Notes: generated from the letters alone by a model not told the origin. Shown: positions 1 to 64,000, counted from the first letter of the stretch. The stretch is 64,000 nt of DNA from Gemmatimonadales bacterium (GCA_041615815.1 JBFJCP010000007.1:72048-136047); one strand, 5' to 3'. Program-made: numbers and translations.

Positions 1-179
1 GCCGCGCTCCACCCTTCCGCCCAGGTGTGAGCTGTTGGGTGCCAGCTGTTGAAGGGCGAGGACCGGGGCCACACCATCGGGGCGCTCCGTGCGGCGCTCG
101 CACCTGATTACATTCTCAAGCGGACCTTTATGGGCCCCGTGCAGTATGGAGGGGTGGGAAGAAAGGAGTCGGCCGTTCC

Positions 180-926
180 GTGATCTACGTGTGTGTCGTC
201 GCCCACAACGATGCGGCAACCGTGGGACTGATGCTCTGGAAGGTCCGCCAGGTGATGGCGGAGCACCGGTGGGAGTATCATCTCCTCGTCGCGGACGACG
301 GTTCCACGGACGGTACTGCCGAAACCCTGGATCTTTATCAGCGCGCGCTCCCGATGAGCGTCATACGCCAGGATGGGCGTCGTGGATACGCCGCGAGCCT
401 GGAAGCGTTGTTGCGAGAAGCCGTCAGCCGGACGGACCGGCCAAAGCGGGATGGTGCCATCACGCTACCGGCCAGCTTCGCCGTTTCCCCCACGGCGCTG
501 CCCGAACTCCTCAAGCGGTTCGCCTCGGGGGCGGATCTGGTGGTCAGTGAATCGGCGGGCACCGACCAACCGCTCTGGGAGCGAGCGGTCCGACGCTCCG
601 CCCCATGGCTGCTGCGGCCGGGACTGCAATTGGAGGGGATGCGAGACGTCACATCCGGGGTTTGTCTGCTTCGGCTGAGCACATTGCGGCACTGCCTCCA
701 GGATCGTGAAGCGCCTTTGCTCGAGACCGAGGGGTCGTGCGCCAACGCGGAGCTGATCGCGCGCGCCGCGACGAGCGCACGGCAGATCGCCGCCGTCTCC
801 CTCGATATTCCCGCACCGACCGCGGCACCGCACGAGCGCCCGTCCCTGGGCACGGTGTTTCAGCTCTTCCGCGCCGGGCGCCGGTTACGCGTCCCGGCGG
901 CCTCGGCGAGGGTGCAACGAGCATGA
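180..926 (+). CDS. Glycosyltransferase family 2-like protein (possibly degenerate)
   Basis: N-terminal GT2 pattern VVAHND...VADDGSTDGT; no clear DxD at the expected position. Confidence 0.75.
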   Translation: MIYVCVVAHNDAATVGLMLWKVRQVMAEHRWEYHLLVADDGSTDGTAETLDLYQRALPMSVIRQDGRRGYAASLEALLREAVSRTDRPKRDGAITLPASFAVSPTALPELLKRFASGADLVVSESAGTDQPLWERAVRRSAPWLLRPGLQLEGMRDVTSGVCLLRLSTLRHCLQDREAPLLETEGSCANAELIARAATSARQIAAVSLDIPAPTAAPHERPSLGTVFQLFRAGRRLRVPAASARVQRA

Positions 927-1714
927 GGATCAAACATTTCGTTACGATGGGCGGCCTCTGGGCGATGGCCGGATCCGTGCCCGCCACAGCCCAGACGGAC
1001 CCATCCCCGATGGCCACAGAGCGGTTCGCCCCGGGGGAAACGCTGGTGTACGACGCCCGATACGGCATCTTCACGGTGGGACGAGCGATGCTCCACGTCG
1101 CCGGGGTCGACACGGTGCGCGCCGAGCCGACCGTGCATGCCGTGTTCGTTTTGCAGGGCGGTATCCCCCTCTATCGCCTGCACAATCGGATGGACTCCTG
1201 GTTCGGCAAACGTGATTTCGCCTCGCGCCGCTTCGTGCAGGATTTTCACGAAGGCGGGAGTGACCGCTACACCGCTTACGAGATCTTCCCGGATTCCGGC
1301 TTTTACGAGGAACGCGGCCCGGCGGACACGGGGGTGGTGGACCGCCAGGAGACGTCAGTAGATCCGCTGGACGACCTCGCGTTCTTCTACTTCGTGCGCG
1401 CCAACGCACTCGAAGTTGGCCGGCGATACGAGTTCGACCGATATTTTCGTCCGGACCGCAACCCCGTCGTGCTGCAGGTCATGGGTCGGGACACCTTGGA
1501 CGTTCCCGCCGGCCGGTTTCCGACTATCGTCGTGCAGCCGATCATTCAGGGACGGGGTATCCTCGCCGAGAGCAGCGAGCCGCGGATGTGGGTGAGCGAC
1601 GACGAGCGCCGCCTCATCGTGCAGTTGAAGTCGAAGTTCCCTTTCGGCACCATTACCCTGCGACTCAAAGACATCACCGACGCGCCGCCACAGGAGCTCC
1701 TAGCCGAGCGCTGA
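923..1714 (+). CDS. DUF3108-like secreted protein
   Basis: ATGA overlap with upstream gene; signal-peptide-like N-terminus; F.PGE.L.Y, D.L.FFY..R and TLDVPAGRF motifs. Confidence 0.75.
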   Translation: MRIKHFVTMGGLWAMAGSVPATAQTDPSPMATERFAPGETLVYDARYGIFTVGRAMLHVAGVDTVRAEPTVHAVFVLQGGIPLYRLHNRMDSWFGKRDFASRRFVQDFHEGGSDRYTAYEIFPDSGFYEERGPADTGVVDRQETSVDPLDDLAFFYFVRANALEVGRRYEFDRYFRPDRNPVVLQVMGRDTLDVPAGRFPTIVVQPIIQGRGILAESSEPRMWVSDDERRLIVQLKSKFPFGTITLRLKDITDAPPQELLAER

Positions 1715-1787
1715 GGGAACCGGGGATGGCGGAGACGCCCTCGCGGCGATACCCACGCCTTGATCCTGTGAACCGCGCGCCGCTCGC

Positions 1788-2006
1788 TCACGCGGCGTCC
1801 TCATGCCCGCGTATAGTGTCGCGGACTCGCCGCGCCGTTCGCGGGCTGATTACTTTCAGGATCAAGTAGACGACGAATCCGATCGCCGCCAACCACAACA
1901 GCGACATCAGCAGCGACAGCGCGACGCCCAAGAGGCCAAACAGCAGTTTGAACGCGACGATGCCCACCATGGCGAGCACCGCAAATCCCAGCAGGTTGCG
2001 TAGCAT
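1788..2006 (-). CDS. Small membrane protein
   Basis: 72 aa, two hydrophobic stretches, GGAGG RBS upstream. Confidence 0.7.
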   Translation of the reverse strand: MLRNLLGFAVLAMVGIVAFKLLFGLLGVALSLLMSLLWLAAIGFVVYLILKVISPRTARRVRDTIRGHEDAA

Positions 2007-2083
2007 ACGTTACCTCCGCGGACGTAAGCCTCGAAGCTCCCTACGAGGACACCGCTTCGTGGGTTTCGCAACCAGGTCCGGCC

Positions 2084-3193
2084 ATGTCCGTGCCTGAAGT
2101 CCTGGTCGTCGGTGGGGGGGTCGTGGGTGCCGCCTGTGCCCGAGCGCTGGCACACCGCGGCGTGACGGTGATGGTCGTGGATGCCGGTCCCAAGTCCGGC
2201 GTGGCGACACAGGCAGCCGCGGGAATGCTCGCACCGTTTGCGGAGGCCATCTCCGAGGACCCCCTGCTCTCGCTCACGGTCCGTGCGCGCGATTGGTATC
2301 GGGACGTGGCGCAGGCACTTTGGGAGGAGACGGGGATCGACATTGGGCTCTGGACGGACGGTATTCTCCAGATCGCGTTCACCGACGCCGAAGCCGCTGA
2401 GGCCAAGAACGCGATCGCCTGGCAGCGGCAGAGCGGATTCGCCGCCGATTGGCTTTCGGCAGAGGACCTCCGAGAGCGCGTACCGGGAATTGCCGAGGAC
2501 GCCATGGGGGCCGTGCTGGCGCCAGAGGACGGGGCATTGGAACCGATTCCCCTCCTCGCCGCGCTCTTGGACAGCGCCGAGGCTCGGGGGGCGCGCCTGG
2601 TCAAGGGTGAACGGGTGGAAGAGGTGTTGTTTGCGAACGGGAAGGTCAGCGGCGTCCGCACGACCGCCGAGCGACGGTCCTGTGCGCATCTGATCCTGGC
2701 CGCGGGATGCTGGACCGGCCGAATCGGCGGCTTGCCCCGGCCCGTATCGGTGGAACCCATCCGCGGTCAAATGGTGGCTCTCCCCTGGCCCAACGGTGAG
2801 CCACCGGCGGTCGTGTATGGCGCGGGTGGCTACGTCGTCTACCGAGGGGGAGAAGCGATCGCGGGGTCCACCATGGAGCACGTCGGCTTCGACACCTCGG
2901 TCACACCTGAAGGCGTGCGTCGCATCCTCCAGTCCGCCAGACGGATCTATCCGGCGCTTGCTGACGCGGAGGTGCTCCGCTCCTGGGCTGGGCTCCGACC
3001 CGGTACACCGGACGGACGGCCCATGCTGGGCAGAGATCCGGAGATCCCCAACCTCTGGTACGCCACCGGGCACGGCCGAAACGGGATCCTCCTGGCAGGT
3101 CTCACCGGAGAAATCCTGGGGCGGCTTTTCTTGGGCGAGACGGTGGAACACGATCTCGAACCCCTCGACCCCGGGCGCTTCTGGACCGCCTGA
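2084..3193 (+). CDS. thiO: Glycine oxidase (FAD-dependent)
   Basis: GGGVVG FAD motif, ATQAAAGMLAP, WAGLRP, GHGRNGILLA. Confidence 0.85.
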   Translation: MSVPEVLVVGGGVVGAACARALAHRGVTVMVVDAGPKSGVATQAAAGMLAPFAEAISEDPLLSLTVRARDWYRDVAQALWEETGIDIGLWTDGILQIAFTDAEAAEAKNAIAWQRQSGFAADWLSAEDLRERVPGIAEDAMGAVLAPEDGALEPIPLLAALLDSAEARGARLVKGERVEEVLFANGKVSGVRTTAERRSCAHLILAAGCWTGRIGGLPRPVSVEPIRGQMVALPWPNGEPPAVVYGAGGYVVYRGGEAIAGSTMEHVGFDTSVTPEGVRRILQSARRIYPALADAEVLRSWAGLRPGTPDGRPMLGRDPEIPNLWYATGHGRNGILLAGLTGEILGRLFLGETVEHDLEPLDPGRFWTA

Positions 3194-3293
3194 GCGTCCC
3201 CATCCAGGGAACAACGACCGTGCACCCGCGTTTCAACCAAACGGGTGAACGATGCTGGTTTCCCCCCTACCCAGTGGCTATGTTTCCACCCCC

Positions 3294-4196
3294 ATGGACT
3301 TGGTGCAGCTGACGTCCCGCCGCGCAGATACCGCGCCCCAACGCAAACCCCCGTGGCTCAAGGTCAAGGCTCCGGGCGGTCCGAACTACGCCGACATCAA
3401 GGGGCTGATGCGGGAGCTGAGCCTGCACACCGTCTGCGAAGAAGCCCATTGTCCCAACATCGGTGAATGTTGGGAGCATCGGGCGGCAACATTCATGATC
3501 CTCGGCGATGTGTGCACGAGGAACTGCGCGTACTGTGCGGTGGCCCACGGCACGCCGGCCCCGTACGATCCCGGGGAACCGCGCCGGCTCGCCGACGCCG
3601 TGGCAGCAATGGGGCTCCAGCACGTGGTCATCACGAGCGTGGATCGGGACGATCTGCCCAACGGCGGCTCGGAGATCTTTGCGGGGTGCGTGGCTGAAAT
3701 ACGCGCGCGCCTGCCCGAGGCCTCGATCGAGTTGCTTATCCCGGACTTCAAGGGTTCCGACACCGCACTCCGTCTCGTCGTGGAGGCCGGTCCGAACATC
3801 CTGAATCACAATCTCGAGACCATTCAGCGACTGTACCGCATTGCCCGGCCGGGCGGCCGATACGACCGTGCCCTGCGACTCTTGCGGCGGGCAAAGGAGA
3901 TGAATCCCGAACTCCTTACCAAGTCAGGCATCATGTGCGGACTCGGCGAGGAGTGGGATGAGCTCTTGGTGTCGATGCGCGACGTGCGGGATCAGGGAGT
4001 CGACATCCTCACCCTCGGACAGTATCTGCGGCCCTCGCGCGATCATCTTCCCGTCAGCCGGTACTACACCCCGGCGGAATTTGCGCAGTTGCGTGAGCAC
4101 GGCCGCGGTCTGGGGTACGCCCATGTGGAAGCTGGCCCCCTGGTCCGCTCGTCGTACCACGCGTGGGAACAGGTCCAACGGGCGGCTGCGCTCTAA
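3294..4196 (+). CDS. lipA: Lipoyl synthase
   Basis: CEEAHCPNIGEC, radical SAM CTRNCAYC, VRSSYHA; start could be 3252. Confidence 0.97.
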   Translation: MDLVQLTSRRADTAPQRKPPWLKVKAPGGPNYADIKGLMRELSLHTVCEEAHCPNIGECWEHRAATFMILGDVCTRNCAYCAVAHGTPAPYDPGEPRRLADAVAAMGLQHVVITSVDRDDLPNGGSEIFAGCVAEIRARLPEASIELLIPDFKGSDTALRLVVEAGPNILNHNLETIQRLYRIARPGGRYDRALRLLRRAKEMNPELLTKSGIMCGLGEEWDELLVSMRDVRDQGVDILTLGQYLRPSRDHLPVSRYYTPAEFAQLREHGRGLGYAHVEAGPLVRSSYHAWEQVQRAAAL

Positions 4197-4201
4197 CCGC
4201 A

Positions 4202-5200
4202 ATGGCTCAACCAGCGACCTATTCGGCACTCGATGCGGAGCGGGGCGATTTCTATCTCCACCTTCTCCGCCAGATGGTCTTGATTCGTCGCTTCGAAGAG
4301 CGCGCGGGCGAGGCGTATGCCCAGGGCAAGATCGGCGGGTTCTGTCATTTGTATATCGGACAGGAAGCGGTGGCGGTGGGCGCCATCGCCGCCCTGGGAC
4401 CAGCGGACTACATCTTTACCAGCTATCGGGAGCATGCGCACGCCCTGGCGCGAGGCATGACGCCGCGCGCCGCCATGGCGGAGCTCTTCGGCAAGGTCAC
4501 TGGCTGCTCCAAGGGCAAAGGTGGTTCGATGCACCTCTTCGACGTGTCCACGGGGTTCCTCGGTGGGCATGCGATCGTGGGTGCCCACCTGCCCCTGGCG
4601 GCCGGCGCCGCGTTTGCCGCAAAGTATCGCGGATCGGATCAGGTGACTGTCTGCTTCTTCGGCGAGGCCGCCGTGAACATCGGGGCGTTTCACGAGACCC
4701 TGAACATGGCCGCCCTCTGGAAGCTGCCGGTGATCTTTTTGTGCGAGAACAACCGGTACGGCATGGGAACGGCCCTGGAGCGAGCCTCGGCGGTGTACGA
4801 CATCTCGCAACGCGCCTGCTCGTACGACATGGCTTCGGAAATCGCGGACGGCATGGACGTCCTCGCCATGTACGACGTCACGCACCGCGCGGTGGATCGG
4901 GCGAGGACCGAGGGTCTGCCGACACTCATCGAGGCTCGGACCTATCGCTATATGGGACACTCGATGGCTGATCCTATTCACGGGCATTATCGCACCAAGG
5001 AAGAGTTGGAGGAACAGAAACAGCGGGATCCCATCGAGAGTTTCAAAGCTCGCCTGTTGGATGAAGGGCTGCTGGACGGCGAGACCTATGATCAGATGGA
5101 GTCCGTGATCGCCGACGACGTGGACGATTCCATCCGCTTCTCCGAGGAGAGCCCCGACCCGGATCCCGACGAACTCTTTCGCGACGTTTACCGCGACTGA
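4202..5200 (+). CDS. pdhA: Pyruvate dehydrogenase E1 alpha
   Basis: KIGGFCHLYIGQEA, GKGGSMH, TYRYMGHSMAD. Confidence 0.95.
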   Translation: MAQPATYSALDAERGDFYLHLLRQMVLIRRFEERAGEAYAQGKIGGFCHLYIGQEAVAVGAIAALGPADYIFTSYREHAHALARGMTPRAAMAELFGKVTGCSKGKGGSMHLFDVSTGFLGGHAIVGAHLPLAAGAAFAAKYRGSDQVTVCFFGEAAVNIGAFHETLNMAALWKLPVIFLCENNRYGMGTALERASAVYDISQRACSYDMASEIADGMDVLAMYDVTHRAVDRARTEGLPTLIEARTYRYMGHSMADPIHGHYRTKEELEEQKQRDPIESFKARLLDEGLLDGETYDQMESVIADDVDDSIRFSEESPDPDPDELFRDVYRD

Positions 5201-6183
5201 TGCCCACGATCACCTACCGCGACGCTCTGAATCAGGCGCTTCGGGAGGAGATGGAGCGCGACCCCAACGTGTTTCTCATGGGGGAAGAGGTGGGTGTGTA
5301 TCAGGGCGCGTACAAGGTGAGCCGGGGACTCTTGGAGAAGTTTGGCGAGCAGCGGGTCGTCGATACCCCCATTGCCGAGCTCGGGTTTGCCGGCGTGGGG
5401 GTGGGTGCCGCCATGGTGGGGCTTCGTCCCATCATCGAGTTCATGACCTGGAACTTCGCGCTCCTCGCCATTGACGAGGTCGTGAACGCCGCCGCCAAGA
5501 TGCTGTATATGTCCGGAGGACAAATCCCCATTCCGATCGTATTCCGGGGACCCGGTGGCGCGGCCCTGCAGCTCGCGGCTCAACACTCGCAGGCCTTCGA
5601 GTCGTGGTATGCGCACGTGCCCGGTCTCAAAGTGGTGGCACCTGCCACCCCCTACGACGCCAAGGGTCTCCTCAAGTCCGCTGTCCGTGACGACAACCCG
5701 GTGATGTTTCTCGAAGGCGAGATGCTCTACAACACCAAAGGCGACGTGCCCGACGACGAGTATACCATCCCGTTGGGAGAGGCCGATGTGAAGCGGGAAG
5801 GCTCTGACGTAACCCTCATCGTGCACTCGAAGACCGTAGCCGTTGCCCTCAAGGCCGCCGATCGGCTCGCCAAGGAACTCGACGTCTCGGCGGAGATTGT
5901 CGATCTCCGGACCATTCGCCCCCTCGACACGGCGGCGATTGCGCAGAGCGTCCAGAAGACCAACCGATGTGTGGTGGTCGAGGAGGGTTGGCCGTTCTGC
6001 GGGATCGGTGCTCAGGTAGCCTTCGAGATCCAACGCGACGCTTTTGATCATCTCGACGCACCGGTCCTTCGCGTGACCGGTGCGGACGTGCCTATGCCGT
6101 ATAACAAGAAGTTAGAACGTTCCGCGAAGCCGAGTCCGGACGCCGTCATCGACGCCGTCAAGCAGGTCACCTACCTCGACTGA
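5200..6183 (+). CDS. pdhB: Pyruvate dehydrogenase E1 beta
   Basis: GEEVGVYQGAYKV, DTPIAELGF, AAQHSQ; TGATG coupling with pdhA. Confidence 0.95.
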   Translation: MPTITYRDALNQALREEMERDPNVFLMGEEVGVYQGAYKVSRGLLEKFGEQRVVDTPIAELGFAGVGVGAAMVGLRPIIEFMTWNFALLAIDEVVNAAAKMLYMSGGQIPIPIVFRGPGGAALQLAAQHSQAFESWYAHVPGLKVVAPATPYDAKGLLKSAVRDDNPVMFLEGEMLYNTKGDVPDDEYTIPLGEADVKREGSDVTLIVHSKTVAVALKAADRLAKELDVSAEIVDLRTIRPLDTAAIAQSVQKTNRCVVVEEGWPFCGIGAQVAFEIQRDAFDHLDAPVLRVTGADVPMPYNKKLERSAKPSPDAVIDAVKQVTYLD

Positions 6184-6195
6184 CCACGACACCTC

Positions 6196-7476
6196 ATGGC
6201 GACCAGAGTATTCATGGAAGCGCTCTCTCCCACCATGGAAGAGGGTAAGGTCGTGTCATGGCTGAAGCAGGAGGGTGAGGGGGTCAAGACCGGCGATGTC
6301 TTGGCGGAGGTCGAGACTGACAAGGCGGTGATGGAGCTCCAGGCACGTGGCGACGGTGTGCTACGAAAGATCGTCGCCGAGGAAGGCGCCACCGTCGAGG
6401 TTGGCAGCTTGGTGGCCGTTATCGCGGCGCCCGACGAGGACATCGACGCGCTCCTCGAGGAGGGAGCGGGGAGCGGCGAGCGGGAACCGGGCAGGCAGGA
6501 GCAGGAAGCGGAGGGTGAGCAGCGGGCGGGAGCACCTACCGCAACCGTGGCACCTCCGGTTCGAACACCGGGTCAGCCATCACCGCCCCCGGCTCGCCCC
6601 GCTCCACTTCCCGAAACGGCCGACGGCGCACGGATCAAAGCATCTCCGCTTGCGCGCCGGGTCGCTGCGGAACGCGGCATTGACCTCAAAATCGTCCAGG
6701 GTTCGGGTCCCGGAGGCCGGATCGTGCTCCGAGACGTCGAAGCGGCACAGGCGGAGCCACCCGTGCCCCCACCGGCCTTGGCGTTGCGTGACGAGGGGTT
6801 CGAGGACGCGAAGCTCTCGCAGATGCGAAAGACGATCGCCCGCCGTCTGGTCGAGTCCATCGGTCCGATCCCACACTTCTTCTTGACGACCGAAGTGGAC
6901 ATGGAACGGACGGCCGAGGCGCGCCAAGCACTGAACGCGCTCGGCGAGGAACCGCGCATCTCCTTCAACGATATCATCATGAAAGTCATCGCCGCCTCGC
7001 TTCGCGAGCATCGCGACTGCAACGCCTGGTGGCAAGAAGATCATATTCGGTACTTCAACGAGGTCCACCTCGGGATGGCAGTCGCCATCGATGAAGGGCT
7101 CATCACCCCCGTCATTCGGCACGCGCACCAAAAGACTCTGCGGCAGATCGCCGTAGAAGCGCGCGCACTCGCCGAACGCGCGCGCGTGCGCAAACTGAAG
7201 CCGGAGGAGTACACGGGCGCAACGTTCTCGGTGTCCAATCTAGGCATGCTGGACATCGACCAATTCACCGCCGTCATCAATCCTCCAGAAGCCGGCATCG
7301 TGGCCATCGGGAGCATTACCGAGAAGCCGGTCGTAGTGGATGGGGCGGTGGTGGTGCGCAAGCGCATGCGGATGACCATGAGCTGTGACCATCGAGTCAT
7401 CGATGGCGCAACCGGAGCCCGATTCCTCCAGACCGTGCGTCGCATGCTGGAGAATCCACTAGCGATCGTCTGGTAG
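6196..7476 (+). CDS. pdhC: Dihydrolipoamide acetyltransferase (PDH E2)
   Basis: Lipoyl domain EVETDKA, E3-binding ASPLARR..GSGPGGRI, catalytic DHRVIDG. Confidence 0.95.
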   Translation: MATRVFMEALSPTMEEGKVVSWLKQEGEGVKTGDVLAEVETDKAVMELQARGDGVLRKIVAEEGATVEVGSLVAVIAAPDEDIDALLEEGAGSGEREPGRQEQEAEGEQRAGAPTATVAPPVRTPGQPSPPPARPAPLPETADGARIKASPLARRVAAERGIDLKIVQGSGPGGRIVLRDVEAAQAEPPVPPPALALRDEGFEDAKLSQMRKTIARRLVESIGPIPHFFLTTEVDMERTAEARQALNALGEEPRISFNDIIMKVIAASLREHRDCNAWWQEDHIRYFNEVHLGMAVAIDEGLITPVIRHAHQKTLRQIAVEARALAERARVRKLKPEEYTGATFSVSNLGMLDIDQFTAVINPPEAGIVAIGSITEKPVVVDGAVVVRKRMRMTMSCDHRVIDGATGARFLQTVRRMLENPLAIVW

Positions 7477-7482
7477 ACGGGG

Positions 7483-7576
7483 ACCCATCCCGCCGATCCC
7501 GCCTATGTTGTCCGCTACCTCGGTGCGGTGACCGGAACATTCAACGACGTGAACGTGAAGATCGGCGGGGACGGGT
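7483..7576. other. Intergenic nested stem-loop (possible structured RNA)
   Basis: ACCCATCCCGCCGATC pairs with GATCGGCGGGGACGGGT; inner ATGTTGTCCG/CGGAACAT stem. Confidence 0.4.
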
Positions 7577-7615
7577 AGCAGCAAGAGATCAACTCTCAAA
7601 CTCAGGGATCCAAAC

Positions 7616-9010
7616 GTGGCCAACAACTACGACGTGATTGTGCTTGGCGGCGGCCCCGCCGGATACGTATGCGCGATCCGGGCCGCTCAGCTCGGTCTCT
7701 CCACTGCCGTGGTCGAACGAGACAAGCTGGGAGGTGTGTGCGTGAACGTCGGATGCATTCCGAGTAAGGCTCTGCTGCATTCCGCCTATGTCGCAAACCT
7801 CCTGAATCACGACGCCGAACAGCTCGGCGTGACGGCAAAGGACGTGTCCCTCGATCTCGGACGCGCCGTCAAACACTCACGTCAGGTGAGCGAGCAGAAC
7901 TCGAAGGGCGTCGAGTTCCTGATGAAGAAGAACAAGGTGACGGTCCTCGCCGGCACGGGGGTCCTGCAGACGGGCCGCAACATCAAGGTTGGGAACGAGA
8001 CATACCACGCGACCAAGGCACTCGTGATCGCCACCGGCACGCGGGTGAAGGGACTTCCCCAGGCGGGCCTCGAGCTCAACAAAACCACCGTGATCTCCTC
8101 GGATGAGGCACTCTTCCTCGGTTCCGCACCCGCGTCGCTCGCCGTTGTCGGTGCCGGGGCCGTAGGCGTGGAGTTCGCGGACATCTTCAATGCGTTCGGC
8201 AGCAAGGTCACCCTCATCGAAGTTCTGCCACGCATACTTCCGGTGGAGGACGCCGAGGCGTCCGCCACGCTCACCAAGATCTACAAGAAGCGCGGCATCG
8301 ACGTGATGGCCGGCGCAAAGGTCAAGAGCGCCAAGGTGAAGCCAAAGGGCGTGGCGCTGGAGATCGAGAGCGATGGGAAGACGCAGAAGCTGGAAGTCGA
8401 GAAGGTGCTCATGGCAGCCGGCCGGGCCCTCAACGTCGACAATATGGGCTTCGACGCCGCCGGCGTTGGACTGGATGACCGTGGATTCGTCAAAGTTGAT
8501 GACCAGCTCCGCACCACCGCTGACGGTATCTTCTGCATCGGCGACGTGGCGGGCCCACCCATGCTCGCTCACAAAGGGAGTCGGGATGGGGTCTTCGTCG
8601 CCGAACTCATCGCCGGGAAGCGACCCCATGCTATCAAGTACGATAACATTCCTAGCGTCACGTACTGCCACCCAGAGGTCGCGAGTATCGGGCTCACCGA
8701 GGAGCAATGCAAAGCGAAGAAGCTCGACTTCGTAGTCGGGAAGTTCGCCCTGAGCAACAACGGGCGTGCCCGCGCTGCCATGGAAACCGACGGATTCGTC
8801 AAGATCCTGCGCGATAAGCGATACGGGGAGATCCTCGGCGCCCATATCGTAGCGTCACACGCCAGCGAGCTGATTCATGAGCTCACGGTGGCGCGAGAGA
8901 ACGAATACACGGTGGAAGAAGTGGACCTCGCCGTCCACGCCCATCCGACGCTTTCGGAGGCGGTGGCCGAAGCGGCGCTCGATTCGTTGGGACGGGTGAT
9001 CCACGCCTAG
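7616..9010 (+). CDS. lpdA: Dihydrolipoyl dehydrogenase (E3)
   Basis: GGGPAGY, redox CVNVGCIPSK, HAHPTLSE. Confidence 0.97.
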   Translation: MANNYDVIVLGGGPAGYVCAIRAAQLGLSTAVVERDKLGGVCVNVGCIPSKALLHSAYVANLLNHDAEQLGVTAKDVSLDLGRAVKHSRQVSEQNSKGVEFLMKKNKVTVLAGTGVLQTGRNIKVGNETYHATKALVIATGTRVKGLPQAGLELNKTTVISSDEALFLGSAPASLAVVGAGAVGVEFADIFNAFGSKVTLIEVLPRILPVEDAEASATLTKIYKKRGIDVMAGAKVKSAKVKPKGVALEIESDGKTQKLEVEKVLMAAGRALNVDNMGFDAAGVGLDDRGFVKVDDQLRTTADGIFCIGDVAGPPMLAHKGSRDGVFVAELIAGKRPHAIKYDNIPSVTYCHPEVASIGLTEEQCKAKKLDFVVGKFALSNNGRARAAMETDGFVKILRDKRYGEILGAHIVASHASELIHELTVARENEYTVEEVDLAVHAHPTLSEAVAEAALDSLGRVIHA

Positions 9011-9026
9011 TACCACGCAGGACCCC

Positions 9027-9416
9027 GTGGGCACGGCGGTCGCGAGCATTGCCGCCGGCGCCACCGCCGGTGGCGCCATCATGACGATGGGTGTACTCGT
9101 GCTTCGCGTCCTCCAGACAGGGATCACGAATCCCGTCACCTTGGACGTTGGGTTCGCTGTCCTCACCGCCGCAGTCGCCGGCGGAATCATCACGGCTGTC
9201 GTGAGTGGCTGGTCGTTGGCCCGTGCCATTCACGATCCATGGCGTCGTGGCGTCATTGCCGCGCTGGCAGGATTCGGAGGAAGTGTGCTCGCGGTGTTGG
9301 CCACGCCTGCCGACGTGGCCGGTGGACGAGTGGGCCTCACGATCTACCTGCTGCTCCTCCTGGCCCTGGCTTTCGTCGCGTTTCGGGCTGCCAAACGCGC
9401 CGGTGCCCGTGAGTAG
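9027..9416 (+). CDS. Hypothetical membrane protein
   Basis: About four hydrophobic segments; fills the gap between lpdA and lipB. Confidence 0.6.
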   Translation: MGTAVASIAAGATAGGAIMTMGVLVLRVLQTGITNPVTLDVGFAVLTAAVAGGIITAVVSGWSLARAIHDPWRRGVIAALAGFGGSVLAVLATPADVAGGRVGLTIYLLLLLALAFVAFRAAKRAGARE

Positions 9417-10098
9417 GCAGCTCGCGGTGATCGGGCTCGGCCGTATGGACTACGGCGAGGCCCTCGAGCTGCAGCGTTCGCTCGCCCGGGCGCGGATCGC
9501 AAAGACCCAACCGCAGGATCTGCTTCTGCTCGTGGAACACCCCCCAGTCGTCACTCTCGGCCGCACATTTCGCCCGCAACATCTTTCCACGCCGCACGAC
9601 GCCCTTGCCGCGCGAGGGGTGGAAGTGTTCGAGATCGAACGCGGTGGCGATGTGACGTATCACGGCCCCGGGCAACTCGTGGGGTACCCTATCTTCGACC
9701 TCACCGAGCACAAACAGGATCTGCACTGGTTTCTGCGGCAGATCGAACAGGGCATCATCCTTGCCCTCGACCACCTCGGACTTTCGGCCCGCCGCAACGC
9801 CCCGCATACCGGTGTGTGGATCGAGAATCGCAAGATCGCGAGCATCGGGATCCACGTGAAACAATGGGTCACGTGGCACGGTTTTGCGCTCAACGTCACG
9901 ACCGATCTCAGTTACTTCGATCTCATGATCCCGTGTGGGATTCCCGAAGTCGTGATGACGAGCGTGGCCCGCGAGCTAGGGGAACGGACGCCGCGCGACG
10001 TGTGGGGACGCGCGCTGGAGAGTGCGGTGCTGGGGTTCGCAGAGGTGTTTGGTTTTGAACCGCAAATGATGGGGCTCGAGGAGGTACGAGGACACTGA
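9409..10098 (+). CDS. lipB: Lipoyl(octanoyl) transferase
   Basis: EHPPVVTLGR, RGGDVTYHGPGQ, KIASIG, HGFALN, IPCG; GTG start overlapping upstream gene. Confidence 0.95.
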   Translation: MSRQLAVIGLGRMDYGEALELQRSLARARIAKTQPQDLLLLVEHPPVVTLGRTFRPQHLSTPHDALAARGVEVFEIERGGDVTYHGPGQLVGYPIFDLTEHKQDLHWFLRQIEQGIILALDHLGLSARRNAPHTGVWIENRKIASIGIHVKQWVTWHGFALNVTTDLSYFDLMIPCGIPEVVMTSVARELGERTPRDVWGRALESAVLGFAEVFGFEPQMMGLEEVRGH

Positions 10099-10263
10099 GC
10101 AGCGAGAATCCAGAACGGGCTCTCCCATCCAGACTGAGGCGGCGGCTGCTCGACACTCAACACGTGGCCATCCGCATTCCCAACTCGCGGCTCCACTTCC
10201 GGACGTTGGACAACTTGCGACTAATTGACCACGACATGCGGCACGCTGCCCCCCCGCGCCGTT

Positions 10264-11634
10264 CTATCTCCCCCCCTGCCCCATCAGCTCGAAGAAGCGC
10301 CCGAACACCCGCACGCCCTTCCAGACTTGTTGGATGTTGATCTTTTCGTTGGGCGCGTGGAGCCGGTCGTCCGGAAGGCCCACGCCGGCCAGCACGACCG
10401 CGGCGCCGCCTTTGCCGAGGGCCGGCACCACGGGTATCGATCCGCCCGAGCGCGTGGGCACGACGCCACGCCCCTCCACTTCTTGGAACGCCTTGTCGAT
10501 GAGTTCGAAGACCGGCGTGCCGATATCCACGAGTACCGGGTCCGCACCGTGGAGAAACCGGACGGTGACATCGGCATAGGGCGGCGCCGCGGTGTCCACG
10601 GCGTGCATCAACTGCTCCTGCACGACCTTTTCCCGTTGATTGGGAACGAGGCGGAGGCTCACCTTGGCCGTGGCCACCGCGGGGATGACGGTCTTCGCGC
10701 CCTCGCCCATGAACCCTCCCACGATGCCGTGGATCTCAAACGTCGGGAGAGCCCAGATGCGCTCGAGCACCGAGTGTCCGGTGAGCCCCGTGAGTGCATG
10801 GCCCCTCACCTCGTGCTCGAGGAATTGCTGTTCGTCGAACGGCAACTGCTGCCAGGCTGCCTGCTCGTCCTCTCCCGGGGCTTGGACGGCGTCGTACAGT
10901 CCGGGAATGCGAATCCTGCCATCGGGAGACTTGAGCTTGGCGAGGAGCCCCACCAGGGTTTCCAGCGCGTTCGGCGCGACACCGCCGTAGAGACCGGAGT
11001 GGAGGTCGCCCTCCAACGTGCGCACCGTGATCTCGGCGTAGCAGAGTCCGCGGAGGCCTACTTCCACGGCCGGCCATCCGGGAGCGAAGTACGGCATGTC
11101 GGCGATGAGTACTGCGTCACCGTGGACCAGCTCGGGACGGCGGCTCAAGAGATCGAACAACACACCGCTGCCGGACTCCTCCTGCCCTTCCACCAAGAAG
11201 CGGACGTTCACCGGCGGATCACCGTCGCGCGCCACGGCTTCGAACGCCTTGACGATCGAGAAGACCTGTCCCTTGTCGTCGGTAGCTCCGCGAGCCACGA
11301 GATCCCCGTTCCGTTCCGTTGGCTCAAACGGCGGGGTCTCCCAGAGGTCCAGCGGGTCGGCGGGTTGGACGTCATAATGCCCGTAGACGATGACCGTGGG
11401 TGCGCCAGGTACCGGGGGTCCCTCGGCTACGACGACGGGGTGCGTCTCGCTTCCCAACAGTTCGACGTGACCGCATCCGAGAGAGCGAAGATGATCAGCC
11501 AACCATTCCGCCGCCCGTTTACAGTCGGCCGCATGCTCCGGCGTCGTCGACACACTTGGTATGCGGAGAAATTCCTTCAATTCTCCGAGCATTCGTTTTC
11601 GCGCGGAGCGCACGAAAGGGTCGAGTCCGCTCAT
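10264..11634 (-). CDS. M20 family dipeptidase
   Basis: YGHYDVQP, ARGATDDKGQ, DLHSGLYGG, HAPNE. Confidence 0.92.
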   Translation of the reverse strand: MSGLDPFVRSARKRMLGELKEFLRIPSVSTTPEHAADCKRAAEWLADHLRSLGCGHVELLGSETHPVVVAEGPPVPGAPTVIVYGHYDVQPADPLDLWETPPFEPTERNGDLVARGATDDKGQVFSIVKAFEAVARDGDPPVNVRFLVEGQEESGSGVLFDLLSRRPELVHGDAVLIADMPYFAPGWPAVEVGLRGLCYAEITVRTLEGDLHSGLYGGVAPNALETLVGLLAKLKSPDGRIRIPGLYDAVQAPGEDEQAAWQQLPFDEQQFLEHEVRGHALTGLTGHSVLERIWALPTFEIHGIVGGFMGEGAKTVIPAVATAKVSLRLVPNQREKVVQEQLMHAVDTAAPPYADVTVRFLHGADPVLVDIGTPVFELIDKAFQEVEGRGVVPTRSGGSIPVVPALGKGGAAVVLAGVGLPDDRLHAPNEKINIQQVWKGVRVFGRFFELMGQGGR

Positions 11635-11712
11635 ACGCGCTAATATACCCCACTTGCCTGCGTTGCGTATTTTGCGAAATTGTCAGCCGTCCCCTGGTCC
11701 AAGGACTCACGC

Positions 11713-12981
11713 ATGTCCACCTCCGTGGCACCCCGACGTCAGACGTTGAACATTGGCCAGATCGTCATCAATCAGCTCGATCGGGCGGCGGATCTGATCG
11801 GGCTCGAGGATTATTTGCGCCAAATGCTCACCATGCCATTTCGGTCGGTGTCGGTCGGAGTACCTGTCCGAATGGATGACGGCGAGATCCACGTGCTACG
11901 GGGTTATCGCGTGCAACACAACGGGGCACGCGGCCCGTGCAAGGGGGGTGTCCGCTACCATCCGGAGGCGGATGAGGAGGAAGTGTTGGGCCTCGCCACA
12001 ACCATGACATGGAAGACTGCGCTCATGCAGATTCCATTTGGCGGTGCCAAGGGCGGTGTTCAGGTGGACTCTCGCAAGCTCTCCATTCGCGAAAAAGAGG
12101 CGGTGACCCGCAGCTTCACGAGCCGCATCGCCATCGTGCTGGGGCCCTACCGGGACATTCCGGCGCCCGACATGGGCACCGATCAGCAGGTGATGGCTTG
12201 GATGCTCGACGAGTATTCCAAGCGCAAGGGATACTCCCCCGCGTGCGTCACCGGCAAGCCGCTATCGCTCGGCGGGTCACTTGGCCGCGAGGAGGCGACG
12301 GGACGGGGTGTTTGGTACGCCATGCGGGAATATGGGAACGATTATGGCATTCCCATCAAGGGCTCCCGGACCGTGATCCAGGGTTTCGGGAACGTGGGCG
12401 CCCATCTCGCCCAGTTTCTCTACGAAGACGGTGCCAAGGTCACGGCGGTGAGCGACGCCGACGGTGGGCTCCACAATGAAGACGGCATCGACATTCCCAA
12501 TCTGTTTCACCACTCCTACGTCGAGCGCAAACCGGTCTCCGAATTTCCCGGTGGTGACGCCATCACCAATCGGGACCTATGGAAGGTCGCGTGTGACTGG
12601 TTGGTGCCAGCAGCGATCGGAGGGGTCATCAGCAAGGAGCAGAACGCAAGCACGGTGGATTGTCGCGTCGTCGTCGAAGCCGCCAATAGCCCGGTGACGT
12701 CCATTGCGGATCGTATTCTCGAGGACCGTGGGATCCCCGTGCTCCCGGACTTCCTGGTGAACGCGGGTGGTGTCATCGTCAGCTACTTCGAGTGGGTGCA
12801 AAACCTCCAGCAACATCCCTGGTCAATCGATCAGGTCAAGGACGGATTACTGCGTCGCATGACGACCGCGTACACTGCCGTGCGGGACCTCGTTGAGGAA
12901 AAAGACGTGCCCTGGCGCACTGCTGCGTACATGATTGCGCTGGCCAGGGTGGCCGAGGCGGAGCGACTCCGAGGGCACTGA
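11713..12981 (+). CDS. gdhA: Glu/Leu/Phe/Val dehydrogenase (glutamate dehydrogenase-like)
   Basis: GPCKGGVRYHP, GGAKGG, DIPAPDMGT, QGFGNVG, NAGGVIVSYFEW. Confidence 0.9.
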   Translation: MSTSVAPRRQTLNIGQIVINQLDRAADLIGLEDYLRQMLTMPFRSVSVGVPVRMDDGEIHVLRGYRVQHNGARGPCKGGVRYHPEADEEEVLGLATTMTWKTALMQIPFGGAKGGVQVDSRKLSIREKEAVTRSFTSRIAIVLGPYRDIPAPDMGTDQQVMAWMLDEYSKRKGYSPACVTGKPLSLGGSLGREEATGRGVWYAMREYGNDYGIPIKGSRTVIQGFGNVGAHLAQFLYEDGAKVTAVSDADGGLHNEDGIDIPNLFHHSYVERKPVSEFPGGDAITNRDLWKVACDWLVPAAIGGVISKEQNASTVDCRVVVEAANSPVTSIADRILEDRGIPVLPDFLVNAGGVIVSYFEWVQNLQQHPWSIDQVKDGLLRRMTTAYTAVRDLVEEKDVPWRTAAYMIALARVAEAERLRGH

Positions 12982-13006
12982 GCCAGACGGGGGTTAGCGC
13001 CGCGGC

Positions 13007-14179
13007 TCAGGGATTTGTCTGGGGACTATTGCGTGTCCCTGCGTCTGTGCCTTCCGCGCCGGTCAACCTCGCCACGAGCGTAAAGGGATCGACGTCTCGA
13101 TCGTCACGGACCGCGACGACGATCCGTTGCGTGGCCTCCCGAATGTCCCGGTCATGCTCATCAAAGAGGCTGTCGAACATTTCGAGTTGTTGTCGATAGA
13201 TTCTGGCGGCGTACACGGCGGCGTTGTTGAGAGGCCGCCGAGCAAGCCACTCCGCAGGATACACCTCCAGTTCTCCACCGAGCGAATCACGCAGCACTCC
13301 GCGGGCTCGCTCGAACACCACCTCACGCTCCTCGAGCACGACGGCTTCGGGACTCCCGTGGGCGTACAGCGTTTGGAGCTCACCGGTGAGCCACCGGTAG
13401 AAGCGCCCCAGTCGAATCTCGTCACGCCATCGGGCAGCCGCCCGGGCCGCCGCATTCGAGTCGCCACGGCTCAGAAAGAACCGCTCCGCGCCCAGGTATC
13501 CCACGAAAGACGCAAAGCTCTCATTGAACTCCGTGGCGCTCGGAACGTACAGAGTGTTGTGGGCGATCTCGTGGATCACGGTAGCCACGAGCCACACGGG
13601 ATCGTCGCTCAACGCCGTGGACAGGAGTGGGTCGTTGAACCAACCCAGTGTCGAAAACGCCCCCGATGTACGCAGATAGGTGTCGAAACCTCGGGTTTCG
13701 AGGGCGGTGGCAGCGGCCCGGCCGGCGTCGGCATCGAAGAACCCTTTGTACGGCACGGCGCCGACGATCGGATACCGCCAGATATAGGGTGCGAGCTCCG
13801 TCCGCGGGCTCGCCGTGAGCACCAATACGAGCGTGTCACGGCCCACTTCCGTAAATGTGGTGAAGGTTTCGCCGGGATCGAGGTCCAGCGAATCCGCCGC
13901 GAAGCCCCGCGCATCGAGAACGAGTCGAAACTGTGCCCGGCGTGACGCGGCAACCGTGGAATCCGCCACCAAACGTTCGAGCGAGCGGCGCTTCAGCAGG
14001 ATTCTGGCTTCCTCGTACCCCGCCCGGAGGAGGAATTTGGCCTCCCGGCTGACCATCGCGACCACGACTCCCAGAAGCAGGATGCCGCCCAGCCCGGCGG
14101 CCAACCACCGCCGCCATCCCCATCGTCGCCCACGTCCGGCCACACGTTCCCTACGTTCCACGTCGTGCTCTGCGTTCAC
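13007..14179 (-). CDS. Putative zinc aminopeptidase
   Basis: [23 protein letters not shown]...NESFA; N-terminal TM. Confidence 0.85.
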
Positions 14180-15087
14180 AGCGTCAACCGTAGGCCAAAT
14201 CGGTGTGCCGGCTCCCGTAACAGGTCATCCTGCCGGTATGCATAGTCGAGGTTGAACCGCGGGAAGGTAAACGTGGCGCCATACGTGGCCGCTGAGAACT
14301 GCGACATCGTGGGTCGAGAGCTCCACGCCAACCGGCCAACGACGCCGATCTTGCTTCCCAAGACGACGCCCGCCTCGCCGCCCAACACGAGTCTCGCGGA
14401 TTCGTCTTCGGGCCATTGCACCTCGAGCACCGAGAGCAGTCGGAAGGATTCCTGTGGATCGACGTAGTTCATGGTGAATCCCAGACGCGACAGGCTGGGC
14501 ATGTCGGGCACGGGATCGTCCCAATTCCCGCCAATGTTCTGGCGTGAGAACCCGATCGCCATGATGTCGAAGAAGGCGATGGCGAGACCGGCATCGGCGC
14601 TCAGCCCGGTTTGGATCAATGTGTCCAGCCTGTTGCGGAGCACCTTGGCGCTGCCGCCGAGCGCGATGAGGCCGAATCGATAGACCAATGCGCCGACTCC
14701 CAGAAACTCGCGGGCACGCGCACCGGCCGTGACCGGAACACCGAAGAGCGCCGGGGTCGACCCGAGATCAGCGTACTCGAATCCGAATCCGACGTCGAAC
14801 TGACGCAGCCGCCATGCCAACGCGCCGGCGGCCACATAGGCGTCCGATGGTGCGGTGCGGAAGGCTCCCTCGATGGCGATATGCCGGATCGTCGCCAGGC
14901 CGGCCGGATTCGAAAACACCGCACCGGCGTCGCCCACCAAGGCCGCGCCGGCGCCGTTGAGCCCTGCGTGCCGTACCGACACCGGTGTGCGAAACAGAAT
15001 CGCGGGAAGGCTGTCAGCCTGGGCGGCGGGCGCAGGAGATGGCCACACCACGCCAAGCGCGGCGCCGACGGCCAGGAGGGTCTTCAC
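14176..15087 (-). CDS. PorV/PorQ-like outer-membrane beta-barrel
   Basis: Signal peptide; [26 protein letters not shown]; amphipathic strands; DYAY near C-terminus. Confidence 0.7.
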
Positions 15088-15094
15088 CGCTCGA

Positions 15095-17266
15095 TCACCG
15101 AATCCGAACCACGTTGAGCCTCGGAACGACGCTGGGAGCGATGGTGCCACCGCCGGGATCGGTGAACTGAAGCGTGAAGCCGCGCTGCGTCGCGACCTGG
15201 ACGACGCGGAGATAATCCCCGGAGCCAGACCGCAACGTGCCCAGCAATTCGAAAGTCCCGCCGATCACTGAATCGGGCACCAGGGGGAATGGGCGATCGA
15301 AATTCCCGGGGTCCTGCTGATTGAGCGAGCCGTAGGTGGTGCGAAATGCCCAGGTGTCGTAGCGCAGTCGAGCGGGCGGCGTGAAGTTGGGCAGATCCGA
15401 CACATAGTTGGCAAGGAACCATTGGGCGAGGAGGGGACCGATGGACTCGCCGGTCGCATTCTCGATGTTGCCGGCGCCGGTAAACGGCGTCTCCGAGAGT
15501 CGACGAACCACGTTGGCTCCGAACTGATCCACCACCCACCGAAGGAACAGCCACGCAGCTCCTCGCTCCTCGAGCGTTCCTGTCCCGTCGCCGAACAGGG
15601 TGAATTCGAAACCGGGATCTTGCAGATAGAGGAACGCGTTGAACAGGTTGCCGATGGCGAAGCGGGAGAACGACGTATCGTCACCCAGCGCCAAAAAATG
15701 AAACGCCGCCAGTTCCTCCGCCAGGTGTGACATCGCTTCGTTGAGCCACAAGACTTCCGAATTCCCCCGACCCAACAACACGTGCTGATAGTAGCTGATC
15801 ATGTGCTGCAACTCATGCGTGAATGTCACTGGCACGAGGCGGCGGATCCGCTCCACCGAATGTGCGCAAGTGACGGATCCGGCGGGGTCGGCGGTCAGCG
15901 AGTAGAATACCTCGGCCTGGTTGGACCGCTCGTCATTCCGGAAAGCCGGATCCACGTCCAGCGCAAAGAAGAAGCCCGTGATCACCGCGGCTTCACACTC
16001 CGCAGTCGGTGTCAGGCCATTCACGACCGGCGTCATGAGAATGACCACCCGTCCATTACGGTCCACGTCCGACTCGGCGCCGAATGCGAGCGCGTTCACC
16101 TCGTACAGATCTTGGTCGAAGGTCCGCCCCAAGGCCATGAAATCCGCATCCGACAGCCCGCCTGATGGCGCGTTGAGATCCTGGTAAATGACCGCATGCT
16201 CGCCAACGTATTTGACCTCTGCCGTAACGCTTGAGAAGTCACCTGTCTGATTGCAGGTGATCACATTGCAGACACGGAAGTTCCGGCGATCACCAAGCGC
16301 CGGCCCCGCCGCCGCGAGCGGCGCAACGTCCTGACGCAGGGGGGGTTTGGGAACGAGCGCGAGCTCCCGCTCGCGCTCGCGGAGCATGTCGTGGAACCGA
16401 ATGTTGAACGGGAGGGGTGTACGGCGCCGGGGTTGCCGAACGGTCACGGTGACGACGGAATCGCCCCGCAACCGATACGCCGCACTCACACCGGGAGCGC
16501 CCGTGACTCCCTGCGGGGCGAAGAGATACTCTGCACCGTTCACGCCGGCATCGGGAAACGTGGCGCATCCGCCGAGCACGGCGGGGTCGATCGACGCGTA
16601 GTCGCCCACCGCTAGCTGCACGGGGGCGGCCGACGCTTGATACGTGCCGCTGATCGTATTGGACACTGCCAGATCGATGCGGGCACGAAGATCGATCGTG
16701 CCGGGGACCAGGCAGATCGGGACCACGGCAGAGGCACTGGTTCCATCGCCGGCCACGGACAGCACGCGGGCGGGGGTCGCGCCGAACTCCAGGACGACCG
16801 ACCCAATCAGATTGGTTCCGTCCACTTGAACGATGTCACCACCGGTGAACGTACTGGGCGTCACCGCGGTCAGTTGGGGCGGGTCGGTGGCCGTCGCCGT
16901 GAACTCGACGGTGCGATTCCGGTTGTTCGCCAGCGTCGCCCGGACCGCATAGCTGCCCGTGGCGGGACCGAGCGTGAGCCCCACCTCGGCCCGCCCGGTT
17001 CCGTCGGCCACCGTGACCGCATTGGAGAGGGATGCACCGGTCCCAGTCGTGACGGTCCACTCCACCTGGCCGCGCGGCGCTACGGCGCCATCTTCGGCGC
17101 GCACGATGACCGCCAGTGGACTCGCGAGGCGCGCCCCGGCGGGGGCGCGCTGAGCATCCGTGGCGGCCACCACCTCGAGGTTGTCGGGGATCGGAAGATC
17201 GACACCGTCGCCGCCACACGCCATGCCGAGCGAAGCGGCTCCCATCCAGAACGTCAGTTTTCGCAA
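15095..17266 (-). CDS. Lipoprotein with Ig-like/IPT-TIG domains and HExxH zinc peptidase domain
   Basis: Lipobox GMAC; TAVTP..G..V.VDGTN TIG-like segment; HELQH...WLNEAMSHLAEE. Confidence 0.75.
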   Translation of the reverse strand: MRKLTFWMGAASLGMACGGDGVDLPIPDNLEVVAATDAQRAPAGARLASPLAVIVRAEDGAVAPRGQVEWTVTTGTGASLSNAVTVADGTGRAEVGLTLGPATGSYAVRATLANNRNRTVEFTATATDPPQLTAVTPSTFTGGDIVQVDGTNLIGSVVLEFGATPARVLSVAGDGTSASAVVPICLVPGTIDLRARIDLAVSNTISGTYQASAAPVQLAVGDYASIDPAVLGGCATFPDAGVNGAEYLFAPQGVTGAPGVSAAYRLRGDSVVTVTVRQPRRRTPLPFNIRFHDMLRERERELALVPKPPLRQDVAPLAAAGPALGDRRNFRVCNVITCNQTGDFSSVTAEVKYVGEHAVIYQDLNAPSGGLSDADFMALGRTFDQDLYEVNALAFGAESDVDRNGRVVILMTPVVNGLTPTAECEAAVITGFFFALDVDPAFRNDERSNQAEVFYSLTADPAGSVTCAHSVERIRRLVPVTFTHELQHMISYYQHVLLGRGNSEVLWLNEAMSHLAEELAAFHFLALGDDTSFSRFAIGNLFNAFLYLQDPGFEFTLFGDGTGTLEERGAAWLFLRWVVDQFGANVVRRLSETPFTGAGNIENATGESIGPLLAQWFLANYVSDLPNFTPPARLRYDTWAFRTTYGSLNQQDPGNFDRPFPLVPDSVIGGTFELLGTLRSGSGDYLRVVQVATQRGFTLQFTDPGGGTIAPSVVPRLNVVRIR

Positions 17267-17478
17267 GGTGTTAGCCTCCTCTGCGGCGGCCCGGTCTGGA
17301 CCTCGGAAACCGCCAATGCCGTCCCGAAAACCGGCCCGTGGTCGCGCCCGGTCGGAGTCCCGGGGCGCGGGGCAAAACCCGTGTAAGTTATTATTCTACA
17401 CCTGGATACGTCGTTTTGACAACGGCCATGAGCTACGGTAGCTTACGACGAAGTTGCCACCCACAACCCGGCCGGTGC

Positions 17479-20400
17479 ATGGCATTCGTCCACCTCCACA
17501 CGCACTCTGAGTACTCCTTACTGGACGGGGCGATCCGGATTCCGGATCTCGTCCAGAGCGTCACGCGGCTGGGAATGGACAGCCTCGCGCTCACCGATCA
17601 CGGCAACCTCCACGCCGCCGTGGCGTTCTATCGCCAGGCGCGGGAAGCACATATCCGGCCCATCCTGGGGTTCGAAGCCTACCTCGCCTTTGGCTCCCGC
17701 CACGACCGGGAGCGTCCATCGGGGGCGCCGGCGCAGTACTCGCATCTCGTGCTCCTCGCGCGCAACCGGACGGGCTACCAGAACCTCATCCGGCTTTCGT
17801 CCATCGGCTATCTGGAGGGATACTACCGCCGTCCACGCATCGACAAAGAGGTGTTGGCGGAGCACGGGGAGGGTATCGTCTGCTTGGCGGCCTGCTTGTC
17901 CGGTGAAGTCGCGTTGTGGCTCCGACAGCACAATTACGAGGCTGCTCGTGAGGCCGCGCAGTGGTTCGCGCGCGCGTTTGGACCGAACGGATTCTGGCTC
18001 GAGGTGCAGGATCACGGCATCGCCGACGAACACATCGTTCGGGACGGCATGTTCAAGCTGGGAGAGGAGCTGGGACTCCCGGTGGTGGCGACGAACGACG
18101 CCCACTACTTGGAGCGAGCCGACCACGAGGCGCACGACTGTCTCCTGGCTATCGGGACGGGCAAAGATCTCGACGATCCAAACCGGTTTCGCTTTTACGG
18201 GGAAGAAAGCTATCTCAAGTCCGAGACGGAGATGGCTCAACTGTTCCCCGGCCGGCCCGATGTCTTGGAAAACACGCAGCGTGTGGCCGACTTGTGCGAG
18301 TTCGATTTCGAGAAGCGGTACTTCCTGCCTGAGTTTCCCCGCCCGGACGAATACGCATCTGACAACGATTTGCTCGTCGAGTTGGCCACGCAAGGGGCGA
18401 ACGCCCGATATGGGCACCCGCTTCCTGCCGCGGCCCGCGAACGACTGGAGTATGAACTATCGGTCATCACGACGACGGGATACGCCGGGTATTTCCTAAT
18501 CGTTCAGGACTTCATCAACGCCGCACGAGCCCGCGGGATTCCGGTGGGCCCCGGCCGCGGCTCCGCGGCGGGTTCCCTCGTTGCGTATGCCCTCGGCATC
18601 ACTGGGGTGGATCCTCTGCGGTTCGATCTTCTGTTCGAGCGATTCTTGAATCCCGAGCGGATCTCCATGCCGGACATCGACGTGGATTTCTGCTACGAGC
18701 GTCGCGGCGAGGTCATCGACTACGTTCGTGAGCGATACGGGGCGGACAGCGTTGGCCAGATCATCACGTTCGGAACCTTGAAAGCGCGGGCGGCAGTGCG
18801 GGATATCGCCCGCGTGTTGCGGGTGAGTCCGAGCGACGTGGATCGACTGGCCAAGCTCATTCCGTCGAGCCCCGGTTACTCGCTGTCGTTAGCGCAGGCT
18901 GTGGACAAGGTGGCGGACCTGAAACAGCTTGCCGAGGAGAACCAGACCGTGAATCGGCTGGTGGACTTGGCGCAACGCATCGAGGGTCTCGCGCGTCACG
19001 CATCCGTGCATGCCGCGGGCATCGTGATCGCCCCAGGGCCATTGGTCGATTACGTACCGGTCTGTACGCCTCCACAGCGAAACGGCGGCGACGGGACGGA
19101 CGCCATCATCACCCAGTACGACATGACCGGTCTCGAGAAGGTCGGCATGTTGAAGATGGACTTTCTGGGACTCAAGACCCTCACGGTCATCCACGACGCC
19201 CTCGCCATGATCATCGAGCGGCACGGGACCTCGATCGACCTGGACGCGATCGAGCTGGACGATCCTCCGGTATACGAGCTGCTCCGGGCCGGCAGGACGG
19301 CCGGCATCTTCCAATTCGAGTCCGCGCTGGGCACCGACATGCTTCGACAGCTCCGCGCTGATCGCTTCGACGACCTCGTGGCAACCAATGCGTTGGTCCG
19401 TCCTGGTCCGCTGGACTCTGGCATGCACCTGGTCTACATCCGGCGCAAGCGGGGCGACGAGCAGGTTCGCTACCCGCATCCCCAGCTCAAAGAAGTACTG
19501 GAGCCGACCTACGGGGTCATTCTGTATCAGGAGCAGTTGATGCGGATCGCCAACGTGTTGGCGGGCTACACGCTGGCCGAGGCGGATGTCCTTCGGAAGG
19601 CGGTTGGGAAGAAGGATCAGGAGCTGATCGACGCAGAACTGGCGCGATTCGTGGACCGCTGCGTTGAGCGAGGACACCACCGCCGTGTGATTCAGGACAT
19701 CGCCGCCCAGATCAAGACGTTCGGTCGATACGGGTTCAACAAGTCGCACTCGGTGGCATACAGCATTCTCTCTTTTCAGACTGCATGGCTCAAGGCCCAC
19801 TACCCAGCCGAGTTCATGGCGGCGTTGCTCTCGTCAGAGATTGGTGACACGGACAAGGTCGTCACCTATATCAACGAGGCCCGCGAGATGGGGATCGAGG
19901 TCCTACCACCGTCGGTGAACGAGTCCGGTTGGAAGTTCACGGTGACTGGTGATGATCAGATTCGCTTCGGGCTTGGGGCGGTCCGCAACGTGGGGCGCGG
20001 GGCCATCGAGTCCATCATCACCGCGCGGGAGTCAACGGGCCCCTACGAATCGCTCGCGGATTTCTGCGAGCGCGTGGATCTGCGCCTCTGCAATAAGCGC
20101 GTCCTGGAGTCTTTGGTGGCGGCGGGTGCCGTGGATCACCTTGGAAACCATCGGGCGCAGCTGATGGCCGGTCTCGATGCGGCGCTCGGCGAGGCTCAAC
20201 TCCGCCAGGCGGAGCGCGAAGCCGGGCAAGCGTTGTTGTTTGGCGACCCCAGTGATGGGACTGATGGCCCGGCCCGACCGCCCCTTCCCGAGGTGGCTCC
20301 GTGGTCGGAAGCCGACCGTCTCACGAAGGAGAAAGCGGTTGTCGGGTTCTTCATCTCCGGGCATCCCCTCGAGCGGTACCGCGAGGAGGTCCAGCTCTTC

Positions 20401-20958
20401 GGGACTCGGACCACGGCGACCTTGGGCACATGGAGTGAGCATCAGGTGGCCGCCGCGGTCGTGGTGACGGCCATCAAGCGCCGAATCAGCCGGAAGACGG
20501 GAGCCGAATACGCCCGACTGACGTTGGAGGATTTCCACGGGACCGCCGAGGCCCTGGTGTTCCCTGAAACGTGGAGCAAACTTTCGGAGGTGATCCTGCC
20601 GGACCGGGCCCTGTTGTTGACCGGTGGATACAGTGCCCGGGACCGTGGGGAAGATCGTGCGCCGTTCATCGTGGAATCCGCACAGCCGTTGGCGGACCTT
20701 CGCTCATCCGGCGCCGTGGGGGTTGCGGTGTCCTGGGCGCTCGGAAGCGGGCCGGATAGGCAGGCTGCCCGGGCTCTGAACACGTTGTGTGCGGCCAACC
20801 CCGGACCCGCTCCCCTCTTCGTAGATTGGAGCGACGGGAACGGTACGACGGCGCGGCTGCGGTCGCGAGCCTGCCGCGTCTCGCTGGACGAGGGGTTTCT
20901 GGACGCGCTCCGGGAGTTGTTGGGTGGCGACCGGGTCCGTCTGGTCAGAGCTCGATAG
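17479..20958 (+). CDS. dnaE: DNA polymerase III alpha subunit
   Basis: FVHLHTHSEYSLLDGA, GPGRGSAAGS, SMPDIDVDF, YGFNKSHS. Confidence 0.98.
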   Translation: MAFVHLHTHSEYSLLDGAIRIPDLVQSVTRLGMDSLALTDHGNLHAAVAFYRQAREAHIRPILGFEAYLAFGSRHDRERPSGAPAQYSHLVLLARNRTGYQNLIRLSSIGYLEGYYRRPRIDKEVLAEHGEGIVCLAACLSGEVALWLRQHNYEAAREAAQWFARAFGPNGFWLEVQDHGIADEHIVRDGMFKLGEELGLPVVATNDAHYLERADHEAHDCLLAIGTGKDLDDPNRFRFYGEESYLKSETEMAQLFPGRPDVLENTQRVADLCEFDFEKRYFLPEFPRPDEYASDNDLLVELATQGANARYGHPLPAAARERLEYELSVITTTGYAGYFLIVQDFINAARARGIPVGPGRGSAAGSLVAYALGITGVDPLRFDLLFERFLNPERISMPDIDVDFCYERRGEVIDYVRERYGADSVGQIITFGTLKARAAVRDIARVLRVSPSDVDRLAKLIPSSPGYSLSLAQAVDKVADLKQLAEENQTVNRLVDLAQRIEGLARHASVHAAGIVIAPGPLVDYVPVCTPPQRNGGDGTDAIITQYDMTGLEKVGMLKMDFLGLKTLTVIHDALAMIIERHGTSIDLDAIELDDPPVYELLRAGRTAGIFQFESALGTDMLRQLRADRFDDLVATNALVRPGPLDSGMHLVYIRRKRGDEQVRYPHPQLKEVLEPTYGVILYQEQLMRIANVLAGYTLAEADVLRKAVGKKDQELIDAELARFVDRCVERGHHRRVIQDIAAQIKTFGRYGFNKSHSVAYSILSFQTAWLKAHYPAEFMAALLSSEIGDTDKVVTYINEAREMGIEVLPPSVNESGWKFTVTGDDQIRFGLGAVRNVGRGAIESIITARESTGPYESLADFCERVDLRLCNKRVLESLVAAGAVDHLGNHRAQLMAGLDAALGEAQLRQAEREAGQALLFGDPSDGTDGPARPPLPEVAPWSEADRLTKEKAVVGFFISGHPLERYREEVQLFGTRTTATLGTWSEHQVAAAVVVTAIKRRISRKTGAEYARLTLEDFHGTAEALVFPETWSKLSEVILPDRALLLTGGYSARDRGEDRAPFIVESAQPLADLRSSGAVGVAVSWALGSGPDRQAARALNTLCAANPGPAPLFVDWSDGNGTTARLRSRACRVSLDEGFLDALRELLGGDRVRLVRAR

Positions 20959-20970
20959 GAAGACAACGCA

Positions 20971-21933
20971 GTGGCCACTGCTTTCAACTTGGATTTCGAA
21001 AAACCGATCATCGAGCTCGAGCGGCAGATTGCGCACCTCAAGCAACTCGCCGCCGAGCGGCAGCTGGAGGTTCGCGGCGAAATCCGGCCGCTGGAATCGA
21101 AGCTGGTCGAGCTCCGGCGCGAGATCTATGAGAGCCTCACCCCCATGCAGCGGGTGCAGGTGGCGCGGCATCCCCGCCGGCCCTATACGCTCGACTATCT
21201 CACCATGATCTTCTCGGACTTCATCGAATTCCGGGGAGATCGGCTCTATCGCGACGACCCCGCCATCGTGGGGGGATGGGCGCGCCTCGCTGGCCGTTCC
21301 GTGGTGGTGATCGGACATCAGAAGGGGCGCGATACCAAAGAAAACCTCCGCCGCAATTTCGGCATGCCCCATCCCGAGGGATATCGCAAAGCGCTCCGCC
21401 TGATGCGCATGGCCGAGAGATTCCGCGCACCCATCATTACATTGATCGATACGCCGGGCGCCTACCCCGGACTGGGCGCCGAGGAACGGGGCCAGGCCGA
21501 AGCCATCGCTCGCAACCTCGAAGAGATGGCCGCGCTGCAAACGCCGATCATCGCGGCCGTCATCGGCGAGGGGGGCTCGGGCGGGGCGTTGGCCCTGGGG
21601 CTGGGTGACCGCATCCTCATGTTGGAGAACGCGATCTACTCGGTCATTTCTCCTGAGGGCTGCGCTGCAATCCTCTGGAAGGACGCGTCGCAGAAAGAGC
21701 GCGCCGCGGAGGCTTTGAAGCTGACTGCCCAAGACCTGCTGGCCCTGGGCGTCATCGACGAGATCGTGCCCGAGCCGCCGGGTGGGGCACATGCCGATCT
21801 GGAAGGTGCGGGGGAATTGCTCGCGAGAGCACTGACGCGGCACTTGAAAGAGCTGGACGCCATGAAGGCCGAGAAACTGATCCGGCTCCGTTTGGAGAAG
21901 TATCGCAACATAGGAAGATTCGCCGAGAGCTAA
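20971..21933 (+). CDS. accA: Acetyl-CoA carboxylase carboxyltransferase alpha
   Basis: [38 protein letters not shown]. Confidence 0.97.
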
Positions 21934-21934
21934 T

Positions 21935-22975
21935 TTGCCCGAACTCATCGAAGTTCGGTTCAAGGGCAATCGCAAGGACTTTTTCACCTGGGAGCACGAC
22001 AATCCCCCAGCCGTAGGCGATATCGTCATCGTCGCCGTCGAGCGTGGCCAAGACCTGGGCCACATCTCAGCCGTCGGCACCGTCGCCCAAAAGAAATGCG
22101 GCATCGGCTGCGAGGGGTGCGCGCTCGCGAAGCCCAAAGAACCCGTCGGGAAGGTCATTCGAACCGCGTCTGGGGAGGACGCTCACCTCAGCGACGAACT
22201 CCGCAAGCGCGAAGAGGACGTGCGCCGCAAGGTGATGGAACGCGTGCGCGTACACAAACTCCCCATGAAGGTGACCGACACGGAATGGCAATGGGACCGG
22301 AAGAAACTCACCGTCTACTTCACGGCAGACCGGCGAGTCGATTTCCGGGCGTTGGTGCGCGATCTCGCCGCACTGTTCCGGACGCGCATCGAGCTGCGAC
22401 AGATCGGAGCCCGTGACGAGGCCAAACGCCTGGACGGCGTGGGCCGCTGCGGACGCCAGTATTGCTGCTCGTCGTGGCTCCCAGAGCTCCGCCCAGTCAG
22501 CCTCTCCCTCGCCAAGGATCAGCGGCTGTCACTCAATCCCTCACAAATCTCCGGCGGCTGTGGTCGTCTGCTGTGTTGTCTGCGGTACGAACACGACTTC
22601 TACGTGACCACCCGCAAGCGCTTCCCCAAGGAAGGAAAGACCCTGCGAACTGGTCAGGGACAGGAGCGCGTCGACGCCGTCGACATCTTTCGGGAGCGCG
22701 TCCTCCTCCGAGCCACGGACGGGTCGACGCGAAGCGTGACGCTGACGGAACTGAAGCACGAGGTGAAACCCGCCGGGCCCACTGCGCCGCAGCTCACGGA
22801 CCACCCGCCGTCGAGCCTCGTCACCTTCGACGAGTCCGCGACGCCCACAACGACCGCCGAGTTTGCTGCTGCGGTCACGCCGCCGAGTAAGAAGCGTCGA
22901 CGCCGTCGTCGTCGACGCCCGCGCAAACAGCGACCCAACGAATCCGGACCCGAAGGACAGGACCGTGACGAGTAA
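21935..22975 (+). CDS. ricT: PSP1-domain Fe-S protein (RicT/YaaT family)
   Basis: YFTADRRVDFRALVRDLA..RIELRQIGARDEAK, CGRQYCC, SGGCGRLLCCLRYE. Confidence 0.88.
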   Translation: MPELIEVRFKGNRKDFFTWEHDNPPAVGDIVIVAVERGQDLGHISAVGTVAQKKCGIGCEGCALAKPKEPVGKVIRTASGEDAHLSDELRKREEDVRRKVMERVRVHKLPMKVTDTEWQWDRKKLTVYFTADRRVDFRALVRDLAALFRTRIELRQIGARDEAKRLDGVGRCGRQYCCSSWLPELRPVSLSLAKDQRLSLNPSQISGGCGRLLCCLRYEHDFYVTTRKRFPKEGKTLRTGQGQERVDAVDIFRERVLLRATDGSTRSVTLTELKHEVKPAGPTAPQLTDHPPSSLVTFDESATPTTTAEFAAAVTPPSKKRRRRRRRRPRKQRPNESGPEGQDRDE

Positions 22976-24491
22976 GTTTTACATCACGACGGCGATCGAC
23001 TACTCGAACGGCGAACCCCATATCGGCCACGCGTACGAGAAGCTCGGCGCCGATTGTGTGGCCCGGTACCGCCGGCTCCGTGGCGATCGTGTCCACTTTT
23101 GCATCGGCATGGACGAGCACGGCCAAAACGTCGCGCAAGCGGCGGAGTCCCATGAGGCAGACCCCCAAGTGTGGGTCGACCAGATTGCGGCCAAGTTCCT
23201 TGCGGCATGGGACACCCTTTCCATCAGCAATACGGATTTCATCCGCACCACCGAGGACCGGCATCGCCGCTCGGTCGAAGAACTCGTCCGTCGGATCCAG
23301 CAGTCCGGGTACGTGAGCGAAGGTGTCTACGAGGGTTACTACTGCGTCGGCTGCGAGGCGTTCAAAGGCGACAAAGACCTGGAGAACGGGCGTTGCCCCC
23401 TGCACCCCACCCGCGAAATCCGATGGGTGGAGGAGCCCAACTTCTTCTTCGAGCTCGGGCGCTTCAAACACCGGCTCCTCGATCATTACGAGGCAAACCC
23501 GGACTTCGTCCAACCACGAGCCAAGCTCAACGAGGTGCGCAATGTCGTTGCCGGCTGGACCGAGGATCACAAGCTGTCCGTGAGCCGGGCGCGGGTCCCC
23601 TGGGGAATCCCCTGGCCGGGCGACCCTACACACACGGTCTATGTATGGTTCGACGCGCTGATCAACTACCTCTCGGCCACGGGGTTTCCGGAGACCGGGT
23701 ACGAGGCCATGTGGCCCGCCGACGTCCACGTGATCGGCCCGGATATCGTCCGCTTCCACGCCGCCATCTGGCCTGCCATGCTCATGGCGGCCGAAATCGA
23801 CATTCCGGGCCAGGTGTGGTGTCACGGGTGGGTGCTCACGGACGCCGGCCGCTTTTCGAAGTCCGCGGGCGTCCGGGTGGAGCTCGACGACGCAATCGCC
23901 AAATACGGCCCCGATGCGCTGCGGTACTTCCTCCTTCGAGAGGTACCGTGGCACTCCGATGGAACCTTCTCCTGGGAGCGGTTCGACGCTCGCTATACCG
24001 CCGAGTTGGCGGACGGCTACGGTAATCTGCTGAGCCGCGTGCTCGCCATGATCACCCGCTACACGGACGGCATCGTTCCGGAACGCGGCGATCCGACTTC
24101 CTTGGATCAGGCGGGGGACGAGACGGTTCAGGCATACCAGCAGGCCATGGATGCACAGCTCCTCCACGACGGGGCCGCCGCGGCCTGGGACCTCGTGAGT
24201 CGAGCGAATGGTTTCGTGGAGCAGACCGCGCCCTGGCAGCTGGCCAAAGACGGGGCGCGGGCCGAGGTGGAACGAACGCTGGGCGCACTCGCCCGCGCCT
24301 TGGTCCGTATCACAATCATGGCCTCGCCGTTCCTCCCGAACAAAAGCCAAAGCGCACTCGAAGCGCTGGGACTCGGTGCGGTGTGGCCACCACGTTGGGC
24401 GTCGCTCGAGCGGCCACCGGTTGCGGGCACGCGGATTACCAAGCCAGCACCCCTGTTTCCGAAGCCCGAAACGGGACCCGCGCGAGTGTGA
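22965..24491 (+). CDS. metG: Methionyl-tRNA synthetase (short form)
   Basis: FYITTAIDY.NG.PHIGH, CVGC..CPLH knuckle, YVWFDAL, RFSKS. Confidence 0.95.
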   Translation: MTSKFYITTAIDYSNGEPHIGHAYEKLGADCVARYRRLRGDRVHFCIGMDEHGQNVAQAAESHEADPQVWVDQIAAKFLAAWDTLSISNTDFIRTTEDRHRRSVEELVRRIQQSGYVSEGVYEGYYCVGCEAFKGDKDLENGRCPLHPTREIRWVEEPNFFFELGRFKHRLLDHYEANPDFVQPRAKLNEVRNVVAGWTEDHKLSVSRARVPWGIPWPGDPTHTVYVWFDALINYLSATGFPETGYEAMWPADVHVIGPDIVRFHAAIWPAMLMAAEIDIPGQVWCHGWVLTDAGRFSKSAGVRVELDDAIAKYGPDALRYFLLREVPWHSDGTFSWERFDARYTAELADGYGNLLSRVLAMITRYTDGIVPERGDPTSLDQAGDETVQAYQQAMDAQLLHDGAAAAWDLVSRANGFVEQTAPWQLAKDGARAEVERTLGALARALVRITIMASPFLPNKSQSALEALGLGAVWPPRWASLERPPVAGTRITKPAPLFPKPETGPARV

Positions 24492-24523
24492 CAAAGCTCA
24501 CCGGGACCCACCCACATAAGTGG

Positions 24524-24553
24524 TTGACAGGCCCGGACCTCGCCGGGTAGCTT
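24524..24553 (+). promoter_or_regulatory. Sigma-70-type promoter upstream of the M23 peptidase
   Basis: TTGACA-N18-TAGCTT. Confidence 0.55.
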
Positions 24554-24676
24554 AGCCTCCGCCGTCGGGCACACCAGGGTCGCGCCCTCCCCCAGGTGCA
24601 GTGCCGCCTGGCCGTCGTGTCTTTTAGGCGAAAGACGAAACGAGCAACACCTCAAGAAGATTGGGGAGCAGCTTCA

Positions 24677-25612
24677 ATGGCAGACAGGCGATGGACTGTG
24701 GTGGTAGTACCACACGGGCCTGGTGGGTCGAAGACCCTGCAGTTATCGCTCCGTGCAGTGAAAATCGTGGCTGGAATTGCTGCCACCCTCGTTCTGGCAG
24801 CTGCGGGTCTCGGCTTTACCATCGTCTACAAATCAGTCGACCTCTCCCGCCTGGAACGGCTCGAGCGCCGCAACCACGCACTGGTCGAAGAAATCAATCG
24901 CGCACACCTCTCCCTCACCGTTCTCCAAGACACCATCGAAGCCATCGCCGCTCGCGATCAGAAGATTCGCCTCCTGGCTGGACTCGATCCAATCGATTCC
25001 GACGTCCAGCAGGCCGGTATTGGCGGTCCCGGTGGACCGGTCACCGAGCGGGAGATTCTCCTCGGCGAGACGGCCTCCGGTCAGCGGGCGCTGGCGATGA
25101 GCATGGACCTCTCGTCCTTGGTGCGTCGGGCGAACTTGGTGGCGGCGTCGTTTGACGCTGTGGTGGACAGTCTCGAATCGCACAAGGCGACACTCGAACG
25201 AACACCATCGATCATGCCCACGATGGGCTGGCTCACCAGCCGGTTCTCACGGCAGCGCTTCCACCCCATCCATCACGAGTCCCGGCCCCATCAGGGTATC
25301 GACGTGGCGGCGCCGATTGGCACCCCGATCGTGGCCCCCGCCGACGGTCGGGTCATCGACGTGCGTGCTAAGGGCACGGGTGGCTATGGGATGATGCTCA
25401 CGATTGACCACGGTGGTGGAGTGGTCACCCGCTACGCGCATTGCTCCAAGATCTTGGTCAAGGTGGGGCAGCGCGTCCGGCGGAATGAAAAGATCGCCCT
25501 AGTGGGGAAGACCGGCCTGGCGACGGCACCCCACCTGCATTATGAGGTCATTCGGAATGGTCGACCTGTGGACCCCTGGACGTTCATCCTCCCGGACGTC
25601 ATCGTCGACTGA
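24677..25612 (+). CDS. M23 family metallo-endopeptidase
   Basis: TM plus coiled coil; HQGID, YAH, PHLHYEV. Confidence 0.93.
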   Translation: MADRRWTVVVVPHGPGGSKTLQLSLRAVKIVAGIAATLVLAAAGLGFTIVYKSVDLSRLERLERRNHALVEEINRAHLSLTVLQDTIEAIAARDQKIRLLAGLDPIDSDVQQAGIGGPGGPVTEREILLGETASGQRALAMSMDLSSLVRRANLVAASFDAVVDSLESHKATLERTPSIMPTMGWLTSRFSRQRFHPIHHESRPHQGIDVAAPIGTPIVAPADGRVIDVRAKGTGGYGMMLTIDHGGGVVTRYAHCSKILVKVGQRVRRNEKIALVGKTGLATAPHLHYEVIRNGRPVDPWTFILPDVIVD

Positions 25613-25638
25613 CCGAGACTTCAGTTCGTCTCCTCCCC

Positions 25639-25664
25639 AACTCCCCGCCCACAAGCGGGGAGTT
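25639..25664 (+). terminator. Hairpin, probable terminator
   Basis: AACTCCCCGC-CCACAA-GCGGGGAGTT downstream of the M23 gene. Confidence 0.5.
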
Positions 25665-25685
25665 CTGTATAGAAACGCGGCGGTG

Positions 25686-26453
25686 ATGACCCGCACACTC
25701 CACCTCCTGACCACCGTGACCGCCCTGCTGGGGCTGCAAGCGTGTGCCCGCGACGCTCACCCGACGCTCGTGGACGCGAGCTTGGGCGAGGGCGCACCCG
25801 CACCGGCTCTCGAGATCAGCTTTCTCCCGTTCGATCCGCAAGCGCTCCTGGATTCGCTCGCGAACGCGTCGGGAATCCCGCGCCCGGCCTTCGAGGCCCT
25901 CGAAGCGTCGCTGGCGGCCTACCGTGCACCCGATGAAGCGGCGCTCGCGGCCGCCGCGGCGCCGTGGCGCACGCTTCGGGACAGCCTGACCACCATCACC
26001 GACTCACTCAACACGCTGGCTCGGGGATCTCCCCCGTATGCCCGGTTGTTCCGACAGTTCCGACAGATGCAGCCGCGATTGGCACCCCTGGCCGCGCAGC
26101 GGGACAGCGCCGTCGGCGGGATCCTCGCCGAGCACCGCCGCCTGGCCGAACGGGCCACGACAGCCGCAGAATCCCTGCGGAGTTGGGAAGAGGTGGTCTA
26201 CGCGCCGTATCCGGAGGTTTCGGAGCTGGCACTGCGTCGCGAAGGCCGCAGTGCCGTGGCCATCGAGACCGATAGCACCGGCGCGGCGGAAATCCACCTT
26301 GAGCGTGGACGATGGTGGGCGGTGGCCCGCGTGCCCGATCCCGAGAACCCGTTTCTCGAGTACGCCTGGACCGTTCCGTTCACGGTAACCGGTTGGCTTC
26401 CAGTGCAGCTCCCGCTCATGCCCCGGAACGCTCGGCGACGGTGGCGACATTAG
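25686..26453 (+). CDS. Hypothetical lipoprotein
   Basis: Lipobox LQAC; helical/coiled-coil middle. Confidence 0.65.
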   Translation: MTRTLHLLTTVTALLGLQACARDAHPTLVDASLGEGAPAPALEISFLPFDPQALLDSLANASGIPRPAFEALEASLAAYRAPDEAALAAAAAPWRTLRDSLTTITDSLNTLARGSPPYARLFRQFRQMQPRLAPLAAQRDSAVGGILAEHRRLAERATTAAESLRSWEEVVYAPYPEVSELALRREGRSAVAIETDSTGAAEIHLERGRWWAVARVPDPENPFLEYAWTVPFTVTGWLPVQLPLMPRNARRRWRH

Positions 26454-26530
26454 GGGTGGGGAGCACGGGAACCCCCGACTCGGGATCTCATTGGTATATT
26501 GAACGTTCGGCGTAACGCAATGGAGGAGGA

Positions 26531-27244
26531 GTGCCGAATATGAAGCTGGTGGGCATGCTGGTCGTCGCCGTCGCGGCGGGAGCCGGTGTGGCGTGGACGG
26601 TGGCCATGCGTGGTGGCGCCGTGGACTCGGCCGCGCAGGGGACGGCCCCGGACTCGGGATCCCCGCAGACCGTCACGGAACAGGACCTCCTCCTGGATGC
26701 CCGCACCAAAGGCTCCAAGTCAGCTCCAATCACGATCTACGAGGCGAGCGACTTCCAATGCCCCTATTGCCGCCAGTTCTGGGAGCAGACGCTTCCGGAG
26801 CTCGAGCGCGACTACATCCGCACTGGCAAAGTGCGGTTCATCTTTTTGAATCTCCCGCTGACGCAGATCCATGGGAACGCTGCCGCGGCGCACGAACTCG
26901 CCATGTGCGCGGCCAGACAAGATCAGTTCTGGCCCGTGCACGATCTCCTGTACCGGCATCAGGCACGGTGGGCGCAGATGGAGGATCCGTCATTCTACTT
27001 CATCGCCCTCGGCGACTCGGCGCAGCTCTCCCGCGATCGGCTCCGGGAGTGCTTCGACTCAGGGAGTGTCCGGTGGCTGATTGAGGCTGAGGCCCAGATG
27101 AACTGGCGGTCTGGCATCACGAGCACACCATCCTTCATCATCGAGGGTGCGTTGCTCGGTGGCGCGGCACCGATGGACATCTGGCGCCCCATCCTCGACT
27201 CGATCTACACCGAGAAGACCAAGACCGTTGATGGCGCCAAGTAG
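26531..27244 (+). CDS. DsbA/thioredoxin-fold protein
   Basis: SDFQCPYC, GITSTPSF; GGAGGAG RBS. Confidence 0.9.
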   Translation: MPNMKLVGMLVVAVAAGAGVAWTVAMRGGAVDSAAQGTAPDSGSPQTVTEQDLLLDARTKGSKSAPITIYEASDFQCPYCRQFWEQTLPELERDYIRTGKVRFIFLNLPLTQIHGNAAAAHELAMCAARQDQFWPVHDLLYRHQARWAQMEDPSFYFIALGDSAQLSRDRLRECFDSGSVRWLIEAEAQMNWRSGITSTPSFIIEGALLGGAAPMDIWRPILDSIYTEKTKTVDGAK

Positions 27245-27303
27245 GTTTGGGACTGACGCCGGAGAGACCGCTGGGAAACAGTAGCGACAACAGAACCAGC
27301 GGG

Positions 27304-28044
27304 CTACGTCACTCCCACCAAGGTCAAGGCCACGTCATAGAGCGCGTGCGTCCAGGCAGCGATGCCAAAGCCCCGCACCACGTACAAGCCGCTTAGCAGC
27401 AGGCCGGCGATCGTTCGGAACGTGAACGACGGCACGGCGAAGGGGTCGCCGAGCGGGCCAATATAGTGAAAGCTGCTGAAGATGAGGGCGCTCACCACTA
27501 CGGCCGTTCCGAACGCCACCTCGCGCCGCCACCCCAACCAGAGCCCGAGCGCCGCGATGCCGGACACGAGAATCACACGAAACAAGAGCTCCTCGTAGAT
27601 CCCGGCTCCAAGGGAAACGACCAGCTGGGTACCCAGTGGCAGCGATGTCACCGGTGCCTGCACCACTCGAGACAGTGCACCCGTGAGCAGCCAACGCGTC
27701 AACATCGCCACCACCTGACCGAACAGCGCGGCATACACGAGACTCTCGGCAAACATCCCGAGGAATACGCGCCCCGCCAAGCGCCCACCACGGCGACGCT
27801 GATCCTGCCACACGACCCACGCACCAATCGCGATCAGGACGACGCCGAAGGCCACGAGCCCTCCGCGCCCTCCCAAGGAGACAAACAGCGTCTTGAGCAG
27901 CACATCGGCTCCGTTCCGAACACCGGCGAACGCAGAATGCGACATGGCCGCGGCCAGCCCCTCGTACAAAAGGAGCAACGGCGCCGCGAACAGCACGCTG
28001 TAGCGCGGCTGTCGGCTGAGCGCGTAGTACTGTTGTGGCGACAT
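27304..28044 (-). CDS. CPBP (Abi/Rce1-like) intramembrane protease
   Basis: YEELLFR, FSSFHY, HALYD motifs; multiple TMs. Confidence 0.88.
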   Translation of the reverse strand: MSPQQYYALSRQPRYSVLFAAPLLLLYEGLAAAMSHSAFAGVRNGADVLLKTLFVSLGGRGGLVAFGVVLIAIGAWVVWQDQRRRGGRLAGRVFLGMFAESLVYAALFGQVVAMLTRWLLTGALSRVVQAPVTSLPLGTQLVVSLGAGIYEELLFRVILVSGIAALGLWLGWRREVAFGTAVVVSALIFSSFHYIGPLGDPFAVPSFTFRTIAGLLLSGLYVVRGFGIAAWTHALYDVALTLVGVT

Positions 28045-28070
28045 CGCTCCTAACCTACCACATTCGCGTC

Positions 28071-29321
28071 ATGTCCAGTTTCCCAGCTCTGTACCGCGTC
28101 GCGGCACGGATGGTCCATCGGACCCCACTCGGCAGCGGCAAGGTCGGACAAAGCGTTGCTGGCCGGAAGGGAGCCGCCGCCCGGTGGGCTCGATGGGCAG
28201 CCTCGAGAGGGCAGCGCGAACCAACGGTGTGGGTACATGCCGCGTCCGTCGGTGAGGCGCAAACGGCCGCGCCGGTGATGCAGCGGCTCCGCGTGGCGCG
28301 CCCCGGCCTGGAATGGGTCCTCTCGTGCTCGTCACCATCCCTTGCTGCCTGGCCCGACGCGTTCGGTGCCGTCCATCGAGACTACGCACCGCTCGACGAA
28401 CCCCGGGAAGTCCGGCAAGCACTCGAGACCGTGAAGCCATCGCTCGTGATCTTTGCCCGGGGCGATCTCTGGCCAGAACTGGTGCAAGGGGCCGCGAGTG
28501 GCGGTAGACCGGTGGCGGTCATCGGAGCGACCGTGCGACCCGGGAGCCAACGGCTGCGGTGGCCGCTGCGCGGACTCGCGACATATGTGTCGAGCCAGAT
28601 CACGTGGGTGGGGGCGGTTTCCGACGCGGACGCCAACCGGTGGGCGCGGCTCGGCGTGGCTCCCGATCGTTTGTCCGTGACGGGTGACCCACGCCACGAC
28701 GCAATCCTCGAGCGCGTCTGCAACACCGATGCCTTGTGCCCGCTTTTCGGTTGGCGGGATCGGCGCACTGTCCTCGTCGCCGGGAGCGTCGAGTCCGCCG
28801 ATGACACCCCACTGTTGCATGCCGCCGCGAGGGTATTGGGAGCCCACCCCGCATCCGCGATGCTTCTCGTCCCCCACGAGACGTCCACGCATCGAATCGA
28901 CCAGCTCGAGATGAGGCTCTCCCACATGGGGCTGGCGCCCGCGATCTGGCGACCGGGTGAAGCGACTCCCGCCGAGCGCTGCGTGATCGTCGAGGCACGC
29001 GGGCTGCTCGGTGATCTGTATGCGGTCGGAGATCTTGCGTATGTGGGCGGCGGCTATCGTCGTGGGCGGCTGCATGCCGTGATGGAGCCGGCCGCGTACG
29101 GTGTTCCCGTGTTGTTTGGGAACGCGGCGGCCCAGCCCACCGATGGCGAGCGCCTGGTGGCTGCTGGTGGAGCACAGGCCTGTGGGCCCTCCGAACTCGC
29201 GGATGTGTGGGGATACTTCGTTGGGGACGCGGACAGTCGGAAGCGCGCGGGGTTGGCGGCCCGAGCCAGTCTCCACGAGGGCGGCGCTGCGCGAACGGCT
29301 CGGTCGCTGCTTGCGCTTTGA
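28071..29321 (+). CDS. waaA: Kdo transferase
   Basis: WVHAASVGE, DLWP, TGDPRHD, LLVPHE, YVGGG...HAVMEPA. Confidence 0.85.
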   Translation: MSSFPALYRVAARMVHRTPLGSGKVGQSVAGRKGAAARWARWAASRGQREPTVWVHAASVGEAQTAAPVMQRLRVARPGLEWVLSCSSPSLAAWPDAFGAVHRDYAPLDEPREVRQALETVKPSLVIFARGDLWPELVQGAASGGRPVAVIGATVRPGSQRLRWPLRGLATYVSSQITWVGAVSDADANRWARLGVAPDRLSVTGDPRHDAILERVCNTDALCPLFGWRDRRTVLVAGSVESADDTPLLHAAARVLGAHPASAMLLVPHETSTHRIDQLEMRLSHMGLAPAIWRPGEATPAERCVIVEARGLLGDLYAVGDLAYVGGGYRRGRLHAVMEPAAYGVPVLFGNAAAQPTDGERLVAAGGAQACGPSELADVWGYFVGDADSRKRAGLAARASLHEGGAARTARSLLAL

Positions 29322-29396
29322 TAGCACGAACGCCGAGCGGGGCACCGCTTGGGCACCCCGCTCCGTGCTACAGTCATCCGTGGCTCGCTGCTCGCC

Positions 29397-30068
29397 TTAC
29401 TTGACGATGCCTCCAGGTATCAGCCCCGGAATCGTTATCCGGTAATGCAGACCCGCGCCAATGGTGAGGGCATCGAGGTCGAAGTCGCTGACCCTCAGAT
29501 AGTCGACGGCCAGATGAAAGCCAAGACCGGTCGGCAACGTCACGTTGAGGCCGGCCGACATCCCATACCCCAGCTCGGTCACGGACGTACCGTTACTGAG
29601 CCTCATGAGGTGTATGCGAGGCGCGATCCAGGGCTCGACATCCAGGATGGGGGCCGGCACGTTGAAGGCCACGCCTACTCCGATAGGGATGTCCAGCTCG
29701 GTCATGCCTTCGAAGTCGAACACACCCACGCCACCCTGTACATTCACCGAGACCGGCACGAGTGGGAGGTCGAGGATGTTGAGCGCCACGGCTCCGCCAA
29801 TCGTCACCTCGCTTGCACCGTCGGCGAATGCGAACCCCACACCGCCCATCAAACTCACGGGTCCGAGTCCGAGGATGGCCCGCCCGCCGGCGAAGTTGAA
29901 ATTGTCGCGATCCGAAAAACCTCTCGCGTAATCGCCGTTCAAGCTGAGCCCGGTACCGTGACTCGGTGAGTAGTACACCGGGTTGTTAAAGAGCTGCGCC
30001 TGCGCAGCACTGGTCTCCAGCAGCAGTCCCAGCCCCGCGAGCATCACAATCATGAGAGCCGTCCGCAT
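29397..30068 (-). CDS. Hypothetical outer-membrane beta-barrel protein
   Basis: Signal peptide (AQA-Q), Gly-rich amphipathic strands; start 30068 or 30089. Confidence 0.65.
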   Translation of the reverse strand: MRTALMIVMLAGLGLLLETSAAQAQLFNNPVYYSPSHGTGLSLNGDYARGFSDRDNFNFAGGRAILGLGPVSLMGGVGFAFADGASEVTIGGAVALNILDLPLVPVSVNVQGGVGVFDFEGMTELDIPIGVGVAFNVPAPILDVEPWIAPRIHLMRLSNGTSVTELGYGMSAGLNVTLPTGLGFHLAVDYLRVSDFDLDALTIGAGLHYRITIPGLIPGGIVK

Positions 30069-30116
30069 GATCGACTCCTTGTTGCGCATTGTGACGGTGA
30101 GTACTCCCGCAATCGC

Positions 30117-30746
30117 TCAGCGAATCCAGACCGCGCTGAGCGCTATTCCTTCCAGATCGCCGATCCCGACGCTGATCCGCGCGTCGAAGTGGCGACTCAG
30201 TCGAAAATCTCCACCGAACCCGAAGGCGAACCCGACATCCCCATCGAACCCGCCGGCTGGATCGTCCCGAAAGGTCAGAAAGGCGGTTGGTTGGACGTAG
30301 GGCACGATGCTCACATCGGAATCTTCCACGTTGAGCCGCCGGCCCAACGCGAGTCCTCCCGGGATGATCAAAACCGACGCGTCGGAAACGAGCTGGGCGC
30401 CGGCACCGATGATGACCGCTCCGTCAAGCGGGAAGTCGACACTGTGGGTGATGACACGATTCCGAAATGTTGCCCCGAGGAGTATGCGGCTGTCGCCCAC
30501 CCCGTCGGGATCAAACAGACCGCCGCGAATCCCGATGTCCCAGGTTCCGGTTCCGAACCGATATTGCCCCTCGAGTCCGAGGCCGTCCGGTCCCTCCGAT
30601 GCAAAGCTCAACGTGCCGCCAAACTCATGATGATCGAACGCGCGATACGGCGCATTGAAGCTCGGCATGCCCGTCGACTGGGCCCCGATTGGACCGGCGG
30701 CGACCATGCTGAGCAGCGCCACGAACACGACGATACTACGCGACAT
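30117..30746 (-). CDS. Hypothetical outer-membrane beta-barrel protein
   Basis: Signal peptide, amphipathic strands; start overlaps atpC end. Confidence 0.65.
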   Translation of the reverse strand: MSRSIVVFVALLSMVAAGPIGAQSTGMPSFNAPYRAFDHHEFGGTLSFASEGPDGLGLEGQYRFGTGTWDIGIRGGLFDPDGVGDSRILLGATFRNRVITHSVDFPLDGAVIIGAGAQLVSDASVLIIPGGLALGRRLNVEDSDVSIVPYVQPTAFLTFRDDPAGGFDGDVGFAFGFGGDFRLSRHFDARISVGIGDLEGIALSAVWIR

Positions 30747-31007
30747 GTGTCTCTCCTTCGGGGCGCTGGGCGTATTCGGCGACGACGCGGACGGCGTCCT
30801 GCACCACCTGCAAAAAACCACCACGGACACCGATCTCGTGGACGGTCTCGTCTTCGCCTCGAATCTTCAGGGTTCCCTTGCCCAGGAGCGTCATAAACGG
30901 CGCGTGCCGCGGGAGGATACCCACGTCACCGTCGTACGCCGGGACGATCACACTTTGGGCCGGGCCCTCAAATACGGAGCCCGCCGGTGAAATCACCGTG
31001 ACGTGCA

Positions 31008-31008
<1 letters not shown>
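30736..31008 (-). CDS. atpC: ATP synthase F1 epsilon (short form)
   Basis: VISP...GDVGILPRHAP...GGFLQV; TGATG coupling with atpD. Confidence 0.92.
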
Positions 31009-33370
<2,362 letters not shown>

Positions 33371-33376
33371 GGTGGT

Positions 33377-34912
33377 CTACTTCAGCGCCTTGAACCCATC
33401 GATGGCCTCGCGTAATGCCGCCGTCAATTCGTCGTCCAGGGTCCGCTGGGTACGAATGGCCGTGAGGAGCTTCTCGTGTTTGGCCCGGAGGAATTGGTGG
33501 AAGTCTTTCTCCCACTCTTTCACCTTGCCGGGCTCGACGTCATCGAGATGCCCATTGGTCACCGCATATATGATGGCGATTTGATTCACCACGGGCATTG
33601 GTGCGTACTGCCCCTGTTTCAGAACCTCCACGATCCGCGCGCCTCGCGCCAGTTGGCGCTGCGTGGCCTGATCCAGATCGGACCCGAACTGTGCGAAGGC
33701 TTCGAGCTCGCGATACTGGGCGTACTCAAGCCGCAACCGGCCGGCCACCGTCTTCATCGCTTTGATCTGAGCATTACCGCCCACCCGCGACACAGAGATT
33801 CCCGGGTTGATGGCGGGGCGCACGTTGGCGTAGAACAGATCCGCCTCGAGATAGATCTGTCCATCCGTGATCGAGATGACGTTAGTCGGGATGTACGCCG
33901 ACACGTCGCCAGCCTGAGTCTCGATGACGGGCAACGCTGTCAACGAACCGCCACCTTTGGCATCCGACAGCTTGGCGGCCCGCTCGAGCAGGCGGGAGTG
34001 GAGGTAAAACACGTCCCCGGGGTACGCCTCTCGCCCTGGTGGACGACGCAGAACCAGCGAGAGCTGCCGGTAGGCTTGCGCGTGCTTGGACAGATCGTCG
34101 TACACGCAGAGCGTGTGACCGCCCTTCTCGTACATGAAGTATTCGGCCATCGTGCATCCGGCATACGGCGCAATGAACTGGAGCGGCGCCGGATCCGCGG
34201 CCCCTGCCACGACGACGATGGAGTAATCCATCGCGCCCTGCTGCTTGAGCCGCTCCACGACCGCCGCCACCGTCGAGTTCTTCTGGCCAATCGCGACGTA
34301 CACGCAAATGACGTCGCCACCCTTCTGATTGATGATGGTGTCGATGGCGATCGCCGTCTTCCCGATTCCCCGATCTCCGATGATGAGCTCGCGTTGACCA
34401 CGCCCGATGGGAATCATCGAGTCCACAGCCTTGAGCCCGGTCTGCAGCGGCTCCTTCACGGGCTGTCGCCACACGATGCCCGGTGCTTCAGATTCGATCT
34501 TGCGGTACGCGTCCGTTTTGATGGGACCGAGCCCGTCAAGCGGCCGCCCCAAGGGATCCACCACGCGCCCCACCATCGCCTCGCCAACCGGCACTTCCAA
34601 CACCCGTCCCGTGCGTCGAACCTCGTCGCCCTCCCGCAGCTGCAGATAGTCCCCGAGAATGACCGCGCCGAGGTTGTCTTCCTCCAAGTTGAGCGCCAAG
34701 CCGGTCACGGTCTCGCCGGAATCGGACGCCGTGAACTCGAGCATCTCCCCGGCCATGGCCGACAACAGCCCGTAGACACGCGCCGTTCCGTCCTTCACCT
34801 CCAGCACGGTGCCCACTTCACGCGTGTCCAACGCCTCGAGCTCGGCGGCCTCGATCTCTTTCAGGAGGACGTCTTTCAGCTCGCCAGGACGGAGAATGGA
34901 TTCGGTAGCCAT
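33377..34912 (-). CDS. atpA: ATP synthase F1 alpha
   Basis: [38 protein letters not shown]. Confidence 0.98.
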
Positions 34913-34948
34913 ACGCTTTTCTGAGACCGGTTTGGGGGTGGTTCAAAG

Positions 34949-34970
34949 GCTTGTGAAAATTATCACAAGC
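34949..34970. promoter_or_regulatory. Palindromic operator, Rex-box/CRP-type, upstream of atpA
   Basis: GCTTGTGAAAATTATCACAAGC: exact TGTGA-N6-TCACA; one mismatch to TTGTGAA-N4-TTCACAA. Confidence 0.7.
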
Positions 34971-35080
34971 AGCGAAACCCGCAAGCGCGAATGAATATCG
35001 ACGATTCACTACCCAATGTCGATCACCCCGTCCGCGCGGCTGGGGACTGCCCGCTCAGCGCAGAGCGCACGCGCGACCCG

Positions 35081-35854
35081 CTACACCCGACTCCTCGTCC
35101 TCCCGAGCACAAACCGCTGCAAGACTCCTCGGGGTCCGAGGCGGGCCAGTTCTCGAGGGGTCACGCCCGCCACGCGGCGGGCACTCCCCGCGAAATGGCT
35201 CGGAGAGGAGTACCCCAAAAGATCAGACACTGTCCGCACAGTATATCCCGGGTTGCCCAAAAGATCCGATGCCAAGGCGGCCCGTGCCAAGTCAATCACC
35301 CGCTTCAGATTAGGAGCGCCACCGGCCGCAAATTCGCGAGACAGGTGCTCTCGGGTCTTCCGGAGGGTCACGGCCACGTCCCCGGTCGTCATGGGCTGTT
35401 CGGCCCGGTCCAAGACCACCGCCCACGCTTGGAGCTGCAGCGGCTCGATCAGCCGGAGCAGCCGCGGCGCATCGGCCAGCGCCTCACGGCGCTTGCGGCT
35501 CGCCAGGTGAGGACCGATGAGCCGTCCGGCGGCCGCATCGTCCACGCCCTCCACCAAGATCCCACTCAGCGGAGCCCGCCTGCACGCGGCGAGTAATGCT
35601 CCGTCGGCCGGGCGAAAGGCGCTAAAGGCGAAAAACGGAATGCGCGGAAAGGCATGGGCCATCTCGAACGTCGGCCTCGCCCATCCGGCTCGGACGTCAA
35701 CGACCACCCCGTCCACCAATTGGCTCCCCAGCAGCGAGGCTACGCGGTCCACCGATGTACACGAGACCACCCGTATGCCCTGTCGGCGGGGTAACCCGCG
35801 CCTCAGCTGCGCCCGCAGGTCCCGGTTGTGGTGCACCACCGGCACGAGGGTCAT
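35081..35854 (-). CDS. AraC-type HTH regulator with receiver-like N-terminus
   Basis: VDGVVVDV receiver-like strand; REHLSREF and VSDLLGYSSPSHF...GVTP AraC HTH. Confidence 0.75.
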   Translation of the reverse strand: MTLVPVVHHNRDLRAQLRRGLPRRQGIRVVSCTSVDRVASLLGSQLVDGVVVDVRAGWARPTFEMAHAFPRIPFFAFSAFRPADGALLAACRRAPLSGILVEGVDDAAAGRLIGPHLASRKRREALADAPRLLRLIEPLQLQAWAVVLDRAEQPMTTGDVAVTLRKTREHLSREFAAGGAPNLKRVIDLARAALASDLLGNPGYTVRTVSDLLGYSSPSHFAGSARRVAGVTPRELARLGPRGVLQRFVLGRTRSRV

Positions 35855-36318
35855 CGCATTGTTTCCGAGCTTCGCCCCATCACCCCGCGTGAGACTTCTC
35901 GATTGGCTTTGATGAGAATCTCTTTGGCGTTGTCGTACGTGATGATCTCGATCGCCCGCTCCAATGGGTACCACGCGCACGCCACGATCCCTTCAACCTC
36001 CTCTGGTACCGGCTCGCCGGCGAGACACTCGAAGAGGTAGAAGTGACAGAACTTGTGGACGATCACGTCCTCGGTCGCGAAGTGCCAGTCGATCGTGCCC
36101 AACGGGGCAAGGAGACGGAGCTCGGTGAGTCCCGTCTCCTCGCCGATCTCCCGTCGCGCCGCCTGAGACCCCGATTCCCGTTTGGTCAGGTGTCCCTTGG
36201 GAAAGCCCCAATTGCCGTGGGCATCCAGGATGAGCAGATACTCCGGCACGCCTGCATTGCGCCGGAACACGACCCCGCCGGCGCTCGTCTCGAGCCGAGC
36301 GCGGGTTGGACCTGACAT
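35851..36318 (-). CDS. NUDIX hydrolase
   Basis: SAGGVV; WGFPKGH...AARREIGEETGL Nudix box. Confidence 0.9.
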   Translation of the reverse strand: MSGPTRARLETSAGGVVFRRNAGVPEYLLILDAHGNWGFPKGHLTKRESGSQAARREIGEETGLTELRLLAPLGTIDWHFATEDVIVHKFCHFYLFECLAGEPVPEEVEGIVACAWYPLERAIEIITYDNAKEILIKANREVSRGVMGRSSETMR

Positions 36319-36427
36319 TAGCGACCGGTGGGCGGAGCGACGAAAGCCAAAGTGGCGCTGTTACCACGACCATCCGGAAGCGGCACAGGCGGCAGGGACG
36401 GCAGAGCGTGCATCCGCGTCGTGACGA

Positions 36428-37447
36428 CTAGAATACCGAAAACTTGAAGTACTTCCTCGGGTTGGCTTTGATGTCCGCGAGGAGGAGCCGGAGCTCCACG
36501 ACGGCGAGGGTCGCCTCTTGGTACAGCGCGGAATCGCCGAGTAGCAGGCCCGCGGTCCCGCCCCGGTCCTGAAGACGGGTCACGAGCGTGTCGGCTCCCT
36601 GGAGGAGCCGCACGAGGGTCGCCTGATTCGCCCCTACGGCGCCGAGGATTTGGTTGAGCTCGTCGGCTGCACCCCGGATCTCCTGTGAGGCGGCCGCCAT
36701 GTTGTCGAGGATGACCTCGAGCTCGCCTTCTTGGGTGGCCGTATCGACCCGCGCAAACGAACTGCGGATCAGCGCTGCCGCCGCCTCGAAATCCTGCGAT
36801 CCCGATTCCAGGTTCGAGCCCACGTTCCCCATGATGTTGGTCTGCGTCTCCATGAAGGCGCTGATCCGGTCGGCGATCCGGCCAAAGTCGCGGATCGACT
36901 CCTGGAGCTCGGTCACGGCCGCGGAATCGAAGGCCGTTTGGATTCTGGAAGAGACGGTGGCGATGTCGCTCGCAATGCGTCCGGCCTGCGCGGTGAGCTG
37001 CCCAATGTCCGGGAGGGTAGCACCGGGCCACGTGGTCTCGACATCGATCGTGGCACCGACGAGCTCGATCTCCGCCAGGACGTTGGGATCGTCTGAGGGC
37101 GGCGCATCTCGGCTGATGATCTCCGCCTGCCACTCACCAAAGAAGGACGCTGAGGCAGCGATGATCGCCGGGCGATCCGGAAGTGTCACTCCTTCGTACA
37201 CCTGGAGGTCGGCCTCCACCATGTCGTTCTCGGCCAGGCGAATCCGCTCCACCCGGCCAACCCGCACGCCGCGGAGCACGACTGGATTGCCCACCCCCAA
37301 GCCCCCCACCGATCGGAACCGCGACGCGTACGTCGCGCTCCGCGCACCAAACACGTCCTTCTCCGCAAGCCAGAGCGCGCCCGCGACGAGGAGGGCGGCC
37401 GCGATCAGGATCGTGATGCCAACGATCACCTCGTCGCGACGCTTCAC
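36428..37447 (-). CDS. mlaD: MlaD/MCE-family substrate-binding protein
   Basis: N-terminal TM, GGLGVGNPVVLRGVRVGRV, helical tail ending DIKANPRKY. Confidence 0.88.
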   Translation of the reverse strand: MKRRDEVIVGITILIAAALLVAGALWLAEKDVFGARSATYASRFRSVGGLGVGNPVVLRGVRVGRVERIRLAENDMVEADLQVYEGVTLPDRPAIIAASASFFGEWQAEIISRDAPPSDDPNVLAEIELVGATIDVETTWPGATLPDIGQLTAQAGRIASDIATVSSRIQTAFDSAAVTELQESIRDFGRIADRISAFMETQTNIMGNVGSNLESGSQDFEAAAALIRSSFARVDTATQEGELEVILDNMAAASQEIRGAADELNQILGAVGANQATLVRLLQGADTLVTRLQDRGGTAGLLLGDSALYQEATLAVVELRLLLADIKANPRKYFKFSVF

Positions 37448-38211
37448 GTGCGAGCTCCCATGCTCAACCGATCCACCTCCGCGTTGGCTTCTGGGCGACC
37501 CTCGATGAACTGGCGCACGATCGGGTCGTGGCTCCGGCGGATCTGATCAACCGTCCCAACCTGACGGATGGCACCGTGGTAGAGCATGGCGATGCGGTCG
37601 CCAACCCGATAAGCGCTCCGCATGTTGTGCGTCACCACCATGCTCGTGACCCCCAGTCGCTCGCGGGTGCGGACCATCAGCTCGTTGATCACCGATGACG
37701 TCACCGGATCCAGACCCGTCGTGGGTTCATCGTAGAGAATGTATCGCGGCTTGAGCGCGATAGCCCGCGCAATCCCCACCCGTTTACGCATCCCGCCGGA
37801 CAGCTCAGAGGGAAAACGCTCCTCGGTGCCCTCGAGGTCCACCAGGGCCAATGATTCGCGCACCCGGTCCTCGATCTCCTGCGAACGAAGCCCCCGCCGC
37901 CGCAACCCGAGGGCAATATTGTCTCGGACGGACATCGAGTCGAACAACGCGGCGAACTGAAAGACGAATCCGATGGTAGCCCTCAGCGCCATGAGTGCCT
38001 TGCGGTCCAGCTGGTGTACGACCTGCCCGTCCACTTCCACTTCCCCTGCATCGGGCTCCAGCAACCCCACAATGTGCTTGAGCACGACGCTCTTGCCCGT
38101 CCCCGAGCCGCCAATGAGCACCATGGTCTCGCCCTCCTGAACGTCGAGCGAGAAGCCCTCGAGCACCTTCTTCGGGCCAAAGCTCTTGTACACGTCTCGG
38201 AAGACGATCAT
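37444..38211 (-). CDS. mlaF: MlaF-type ABC ATPase
   Basis: GGSGTGKS, FQFAALFDSM, LSGGMRKRV, YDEPTTGLDP. Confidence 0.9.
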   Translation of the reverse strand: MIVFRDVYKSFGPKKVLEGFSLDVQEGETMVLIGGSGTGKSVVLKHIVGLLEPDAGEVEVDGQVVHQLDRKALMALRATIGFVFQFAALFDSMSVRDNIALGLRRRGLRSQEIEDRVRESLALVDLEGTEERFPSELSGGMRKRVGIARAIALKPRYILYDEPTTGLDPVTSSVINELMVRTRERLGVTSMVVTHNMRSAYRVGDRIAMLYHGAIRQVGTVDQIRRSHDPIVRQFIEGRPEANAEVDRLSMGART

Positions 38212-38305
38212 GGTGGCGCGTGACTCCCATCCCGCTCCTCCCGCCACCGCAAACAGGCGGGATCGGCCGGCTGGGCGGCATGGACACGGACCCAGGGATG
38301 CACCC

Positions 38306-39088
38306 TCACAACAGCACCACCGCCCAAAACGCGTCCAGCACCAGGATCATGGCGGCGCCGATCACCACGGCCTCCGTCGTATTGCGGCCCACGCCCTCGG
38401 CGCCGCCGCGCGTCGCCAACCCCTTGATGCATCCAATGAGGCCCACGGCCATACCAAACGAGAGGGACTTGACCAGCCCATACCAAAGGTCCTTGTGCCG
38501 ATAAAAAATCCTCAGGCCCTTGACGAACTCGGCAGAGGCGAGATCGATGACCGTGATCGCCGTGATCCATCCCGCCACGAGCGCGACCACCATGGCCAGC
38601 GCGACGACCACCGGAAACATGATGGTGGCGGCAAGCACCCGTGGCACCACTAGATAGGAATACGGATCGTAGGCCAGGGTCTCGAGGGCGTCGACCTGTT
38701 CGGTGACCCGCATGGTGCCCAACTCGGCCGCGATGTTGGCGCCCACGCGGCCAGCCAGCGCCAGACCGGTGAGTACCGGCGCCAACTCCATCAAGACGGT
38801 CTTTTCGACCAGCGTCCCCACAAAATACCGTGGGGTCGCGCCGGCCAAACTGTAGGCGGCTTGGAGGGAAAGCACGACGCCGGTGAAAACGGCGATGATG
38901 AGCGCCAGGGGCAGGGATTGAACCCCGATCCGCCGCATCTGGACCCCAGCCAGCCCGGCCCAGGAGCGCACCTCCCGCAGTCCGCGAGCCACATCGGCGA
39001 CGAACTGCCCCACCCGGCCAATCGCGGAGATCCAGCCGGCCACGCGGAGGCTCAGATATTCGTACACGGCGCGAATGTACGGTGGCAC
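38306..39088 (-). CDS. mlaE: MlaE-type ABC permease
   Basis: ELAPVL...AGRVGANIAAELGTMRVTEQVDAL, GGAEGVG; start uncertain. Confidence 0.9.
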   Translation of the reverse strand: MPPYIRAVYEYLSLRVAGWISAIGRVGQFVADVARGLREVRSWAGLAGVQMRRIGVQSLPLALIIAVFTGVVLSLQAAYSLAGATPRYFVGTLVEKTVLMELAPVLTGLALAGRVGANIAAELGTMRVTEQVDALETLAYDPYSYLVVPRVLAATIMFPVVVALAMVVALVAGWITAITVIDLASAEFVKGLRIFYRHKDLWYGLVKSLSFGMAVGLIGCIKGLATRGGAEGVGRNTTEAVVIGAAMILVLDAFWAVVLL

Positions 39089-39094
39089 AACGCA

Positions 39095-39123
39095 AGAGGC
39101 CAGGGCAAATGACCCCGGCCTCT
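39095..39123 (-). terminator. Hairpin after the sigma factor gene
   Basis: AGAGGCCGGGG-TCATTTG-CCCTGGCCTCT on the minus strand. Confidence 0.45.
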
Positions 39124-39154
39124 AACTCGTTACTTCGTTTTGTGTTGAGCTGCC

Positions 39155-40105
39155 TTAGGCGGCGAAGCTCGCCAGGGCCTTGCCCACCTGCCCCTCGCGG
39201 AGCCGCTTGAGGGCTCGGTCCCTGAGCTGACGGACCCGCTCGCGGGTAACGCCCAGCATACCGCCAATCTCCTCGAGCGTGTGCTCGCGGCCACCGTCCA
39301 ACCCGAAGTAGAGCCGGAGCACCTTGGCGTCGCGGGCGGGGAGCGTTTTCAGCGCCTCCTCGACCTCGTCGCTCAAAAACCGCTCCATGGTGGCCTCTTC
39401 GGTATCCGGCAGGTCCTCGGCGATGAACCGCTCGATGAGCGCCCGATCGCCCTCGGGATCGAGGGGTGCATCCAGCCGCACCTCACCCGTGTTGAGCGCT
39501 GCCAGCGACTGCACGACCTCCAGCGACAGACCGGTGGCCTGGCCGATCTCCTCGGGGGTGGGTTCGCGCCGCAGTTCTTGCCTCAAGGCTTCGGCGGTCT
39601 TCACGATCTTCGAGAGATCGGCCGTCCGATTGAGCGGTACACGAACCGTTCGCCCCTGCCGCGCGAGGGAGGCCAGAATGGCCTGGCGAATCCACCACAC
39701 GGCGTACGAGATGAACTTGACGCCCTGGTCGGGATCGAACTTCCGGGCCGCCGTGAGCAGCCCCACGTTCCCTTCGCCGATCAGGTCGGTGAGCGGCAGG
39801 CCGCGGTTCTGATACTTCTTGGCCACGGAGATCACGAATCGGAGGTTCCGCTTCGCGAGCTCCTGCATCGCCTCCGTGTCACCCGCCCGGACCTTCTTCG
39901 CGAGGGCAATCTCCTCGGCGGGGGTGAGCAGAGGCGTCTTGCTCACCTCATAGAGGTACTGGTCGAGGAGATCACGATCGTCCTCGTTGACCGCAATGGG
40001 GGGAGCCGGACGGCGACGGCGCTTCTTTCGCCGGTCGGATTGGGTCATTGGCTTCCTGTCTAAGTTTGTACGTCGCGACGTTGGGCGACGGGGAGTTGAC
40101 TTCAT
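39155..40105 (-). CDS. RNA polymerase sigma-70 factor, RpoD/SigA family, no region 1.1
   Basis: NLRFVISVAKKY, DLIGEGNVGL, KFISYAVWWIRQ, TLEEIG..GVTRERVRQ; start may be 40048. Confidence 0.93.
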   Translation of the reverse strand: MKSTPRRPTSRRTNLDRKPMTQSDRRKKRRRRPAPPIAVNEDDRDLLDQYLYEVSKTPLLTPAEEIALAKKVRAGDTEAMQELAKRNLRFVISVAKKYQNRGLPLTDLIGEGNVGLLTAARKFDPDQGVKFISYAVWWIRQAILASLARQGRTVRVPLNRTADLSKIVKTAEALRQELRREPTPEEIGQATGLSLEVVQSLAALNTGEVRLDAPLDPEGDRALIERFIAEDLPDTEEATMERFLSDEVEEALKTLPARDAKVLRLYFGLDGGREHTLEEIGGMLGVTRERVRQLRDRALKRLREGQVGKALASFAA

Positions 40106-40160
40106 TACCTCTCCTATACCCCCTGGGCCGGCCAGAAGTTCTGGACGGCTCCGGAGCCGC

Positions 40161-40189
40161 TTGACACTATTTGGGCCCTCGGGTAGGTT
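40161..40189 (+). promoter_or_regulatory. Sigma-70 promoter of the tRNA cluster
   Basis: TTGACA-N17-TAGGTT about 45 bp before tRNA-Ala. Confidence 0.7.
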
Positions 40190-40232
40190 CCCGTGTTCCA
40201 GCGGTGCGGCTCCCTTGGGCGCCTAATATAAT

Positions 40233-40305
40233 GGGGGCGTAGCTCAGTTGGGAGAGCGCGTGAATGGCATTCACGAGGTCAGGGGTTCGATTCCCCTCGC
40301 CTCCA
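40233..40305 (+). tRNA. tRNA-Ala(GGC)
   Basis: Cloverleaf; anticodon arm CGTGA-ATGGCAT-TCACG; GGTTCGATT T-loop. Confidence 0.95.
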
Positions 40306-40420
40306 TCGGGGAAGCACGGGGCGGCAGCGGGCTGCAAGACCAGCTAATTCATTGCAAAGAATAGACTTAGGCGCAAATGGGGCGGACGGGTAGGTCTTGG
40401 GCCGGTGCCGCGGCTCACTT

Positions 40421-40493
40421 GCGGGAATAGCTCAGCTGGTAGAGCACAACCTTGCCAAGGTTGGGGTCGCGGGTTCGAGTCCCGTTTCCCGCT
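40421..40493 (+). tRNA. tRNA-Gly(GCC)
   Basis: GCGGGAATAGCTCAG...CAACC-TTGCCAA-GGTTG...TTCCCGCT. Confidence 0.96.
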
Positions 40494-40594
40494 CTGCTGG
40501 GACGAAAGGACGGAACGACGGACAGACGGAGGGGAGCGGGTGGAGCGGTACCCTTCCGGCCCTCTCACCGACCGACTTCCCAACCAACAAACGG

Positions 40595-40668
40595 CGCGGG
40601 GTGGAGCAGTCTGGTAGCTCGCCGGGCTCATAACCCGGAGGTCGTGGGTTCAAATCCCACCCCCGCTA
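40595..40668 (+). tRNA. tRNA-fMet(CAT), initiator
   Basis: C1:U72 mismatch; three G-C pairs in the anticodon stem CCGGG-CTCATAA-CCCGG. Confidence 0.94.
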
Positions 40669-40754
40669 CTCGCGGCGGAACGATGGAAGACGGAACGACG
40701 GAATCAGCGAGCCCAGCCGCCGTTTCGTGTCTATCGTTCCGCCGTTTGTTTGCG

Positions 40755-40828
<74 letters not shown>

Positions 40829-40898
40829 TGTGGTGGGGGCCTAGGATTGGGGCTCACGGGTCGGAGACGGCCGCACCAACTCCACTCGCACCCACACC

Positions 40899-40972
40899 GC
40901 GCCCATAGCTCAACTGGATAGAGCGTCTGGCTACGGACCAGAAGGCTGGGGGTTCGAATCCTCCTGGGCGCA
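40899..40972 (+). tRNA. tRNA-Arg(ACG)
   Basis: Anticodon arm TCTGG-CTACGGA-CCAGA. Confidence 0.95.
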
Positions 40973-41034
40973 TGACGGCGGTCGGCTGGAATACGAGAAG
41001 GTGACGCCGGTTACGTCTGACCGACCACCCGTAT

Positions 41035-41108
41035 CGGGGCGTGGCGCAGCCCGGTAGCGCGCCTGCTTCGGGAGCAGGAGGTCGCCGGTTCAAATCCGGC
41101 CGCCCCGA
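41035..41108 (+). tRNA. tRNA-Pro(CGG)
   Basis: Anticodon arm CCTGC-TTCGGGA-GCAGG. Confidence 0.95.
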
Positions 41109-41213
41109 CTGCGAACAGGTCAGAAGGGGGGAAGGTCAGGAGGTCGGGAGGTTGGACGGACCGTACGCCTTCGCCTCCCCTCTTTCCAGCCTTCCGTTCT
41201 AACCACCGTTTTC

Positions 41214-41287
<74 letters not shown>

Positions 41288-41604
41288 TACCGCTTCCGTT
41301 CGCAACACGACGGCACGATCCGGAGCAGGCGCTCGTTTCTTGTCCGTGGTTCTGCGCTCAACTCCTCCGCTCCCCAACGATTCCCTGGCTCCCTCATCTG
41401 ATGCGCCGTTACCCTAACGTGACCGGGCTCACGCCCCAGCCGTGGGCCACTCCACCGTTTGGTTGTGTTCCTCCTAACGCACAAAACCACAAACACTTAG
41501 AGCATGGACACTTGATCGCAGCATGATCGATGTGGGTCATCTTTGATGGCAACAATACCACAACGCTGACCATCGACCGATCATCGCCAATCATGCGAGG
41601 CACT

Positions 41605-42213
41605 ATGCGACCGACCATTCTGCTTTCTGCCGCGGCGGGACTCGGGCTGCTCTTGAGTCCACCGGCGCAGGCCCAGGTTGCCTACACGGAGCCCGTAGGC
41701 AATACCGGTATCTACATCAACGGCACGCCGTTCTCCGAGGCGGACATCCGTGCACTGCAGACCCGGCTGGGCATCCCGCATGGAGCCCCGGTCCCGCCCG
41801 GTCGGTACTGGTACGACGACGTGTCGGGCCTGTGGGGACAAGAGGGAGGTCCGGCCGCCGGCCAGCTGCTGCCCGGACTCGGGCTTGGCGGGCGGCTCGC
41901 CACCGATGCGTCGGGAGGGTACACGCCGTTTTACATCAACGGCCGCTCTCTCCATCCCATGGAGGTGCAGTATCTCCGTCAGCTGTTCGGCTACGTGATC
42001 CCCGGTCGGTACTGGCTGGATTGGCAGGGGAACCTCGGCGCCGAGGGCGGTCCGCTACTCGTCAACCTGGTGGCCGTGGCCCGGTCCGCCCAAGGGGGTG
42101 CCGCTGGAGCGTACGGCGGCTACACCAGGCGGACGCCGTTTGGCGGCCTCGGCGGCGACGGTAATTGCAGCTATTACCTGCATCCCGACGGACCCAGCGT
42201 CATGAACTGCTGA
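41605..42213 (+). CDS. Secreted protein with duplicated YING...PGRYW.D..G..G.EGGP repeat (XLG/EDR4-like)
   Basis: Signal peptide ending AQA; two internal repeats; start 41593 or 41605. Confidence 0.75.
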   Translation: MRPTILLSAAAGLGLLLSPPAQAQVAYTEPVGNTGIYINGTPFSEADIRALQTRLGIPHGAPVPPGRYWYDDVSGLWGQEGGPAAGQLLPGLGLGGRLATDASGGYTPFYINGRSLHPMEVQYLRQLFGYVIPGRYWLDWQGNLGAEGGPLLVNLVAVARSAQGGAAGAYGGYTRRTPFGGLGGDGNCSYYLHPDGPSVMNC

Positions 42214-42233
42214 GGCGTCCCAGCCACCGTTCG

Positions 42234-42271
42234 CCCCAACAGTCCCCGGTGGAAACCGGGGACTGTTGGGG
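42234..42271. terminator. Perfect 17-bp hairpin with GGAA tetraloop
   Basis: CCCCAACAGTCCCCGGT-GGAA-ACCGGGGACTGTTGGGG just downstream of the CDS; no U-tract. Confidence 0.55.
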
Positions 42272-42364
42272 ATTCCTGATGATCGGTGAGCAGCGGCGCG
42301 TGGTGACCTCGGTCTCTCACGGTGGGTATTGGAGGGTGGACAGTCTCCTTCTGAGAGGCCGAAC

Positions 42365-42820
42365 ATGGTGCGTTGGATCTCGGTCCCGTGGATCGTCAGT
42401 GTCGTCGCGTGCACGACCGCGGCGTGCACCTCAGGTCCGCTGGACGTGGATATCGTCGCCGCGGACCTGGTGGGTGATGTGGTCATCGGTCCGAGCCAGC
42501 AGGCCGTGCTCGAGGTGACGGCCGCAAACCGCACCAACCAGCGGGTAGTGTGGGGGATGGGGAGCTCTTCCTGCCAGCTCGGGCTGGTCGTGTTGGTCGC
42601 CGGTCGGGAGCGCAACGTCGACTTCAGGGCATGCACCGACGACCTCGTGGAGCACGCGCTCGATCCCGGACAAGCGCGCACGGAATCCTTCACGTGGGAC
42701 GGTCAAATCGCATCGGACGGGGTGCTGTCCCTGCTGCCGCCCGGACGATACCGTGTGTTTGGGATTGCTGGCGATCGGGGGGCGAGCGCGCCGCTCGAGG
42801 TCACGATCGTCGACGGTTAG
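42365..42820 (+). CDS. Small lipoprotein with Ig-like (BsuPI-like) domain
   Basis: AAC lipobox-like; LEVTAAN; LDPGQARTESFTWDG...LPPGRYRV. Confidence 0.6.
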   Translation: MVRWISVPWIVSVVACTTAACTSGPLDVDIVAADLVGDVVIGPSQQAVLEVTAANRTNQRVVWGMGSSSCQLGLVVLVAGRERNVDFRACTDDLVEHALDPGQARTESFTWDGQIASDGVLSLLPPGRYRVFGIAGDRGASAPLEVTIVDG

Positions 42821-43067
42821 CGAGCGGTATTCTCGTCGCACGTCCACGCGGTCGACGGTTACCCGGCCGGGGCTTGTCCCGCTTCCTCTCGATAGATCGT
42901 CGCGTGCTCGGGACAGGCCCAGAGATCGTCGTCGATCTGCTCGGTGGCCGGCTTGCCACATCGGATCCGCGGATCGGCAACATCACTTCCGGCGGGCTCT
43001 CGCTGGTAGCCCACGACGTACGGGCAACTGCGCGCCGCCATGTGCGGCGGCATCTCGCCAGATCGCC

Positions 43068-45758
43068 TCACGGCTTTACCTTTGCCTTCAGCTCCTCGAG
43101 CCAGTTCTCGACCACAATCATCGCACCGAGTGGCGATCCCTCCTCCGCGCCCACGCTTCGCACCATGAGAAACCGTTGGTCGTCCGACGTCAGGTCGAAT
43201 GACGTGTAGTTTGATGATAGGGTATACTCGGCTCCAACGCGAAACAGCACACGCCGCTCCCCCACGCGAAAGTCACGCGTCGTGACGACCTCAGCCACCG
43301 TCATCTCGTCGCTCGCGCTCACGTAGAACAGTTCCTGGCCGCTGTGGGCCCACAGCGGTGCGCGGCCACCACCGGTCGAGACCTGCCACTTGCCGTCGCT
43401 CGTGTTGGGAAACGGCCGCACGTACACCTCGTCCCGACCGGTCTCGCTCGACTCGTACGCCATCCACTTCCCGTTCGGCGAGAGCGCGATCGCCTTCTCG
43501 TCGAACTCCGACGCCACGAGGGGCACGGGCACGCTGTCTACGCCGGGGCGGATGCCCACGATGTCGCGGGCGCCCCGCACTTGGCCCGCCACGCCGCCAG
43601 TTCGCAAGACGAGCCAGGTCCCATCGGGTGACCACACCCCTTCCCAGATCGGCTGGTCCAATTCGAGCACTAACTCCACTGCCCCGGTGCCATCTGCCCG
43701 CTTCACATACAACTCGCCATTTCCCGACCTCGGAGAGCGGAAGCTCACCGAACGGCCGTCGGGTGTCCACCGCGGTCGCACATCGGCCGCCTCATCGAAA
43801 GTGAGGCGGGAAAGCGGACCCCGTTCCAACTGCTTGATCCAGATGTCGTCACCGGTCTCACCGGAGATCTTGATGGCTAACCGGGTATCGTCCGAAGAGA
43901 GGGCCCACCCCGCGTTACCGGCGGCCGTGAACGTCCAACCAGGATCGATGGGGGTGGCCGTTCCGTCCCGATCCACCCAGACGGCTTCCGACACTCCACC
44001 GCCGCCACCTTCGCCCTCCATGAACAACAGGGTTCCCGATTTCGAAATCACCACATCGGGCACGCTTCCCTGGTCGACTTTCACGCCGTCCAATACGGGC
44101 ACCGGCGCCCCGCGCATTTCCAGAGACCCCATGTCGAACGGCACGGCGAACATTCCACCGTCAGCCCGGACATACACGACGTGGCCGGTGGCCACGTACC
44201 AGGCTTGGGCTACATCCGGCATCAGCATGCGTGCCTCGCCGGACCGGAGATCCACCACCCAACTCTCCTGGGCGGTGTTACAGCCGGCGGTACAGGCAGT
44301 GAACAACACACCGCGGGCTCCCGGCAGTCCCACCGGAAGCGTCAGGAAGCGTCCTTCGACCGACGCGACGGCCTCCATGGGGCCACCGACGCCGGGCACA
44401 CGACTCAAGCGCCATCCGTTGTCGACGAACACGATGGTATCGTCGTCCAGCCACGAAGCGGAGCGAACGGTCATTTGCACCGAATCGGTGAGCGTAATTG
44501 CGGATCCCCCACCCAGGGGGACCTTTTTGAGCTCTCCATCGACGATGAAGGCAATCCACTCTCCGTCGGGTGAGACCACGGGACTTCGCGCTCCAGCGGT
44601 GCCGGCCAGCGGAATTGCCCGATATTGGTCCCGACGTTTCAGCCAGAGTTGCTCGCTTTCGTCACCCGGGCCCACATAGACGATCCACGAGGCGTCGGGC
44701 GCGAGCGCGAAGGCGGGATGCACGCCGTCGACGAACGCCTGATCGGCTGGAAACAGGAGTCCATAGCGCGCCACGGTGGGCGGTGGATCGGGACGCAGCC
44801 ACCCCCAGAGCGCGAGCATCGCGAGGAGCGCCGCCGCCGCCGGCCACGCGTAGCGCTTGCCCACCACAACCGGGGCGGCTATCGATGGCGATACCACCGC
44901 TCCCGCCACCGTCGAGAGCGTGAAGGCCGGATTCGTGAGTGCTTCGGCAAACTGCGCTGCGCTGGCAAACCGATCGGCCGGCAGCTTGGAGAGCGCCGTG
45001 GTGATCGTGGCAGCGACATGGGGTGGCACCGTGTCGCGATGGGTGGTGACGGGCGGCGCCTTTTCCGTGATCACCTTGGCCACGATGGCTTGGGCGGTGG
45101 AGCCGGTATACGGCGGGTCGCCGGCCAACATCTCGTAGAGCATGGCACCCAAGGAGTAGACATCGCTTCGGGCATCGAGTTCCCGATCACCCATGGCCTG
45201 TTCGGGACTCATGTAGTGCGGCGTGCCGATTGATAAACCCGTCTCCGTGAGGCGGGCGCCACCGGCATGGGAGACGGCCAGCGCGATCCCGAAGTCCGCC
45301 ACCATCGCCTGCCCGTCCAGCATCAGGATGTTCTCGGGCTTGATGTCGCGGTGAATCACCTCGTGCCGGTGGGCATAGTCGAGGGCGGCCGCGATCGCTT
45401 TCGCAATGTCCAAGGCCTCGTCGATCCCGAGCTGTTTCTCACGAACGAGCCTGGCGCGGAGGGTTTCCCCCTCCACGTAGGGCATCACGTAATAGAGAAA
45501 CCCGTCCGCGTCGCCCGAGTCGTGGAGTGGAAGGATATGGGGATGCTGGAGGTTGGCCGTGACCTTGATCTCGTTCAAGAACCGTTCCGATCCGATCACG
45601 GCTGCGAGCTCGGGACGCAACACCTTCAGTGCGACCTTGCGATCGTGCTTCACGTCTTCGGCAAGGAACACCGTGGCCATTCCACCCTCGCCCAGTTGCC
45701 GCTCGATGCGGTATCGATCGGCGAGGGCCGTGGTCAATCGGCCCGTGAGATCCTTCAT
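43068..45758 (-). CDS. Ser/Thr protein kinase with TM and TolB-like (PD40) beta-propeller
   Basis: LGEGGMATV, VALKVL, HRDIKPEN, DFG, GTPHYMSPEQ; repeated SPDG/TPDG blades. Confidence 0.93.
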   Translation of the reverse strand: MKDLTGRLTTALADRYRIERQLGEGGMATVFLAEDVKHDRKVALKVLRPELAAVIGSERFLNEIKVTANLQHPHILPLHDSGDADGFLYYVMPYVEGETLRARLVREKQLGIDEALDIAKAIAAALDYAHRHEVIHRDIKPENILMLDGQAMVADFGIALAVSHAGGARLTETGLSIGTPHYMSPEQAMGDRELDARSDVYSLGAMLYEMLAGDPPYTGSTAQAIVAKVITEKAPPVTTHRDTVPPHVAATITTALSKLPADRFASAAQFAEALTNPAFTLSTVAGAVVSPSIAAPVVVGKRYAWPAAAALLAMLALWGWLRPDPPPTVARYGLLFPADQAFVDGVHPAFALAPDASWIVYVGPGDESEQLWLKRRDQYRAIPLAGTAGARSPVVSPDGEWIAFIVDGELKKVPLGGGSAITLTDSVQMTVRSASWLDDDTIVFVDNGWRLSRVPGVGGPMEAVASVEGRFLTLPVGLPGARGVLFTACTAGCNTAQESWVVDLRSGEARMLMPDVAQAWYVATGHVVYVRADGGMFAVPFDMGSLEMRGAPVPVLDGVKVDQGSVPDVVISKSGTLLFMEGEGGGGGVSEAVWVDRDGTATPIDPGWTFTAAGNAGWALSSDDTRLAIKISGETGDDIWIKQLERGPLSRLTFDEAADVRPRWTPDGRSVSFRSPRSGNGELYVKRADGTGAVELVLELDQPIWEGVWSPDGTWLVLRTGGVAGQVRGARDIVGIRPGVDSVPVPLVASEFDEKAIALSPNGKWMAYESSETGRDEVYVRPFPNTSDGKWQVSTGGGRAPLWAHSGQELFYVSASDEMTVAEVVTTRDFRVGERRVLFRVGAEYTLSSNYTSFDLTSDDQRFLMVRSVGAEEGSPLGAMIVVENWLEELKAKVKP

Positions 45759-45999
45759 AGGTTTAAGATGGGGCGGGTAGGAGTGAGGGGCTAGGGGTTC
45801 GGGGTTAGGGTTGCGGCATTCACGAGGACCCGCGTGATCGTGCTGGACGTCCTGCAGGTGCCAGTCGGGTGCGAGCGCATACGCTTGACGGTCCACTTGC
45901 CGTGACCTTTCCTGCAGGCTAACTCACGTCATCGGTTTCCCCAGGCTTCTCCGTCTTGCCCTGGGGCGGACTTCACGCCAGCACCGTTCGGAGCTTCTC

Positions 46000-48900
46000 A
46001 TGTTGCGACTGTCCCGAGTCTCCCCAGCGCCCATGCTGGGGATCGCGCTGCTCACGTTCCTCTCGCTACCACCGTCTGCACACGCGCAACAGATCGATCA
46101 GGACCAGATCGACCAACTCGAGTTCCGCCACATCGGTCCCGTCGGGAACCGTGTGTCCTCGGTTGCAGGAACATCGACCGACCCGCTCACCTACTTTGCC
46201 GGCGCGGCATCGGGTGGGATTTGGAAAACCGAAGACGGCGGTGTGAATTGGAAGCCGGTGTTCGACGATCAGCCGGTGCATTCCATTGGTGCGTTGGCCG
46301 TTGCTCCATCGGACGCCAACGTCGTGTGGGCGGGAACGGGCGAGACGTTCATCCGATCCAACGTGTCCATCGGGAACGGCGTGTGGAAGTCCACCGACGG
46401 TGGAGGGTCCTGGACGCACATGGGTCTCGAGGGAACGGGAAGAATTGGACGCATCGTCATCCATCCGACGAACCCCGAGGTCGTCTATGCCGCCGTCCTC
46501 GGACACGGGTACAGCCCACAGTCGAATCGCGGCGTCTATCGTAGCACCGATGGGGGCAGGAACTGGCAACAGGTGCTGTTCGTGAACGACTCCACGGGGG
46601 CTTCCGATCTCGTCATGGATCCCAACAATCCCCGGATTCTCTTTGCCGGCATGTGGCAGTTTCACCTCAAGACGTGGACGCGAGAGAGCGGCGGCGCTGG
46701 CAGTGGCCTCTATATGTCCAGAGATGGCGGCGACACGTGGAAGCGACTCGAGGCCCATGGCCTGCCCACCAAGCCCGTGGGAAAAATCGCTCTCTGCATG
46801 ACGCCCAAGAGCTCGAGCCGTGTGTATGCGCTCATCGAGACAGGCGATGGCGTTCCATGGCACGGCCAGGAAACCGAAAGCGGCGAACTGTGGCGCTCGG
46901 AGGACGGGGGTACGAACTGGAAGGTCGTGAGCCACAACCGCAACCTCGCGGGACGCAGTGCCTATTACTCCCGCTGCGCCGTCGCGCCCGACGACGCGGA
47001 CGAGGTGTACTTCCTCTCCGCGTCCTTCGCCGTCACCACGGACGGCGGTGACAGCGCCAAGACCGCCAACTTCTTCAATCCCACGGGCGTGTCCGCGCCG
47101 GGGTGGGACCATCACGACATGTGGATCGATCCCGGCAACGCGAATCGCATGATCGTCGGGCATGATGGCGGCGTCTCGGTCTCCCAGAATCGGGGGAAGA
47201 CGTGGTTCCGCATCCAGCTCCCAATTGCGCAGATGTATCACGTGACGGTGGACAACAACATCCCTTACTACGTTTACGGCAATCGCCAGGACGGGCCATC
47301 GCTACGTGGCCCGAGCCGGAGCCGACTTGGCGGGTTTTTTTCGCAAGGCATCCCACGGGGTATGTGGCACTCGTTGGGCGGCGGTGAGAGCGGATTTGCC
47401 ACGCCGGATCCCGAGGATCCCGACATCATCTGGTCCAGCGCATCGGGATGGGGAGCCCTTGGTGGCGTGGTGGTGCGCTACAACGAACGCACGCGGCAGT
47501 TTCGTCAGGTGGAGGTGTGGCCGCTCATGACCGCTGGCTGGCCGGCGAAAGACGTGCGGTATCGCTTCCAGTGGACGTTCCCGCTGCTCATCTCACCGCA
47601 TGATCACAACACGGTGTACGTGACGAGTCAACACGTGCACCGCACCACCAATGGCGGTCAAACGTGGGAGGTGATCAGCCCCGATCTCTCGACGAACGAC
47701 ACCACCAAGCAGGGGATCTCCGGAGGTCTCACGCCGGACAACCTCGGCGTGGAGTACTGCTGTGTGATCTATGCGTTTGATGAATCGCCGGTGGAACGTG
47801 GCGTGCTCTGGGCCGGCACGAGCGATGGACTCGTGCACGTGAGCCGGGATAACGGCACCACGTGGACCAACGTGACTCGCAACATCCGCGGTCTTCCGGC
47901 ATGGGGGACCGTGCGGAATATCGACGCTTCGAAGTGGGATGCCGGCAAGGCCTATCTCACGGTGGATTTTCACGAGGTGGGGAACTTCGCACCCTACGTT
48001 TATAAGACGCAGGATTATGGGCGAAGCTGGACCAAGATCACGAGTGGCATTGCCGAGGGCCCGCTCAGCTACGCTCGCAACATCCGCGAAGATCCGGTGC
48101 GGCAGGGACTCCTCTATCTTGGTACCGAGAATGCGCTCTATGTCTCGTTTGACGATGGCGCCAGGTGGCAGTCGCTCAAGACCAATCTGCCGCCCGCGCC
48201 CGTGTACTGGATCGCCGTTCAGGAGCACTTCAACGATCTCGTAATCGGGACGTATGGCCGTGGGTTCTGGATCCTGGATGACGTCACACCGCTGCAGCAA
48301 CTCACCCCAAATGTTACCGCGTCCCAGGCGCACTTGTTCGAACCGCGCCCCGCATATCGGTTCCGGCCCATCACCGCGCCCATGACCATGTTCGACGATC
48401 CATCGGACGGGGACGATCCGGAAGACGGCGCGTCCATCAACTACTGGTTGGCCACCGAGCCCGGCGAGGTAAAGGTGCGAATCCGCGATGCCCGGGGCGA
48501 TACCGTGCGGATGCTCGACGGCACCAAGGAAGTCGGGATCAACCGCGTGTGGTGGGACTTCCGCGGCGAGGAATCCACCGAGATCAAGCTGCGGACCAAA
48601 CCGCTCTACGCCGACTGGATGAGCCTGGGCGAGGATCGTTGGCGTGAGGTCCCCGAAGAAAACAATCGGATATCGGTCTTGATGCCCCCGGGCGATTACA
48701 CGGTGACGCTCGTGGTGGACAGCCAGGAGGTGGGAACCCAGCAGTTGGAAGTTCGCAAGGATCCACATTCCGAAGGCACCATCGCGGACATCCAGGCGCA
48801 GACCGCGATGGCTGAAGACCTATGGACCGACATGAACGAGGCGGCGAAGATGGTGAACACCATCGAGTGGACCCGCCGGCAGCTCTCGGATTTCGAAGCC

Positions 48901-49257
48901 GTCTTGAAAGATCAGGATGCAGAAGCTGAGGTGCTCACCGCCCTCGACTCGCTCCACCAAAAGTTCATCGGGGTGGAGGAGCACCTCTTGCAGCTCCGTT
49001 TCACCGGCACGGGGCAGGATGACGTGCGATGGCCGATCAAGTTGGTGGGGCAGCTTGGATACCTGGCGGGTGAGGTCCAAACCGCTGACTTTGCACCGGC
49101 GGATCAACATCGCGAGGCTCATCAAGTCTTGAAAGACGACTTGCGCCGTACCCGGGACGCGCTCGACGCGATCATGCGGCTGGACCTCCCAGCCTTCAAT
49201 CAGATGCTACAGGAACGCAACCTGGCTCCGGTGATCGCCGCGGGAAGTCAGAAGTAG
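46000..49257 (+). CDS. VPS10/BNR-repeat sialidase-like glycosyl hydrolase
   Basis: Signal peptide; FRHIGP..NR; many S/T-x-D-G-G-x-x-W Asp-boxes. Confidence 0.88.
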   Translation: MLRLSRVSPAPMLGIALLTFLSLPPSAHAQQIDQDQIDQLEFRHIGPVGNRVSSVAGTSTDPLTYFAGAASGGIWKTEDGGVNWKPVFDDQPVHSIGALAVAPSDANVVWAGTGETFIRSNVSIGNGVWKSTDGGGSWTHMGLEGTGRIGRIVIHPTNPEVVYAAVLGHGYSPQSNRGVYRSTDGGRNWQQVLFVNDSTGASDLVMDPNNPRILFAGMWQFHLKTWTRESGGAGSGLYMSRDGGDTWKRLEAHGLPTKPVGKIALCMTPKSSSRVYALIETGDGVPWHGQETESGELWRSEDGGTNWKVVSHNRNLAGRSAYYSRCAVAPDDADEVYFLSASFAVTTDGGDSAKTANFFNPTGVSAPGWDHHDMWIDPGNANRMIVGHDGGVSVSQNRGKTWFRIQLPIAQMYHVTVDNNIPYYVYGNRQDGPSLRGPSRSRLGGFFSQGIPRGMWHSLGGGESGFATPDPEDPDIIWSSASGWGALGGVVVRYNERTRQFRQVEVWPLMTAGWPAKDVRYRFQWTFPLLISPHDHNTVYVTSQHVHRTTNGGQTWEVISPDLSTNDTTKQGISGGLTPDNLGVEYCCVIYAFDESPVERGVLWAGTSDGLVHVSRDNGTTWTNVTRNIRGLPAWGTVRNIDASKWDAGKAYLTVDFHEVGNFAPYVYKTQDYGRSWTKITSGIAEGPLSYARNIREDPVRQGLLYLGTENALYVSFDDGARWQSLKTNLPPAPVYWIAVQEHFNDLVIGTYGRGFWILDDVTPLQQLTPNVTASQAHLFEPRPAYRFRPITAPMTMFDDPSDGDDPEDGASINYWLATEPGEVKVRIRDARGDTVRMLDGTKEVGINRVWWDFRGEESTEIKLRTKPLYADWMSLGEDRWREVPEENNRISVLMPPGDYTVTLVVDSQEVGTQQLEVRKDPHSEGTIADIQAQTAMAEDLWTDMNEAAKMVNTIEWTRRQLSDFEAVLKDQDAEAEVLTALDSLHQKFIGVEEHLLQLRFTGTGQDDVRWPIKLVGQLGYLAGEVQTADFAPADQHREAHQVLKDDLRRTRDALDAIMRLDLPAFNQMLQERNLAPVIAAGSQK

Positions 49258-49423
49258 AATTAGTGGCCTAGCGAGCGGCGGGCGGGGGGTGACCCGCCGC
49301 CTCCATGTCGGTCTCGTACGTCGACCGCTCGGTAGCCCGCGATGTGGCATATACCGAAAGGGCCATGCCCCCTAGCCCTGACCCTGAACGCCTAGCACCG
49401 AACACCTAACGCCTAGCACCTCG

Positions 49424-49867
49424 ATGTACCAACGCGACTACATCCTCCGCATGATCGAGCAGGTCGGTGCCGTGCTCGTGGCACTGCGCGAACGGATTCT
49501 CAAGCGCGTCGCGCAGCGTGGCCAGGTGGAGGAGGAGCTCAGGCAGACACTCCAGGGCGTGGGATTCGATCTGGATTTGGCCCGCCTCGCAGACCCCGAA
49601 TCGCTCGAGCGTCTGGTGGCGCCGACCGGCGAGCTCGATACCACTCGGGGATGGATGGTAGCCGAAGCGCTGTATCTGCAGGGTCTCGAATGCCAGCTCA
49701 GCGATCACGCGCACGACGCACGCAACTACTTCGAGAAGGCGCTTCGTCTCTATCGCCTCTTCGATCCTCGCAACCCCATTCCCACCGGGTTTCCCGAAGC
49801 GGCAGAACGCGTTCAAGAACTCGAGGAGCGCCTGGCCGGACTGACGGACATCGGCACTGTCGAATGA
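49424..49867 (+). CDS. Hypothetical helical protein (DUF6483-like N-terminus)
   Basis: MYQRDYILRMIEQ start motif; TPR-like tail. Confidence 0.65.
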   Translation: MYQRDYILRMIEQVGAVLVALRERILKRVAQRGQVEEELRQTLQGVGFDLDLARLADPESLERLVAPTGELDTTRGWMVAEALYLQGLECQLSDHAHDARNYFEKALRLYRLFDPRNPIPTGFPEAAERVQELEERLAGLTDIGTVE

Positions 49868-50060
49868 CGTTCCCACCCCGCCACGCCGTTGCGACGTGCA
49901 GGCAACAGTCTCCTTGGCGTCAGTGACCCCTATCACAAAAGTGCTGTTGAATACTTCGCACGATCGAAAAGGTCACCCTCCGCGGCATTTGTGACCAACT
50001 CCATGACCGAGCACTGGTTATCGCATCATCGCTCATGACGTCCCGCTCGAGCAACAGATG

Positions 50061-50076
50061 TGGTACGGAAACTGCT
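50061..50076 (+). promoter_or_regulatory. Sigma-54 -24/-12 promoter upstream of the activator gene
   Basis: TGGTACGGAAACTGCT (GG-N10-GC). Confidence 0.65.
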
Positions 50077-50167
50077 CCCTAAGGCACCGTTGAGACACAA
50101 GGCGGTCATGTTAACGCTCTTCGAGTACGGACGTTACGACCGCCGGAACACGTGACCAGGAGCACCA

Positions 50168-51556
50168 GTGACTGAACCGACGATTCTCGTTGTGCAATTG
50201 TCCGAGGCGTTCAGCGGGTTCTGGCAGGACCTGGCGGCGGACCTCGGGGCGTCGGTGCAGTTATTAGAAATAGACGATACCCTTCAGGTGGCGCGGGAAG
50301 CCGCGGCATTGATCCTCGCAGCCGGCGGAACCGAGCGCGAAGCGGTGGATTGGTTGGACACGAAAGACGTGCCGGCTCATGTCCCCATCGTGGCTGTTGG
50401 AGCGGATCCTGGGCGCCGTATCACGGCGCAACTGGTGGGCCGTGGTGCCAAGGACTACTTCGCGCTTCCCAACGATGTCGAGCTGCTGCGAAACTCTCTC
50501 GCGACGATTATCTATCAGAGTAGACAGACAGCACAGATGGCGGCGCGGACAACGGATCTTGCCCGCGCCGATGCTTTTGCTGACATCGTGGGCGAGAGTC
50601 CGGCGCTCAAAGCCGTCTTGAACCGCGCCGCACGATTGCTCCCGCACACGAATGCGTCGGCCTTGGTACTGGGAGAGACGGGCACGGGGAAGGAACTGTT
50701 GGCCCGGGCATTACATGCCGGCGGGCCTCGTCGCAACGAGCCCTTTGTGGCCGTGAACTGTTCGGCACTCCCCGAGAACCTCGTTGAATCCGAGTTCTTC
50801 GGACACGAGAAGGGCTCGTTCACAAATGCGCACGCCGCCAAGCCAGGGTTGTTCGAGGTGGCGGACGGCGGAACGCTCTTTCTCGATGAAGTGGGCGAGC
50901 TCCCACTGGAACTCCAGGCCAAGCTGTTGCGTGTCTTGGATGACCAGCGGGTCCGCCGCGTCGGGGGCACGAAGTCTCGGAAGGTGGACGTGCGCATCCT
51001 CGCAGCCACCAACAACAATCTCGAGGCGGCGGTGAAGCGCGGCACGTTCCGTCAGGACCTGTTCTTCCGGTTGAGTGTCGTGACGCTCCACCTGCCGCCC
51101 CTGCGACAACGCGGTGAAGACGTGATTCAAATTGCCAACGCGCTGATCGAGACGTTGGCGAAACGCCACGGCATTCCCGCGCCGACGCTCCCCCGATCCG
51201 TTCACAAGGACCTACTCGCTGCGCGTTGGCCGGGCAACGTCCGCCAACTCAAGAATGCCGTCGAACGTGCGTTATTGCTCGCTCCACCGGGTGAGCTGTG
51301 CGTCGAAGAGCTGCTCGCGGAATCCACCCCAGAGTTACCTACCACGCCGTCGGCGCAACCACTCGCCTTGCCCGCGTCCCTGGACGACATCATGCAGGCT
51401 GCCGCCCGTGCCACACTCGAATTCTGCGAGGGCAACCGGTCAGAAGCAGCTCGGCGGTTGGGCATCTCACGGCGGCGGCTCCGGCGTCTCCTCAACGAAG
51501 GTGCCGACAGCGACGAAGAACTCACAGAGCTCACCTCAATTGGTGTGTCGGCGTAG
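50168..51556 (+). CDS. Sigma-54-dependent enhancer-binding protein with pseudo-receiver domain
   Basis: GETGTGKE, VNCSA, ESEFFGHEKGSFTNA, LFLDE, WPGNVRQL, Fis-type HTH GNRSEAARRLGIS. Confidence 0.93.
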   Translation: MTEPTILVVQLSEAFSGFWQDLAADLGASVQLLEIDDTLQVAREAAALILAAGGTEREAVDWLDTKDVPAHVPIVAVGADPGRRITAQLVGRGAKDYFALPNDVELLRNSLATIIYQSRQTAQMAARTTDLARADAFADIVGESPALKAVLNRAARLLPHTNASALVLGETGTGKELLARALHAGGPRRNEPFVAVNCSALPENLVESEFFGHEKGSFTNAHAAKPGLFEVADGGTLFLDEVGELPLELQAKLLRVLDDQRVRRVGGTKSRKVDVRILAATNNNLEAAVKRGTFRQDLFFRLSVVTLHLPPLRQRGEDVIQIANALIETLAKRHGIPAPTLPRSVHKDLLAARWPGNVRQLKNAVERALLLAPPGELCVEELLAESTPELPTTPSAQPLALPASLDDIMQAAARATLEFCEGNRSEAARRLGISRRRLRRLLNEGADSDEELTELTSIGVSA

Positions 51557-51813
51557 CCTCCAACTGCACTGCCACCCCTCGCCCTCGATCTCACTCACAC
51601 AACTAGCTGCCCGCCCGCGATCCCACCGGCGGTCGTTCCTTGCACGATTTCGGTGATCTGACGCCCCGCTGGAGGGGCGGCGTCGCGTCACCCATTGGAC
51701 GTGATTCGAGCGGTGGTCCCAAGCGTCCCGCCTGGGGCAAAACGACCCAATTGGTCATACCTCACAAAGCCCGTAAGTAGCTACACAATAATAGGTTAAT
51801 CGACTCGGCGGCC

Positions 51814-51829
51814 TGGAACGGCTCGTGCT
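51814..51829 (+). promoter_or_regulatory. Sigma-54 -24/-12 promoter of the lipoprotein operon
   Basis: TGGAACGGCTCGTGCT, AT-rich tract upstream. Confidence 0.65.
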
Positions 51830-51875
51830 CCAAAAAGGCCGAACACACGACCCCGCTCGGGAGGGAAACGGGCAC

Positions 51876-52565
51876 ATGCCAAAGCTTCGCCAGTTCCTCG
51901 CTGCTCTTGGAATGACGTTACTCGTCGCCGCGTGCGCCGACAGCACGGCGCCGGTCTCCGAGAGTCCGTTGTTCGCGAAGGGAGGCAACCGCGTCTCGCT
52001 GGAACCCACCGTTCTTGGAGAGGACGTCCTTCCCGAATCCGACCTCGGTGACGTGGTGGACGGTGCGGGGAATGTCTTCACCCTGGTCGTCCCCGAAGGC
52101 ACGATCGCGCAAGCGCCCCTTGCACCGGAACTCCAGAGCTATCACCACGAGTTCCAAGTCGAGCAGGGCAAGCGAGCCAGCTATGCGGTCCTGTACACGA
52201 CGCTCGACGTCTTCATGGACATCGACGTACCCGCGAGCGCGCAGCTGGTGGATGACAACGGTCGGAGACTCAAACGCGGCGAGCGGGTCACCGTACACAT
52301 CGACATCGACCCCGTCTCGTTCGCCGTTCGGTTTCTCCCGCATGGGATCACGTTCCCGCAGAAGCCTGCTGATCTGACGTTCGGGCTGACGTTTGCGGAT
52401 TGGTCCGACCATCCGATCCGGGACGCCAACGATCTCACAATGTGGTATCAGCCGGTGACCGGCACCGACTGGACTGAGTTGGACAACGCCGTTGAGTTCG
52501 AGTTTCTCGGGCTCTGGGCCCATACGACGCTCGATCATTTCTCGAACTATGCCATCGCGTGGTGA
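51876..52565 (+). CDS. ZU5-like lipoprotein 1 (ends HFSNYAIAW)
   Basis: Lipobox VAAC; FLPHGITF..P.DL; terminal HFS motif. Confidence 0.8.
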   Translation: MPKLRQFLAALGMTLLVAACADSTAPVSESPLFAKGGNRVSLEPTVLGEDVLPESDLGDVVDGAGNVFTLVVPEGTIAQAPLAPELQSYHHEFQVEQGKRASYAVLYTTLDVFMDIDVPASAQLVDDNGRRLKRGERVTVHIDIDPVSFAVRFLPHGITFPQKPADLTFGLTFADWSDHPIRDANDLTMWYQPVTGTDWTELDNAVEFEFLGLWAHTTLDHFSNYAIAW

Positions 52566-52608
52566 GGCCATGAGGCCGATGACGCGCGTGACTCGAAAGG
52601 AACAGACG

Positions 52609-53301
52609 ATGTCGAAGGGTTTGCTACGGATTAGCCTGTTGGCGGGTGCGCTCGTCCTGGGCTGTGCCGAGGGGACTGCACCGGTGGCTGAGCTGCCGCA
52701 GGAACCCGAGAACGCACTGCACTTCTTGAGCTGGGATCCGGCCAACGGTCCGGTGGACTTCGCTGCTTTCGGCGCGACCCCCTACGGACCAATCGATTTT
52801 GTGGACCAGCCGCTCCGCGCCGTGGGAGACTCCGTTCTCGTCGACAGCTACGCGGTGAGCTTCTGGGCTGTCCGCGGCGAGCAGCGGTTCATCCAAATCA
52901 ACTACATCGATTCGCTGGGTGCGGTCGAGTCGCCGTACGTGCGCTTCGACGTCAGCGATCCCGTACAGCGACCGAACGGGAGCGGCATTGCCGTGGGTGA
53001 TTCGGTGCTCATCACGGTCTCAGTGGATCCCACCGACATCGTGGTGCGCTTTGAACCGTCGGGATTGCAGTTCGGTAACGCTTCCGAGCTCCAGATGTGG
53101 TACGGCGGAGCCAGCGACGACCTGAACGGCGACGGATCGGTCGACAGCACCGATGCCGATATCCAGCAAAACCAACTGGGAATGTGGTGGCAGGAACAGC
53201 CTATCGATCCCTGGGATTCCATCATCGCCGACCACTCAATCGAGCTGGAATGGTTCCGCGCCTGGCTCGAGCACTTTTCCGGCTACGCAGTCTCCTGGTA
53301 G
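52609..53301 (+). CDS. ZU5-like lipoprotein 2 (ends HFSGYAVSW)
   Basis: Lipobox VLGC; FEPSGLQF; DLNGDGSVDSTD loop. Confidence 0.8.
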   Translation: MSKGLLRISLLAGALVLGCAEGTAPVAELPQEPENALHFLSWDPANGPVDFAAFGATPYGPIDFVDQPLRAVGDSVLVDSYAVSFWAVRGEQRFIQINYIDSLGAVESPYVRFDVSDPVQRPNGSGIAVGDSVLITVSVDPTDIVVRFEPSGLQFGNASELQMWYGGASDDLNGDGSVDSTDADIQQNQLGMWWQEQPIDPWDSIIADHSIELEWFRAWLEHFSGYAVSW

Positions 53302-53305
53302 TCGT

Positions 53306-54517
53306 ATGACGAACACGAGTAGAGTCCTGCTGCTAGGACTTGCGCCACTCACGTTGGCATTCCTCGCCGCCTGCGGTGAAGCCATCGCCCCGCAGCCTGG
53401 CACGCCGGGTGAGGAACCGCCTGCTCCCCCCCCGCCGGTGGTCACTCCGAAGACGGCGGCGACCGTGCACCATCTCCGCTGGAGCGAGTCCGGTGGGCCG
53501 TCGCAGGTGGCCCCCAGCCTCGGCCAGAGCCAGCAGCCACCGGTGACCGAGTTGTATCTCGCGGGGACCGGCGTTCCGCGGGGATCATTGGCACAGTCCG
53601 CCCCGAGTGCATCGGTGCTTCCGAATTACGACCCCGGCCGCGACGCTTTTCCTGGTTTGCTGCTTCAAGCGACCGACAACGGCCTCATGGAATCGGATCC
53701 CGTCAAATACCAGAAGTGGGTGGGAGGCCCGAGCCCGATCGACGTGGACGGACCTGTCTCACTCGTCCTGTGGAGTGCGATGCAGGATTTTGACCAAGAC
53801 GACAACGGCGTGGTGCATGCCGGCTTGTTCGAGTGCGACGCGGGTGGATCCAACTGCGACCCCATCGTGCAAGCGACGCTCAAGCTCGATCCGTGGAGCG
53901 GTTCGAGTTCGTGGGTGGAACGCACCATCGACTTCGGTCCGGTGACGCGCAGCGTCCCCCCTGGGCGTGTCCTAGCCGTCAAAATCGTTGTTGAGGAAAA
54001 CGACATGTGGTTCGCTTACGGGACCACAGCGCAGCCGAGCCGGCTCGCCTTTAGTGGTCCCAAGCCGGTGCCCTACGAGGTGAGCGTGTGGGCAGTGCGT
54101 GGGGAACAGCGCTCGGTCGACATCAACAACCAGGCCACCGGGAATCCCTTTTTGCAGCTCGACGTCTTCGATCCGGTTCAGCTGTCTGACGGTACGCCGA
54201 TCGGCGTTGGCGACTCCGTGATGCTCACCGTGACGGTCGACCCCGAAAAGCTCGTCGTCTCGCTGGAGCCTTCCGGCATCACCTTTGGGCAGGAGCCCAC
54301 CCAGCTCCGGATGTGGTACAGCGATGCCGATCCCGACTTCAACGGCGACGGCGTGGTGGACGACGAAGACGTCCGCATTGAGAACGACCTCCTGGAGGTC
54401 TGGTACCAGGAAGTCGCTGGGGCCCCCTGGGAGACCATCGTGGCCATCAAGTCGGCCGAGGACGGGTCGTTCACGGCGGTGCTGGACCACTTCTCGAATT
54501 ACGCCGTTGCTTGGTAG
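53306..54517 (+). CDS. ZU5-like lipoprotein 3 with inserted domain (ends HFSNYAVAW)
   Basis: Lipobox LAAC; Pro-rich linker; LEPSGITF; DFNGDGVVDDED. Confidence 0.8.
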   Translation: MTNTSRVLLLGLAPLTLAFLAACGEAIAPQPGTPGEEPPAPPPPVVTPKTAATVHHLRWSESGGPSQVAPSLGQSQQPPVTELYLAGTGVPRGSLAQSAPSASVLPNYDPGRDAFPGLLLQATDNGLMESDPVKYQKWVGGPSPIDVDGPVSLVLWSAMQDFDQDDNGVVHAGLFECDAGGSNCDPIVQATLKLDPWSGSSSWVERTIDFGPVTRSVPPGRVLAVKIVVEENDMWFAYGTTAQPSRLAFSGPKPVPYEVSVWAVRGEQRSVDINNQATGNPFLQLDVFDPVQLSDGTPIGVGDSVMLTVTVDPEKLVVSLEPSGITFGQEPTQLRMWYSDADPDFNGDGVVDDEDVRIENDLLEVWYQEVAGAPWETIVAIKSAEDGSFTAVLDHFSNYAVAW

Positions 54518-54521
54518 GTAC

Positions 54522-55133
54522 ATGAAGCCTTCAGCGCGACACACACCCCGGACGAAGGCGGCAGCCGGCATTGCCCTGGTCCTCGCCGTCGGAGCCTGCG
54601 GCCAGGCGGGAACTCCCGTCGAACCGAGCACCCCGACGGTGAACGTGACCTTACCGGCCGGCACGCTCGCACACATTCCGAGCGCGCCACCGCTCGAGAC
54701 GCTGGACACATCCTTCGTGGTTGTGCAAGGTCGCGGCGGAACGTTCAAGGTCTCCTACCTCAAGGACCAAGACGATTCTGGTCCCAGCTGGTTTCTCAGA
54801 ATCTCTATCCCAGGAACTGCCGAGCTGGTCGATGCCAATGGTCGCTCGCTGATTGCAGGCGACACGCTTCGGATCACCGTACAAATCGATCCCACGCGGT
54901 TCCTAGCATCGTTCAGTCCACATGGAACGCAGTTTCTCGGGATGCAGCCGGTGACCCTGGCGTTCAACTACACGCATGCGGACCTGAGCGACCGGGACCC
55001 ATCGGATCTCGAAATTTGGTATCAGGCGCTCGGAGACGATCCCTGGGCGCCAGAACCGAGCAGCGTGGACGTACGGCAGAACATGGTGTCCATGACGCTC
55101 GAGCACTTTTCCAACTACGCAGTGGCTTGGTAG
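54522..55133 (+). CDS. ZU5-like lipoprotein 4 (ends HFSNYAVAW)
   Basis: Lipobox VGAC; FSPHGTQF...PVTL. Confidence 0.8.
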   Translation: MKPSARHTPRTKAAAGIALVLAVGACGQAGTPVEPSTPTVNVTLPAGTLAHIPSAPPLETLDTSFVVVQGRGGTFKVSYLKDQDDSGPSWFLRISIPGTAELVDANGRSLIAGDTLRITVQIDPTRFLASFSPHGTQFLGMQPVTLAFNYTHADLSDRDPSDLEIWYQALGDDPWAPEPSSVDVRQNMVSMTLEHFSNYAVAW

Positions 55134-55143
55134 AAGGTAGAGG

Positions 55144-57153
55144 ATGACGACGCAACCAATATCTGTTGAACGGGCCTGCGAACTCGCGGCGGCGGGACAC
55201 CACGCCGAGTTGCTCGCGTATCTGGGTGAGTGGCCCCTGGAGTCGATCGCGGACTCCCCAACGCTGTCGCTGTTGTACGGTACGGCACACGCTCGGCTTG
55301 GACGGCACGACGACGGGATTCACTGGGTGGATCTGGCGCTGGCCCGCGCCCGATCGCGCGACCAACGCGCCGTGGAAACCCGAGCACTCAACACTCGAGG
55401 TGCAATCGCCTTTGTGGCCGGTGAAATCGATGAAGCGTCGGACTTTTTCACGCAGGCGTTGCTGACCGCCAGCCGGGACGGCGATCATGCAACCATCGGC
55501 CGATGCTCCAACAACCTGGGGATCATCAACAATCTCCGCGGCCGCTACGCCGAAGCCATTGGGTCGTATTCCATGGCCATCGCGGCATTCGAGCGGGCGG
55601 AACTGCCACAGGGGATGGCCGAGGCACATCACAATCTCGGCATCACCTACGCCGAACAGAACCAATTCGATCGAGCGCTCGAGGAGACGGAAGCAGCCCA
55701 TCGGGACGCCGCGGCTGCGGGAGACGAGACCCTCGCCGCCATGACGGTGCGAGGTCGCGCCGAGATCCGCGTCTTCCTCGGCGAGCTGGACGAAGCGGAA
55801 CACGACATCACCGCTGCGCTCGCCGAACATCGCCGCCTGAGCGACCGGGTCGAGGAGGCGCAGGATCTTCGAATACAGGCGCTGATCAACTTGCGGAAAG
55901 GCGATGCGGACGGGGCCGAGAAGACTCTTCGAGACGTCATCACGAGCGCGGAAGCCCTGGGCCGGCCGCAGCTCGTGGCCGAAGCACGGCGGGATCTCGC
56001 CCATGTGCTGCGGGCGAAAGATCGTTACGACGAAGCGCTCGAGACAGCACGGGCCGCCATCCGACTGTTCGAACAGCTCGGAGCGGAAGGAGAAGTCCGC
56101 AAGCTGGACAGCCACGACTGGGGCTACCCCCTCGCGAAGGAGTTGAAGCGGTCGCTCGAGCCGCTCCACGCAGCGCAAAAGCTTGCCAACATGGGACGGT
56201 ACCAGGAGCTCATGACCTACCTCCAGGACCGCTCCTACGAAGATCTCAAGCAGTCTCCCACTCTCGCGCTCCTCCGGGGAATCGGACACGCCCGTCTTGG
56301 CGAGTTGGACGAGGGTTGGCAGTGGATCATGATTGCGCTCAATCGCGCCCGCCTTCTCGGGGATCGGGCGGTCGAGGTGCGAGCGCTCAACGTCTACGGC
56401 GCCATCGCGCTCGAACGGGGCGGGATCGACGAAGCCACGTACTTCTTCACCTGCGTGCAAGCACAGGCGATGGAGTCCGGTGACCTCGCCACCGTGGGGC
56501 GCTGCGCCAACAACCTCGGCATCATTGCCAACATGCAAGGCGACCACGGGCGAGCCGTGGGCGCCTACACGATGGCGCTGGCAGCATATCAGCGTGCAGG
56601 ACTTGGTCGCGGTGTGGCCGAAACCCGTCACAACCTGGGCATCACATATCGCGACAAGGGCGATCTCATCCGCGCGATGCAAGAAGCGGATGATGCCGTC
56701 GAGGCAGCCAAACAGCTAGAAGACGCCGCGCTGCATGCACAGGCATTAGCCGGCCGCGCCGAGATCAGGATCGCGCGCGGCGAGGCCGCCATCGCGATTC
56801 GCGAGGCAGAACGCGCGCTGGCGCTCCACGAGGAGCTCGGAGACGAGGTGCGACAAACCGAGGATCTCAGGATTCTCGGGTGCGCACTCGCCCAGGCGTG
56901 CCGTTTTGACGAAGCCGCAGTGAAGCTCCGGGACGTGATCGCGCGGGGGAAAGCGCATGACCGACCGCTGTTAATAGCCAGTGCGCAGCGGGACCTCGCC
57001 CACCTCCTGGATCAGACCAGCCAGCGAGACGAAGCCTATCACCTTGCCGTTGAGGCACGCGAGGCGTTCGACCGACTAAACGCCCACGGGGAAGTCCAGA
57101 AGCTGGACGCCCTGCTCGCCACCTATCCTCACGACGCCCAAGCACGGGCATGA
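55144..57153 (+). CDS. Cytoplasmic TPR protein with tandem duplication of a ~330-aa module
   Basis: RALNTRG/RALNVYG, NNLGII, HNLGITY repeats; no signal peptide. Confidence 0.88.
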   Translation: MTTQPISVERACELAAAGHHAELLAYLGEWPLESIADSPTLSLLYGTAHARLGRHDDGIHWVDLALARARSRDQRAVETRALNTRGAIAFVAGEIDEASDFFTQALLTASRDGDHATIGRCSNNLGIINNLRGRYAEAIGSYSMAIAAFERAELPQGMAEAHHNLGITYAEQNQFDRALEETEAAHRDAAAAGDETLAAMTVRGRAEIRVFLGELDEAEHDITAALAEHRRLSDRVEEAQDLRIQALINLRKGDADGAEKTLRDVITSAEALGRPQLVAEARRDLAHVLRAKDRYDEALETARAAIRLFEQLGAEGEVRKLDSHDWGYPLAKELKRSLEPLHAAQKLANMGRYQELMTYLQDRSYEDLKQSPTLALLRGIGHARLGELDEGWQWIMIALNRARLLGDRAVEVRALNVYGAIALERGGIDEATYFFTCVQAQAMESGDLATVGRCANNLGIIANMQGDHGRAVGAYTMALAAYQRAGLGRGVAETRHNLGITYRDKGDLIRAMQEADDAVEAAKQLEDAALHAQALAGRAEIRIARGEAAIAIREAERALALHEELGDEVRQTEDLRILGCALAQACRFDEAAVKLRDVIARGKAHDRPLLIASAQRDLAHLLDQTSQRDEAYHLAVEAREAFDRLNAHGEVQKLDALLATYPHDAQARA

Positions 57154-57241
57154 CATGCCGTCTCCGCCTGGATCGCCACGCCCCGGTTGGTTCACCACGA
57201 ACCACCGAACCGCCTCGGGGATAATCATACAACGTGTTTTC

Positions 57242-57254
57242 TAACAATCACTTA
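57242..57254 (+). promoter_or_regulatory. IHF-like site
   Basis: TAACAATCACTTA, one mismatch to WATCAA-N4-TTR, just upstream of a sigma-54 motif. Confidence 0.45.
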
Positions 57255-57269
57255 CGCGACTCTCTGCGC

Positions 57270-57285
57270 TGGAACGGGTTCTGCG
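57270..57285 (+). promoter_or_regulatory. Sigma-54 -24/-12 promoter of the second lipoprotein-TPR unit
   Basis: TGGAACGGGTTCTGCG. Confidence 0.65.
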
Positions 57286-57345
57286 TTTTATCGCTGCGGA
57301 TCGCAACGACGGAATTCGACTGTGCACAGTAAAGGGAGACGAGCC

Positions 57346-58041
57346 ATGTCCCACCTCCGGTGGACACTGACAACCGCGCTGATGCTGGGACTAGTGTCGT
57401 GCGCCGACACCATCGCTCCGGTGAGCGACGTTGCACGAGACAGCGGTCCGCGGCATCTGCGGTGGGCCACGACCAACACGCTGGGCTTCACCGCCAACGC
57501 GGGCATGCCCGGGGGCGAACTTCCGTTGGCGACCCCGCCGATGCACGCCACGGCAGGAGACTCGCTGGCCCTCAATACCTACGCGGCGAGCTTCTGGGCC
57601 GTTCGGGGAGAGCGACGCTTCGTCCAGATCGACTACCTGAACACGATGGACCCGACCAACACATACCCGTTCCTGCACCTGAGCATCGCGAATCCGATCA
57701 CGAGACCAAACGGAGCCGCCATCGCCCAAGGCGACTCGGTCCTGATTACCGTTACGGTGGATCCGGTGGAATTGGTCGCGTACTTGGAGCCGTCGGGGCT
57801 GCAGTTTGGCACCAGCGATTCCACCACGATCAAGATCTGGTACACGGGTGCGGACGGCGACTTCAACGGTGACGGCGTCGTAGACGACGAAGACGCGTAC
57901 ATCGAGAGCCAGATGATGGGCGTGTGGTACCAAGAGGAACTGCTAGCCCCGTGGGAAGCCATCGCTTCCACCGGCAATTTGGCAGAGAAGTGGTTCGCGG
58001 CGGTTCTCGAGCACTTCTCCGGCTACGCGATCTCCTGGTAA
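57346..58041 (+). CDS. ZU5-like lipoprotein 5 (ends HFSGYAISW)
   Basis: Lipobox LVSC; LEPSGLQF; DFNGDGVVDDED. Confidence 0.8.
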   Translation: MSHLRWTLTTALMLGLVSCADTIAPVSDVARDSGPRHLRWATTNTLGFTANAGMPGGELPLATPPMHATAGDSLALNTYAASFWAVRGERRFVQIDYLNTMDPTNTYPFLHLSIANPITRPNGAAIAQGDSVLITVTVDPVELVAYLEPSGLQFGTSDSTTIKIWYTGADGDFNGDGVVDDEDAYIESQMMGVWYQEELLAPWEAIASTGNLAEKWFAAVLEHFSGYAISW

Positions 58042-58056
58042 CGAGGAACACGCTGG

Positions 58057-60054
58057 ATGCTGCAGTTCCGACCCACTCTCGATAAGGCACGCCACCTCGC
58101 CGACGCGGGGCGCTTCGCCGAGGTCATCGAGTTCCTCGATGAGCGGCCCCGGGAAGAGATCGAGGCGTCGTCTGCACTGTCGCTCCTCTACGGGATGGCG
58201 CATGCTCGTCTGGGCCGTTCTGACAAGGGCAAGCGCTGGGTCGAGTTCGCGCTGGCGCGGGCGAGGGAACGCGAGGAGGAGGACGTTGAGATCCGTGCTC
58301 TCAACACGCGGGGGGCCATCGCGTTCGTGAGCGGCCGCATCGATCAGGCAGCGGACTACTTCACGCAGGGCTTGCTGGCAGCCAGCCGCGCCGGTGATCA
58401 CACCGTCATCGGGCGCTGCTCCAACAATCTCGGCAGCATCAACAATCTGCGGGGACGCCACGCCGAAGCGGTGGCGGCGCACGCTCTGGCGGTGGCCGCG
58501 TTCCAGCGGGCGGGGGATCATCGGGGTGTTGCGGAGGCACGCCACAACATGGGCATTTCGCTCCGCGAGCAGCGCCGATTGGACGAGGCGCTCCGGGAGG
58601 CGACGTCCGCCCGCGCCGAGGCAGTGAAAGCTGGTGATCTCACCCTCGCAGCCATGACGCTGCGAGGTCAGGCCGAGATTCACGTGGATGGCGAAGACCT
58701 GGACGTCGCCCAGGACGCCATCCAAGAGGCGCTGCGCGAGCACCGAGACCTGAAGGATGCCGTAGAGGAGGCGCAAGACCTCCGTATCGTTTCCGCCATT
58801 CACGCCGCCCGGGGGGAGAGCGGCGCGGCGGAAACGATGCTGTTGGAGGTCATCGCCCGCGCCAAGTCGCAGGACCGGCCGCTCCTCGTCGCGGAGGCAA
58901 CCCGCGATCTCGCATACGTCCTTCGCAGACAAAAGCGGCAGGCTGCGGCGCTGGACGCGGCGCGGTCAGCGATCGCGCAGTTTGAGCGCCTTGGCGCCGA
59001 AGCCGAGGTGCGAAAGCTCGACAGCCACGAGTGGGGATACCCGCTTCGTATGGATCTCGCACGGTCGCTCGAGCCACTCCACGAAGCGCAGCGCCTCGCG
59101 GACGCTGGACACTACGCCGACCTGGTGGAGCACCTCCGTTGCCTCCCAGAGGAGATCCTCGAACAGTCGCCGACCCTGGCGCTGCTCTACGGCATTGGTC
59201 TGGCCCGCTTGGGCCGCCTGGAAGCAGCGGAGCAGTGGACCATGATCGCGCTCGCCCGATCGCGGGCAACGGGTGATCGGGCGGTCGAGGTTCGCGCGCT
59301 CAACGCCTATGGCGCGATCGCACTGGACCGAGGGGGGATCGACGCCGCCGTCGAGTTCTTCACCAAGGCCCAGGAAGAAGCGATGCGGGAAGGCGACCTC
59401 GAAACCGTCGCCCGAGCGGCCAACAACCTCGGCATCGTCGCCAATATGCAGGGCGACTATGGGCGTGCCGTGGGATCCTACACGATGGCGCTCGCCGCCT
59501 ATCAACGAGCAGGATTCGAGCGGGGAGTGGCCGAAACCCATCACAATCTCGGCATCACGTATCGGGATCAGGGCAGTCTGGTGGAGGCGATGAGCGCCGC
59601 GGATCGAGCTGTGTCCGACGCCGAGCGGCTCGGGGACCGGTCACTGGAAGCGCAGACCATCGCTGGCAGGGCGGAGATTCGCCTGGCCCGCCAGGAGCCG
59701 CAGCTCGCCCACTTGGAAGCCAAGCGAGCCGCAGATATCCATCGGGATCTCGGCGACACCGTGCGGGAGAGCGAAGACTTGCGAATCCTGGCCGGTGCCA
59801 TGGCGGCGGCGGACCGGTATGACGACGCGGAACGCTTGTTGACCGACGTGATCCAACGGGCCACGGAACACCATCGCCCACTCCTCGCAGCCACGGCGCA
59901 GCGTGATCTCGCCCAACTGCTCGACCGTCTCGCACGCACGCACGAGGCGCGGACGATGGCGGAGCAAGCACGCGCCACCTTCGATCGCCTCGGGGCCCGG
60001 GTACAGGTCGAGCGCATCGACGCGTTCCTCGCGCGGCCACACCTGGCGGCGTAG
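58057..60054 (+). CDS. Cytoplasmic TPR protein, paralog of 55144..57153
   Basis: Same two-module layout; shared linker KLDSH[DE]WGYPL...RSLEPLH.AQ. Confidence 0.88.
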   Translation: MLQFRPTLDKARHLADAGRFAEVIEFLDERPREEIEASSALSLLYGMAHARLGRSDKGKRWVEFALARAREREEEDVEIRALNTRGAIAFVSGRIDQAADYFTQGLLAASRAGDHTVIGRCSNNLGSINNLRGRHAEAVAAHALAVAAFQRAGDHRGVAEARHNMGISLREQRRLDEALREATSARAEAVKAGDLTLAAMTLRGQAEIHVDGEDLDVAQDAIQEALREHRDLKDAVEEAQDLRIVSAIHAARGESGAAETMLLEVIARAKSQDRPLLVAEATRDLAYVLRRQKRQAAALDAARSAIAQFERLGAEAEVRKLDSHEWGYPLRMDLARSLEPLHEAQRLADAGHYADLVEHLRCLPEEILEQSPTLALLYGIGLARLGRLEAAEQWTMIALARSRATGDRAVEVRALNAYGAIALDRGGIDAAVEFFTKAQEEAMREGDLETVARAANNLGIVANMQGDYGRAVGSYTMALAAYQRAGFERGVAETHHNLGITYRDQGSLVEAMSAADRAVSDAERLGDRSLEAQTIAGRAEIRLARQEPQLAHLEAKRAADIHRDLGDTVRESEDLRILAGAMAAADRYDDAERLLTDVIQRATEHHRPLLAATAQRDLAQLLDRLARTHEARTMAEQARATFDRLGARVQVERIDAFLARPHLAA

Positions 60055-60383
60055 GACTCCCGACCATAGACCCGTAGGCGTCCTGTTCGGGACGATGGCG
60101 TGACATCGATTACAGCGCGTGGATTGATAGCGGCGCACCAATCCCACGGCGGTTCCTCCTCCAGCTACGCCATTCCCGTTGTCCACAACGGTGAATACCC
60201 ACCCCACCGATGCTGCCCCCGAAGCCAGAATAGTGACCGATATCACTCCACCATGAAGCGAACGTCGACACACTGCAGGGACGTGTCGTTCACCTGACCG
60301 GTCGTCCGACCCCTCCGGGGTCGATCCGGCATGATCGCAAGACCGAACCCCCTGCACAAAAACTGACGCTCGGCGAGGGAGTA

Positions 60384-62048
60384 ATGAAGCACACGCGATG
60401 GTACTCGGCTCTGCTGTCCCTGATCCTCCTCCTCGGCATGTGGGCCTGCAGCCCCAAGGCCGCCTGCGACGACGAAGCGTGCGGAACCCTGGTGGTGGTC
60501 ACGACAGCGGAAGCCGACGTCCTATTGCCGCCGGCGACGCGGAGCGATATTGGCGTCGGACTCACCGACCTCATCTTCACCAAGCTCGCGGACCTGGGAC
60601 CGGAATTGAACACCGTAGGGGATGAGGGGTTCACACCCCTTCTCGCCAACGATTGGGTGTTCGAAGACTCCTTGACGATTGCGTTCAAGATCCATCCCGA
60701 TGCGGAGTGGCACGACGGTGCGCCGGTCACCGCCACCGACGTGACCTTCACGTTCGAGGTCTACCGTGACTCGGCCATCAACTCGTCGGCGCGCCAGCGG
60801 CTTGGCCGCATTGCCTCCGTGACTGCGCGAGACGAGCGCACAGCCATCTTTCGATTCACCGAGGTCTACGCCGAGCAGTTCTTCGACGCCGTCTATCACA
60901 TGCGGATCCTGCCGCGTCATATCCTCGAGTCAGTCCCAATGGACCAGCTGGCCACCCACGCGTTTGGGCGTGAGCCTGTGGGGGCCGGCCCGTACCGCTT
61001 CGTTCGCTGGGACACTGGTGAGCTGGTGGAGCTCGAAGCAGACAGTGCGTTCTTTCTCGGGCGCCCCGGGGTCAAGCGTCTGATCTGGCGTTTCACCGCC
61101 GATCCCAACGCGGCCATTACCCATCTGGTAGCCGGGGAGGCCGACGTCATGGGATCCCTGGGCGGCCCCACCAACGTAGATCGGGTGACCGCCACGGAGC
61201 ATCTGCGGGCCGTTCCCTATCCAGTCCCGGTCTACATGTTCGTGGGTTTCAATCTCCGCGATCCCAAGAACGCCGGGCGCCCTCACCCTCTCTTTGCAGA
61301 CCGGGAAGTCAGACGCGCCGTTAGCATGGCCGTGGATCGAGCGGCGCTCGTTCGAGCCGTATTGGGTGAATACGGAAACGTCCCCGTGGGGCCTGCAACG
61401 CGACCATTGTGGATTTGGGACGACGGGATCGAACAACTGCCGTTCGACACCGCGGCCGCCCGTCGTGAGCTCGCGAGCCTCGGGTGGCAGGATAGCGACC
61501 AAAACGGCGTGCTGGACCGACAAGGCCGCGCATTCACCTTCGAACTCCTGGTGCCGGTGTCCAGCGGACTCCGGCGTCAAGCAGCGGTGATCGTGAAAGA
61601 GCAGTTGGCCCGCGTGGGCATCGACATGAAGATCCACGAGCTCGAGTTCAACACGTTCTTTGCCCGCTCGTCGTCCGGACAATTCGACGCACACTTCGGT
61701 GCCTGGGGGCAGGACCCAAGCCCTGCCTCGATAGCGGATACGTGGACCACCGCGGCCGTGGGCAATCTCAATTTCGGCTCGTATTCGAACCGGGAAGTGG
61801 ACGGCCTCATCCGCGAAGCCATGCGAGCCCCGAATCCGGCGCAGGCCAAAGCCCGTTGGCACGAGGCGCTGTCGACTCTGAACGCGGACCCTCCAGCAAT
61901 ATGGTTGCTGGAACCGGTGGCCGTTGCCGGCGTGCACCAGCGGTTCGAGGATGTCTCGATTCGTACCGATCAGTGGGCAGCGGATCTCTGGACGTGGCGC
62001 GTAGCGCGGGGTCGCATGATCGAGCGGGATCTGTTGGCGCGGCAGTGA
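60384..62048 (+). CDS. Peptide ABC transporter substrate-binding lipoprotein (OppA/DppA, SBP family 5)
   Basis: Lipobox MWAC; WHDGAPVTATDVTFT; PVGAGPYRF; VRRAVSMAVDR. Confidence 0.92.
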   Translation: MKHTRWYSALLSLILLLGMWACSPKAACDDEACGTLVVVTTAEADVLLPPATRSDIGVGLTDLIFTKLADLGPELNTVGDEGFTPLLANDWVFEDSLTIAFKIHPDAEWHDGAPVTATDVTFTFEVYRDSAINSSARQRLGRIASVTARDERTAIFRFTEVYAEQFFDAVYHMRILPRHILESVPMDQLATHAFGREPVGAGPYRFVRWDTGELVELEADSAFFLGRPGVKRLIWRFTADPNAAITHLVAGEADVMGSLGGPTNVDRVTATEHLRAVPYPVPVYMFVGFNLRDPKNAGRPHPLFADREVRRAVSMAVDRAALVRAVLGEYGNVPVGPATRPLWIWDDGIEQLPFDTAAARRELASLGWQDSDQNGVLDRQGRAFTFELLVPVSSGLRRQAAVIVKEQLARVGIDMKIHELEFNTFFARSSSGQFDAHFGAWGQDPSPASIADTWTTAAVGNLNFGSYSNREVDGLIREAMRAPNPAQAKARWHEALSTLNADPPAIWLLEPVAVAGVHQRFEDVSIRTDQWAADLWTWRVARGRMIERDLLARQ

Positions 62049-62197
62049 GAAATGGGCGATCGGCGGGATCGCATGGAGGTGTCACGACCCGCCGAGCCGT
62101 CTTGTTACCGGGCCGCCCGGAGCCAAGCGTTACCTAAGGCGTAACGGCCCCGTTTGCCCATAACGCCGAGCATCCGCTGTTTCCCGAGCTCCGGCGC

Positions 62198-62947
62198 TCA
62201 GCACCCAATCCGCGTTCCCTTCCCCATCGGCTCGTTGTCGGTGACCCCGCACTCCGAGCGATGCTCGTCCCGACGGCCGAGGACCGCCACTTCGGCGGGT
62301 CGCTCGTCACCGCTACAGGCATTGCCGACTCCGCGATCGTCCGGGCAAGAGAGCAGGAGGGCGCAGGCAACGAGATGTCGTAGCTCCTCCCGGCACGCCG
62401 CGGTGTCGAGGCTCACGGGTCTTCCCCACCGTTGGTGCGGTCGTGGGAACAGAACCGGGACTTGCCCCGCGGCCTGAATCTCTCGCCGCGACCACCAACA
62501 GCCCACCTCCGCGGAGACTTGCACCATCTGGATAGGGGGCGCGCGGGGCCGTTGGGCCTCCCGCACGTCCGTGGCCGAGAGGTAGCATCCGTACTCCGGT
62601 GCTTCCGAAGCCGTACGGGGGTGATTGTGCCAGAGCACGAGGGTCGCAGACGGGCATGACTGGTATTGAACCTGATTGGCCGTAGCGCGTTGGATGGATG
62701 GCCGCCACGCTAGATCGATCAGCGCCTCCCCATCTTCAACCACACCAATCAAGCACCGCACGGTCTCGACACCCAGCGTATCCGCGAGGGCGTCGAGCTC
62801 TTCCACGACGTGCGGGGCGAGGATCAGACGAAACGACTTGGTGCTAGTGGACGGGGGATCCTGCAGCGTGGAGACGCTGTGCGCCTGCTGCGCTCCCACC
62901 GGAGCGGCAATCAAGAAAGCCATCAGCAGTACGAACTCACGTCTCAT
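62198..62947 (-). CDS. Secreted protein with JAB/MPN-like metalloenzyme motif
   Basis: Signal peptide; E(TVRCLIG), WHNHP, LSATD; Cys-rich. Confidence 0.65.
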   Translation of the reverse strand: MRREFVLLMAFLIAAPVGAQQAHSVSTLQDPPSTSTKSFRLILAPHVVEELDALADTLGVETVRCLIGVVEDGEALIDLAWRPSIQRATANQVQYQSCPSATLVLWHNHPRTASEAPEYGCYLSATDVREAQRPRAPPIQMVQVSAEVGCWWSRREIQAAGQVPVLFPRPHQRWGRPVSLDTAACREELRHLVACALLLSCPDDRGVGNACSGDERPAEVAVLGRRDEHRSECGVTDNEPMGKGTRIGC

Positions 62948-63073
62948 GTTGTCCACCCCAAGGGGGTACGAAAAAGCGCTCACATCACAGGTGGAATAGG
63001 CTCTCCTCTTTCTTCTCATCGATTCCCAAAGGCCGAGACCCGATTCGAACCGAATCTCCCAAGACCTCGGTTT

Positions 63074-63089
63074 TGCAATAAGAGTGCCA
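63074..63089 (-). promoter_or_regulatory. Sigma-54 -24/-12 promoter upstream of the JAB-like gene
   Basis: Minus strand TGGCACTCTTATTGCA, near-consensus. Confidence 0.8.
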
Positions 63090-63106
63090 ACTGCCACGCC
63101 CGCCCC

Positions 63107-63139
63107 AAAAACGCCCCGCAACCCAAAGGCTGCGGGGCG
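63107..63139 (-). terminator. Rho-independent terminator
   Basis: Minus strand CGCCCCGCAGCC-TTTG-GGTTGCGGGGCG followed by TTTTT. Confidence 0.75.
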
Positions 63140-63170
63140 CGATGACCCTTCGGCGTTTCCTCGTCCGCGG

Positions 63171-63836
63171 CTACTCTGGAGGCGGCATCCCCATCCCCGG
63201 CATCTCCTGCGGGGTCTCCGTGATCGAGGATTTCGCGTCCTTCCCGTGCGCCGTCATGACCATCTCTTCACCCTTGGTCCCGACCCACTTGACCATGCCA
63301 AAGGGCAGTGCATCCGTCACCCACATTTCCCCGCTCTTGTCCGTGGCTCGGAGGTGAAGCGTGCGCATGGTCCCGACAGGAACCGTGATCGACTCCCAGC
63401 CGACCTCTTCAGCAGCTTCACACTTCTTCGACCACTCTACCGCCTGATTGTTGTTGCCGCGCTGCTGCATCATCGTGAGCATCTGCGCCGGGAGCTTCAT
63501 GGCGGGCTGGTTTCCGGCTTTGATTACGGCCGCCTTGATCTCGTCTTGGTCCCAGGGATACTCCGGAACGAGGAATTGGGAGATGAAGTCGCCCTCGCTG
63601 GTATTCATCTTGAGCTCGAACCAGTAGTGCTCGGCGCCTTCGGCTCGCTCGGTGCCAACGATGGCGAAGCGCATCTCGGCTTGGCCTCCGGGGATATCGC
63701 TCGCCGTCATCTGGTACTGCACCCACTGACCGACGGTGACATCACCGAGCTTGCGGCACATGTCCGCGATGGTTTGAGCAGCTAGGGTAGGTGCCATGCA
63801 CGCGAGCGTGACGGCGATAGCGAGGACCCGTTGCAT
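63171..63836 (-). CDS. Secreted hypothetical protein (DUF3108-like beta fold)
   Basis: Signal peptide; VGQWVQY; VGWESITVPVGT; MWVTDALPFGMVK; AAAGGAG RBS. Confidence 0.7.
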   Translation of the reverse strand: MQRVLAIAVTLACMAPTLAAQTIADMCRKLGDVTVGQWVQYQMTASDIPGGQAEMRFAIVGTERAEGAEHYWFELKMNTSEGDFISQFLVPEYPWDQDEIKAAVIKAGNQPAMKLPAQMLTMMQQRGNNNQAVEWSKKCEAAEEVGWESITVPVGTMRTLHLRATDKSGEMWVTDALPFGMVKWVGTKGEEMVMTAHGKDAKSSITETPQEMPGMGMPPPE

Positions 63837-64000
63837 GGTGTCTCCTTTGTCAGATATATCGGTGCGTCCCCGAAAGGTGGATAGAGGAGAGGATAAGCGA
63901 AAGGGGGAGCCCGGCTCGCCGACATGCGACAGCCTCTGCCGTCACCGGTGCCAAGCGTGTAGGATTGAGAACGACGACCGCACGGTGGAATGATCATGAC

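Follow-up and report, generated by a model that had tools for sequence, protein, structure and literature searches.

A lipoprotein-TPR gene module in Gemmatimonadota suggests peptide signalling in double-membrane bacteria

A gene module of Gemmatimonadota, in which lipoproteins ending in a common heptapeptide are encoded next to TPR proteins and a sigma-54 activator, gives reason to assume that double-membrane bacteria possess a peptide-signalling system not yet described; no description of this module was found in open PubMed Central papers and bioRxiv. The analysis centred on a stretch of 64,000 nucleotides from a Gemmatimonadales bacterium (GCA_041615815.1, JBFJCP010000007.1:72048-136047), in the following referred to as the window (Table 1). 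Our preferred reading, which we hold to be moderately probable, is that the heptapeptide is the ligand of the TPR protein in an RRNPP-like circuit whose precursor cleaves itself, of which cleavage, release, import and binding are steps that we infer.

Table 1. Features of the module in the window, with positions counted from its first nucleotide
Feature	Position	Strand	Details
Sigma-54 (-24/-12)-like promoter of the activator gene	50061..50076	+	consensus score 10 of 12; 107 nt before ORF start
Sigma-54 enhancer-binding protein	50168..51556	+	receiver-like domain without phospho-Asp, AAA+ domain, Fis-type HTH; Pfam Sigma54_activat 1e-67, HTH_8
Sigma-54-like promoter of the lipoprotein operon	51814..51829	+	score 10 of 12; 62 nt before start
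Lipoprotein 1 (P0001)	51876..52565	+	229 aa; predicted ZU5/GAIN-type domain; ends DHFSNYAIAW; terminal peptide SNYAIAW at 52542-52562
Lipoprotein 2 (P0002)	52609..53301	+	230 aa; predicted ZU5/GAIN-type domain and DxNGDG loop; ends EHFSGYAVSW; terminal peptide SGYAVSW at 53278-53298
Lipoprotein 3 (P0003)	53306..54517	+	403 aa; extra domain (~residues 75-250) and predicted ZU5/GAIN-type domain; ends DHFSNYAVAW; terminal peptide SNYAVAW at 54494-54514
Lipoprotein 4 (P0004), modelled copy	54522..55133	+	203 aa; ends EHFSNYAVAW; H195-F196/S197; terminal peptide SNYAVAW at 55110-55130
TPR protein 1, proposed peptide receptor	55144..57153	+	tandem pair of ~330 aa Asn-ladder modules; lacks signal peptide and membrane helix
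IHF-site-like sequence	57242..57254	+	one mismatch to the IHF consensus; weak alone
Sigma-54-like promoter of lipoprotein 5 and TPR protein 2	57270..57285	+	score 9 of 12; 76 nt before start
Lipoprotein 5 (P0005)	57346..58041	+	231 aa; predicted ZU5/GAIN-type domain and DxNGDG loop; ends EHFSGYAISW; terminal peptide SGYAISW at 58018-58038
TPR protein 2	58057..60054	+	two tandem modules
Family-5 (oligopeptide-type) solute-binding lipoprotein	60384..62048	+	candidate peptide catcher, membership uncertain; Pfam SBP_bac_5 5e-68

An earlier note on this DNA had described five lipoprotein genes with a shared H-F-S-x-Y-A-x-x-W end and conserved P-[HS]-G-x-x-F and W-[YW]-Q...W motifs. Translation of the five ORFs bears out the former, with the C-terminal consensus HFS[NG]YA[IV][AS]W directly before the stop codon; in an alignment of the five proteins P-x-G-x-x-F and W-x-Q...W are invariant, and all five possess an N-terminal hydrophobic stretch and an aligned Cys. 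The supposed invariance of H-F-S holds for these copies but not for the wider family, where His is replaced by G, S, Q or R in 61 of the 143 locus homologues whose motif could be recognised (counted after four regex mis-assignments had been reassigned). A sixth copy is located elsewhere in the same genome (G000:C43), and the looser motif [NGEDQR][YF][AV][VIL][ASG][WY]-stop occurs seven times in the 4.19 Mb genome, i.e. in the six lipoproteins and one unrelated 14-residue frame, as against 0, 0 and 2 occurrences in three genome shuffles. A lipoprotein-type N-terminal signal was recognised in 244 of 282 cases (by pattern, not SignalP), arrays hold up to six precursor genes, and where tails are duplicated a second peptide copy is retained at the free end. 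The diversity of the peptide is low and leaves little room for strain-specific codes. Searches of Pfam, NCBIfam and PDB sequences yielded no family for the window lipoproteins and no Pfam ZU5 or GPS match, apart from a weak Dockerin match of lipoprotein 2 in Pfam (E 0.0024, below the cut-off); a word-indexed protein search with P0004 retrieved P0004 alone, and the best Atlas match for the extra domain of lipoprotein 3 (0.81) was not a confident one.

TPR protein 1 starts 10 nt past lipoprotein 4, and TPR protein 2 starts 15 nt past lipoprotein 5. A TPR gene is likewise present in 20 of 20 loci picked by their lipoprotein and in 60 of 69 named loci, while 90 of 100 TPR-picked loci contain a ZU5 lipoprotein gene and two of the remaining ten a mini-precursor. 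An upstream partner lies within 2.2 kb of 103 out of 127 distinct TPR genes, and for 90 of those within 100 nt. Fusions of HD-GYP to the TPR, found in 14 of the 69 named loci, show that the TPR module is a cytoplasmic input domain.

The earlier note had suggested that the terminal strand itself may be the product, and this gains support from genes in which the peptide persists without the fold. Mini-lipoproteins of 56-97 aa lacking ZU5 (six of the fold-less carriers have 56-73 aa) bear the terminal peptide beside a TPR gene, and leaderless genes of 13-19 aa beside the same TPR family share the C-terminus. In 18 genomes of one genus, leaderless ORFs of 13-17 aa lie directly 3' of the TPR gene; 16 of these 18 have a ribosome site and a start overlapping a TGA, and across the genomes they differ by synonymous changes and in-frame indels and use three stop codons. 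A peptide-first metagenome scan found 21 of 23 non-ZU5 ORFs with the terminal motif to share their locus with a member of this TPR family. As classified here, six viral contigs matching the peptide pattern gave no hint of the module (one listed match had no TPR), and the genome of the window itself yielded no stand-alone mini-peptide gene. No export route is apparent for the leaderless genes, whose products may be confined to the cytoplasm.

Peptide and TPR also co-vary. Where peptide position 5 is Leu, TPR residue 87, one helical turn away from the conserved Asn83, is other than Ala or Gly in 11/11 cases (~7 origins), compared with 1/68 otherwise. This pair, chosen after a mutual-information scan, changed 7 and 8 times on the tree and holds in ~6/6 independent pairs (median p 0.03), with a correlation of 0.87 for residue 87 vs 0.42 for the TPR column ranking next. 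Together with the gene linkage and the peptide genes that stand alone, this co-variation makes it quite probable that the heptapeptide is the ligand of the neighbouring TPR. Three of the four peptide-TPR pairs were non-significant once kinship was allowed for: W7/TPR 50, V5/TPR 127 and acidic position 2/TPR 229 had strong raw counts but independent-pairs median p values of 1, 0.5 and 1, and were rejected.

According to an AlphaFold2 model of lipoprotein 4 (pLDDT 95.7), the lipoprotein domain is predicted with high confidence to adopt a ZU5/GAIN-B beta-sandwich, in line with the ZU5-like fold proposed in the earlier note. Top Foldseek matches of the model are ankyrin ZU5 domains (E 3e-4, TM 0.50-0.57), and among 48,161 chains compared by structure ZU5 domains reach the highest Z scores (9.6, 9.4 and 9.1; rmsd 2.5-3.8 over 109-121 residues), followed by UNC5b (7.4), GAIN domains (6.5-6.9), CARD8 (6.5) and NLRP1 (6.1); the nearest named Atlas cluster is also ZU5 (score 0.87), a lead only. 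The same note had likened F/S to an autoproteolysis site that leaves a seven-residue strand, and the model agrees in register and strand length. Known cleavage-site residues are S1213 in NLRP1, H862 in Nup98 and H381-L382/T383 in GPR56. In a register read from the first and last aligned residues alone, F150 of the model coincides with the end of the aligned N-fragments of NLRP1 (1212) and GPR56 (382), and Nup98 residue 870 falls on W157. H-x-[STC] lies at the predicted turn preceding the last strand, in register with all three sites, and the tail extends exactly seven residues past the site in 128 of 142 homologues, with long-tailed variants ending 13-16 residues past it.

The nucleophile column is Ser, Thr or Cys in 138/138 aligned relatives (S96, T34 and C13 among the locus homologues). 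Outside the fold this position is relaxed, W, L, Y, A and G occurring in stand-alone peptides, which would be expected if it serves catalysis and not binding. A compensating conserved His was sought in the His-less clade (GF[ST], SF[ST]) and none was found; H381S abolishes cleavage in GPR56, and cleavage persists in Nup98 H862A/Q and at the SF/S site of CARD8. Taken together, the predicted fold, its register and the conserved nucleophile make self-cleavage likely in the five HFS copies of the window. Ankyrin ZU5 domains, the closest solved folds, are not known to cleave themselves.

Promoter-like sites were scored against the sigma-54 consensus. Sites such as that of the lipoprotein operon (score 10 of 12) were found in 20/241 upstream regions vs 2/241 coding controls, although score-9 sites are also common in controls (31/241). 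The activator gene is present in 76 of 100 TPR-picked loci; within its family G[AS][FY]T[DGNS]A is conserved in 91 of 92 rows of the alignment, and the motif xxAAGGxE stands where receiver domains have their phospho-Asp. The solute-binding protein, whose best NCBIfam match is Opp4A (below the cut-off), has no permease gene beside it in the window, and a homologue occurs in only 18 of the 100 loci.

In the circuit that we favour, sigma-54 would transcribe the lipoprotein genes from these sites, and each lipoprotein, exported and lipid-anchored as its signal indicates, would fold into the predicted ZU5/GAIN sandwich and cut itself between Phe and Ser via an N-O acyl shift. The heptapeptide S-[NG]-Y-A-[IV]-[AS]-W would remain in place as a beta-strand, a situation known from MAIN and GAIN domains. 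It would be freed when the domain is unfolded or degraded (envelope stress, proteolysis, force and a loss of calcium are candidate triggers) and would enter the cytoplasm, probably by an oligopeptide ABC importer, which is the weakest step; release outside the cytoplasm with re-import seems to us slightly favoured. There it would dock in the Asn-ladder groove of the neighbouring TPR, which may control the sigma-54 activator via its non-phosphorylated receiver, or a fused c-di-GMP phosphodiesterase. Through the sigma-54-like sites in front of these very genes, the circuit would feed back on itself.

Cleavage and import would be dispensable if the TPR bound the C-terminal motif of unexported or unfolded precursors inside the cell and so gauged lipoprotein export or envelope-biogenesis stress, with leaderless peptides as cytoplasmic tuners. 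The leaderless genes without export signal, the numerous His-less homologues, the weak link to the importer and the tight coupling of lipoprotein and TPR genes would all accord with such sensing, which we nevertheless regard as unlikely: it does not account for a Ser/Thr/Cys position strict in folded copies yet relaxed in stand-alone peptides, it leaves the arrays of up to six precursors and the tail duplications unexplained, and leaderless peptides are known as secreted signals in Bacillota (PMC10518010). Somewhat less likely still is a re-imported heptapeptide that is the TPR ligand but is cut out by ordinary periplasmic proteases, the ZU5 fold acting as a protective cage and Ser/Thr being structural. 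The fold-less mini-lipoproteins must indeed be trimmed by other proteases, and the His-less clade and long-tailed variants would be readily accommodated, but neither the exact register with known cleavage sites nor the interchange of Cys, Ser and Thr, and nothing else, at the nucleophile position would be expected, and MAIN domains show HF/S cleavage.

This autoproteolysis has already been demonstrated in bacteria for MAIN domains (Brogan and Rudner, bioRxiv 10.64898/2026.05.12.724683), which have in common with the lipoproteins a GAIN-B/ZU5-type fold, the HF/S motif, export and products expected to stay associated. In MAIN proteins (average 158 kDa) the strand tethers a large N-terminal cargo to a C-terminal wall anchor and the C-terminal piece has no reported signalling role, whereas the window lipoproteins have 203-403 aa, an N-terminal lipid anchor, a C-terminus free seven residues past the site and a linked TPR with sigma-54 or HD-GYP output; the words Gemmatimonad, lipoprotein, TPR and quorum have zero occurrences in the preprint's main text. 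Since the cut MAIN strand stays bound and leaves only under SDS or heat (same preprint), peptide release here would need a trigger. A profile of the lipoprotein domain matches clostridial MAIN-SLH (probability 96%, E 3e-9, 63 C-terminal columns; the reference being two clostridial HFS-SLH domains taken as MAIN by architecture), and the last strand there is nearly the same, though internal (HFSNYAVAY, then SLH repeats). The strand is thus a generic MAIN last strand, and its conservation alone proves nothing.

This likeness, the importance of the strand for UNC5b fold stability and the terminal W/Y/F would suit a tail that merely completes the sandwich or serves as an outer-membrane-type aromatic sorting signal (an alternative raised in the earlier note), with TPR and activator simply co-regulated. 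Such a role is very improbable: leaderless genes of 13-19 aa share the C-terminus, the motif is kept beside the TPR in genes without fold or signal peptide, and it co-varies with TPR residue 87 in another gene. A MAIN-type tether shedding cargo under shear, despite the common fold, motif and profile match, is nearly excluded by architecture, as the lipoproteins lack the MAIN order of N-terminal cargo, domain and C-terminal surface anchor: the anchor is N-terminal, nothing follows the strand in 128/142 so that only seven residues could be shed, and four of the five window proteins have no cargo domain.

The preferred reading, a heptapeptide ligand from a self-cleaving precursor, also resembles adhesion-GPCR GAIN domains with their tethered agonist, the FIIND of NLRP1/CARD8, Nup98 and PIDD in its fold and cleavage register, and in the notion that a severed strand stays put until its domain is torn open or broken down; there the strand is fused to a receptor or effector, whereas here the strand alone would make up the C-terminal product and a separate, cytoplasmic protein would be the receptor. 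The ZU5 autopeptidases of polymorphic toxins (Zhang et al. 2012, PMC3482391) likewise place a ZU5-superfamily domain in exported bacterial proteins, but as an N-terminal processing domain of large RHS toxins, and here no toxin, repeat or immunity gene occurs. More tentatively, the module may be a phylum-wide diderm system, in which an envelope ZU5/GAIN domain stores a pre-cut 'tethered agonist' to be freed on pulling apart or degradation, the imported heptapeptide is read by a TPR and elicits sigma-54 transcription or c-di-GMP breakdown, and loss of the fold gives a constitutive quorum-type propeptide or leaderless peptide. If true, peptide-TPR signalling, described for Bacillota, would also operate in an abundant phylum of double-membrane bacteria, where both precursor and outputs differ, the strand cut off in a GAIN-like domain of bacteria would acquire a signalling role (a question that the MAIN preprint leaves open), and living genomes would show the interconversion of adhesion-GPCR-like tethered strands and RRNPP-like pheromones. 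It would also provide a small soluble model of tethered-agonist release, with tractable parts: a 157-residue domain, a 320-residue receptor module, 7-mer peptides and a natural specificity pair (peptide position 5/TPR residue 87).

As in the RRNPP systems of Bacillota (Rap/Phr, NprR/NprX, PlcR/PapR, Rgg/SHP, RopB/leaderless peptides), an exported propeptide with a putative terminal signal is encoded adjacent to a cytoplasmic TPR protein, the proposed receptor, and tail duplications and leaderless variants add to the likeness. Membership was judged on the five criteria of PMC10075063. Propeptides of 10-100 aa are found only as mini and micro forms in other genomes, the window precursors being longer; the secretion signal is of lipoprotein type (by pattern), which comes under the relaxed level of that study; the genes are adjacent; and the proposed receptors contain TPRs but, against a range of 250-500 aa, the window proteins have 665-669 aa and are doubles of a ~330 aa module that is single in many homologues. 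Unlike RRNPP, the system occurs in a diderm phylum, and its precursor is a folded, probably self-cleaving lipoprotein of 200-400 aa. The proposed receptor differs as well: it has no DNA-binding domain, is often doubled, is paired with a sigma-54 activator or HD-GYP and is nearer to LGN/Pins than to Rap. Its model resembles Rap and NprR structures, and in profile comparisons it matches Pins/LGN with E 1e-29 to 1e-25 and RapF with E 7e-9, TPR folds matching widely.

The five lipoprotein ORFs claimed in the earlier note were all recovered by translation at their positions and with the C-termini described there, i.e. HF followed by a terminal peptide of seven residues, S-[NG]-Y-A-[IV]-[AS]-W. They have in common a lipoprotein-type N-terminus and a C-terminal domain of ~155 residues, which shows 27-46% identity to that of lipoprotein 2 and yielded no family match in Pfam, NCBIfam or PDB sequence searches. 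A relaxed form of the terminal motif occurs seven times in the genome, compared with 0, 0 and 2 times in shuffled genomes. A sixth copy is located on a different contig; it is solitary, in that the ORFs listed nearby include no TPR gene, and it could signal in trans. A sigma-54-like site precedes it by 132 nt. A remote homologue (E 5e-5) on another contig has neither the HFS motif nor a terminal aromatic residue.

A profile built from the six copies finds matches in 133 of 301 genomes drawn from across the phylum Gemmatimonadota (its own genome and one unpublished genome included), and it also hits 1,311 representatives at 50% identity. A pattern scan of named genomes left 71 loci (from the best 80 of 102 confirmed matches); they are labelled as Gemmatimonadota or its subgroups, apart from one that is unclassified, two with a Chloroflexi label and two clostridial ones, and Atlas clusters are concordant with this range. 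Both Chloroflexi-labelled loci (L173 and L211, in one record) hold typical family members; mislabelling or transfer is possible. The motif is recognisable in 142 of the 146 top representatives, with the stop exactly seven residues past the Phe in 128 of these, and 244 of 282 locus homologues carry a lipoprotein signal by pattern.

Features in the window and related features elsewhere (window positions unless a contig or locus is named)
Feature	Position	Strand	Remark
Ser/Thr kinase-like protein	43068-45896	-	long C-terminal repeat region (sequence reading)
Sortilin/BNR-repeat protein	46000-49257	+
Sigma-54 activator	50168..51556
Lipoprotein array	51876..58041		five genes
Lipoprotein 2	52609-53301		DxNGDGxVD loop
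Lipoprotein 3 (P0003)	53306-54517		DxNGDGxVD loop
Extra domain of lipoprotein 3	53528-54055		residues 75-250
First TPR protein	55144..57153
Lipoprotein 5	57346-58041		DxNGDGxVD loop
Second TPR protein	58057..60054
ORF with H-N-H-P...S-x-x-D motif	62198-63121	-
Sixth lipoprotein copy (contig G000:C43)	L001:6771-7433
Remote lipoprotein homologue	G000:C19:61538-62626	-
ZU5-TPR single frame	L145:188-2098	-

The window's array sits between the sigma-54 activator and a pair of TPR genes, each of which begins 10-15 nt past a lipoprotein gene, and this association recurs. Loci chosen around lipoprotein matches contain a TPR homologue in 20 of 20 cases and the activator in 15 of 20. Loci chosen by TPR (100 of the 101 regions from the best rows of the search, with related genomes that are not independent) contain a ZU5 lipoprotein in 90, the activator in 76 and a family-5 solute-binding gene in 18 cases. 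The 69 named-genome loci, which omit the two clostridial ones and may overlap with the first set, include a TPR in 60, the activator in 47 and a TPR-HD-GYP fusion in 14; TPR and HD domains were both present in all five fusions examined. The TPR module conserves Asn83, Asn123, Asn124, Asn164 and Arg51, and it most resembles the TPRs that bind peptides in Pins/LGN and kinesin light chain; RapF, further Rap proteins and NprR also match, but less strongly. In the activator the sigma-54 loop is intact, and xxAAGGxE occupies what we take to be the place in the receiver-like domain where the phospho-Asp of receivers is expected. Sigma-54-like sites precede lipoproteins 1 and 5 as well as the activator, and sites with top scores were counted in 20 of 241 upstream regions vs 2 of 241 controls. 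At one locus, ZU5 homology and TPR share an open frame with no intervening stop (a fusion or an assembly error). No link with the module was seen for the kinase-like and Sortilin/BNR-repeat proteins; the ORF at 62198-63121 had no Pfam match, and its motif resembles that of JAB/MPN metalloproteases.

The ZU5-like fold suggested in the earlier note was borne out by structure prediction. The domain of lipoprotein 4 was modelled by AlphaFold2 (pLDDT 95.7), and Foldseek returned ankyrin ZU5 as top match, then ZO-1 ZU5, GAIN domains and UNC5b. An exhaustive comparison against 48,161 chains was led by ZU5 domains (Z 9.1-9.6), followed by UNC5b, GAIN domains, CARD8 and NLRP1, with Nup98 at Z 4.4; as modelled, the domain is a member of the ZU5/GAIN superfamily. 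Liao et al. 2014 reportedly deal with homologues of GAIN, ZU5 and Nup98 and may mention such proteins. Since the N-fragments left by cleavage of NLRP1 (to 1212) and GPR56 (to 382) terminate at model Phe150, and Nup98 870 aligns on Trp157, Ser151 is the predicted counterpart of the known nucleophiles (sites from PMC3210808 and PMC13123842). Fold and register are both predictions. In the nucleophile column, 138 of 138 aligned relatives show Ser, Cys or Thr. Of 143 locus homologues, 61 carry Gly, Ser, Gln or Arg where HFS has its His, and a substitute His was sought in them and not found; this counts against cleavage. On the need for this His the cited passages cut both ways: Nup98 H862A and CARD8 SF/S retain cleavage (PMC3210808), and GPR56 H381S loses it (PMC13123842). 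Three of the window lipoproteins contain a dockerin/EF-hand-like loop within the domain, and calcium might gate the fold. In the His-less clade, conservation of the loop's Asp and Gly positions is 86-94%. The extra domain of lipoprotein 3, N-terminal to ZU5, had no Pfam match (best Atlas score 0.81).

Self-cleavage at HF/S has already been demonstrated in bacteria for MAIN domains, whose products remain bound (bioRxiv 10.64898/2026.05.12.724683), and ZU5 domains occur in bacterial toxins (PMC3482391). Two clostridial proteins, whose profile match to the family has a probability of 96% and covers the final 63 columns, have HFSNYAVAY internally, within the same domain and followed by SLH repeats. 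The strand sequence is therefore generic, and the distinctive trait of the lipoproteins is the free end directly past it; because this architecture is inverted, they are not MAIN release tethers.

Peptide and TPR also co-vary. Across 79 pairs of adjacent genes, a Leu at peptide position 5 is accompanied by a larger TPR residue 87 in 11 of 11 cases, vs 1 of 68 otherwise. This combination was picked after a scan; on the tree, one trait changes 7 times and the other 8, ~6 of 6 independent pairs are concordant (median p 0.03), and position 5 correlates at 0.87 with TPR 87 and at 0.42 with the next best column. Three further candidate pairs did not pass the same test. Given how such TPRs bind extended peptides, residue 87, one turn from Asn83, would sit where the peptide runs.

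The peptide is also found without the fold. Among ten TPR loci lacking a ZU5 gene, two have directly upstream a lipoprotein gene of 62-64 aa in which a signal peptide and a linker are followed by ...DYAVSW or ...TGYAISW and by nothing else; five combine activator, TPR and an unrelated lipoprotein, and no partner was found in three. The unrelated lipoprotein (~260 aa, upstream of the pair at L106 on contig G000:C10, L129, L133, L141 and L150) has a conserved DPAT[AG]N[KT]GG.NE and an acidic C-terminus, and may be the source of another ligand. A scan of 252 loci gave 27 distinct non-ZU5 frames with the terminal motif, among them six mini-lipoproteins of 56-73 aa and leaderless ORFs of 13-19 aa; a few of the 27 are chance matches or truncated ZU5 genes. 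One genus has, in 18 genomes, an ORF of 13-17 aa ending in N[YF]AIGW directly after the TPR gene, in 16 of them with a ribosome site and a TGA-overlapping start; these ORFs show synonymous third-position changes, in-frame length changes and all three stop codons. A peptide-first metagenome scan (at least 133 loci, viral ones counted) gave, among the matches listed, at least 23 non-ZU5 ORFs, 21 of them adjoining the same TPR family and including 13 micro-ORFs and three shortened lipoproteins; of the ZU5 genes listed, 41 of 75 have a TPR at their locus, and many of the loci are <1 kb. In some full-length genes the tail is duplicated or extended, with a second motif retained at its free end. Residue 1 of the stand-alone peptides is not restricted to Ser, Thr or Cys, which suggests that the fold needs it for cutting and that receptor binding can dispense with it.

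We conclude that the array is probably a real peptide-signalling module with a putative self-cleaving precursor, and one that is probably undescribed so far; a search of open PubMed Central papers and bioRxiv found no publication on it. What the sequences show is a signal for export, the motif at the terminus, the linkage of the genes, peptide genes that stand alone, co-variation and promoter-like sites. The lipoprotein would cleave itself and conditionally release its terminal peptide, which would be imported and bind to the TPR protein (no signal peptide or membrane helix was found in the window copies), and the TPR protein would control the activator or a phosphodiesterase. The main rival, a peptide-TPR pair that is entirely cytoplasmic and senses unexported precursor, appears unlikely to us. 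The proposed circuit of release and import would work in a manner similar to RRNPP quorum sensing, but its window precursors fall outside the propeptide size of the RRNPP criteria (PMC10075063) and it is found outside Bacillota. Leaderless peptide signals have a precedent (PMC10518010). Short frames between lipoprotein genes at nine loci (L053, L193, L195, L209, L213, L219, L254, L257, L258) end in RH[CL][SA]NYAVAY or RRCSNYAVAY, some with a ribosome site at 44-54 codons, and are a possible fourth type of precursor.
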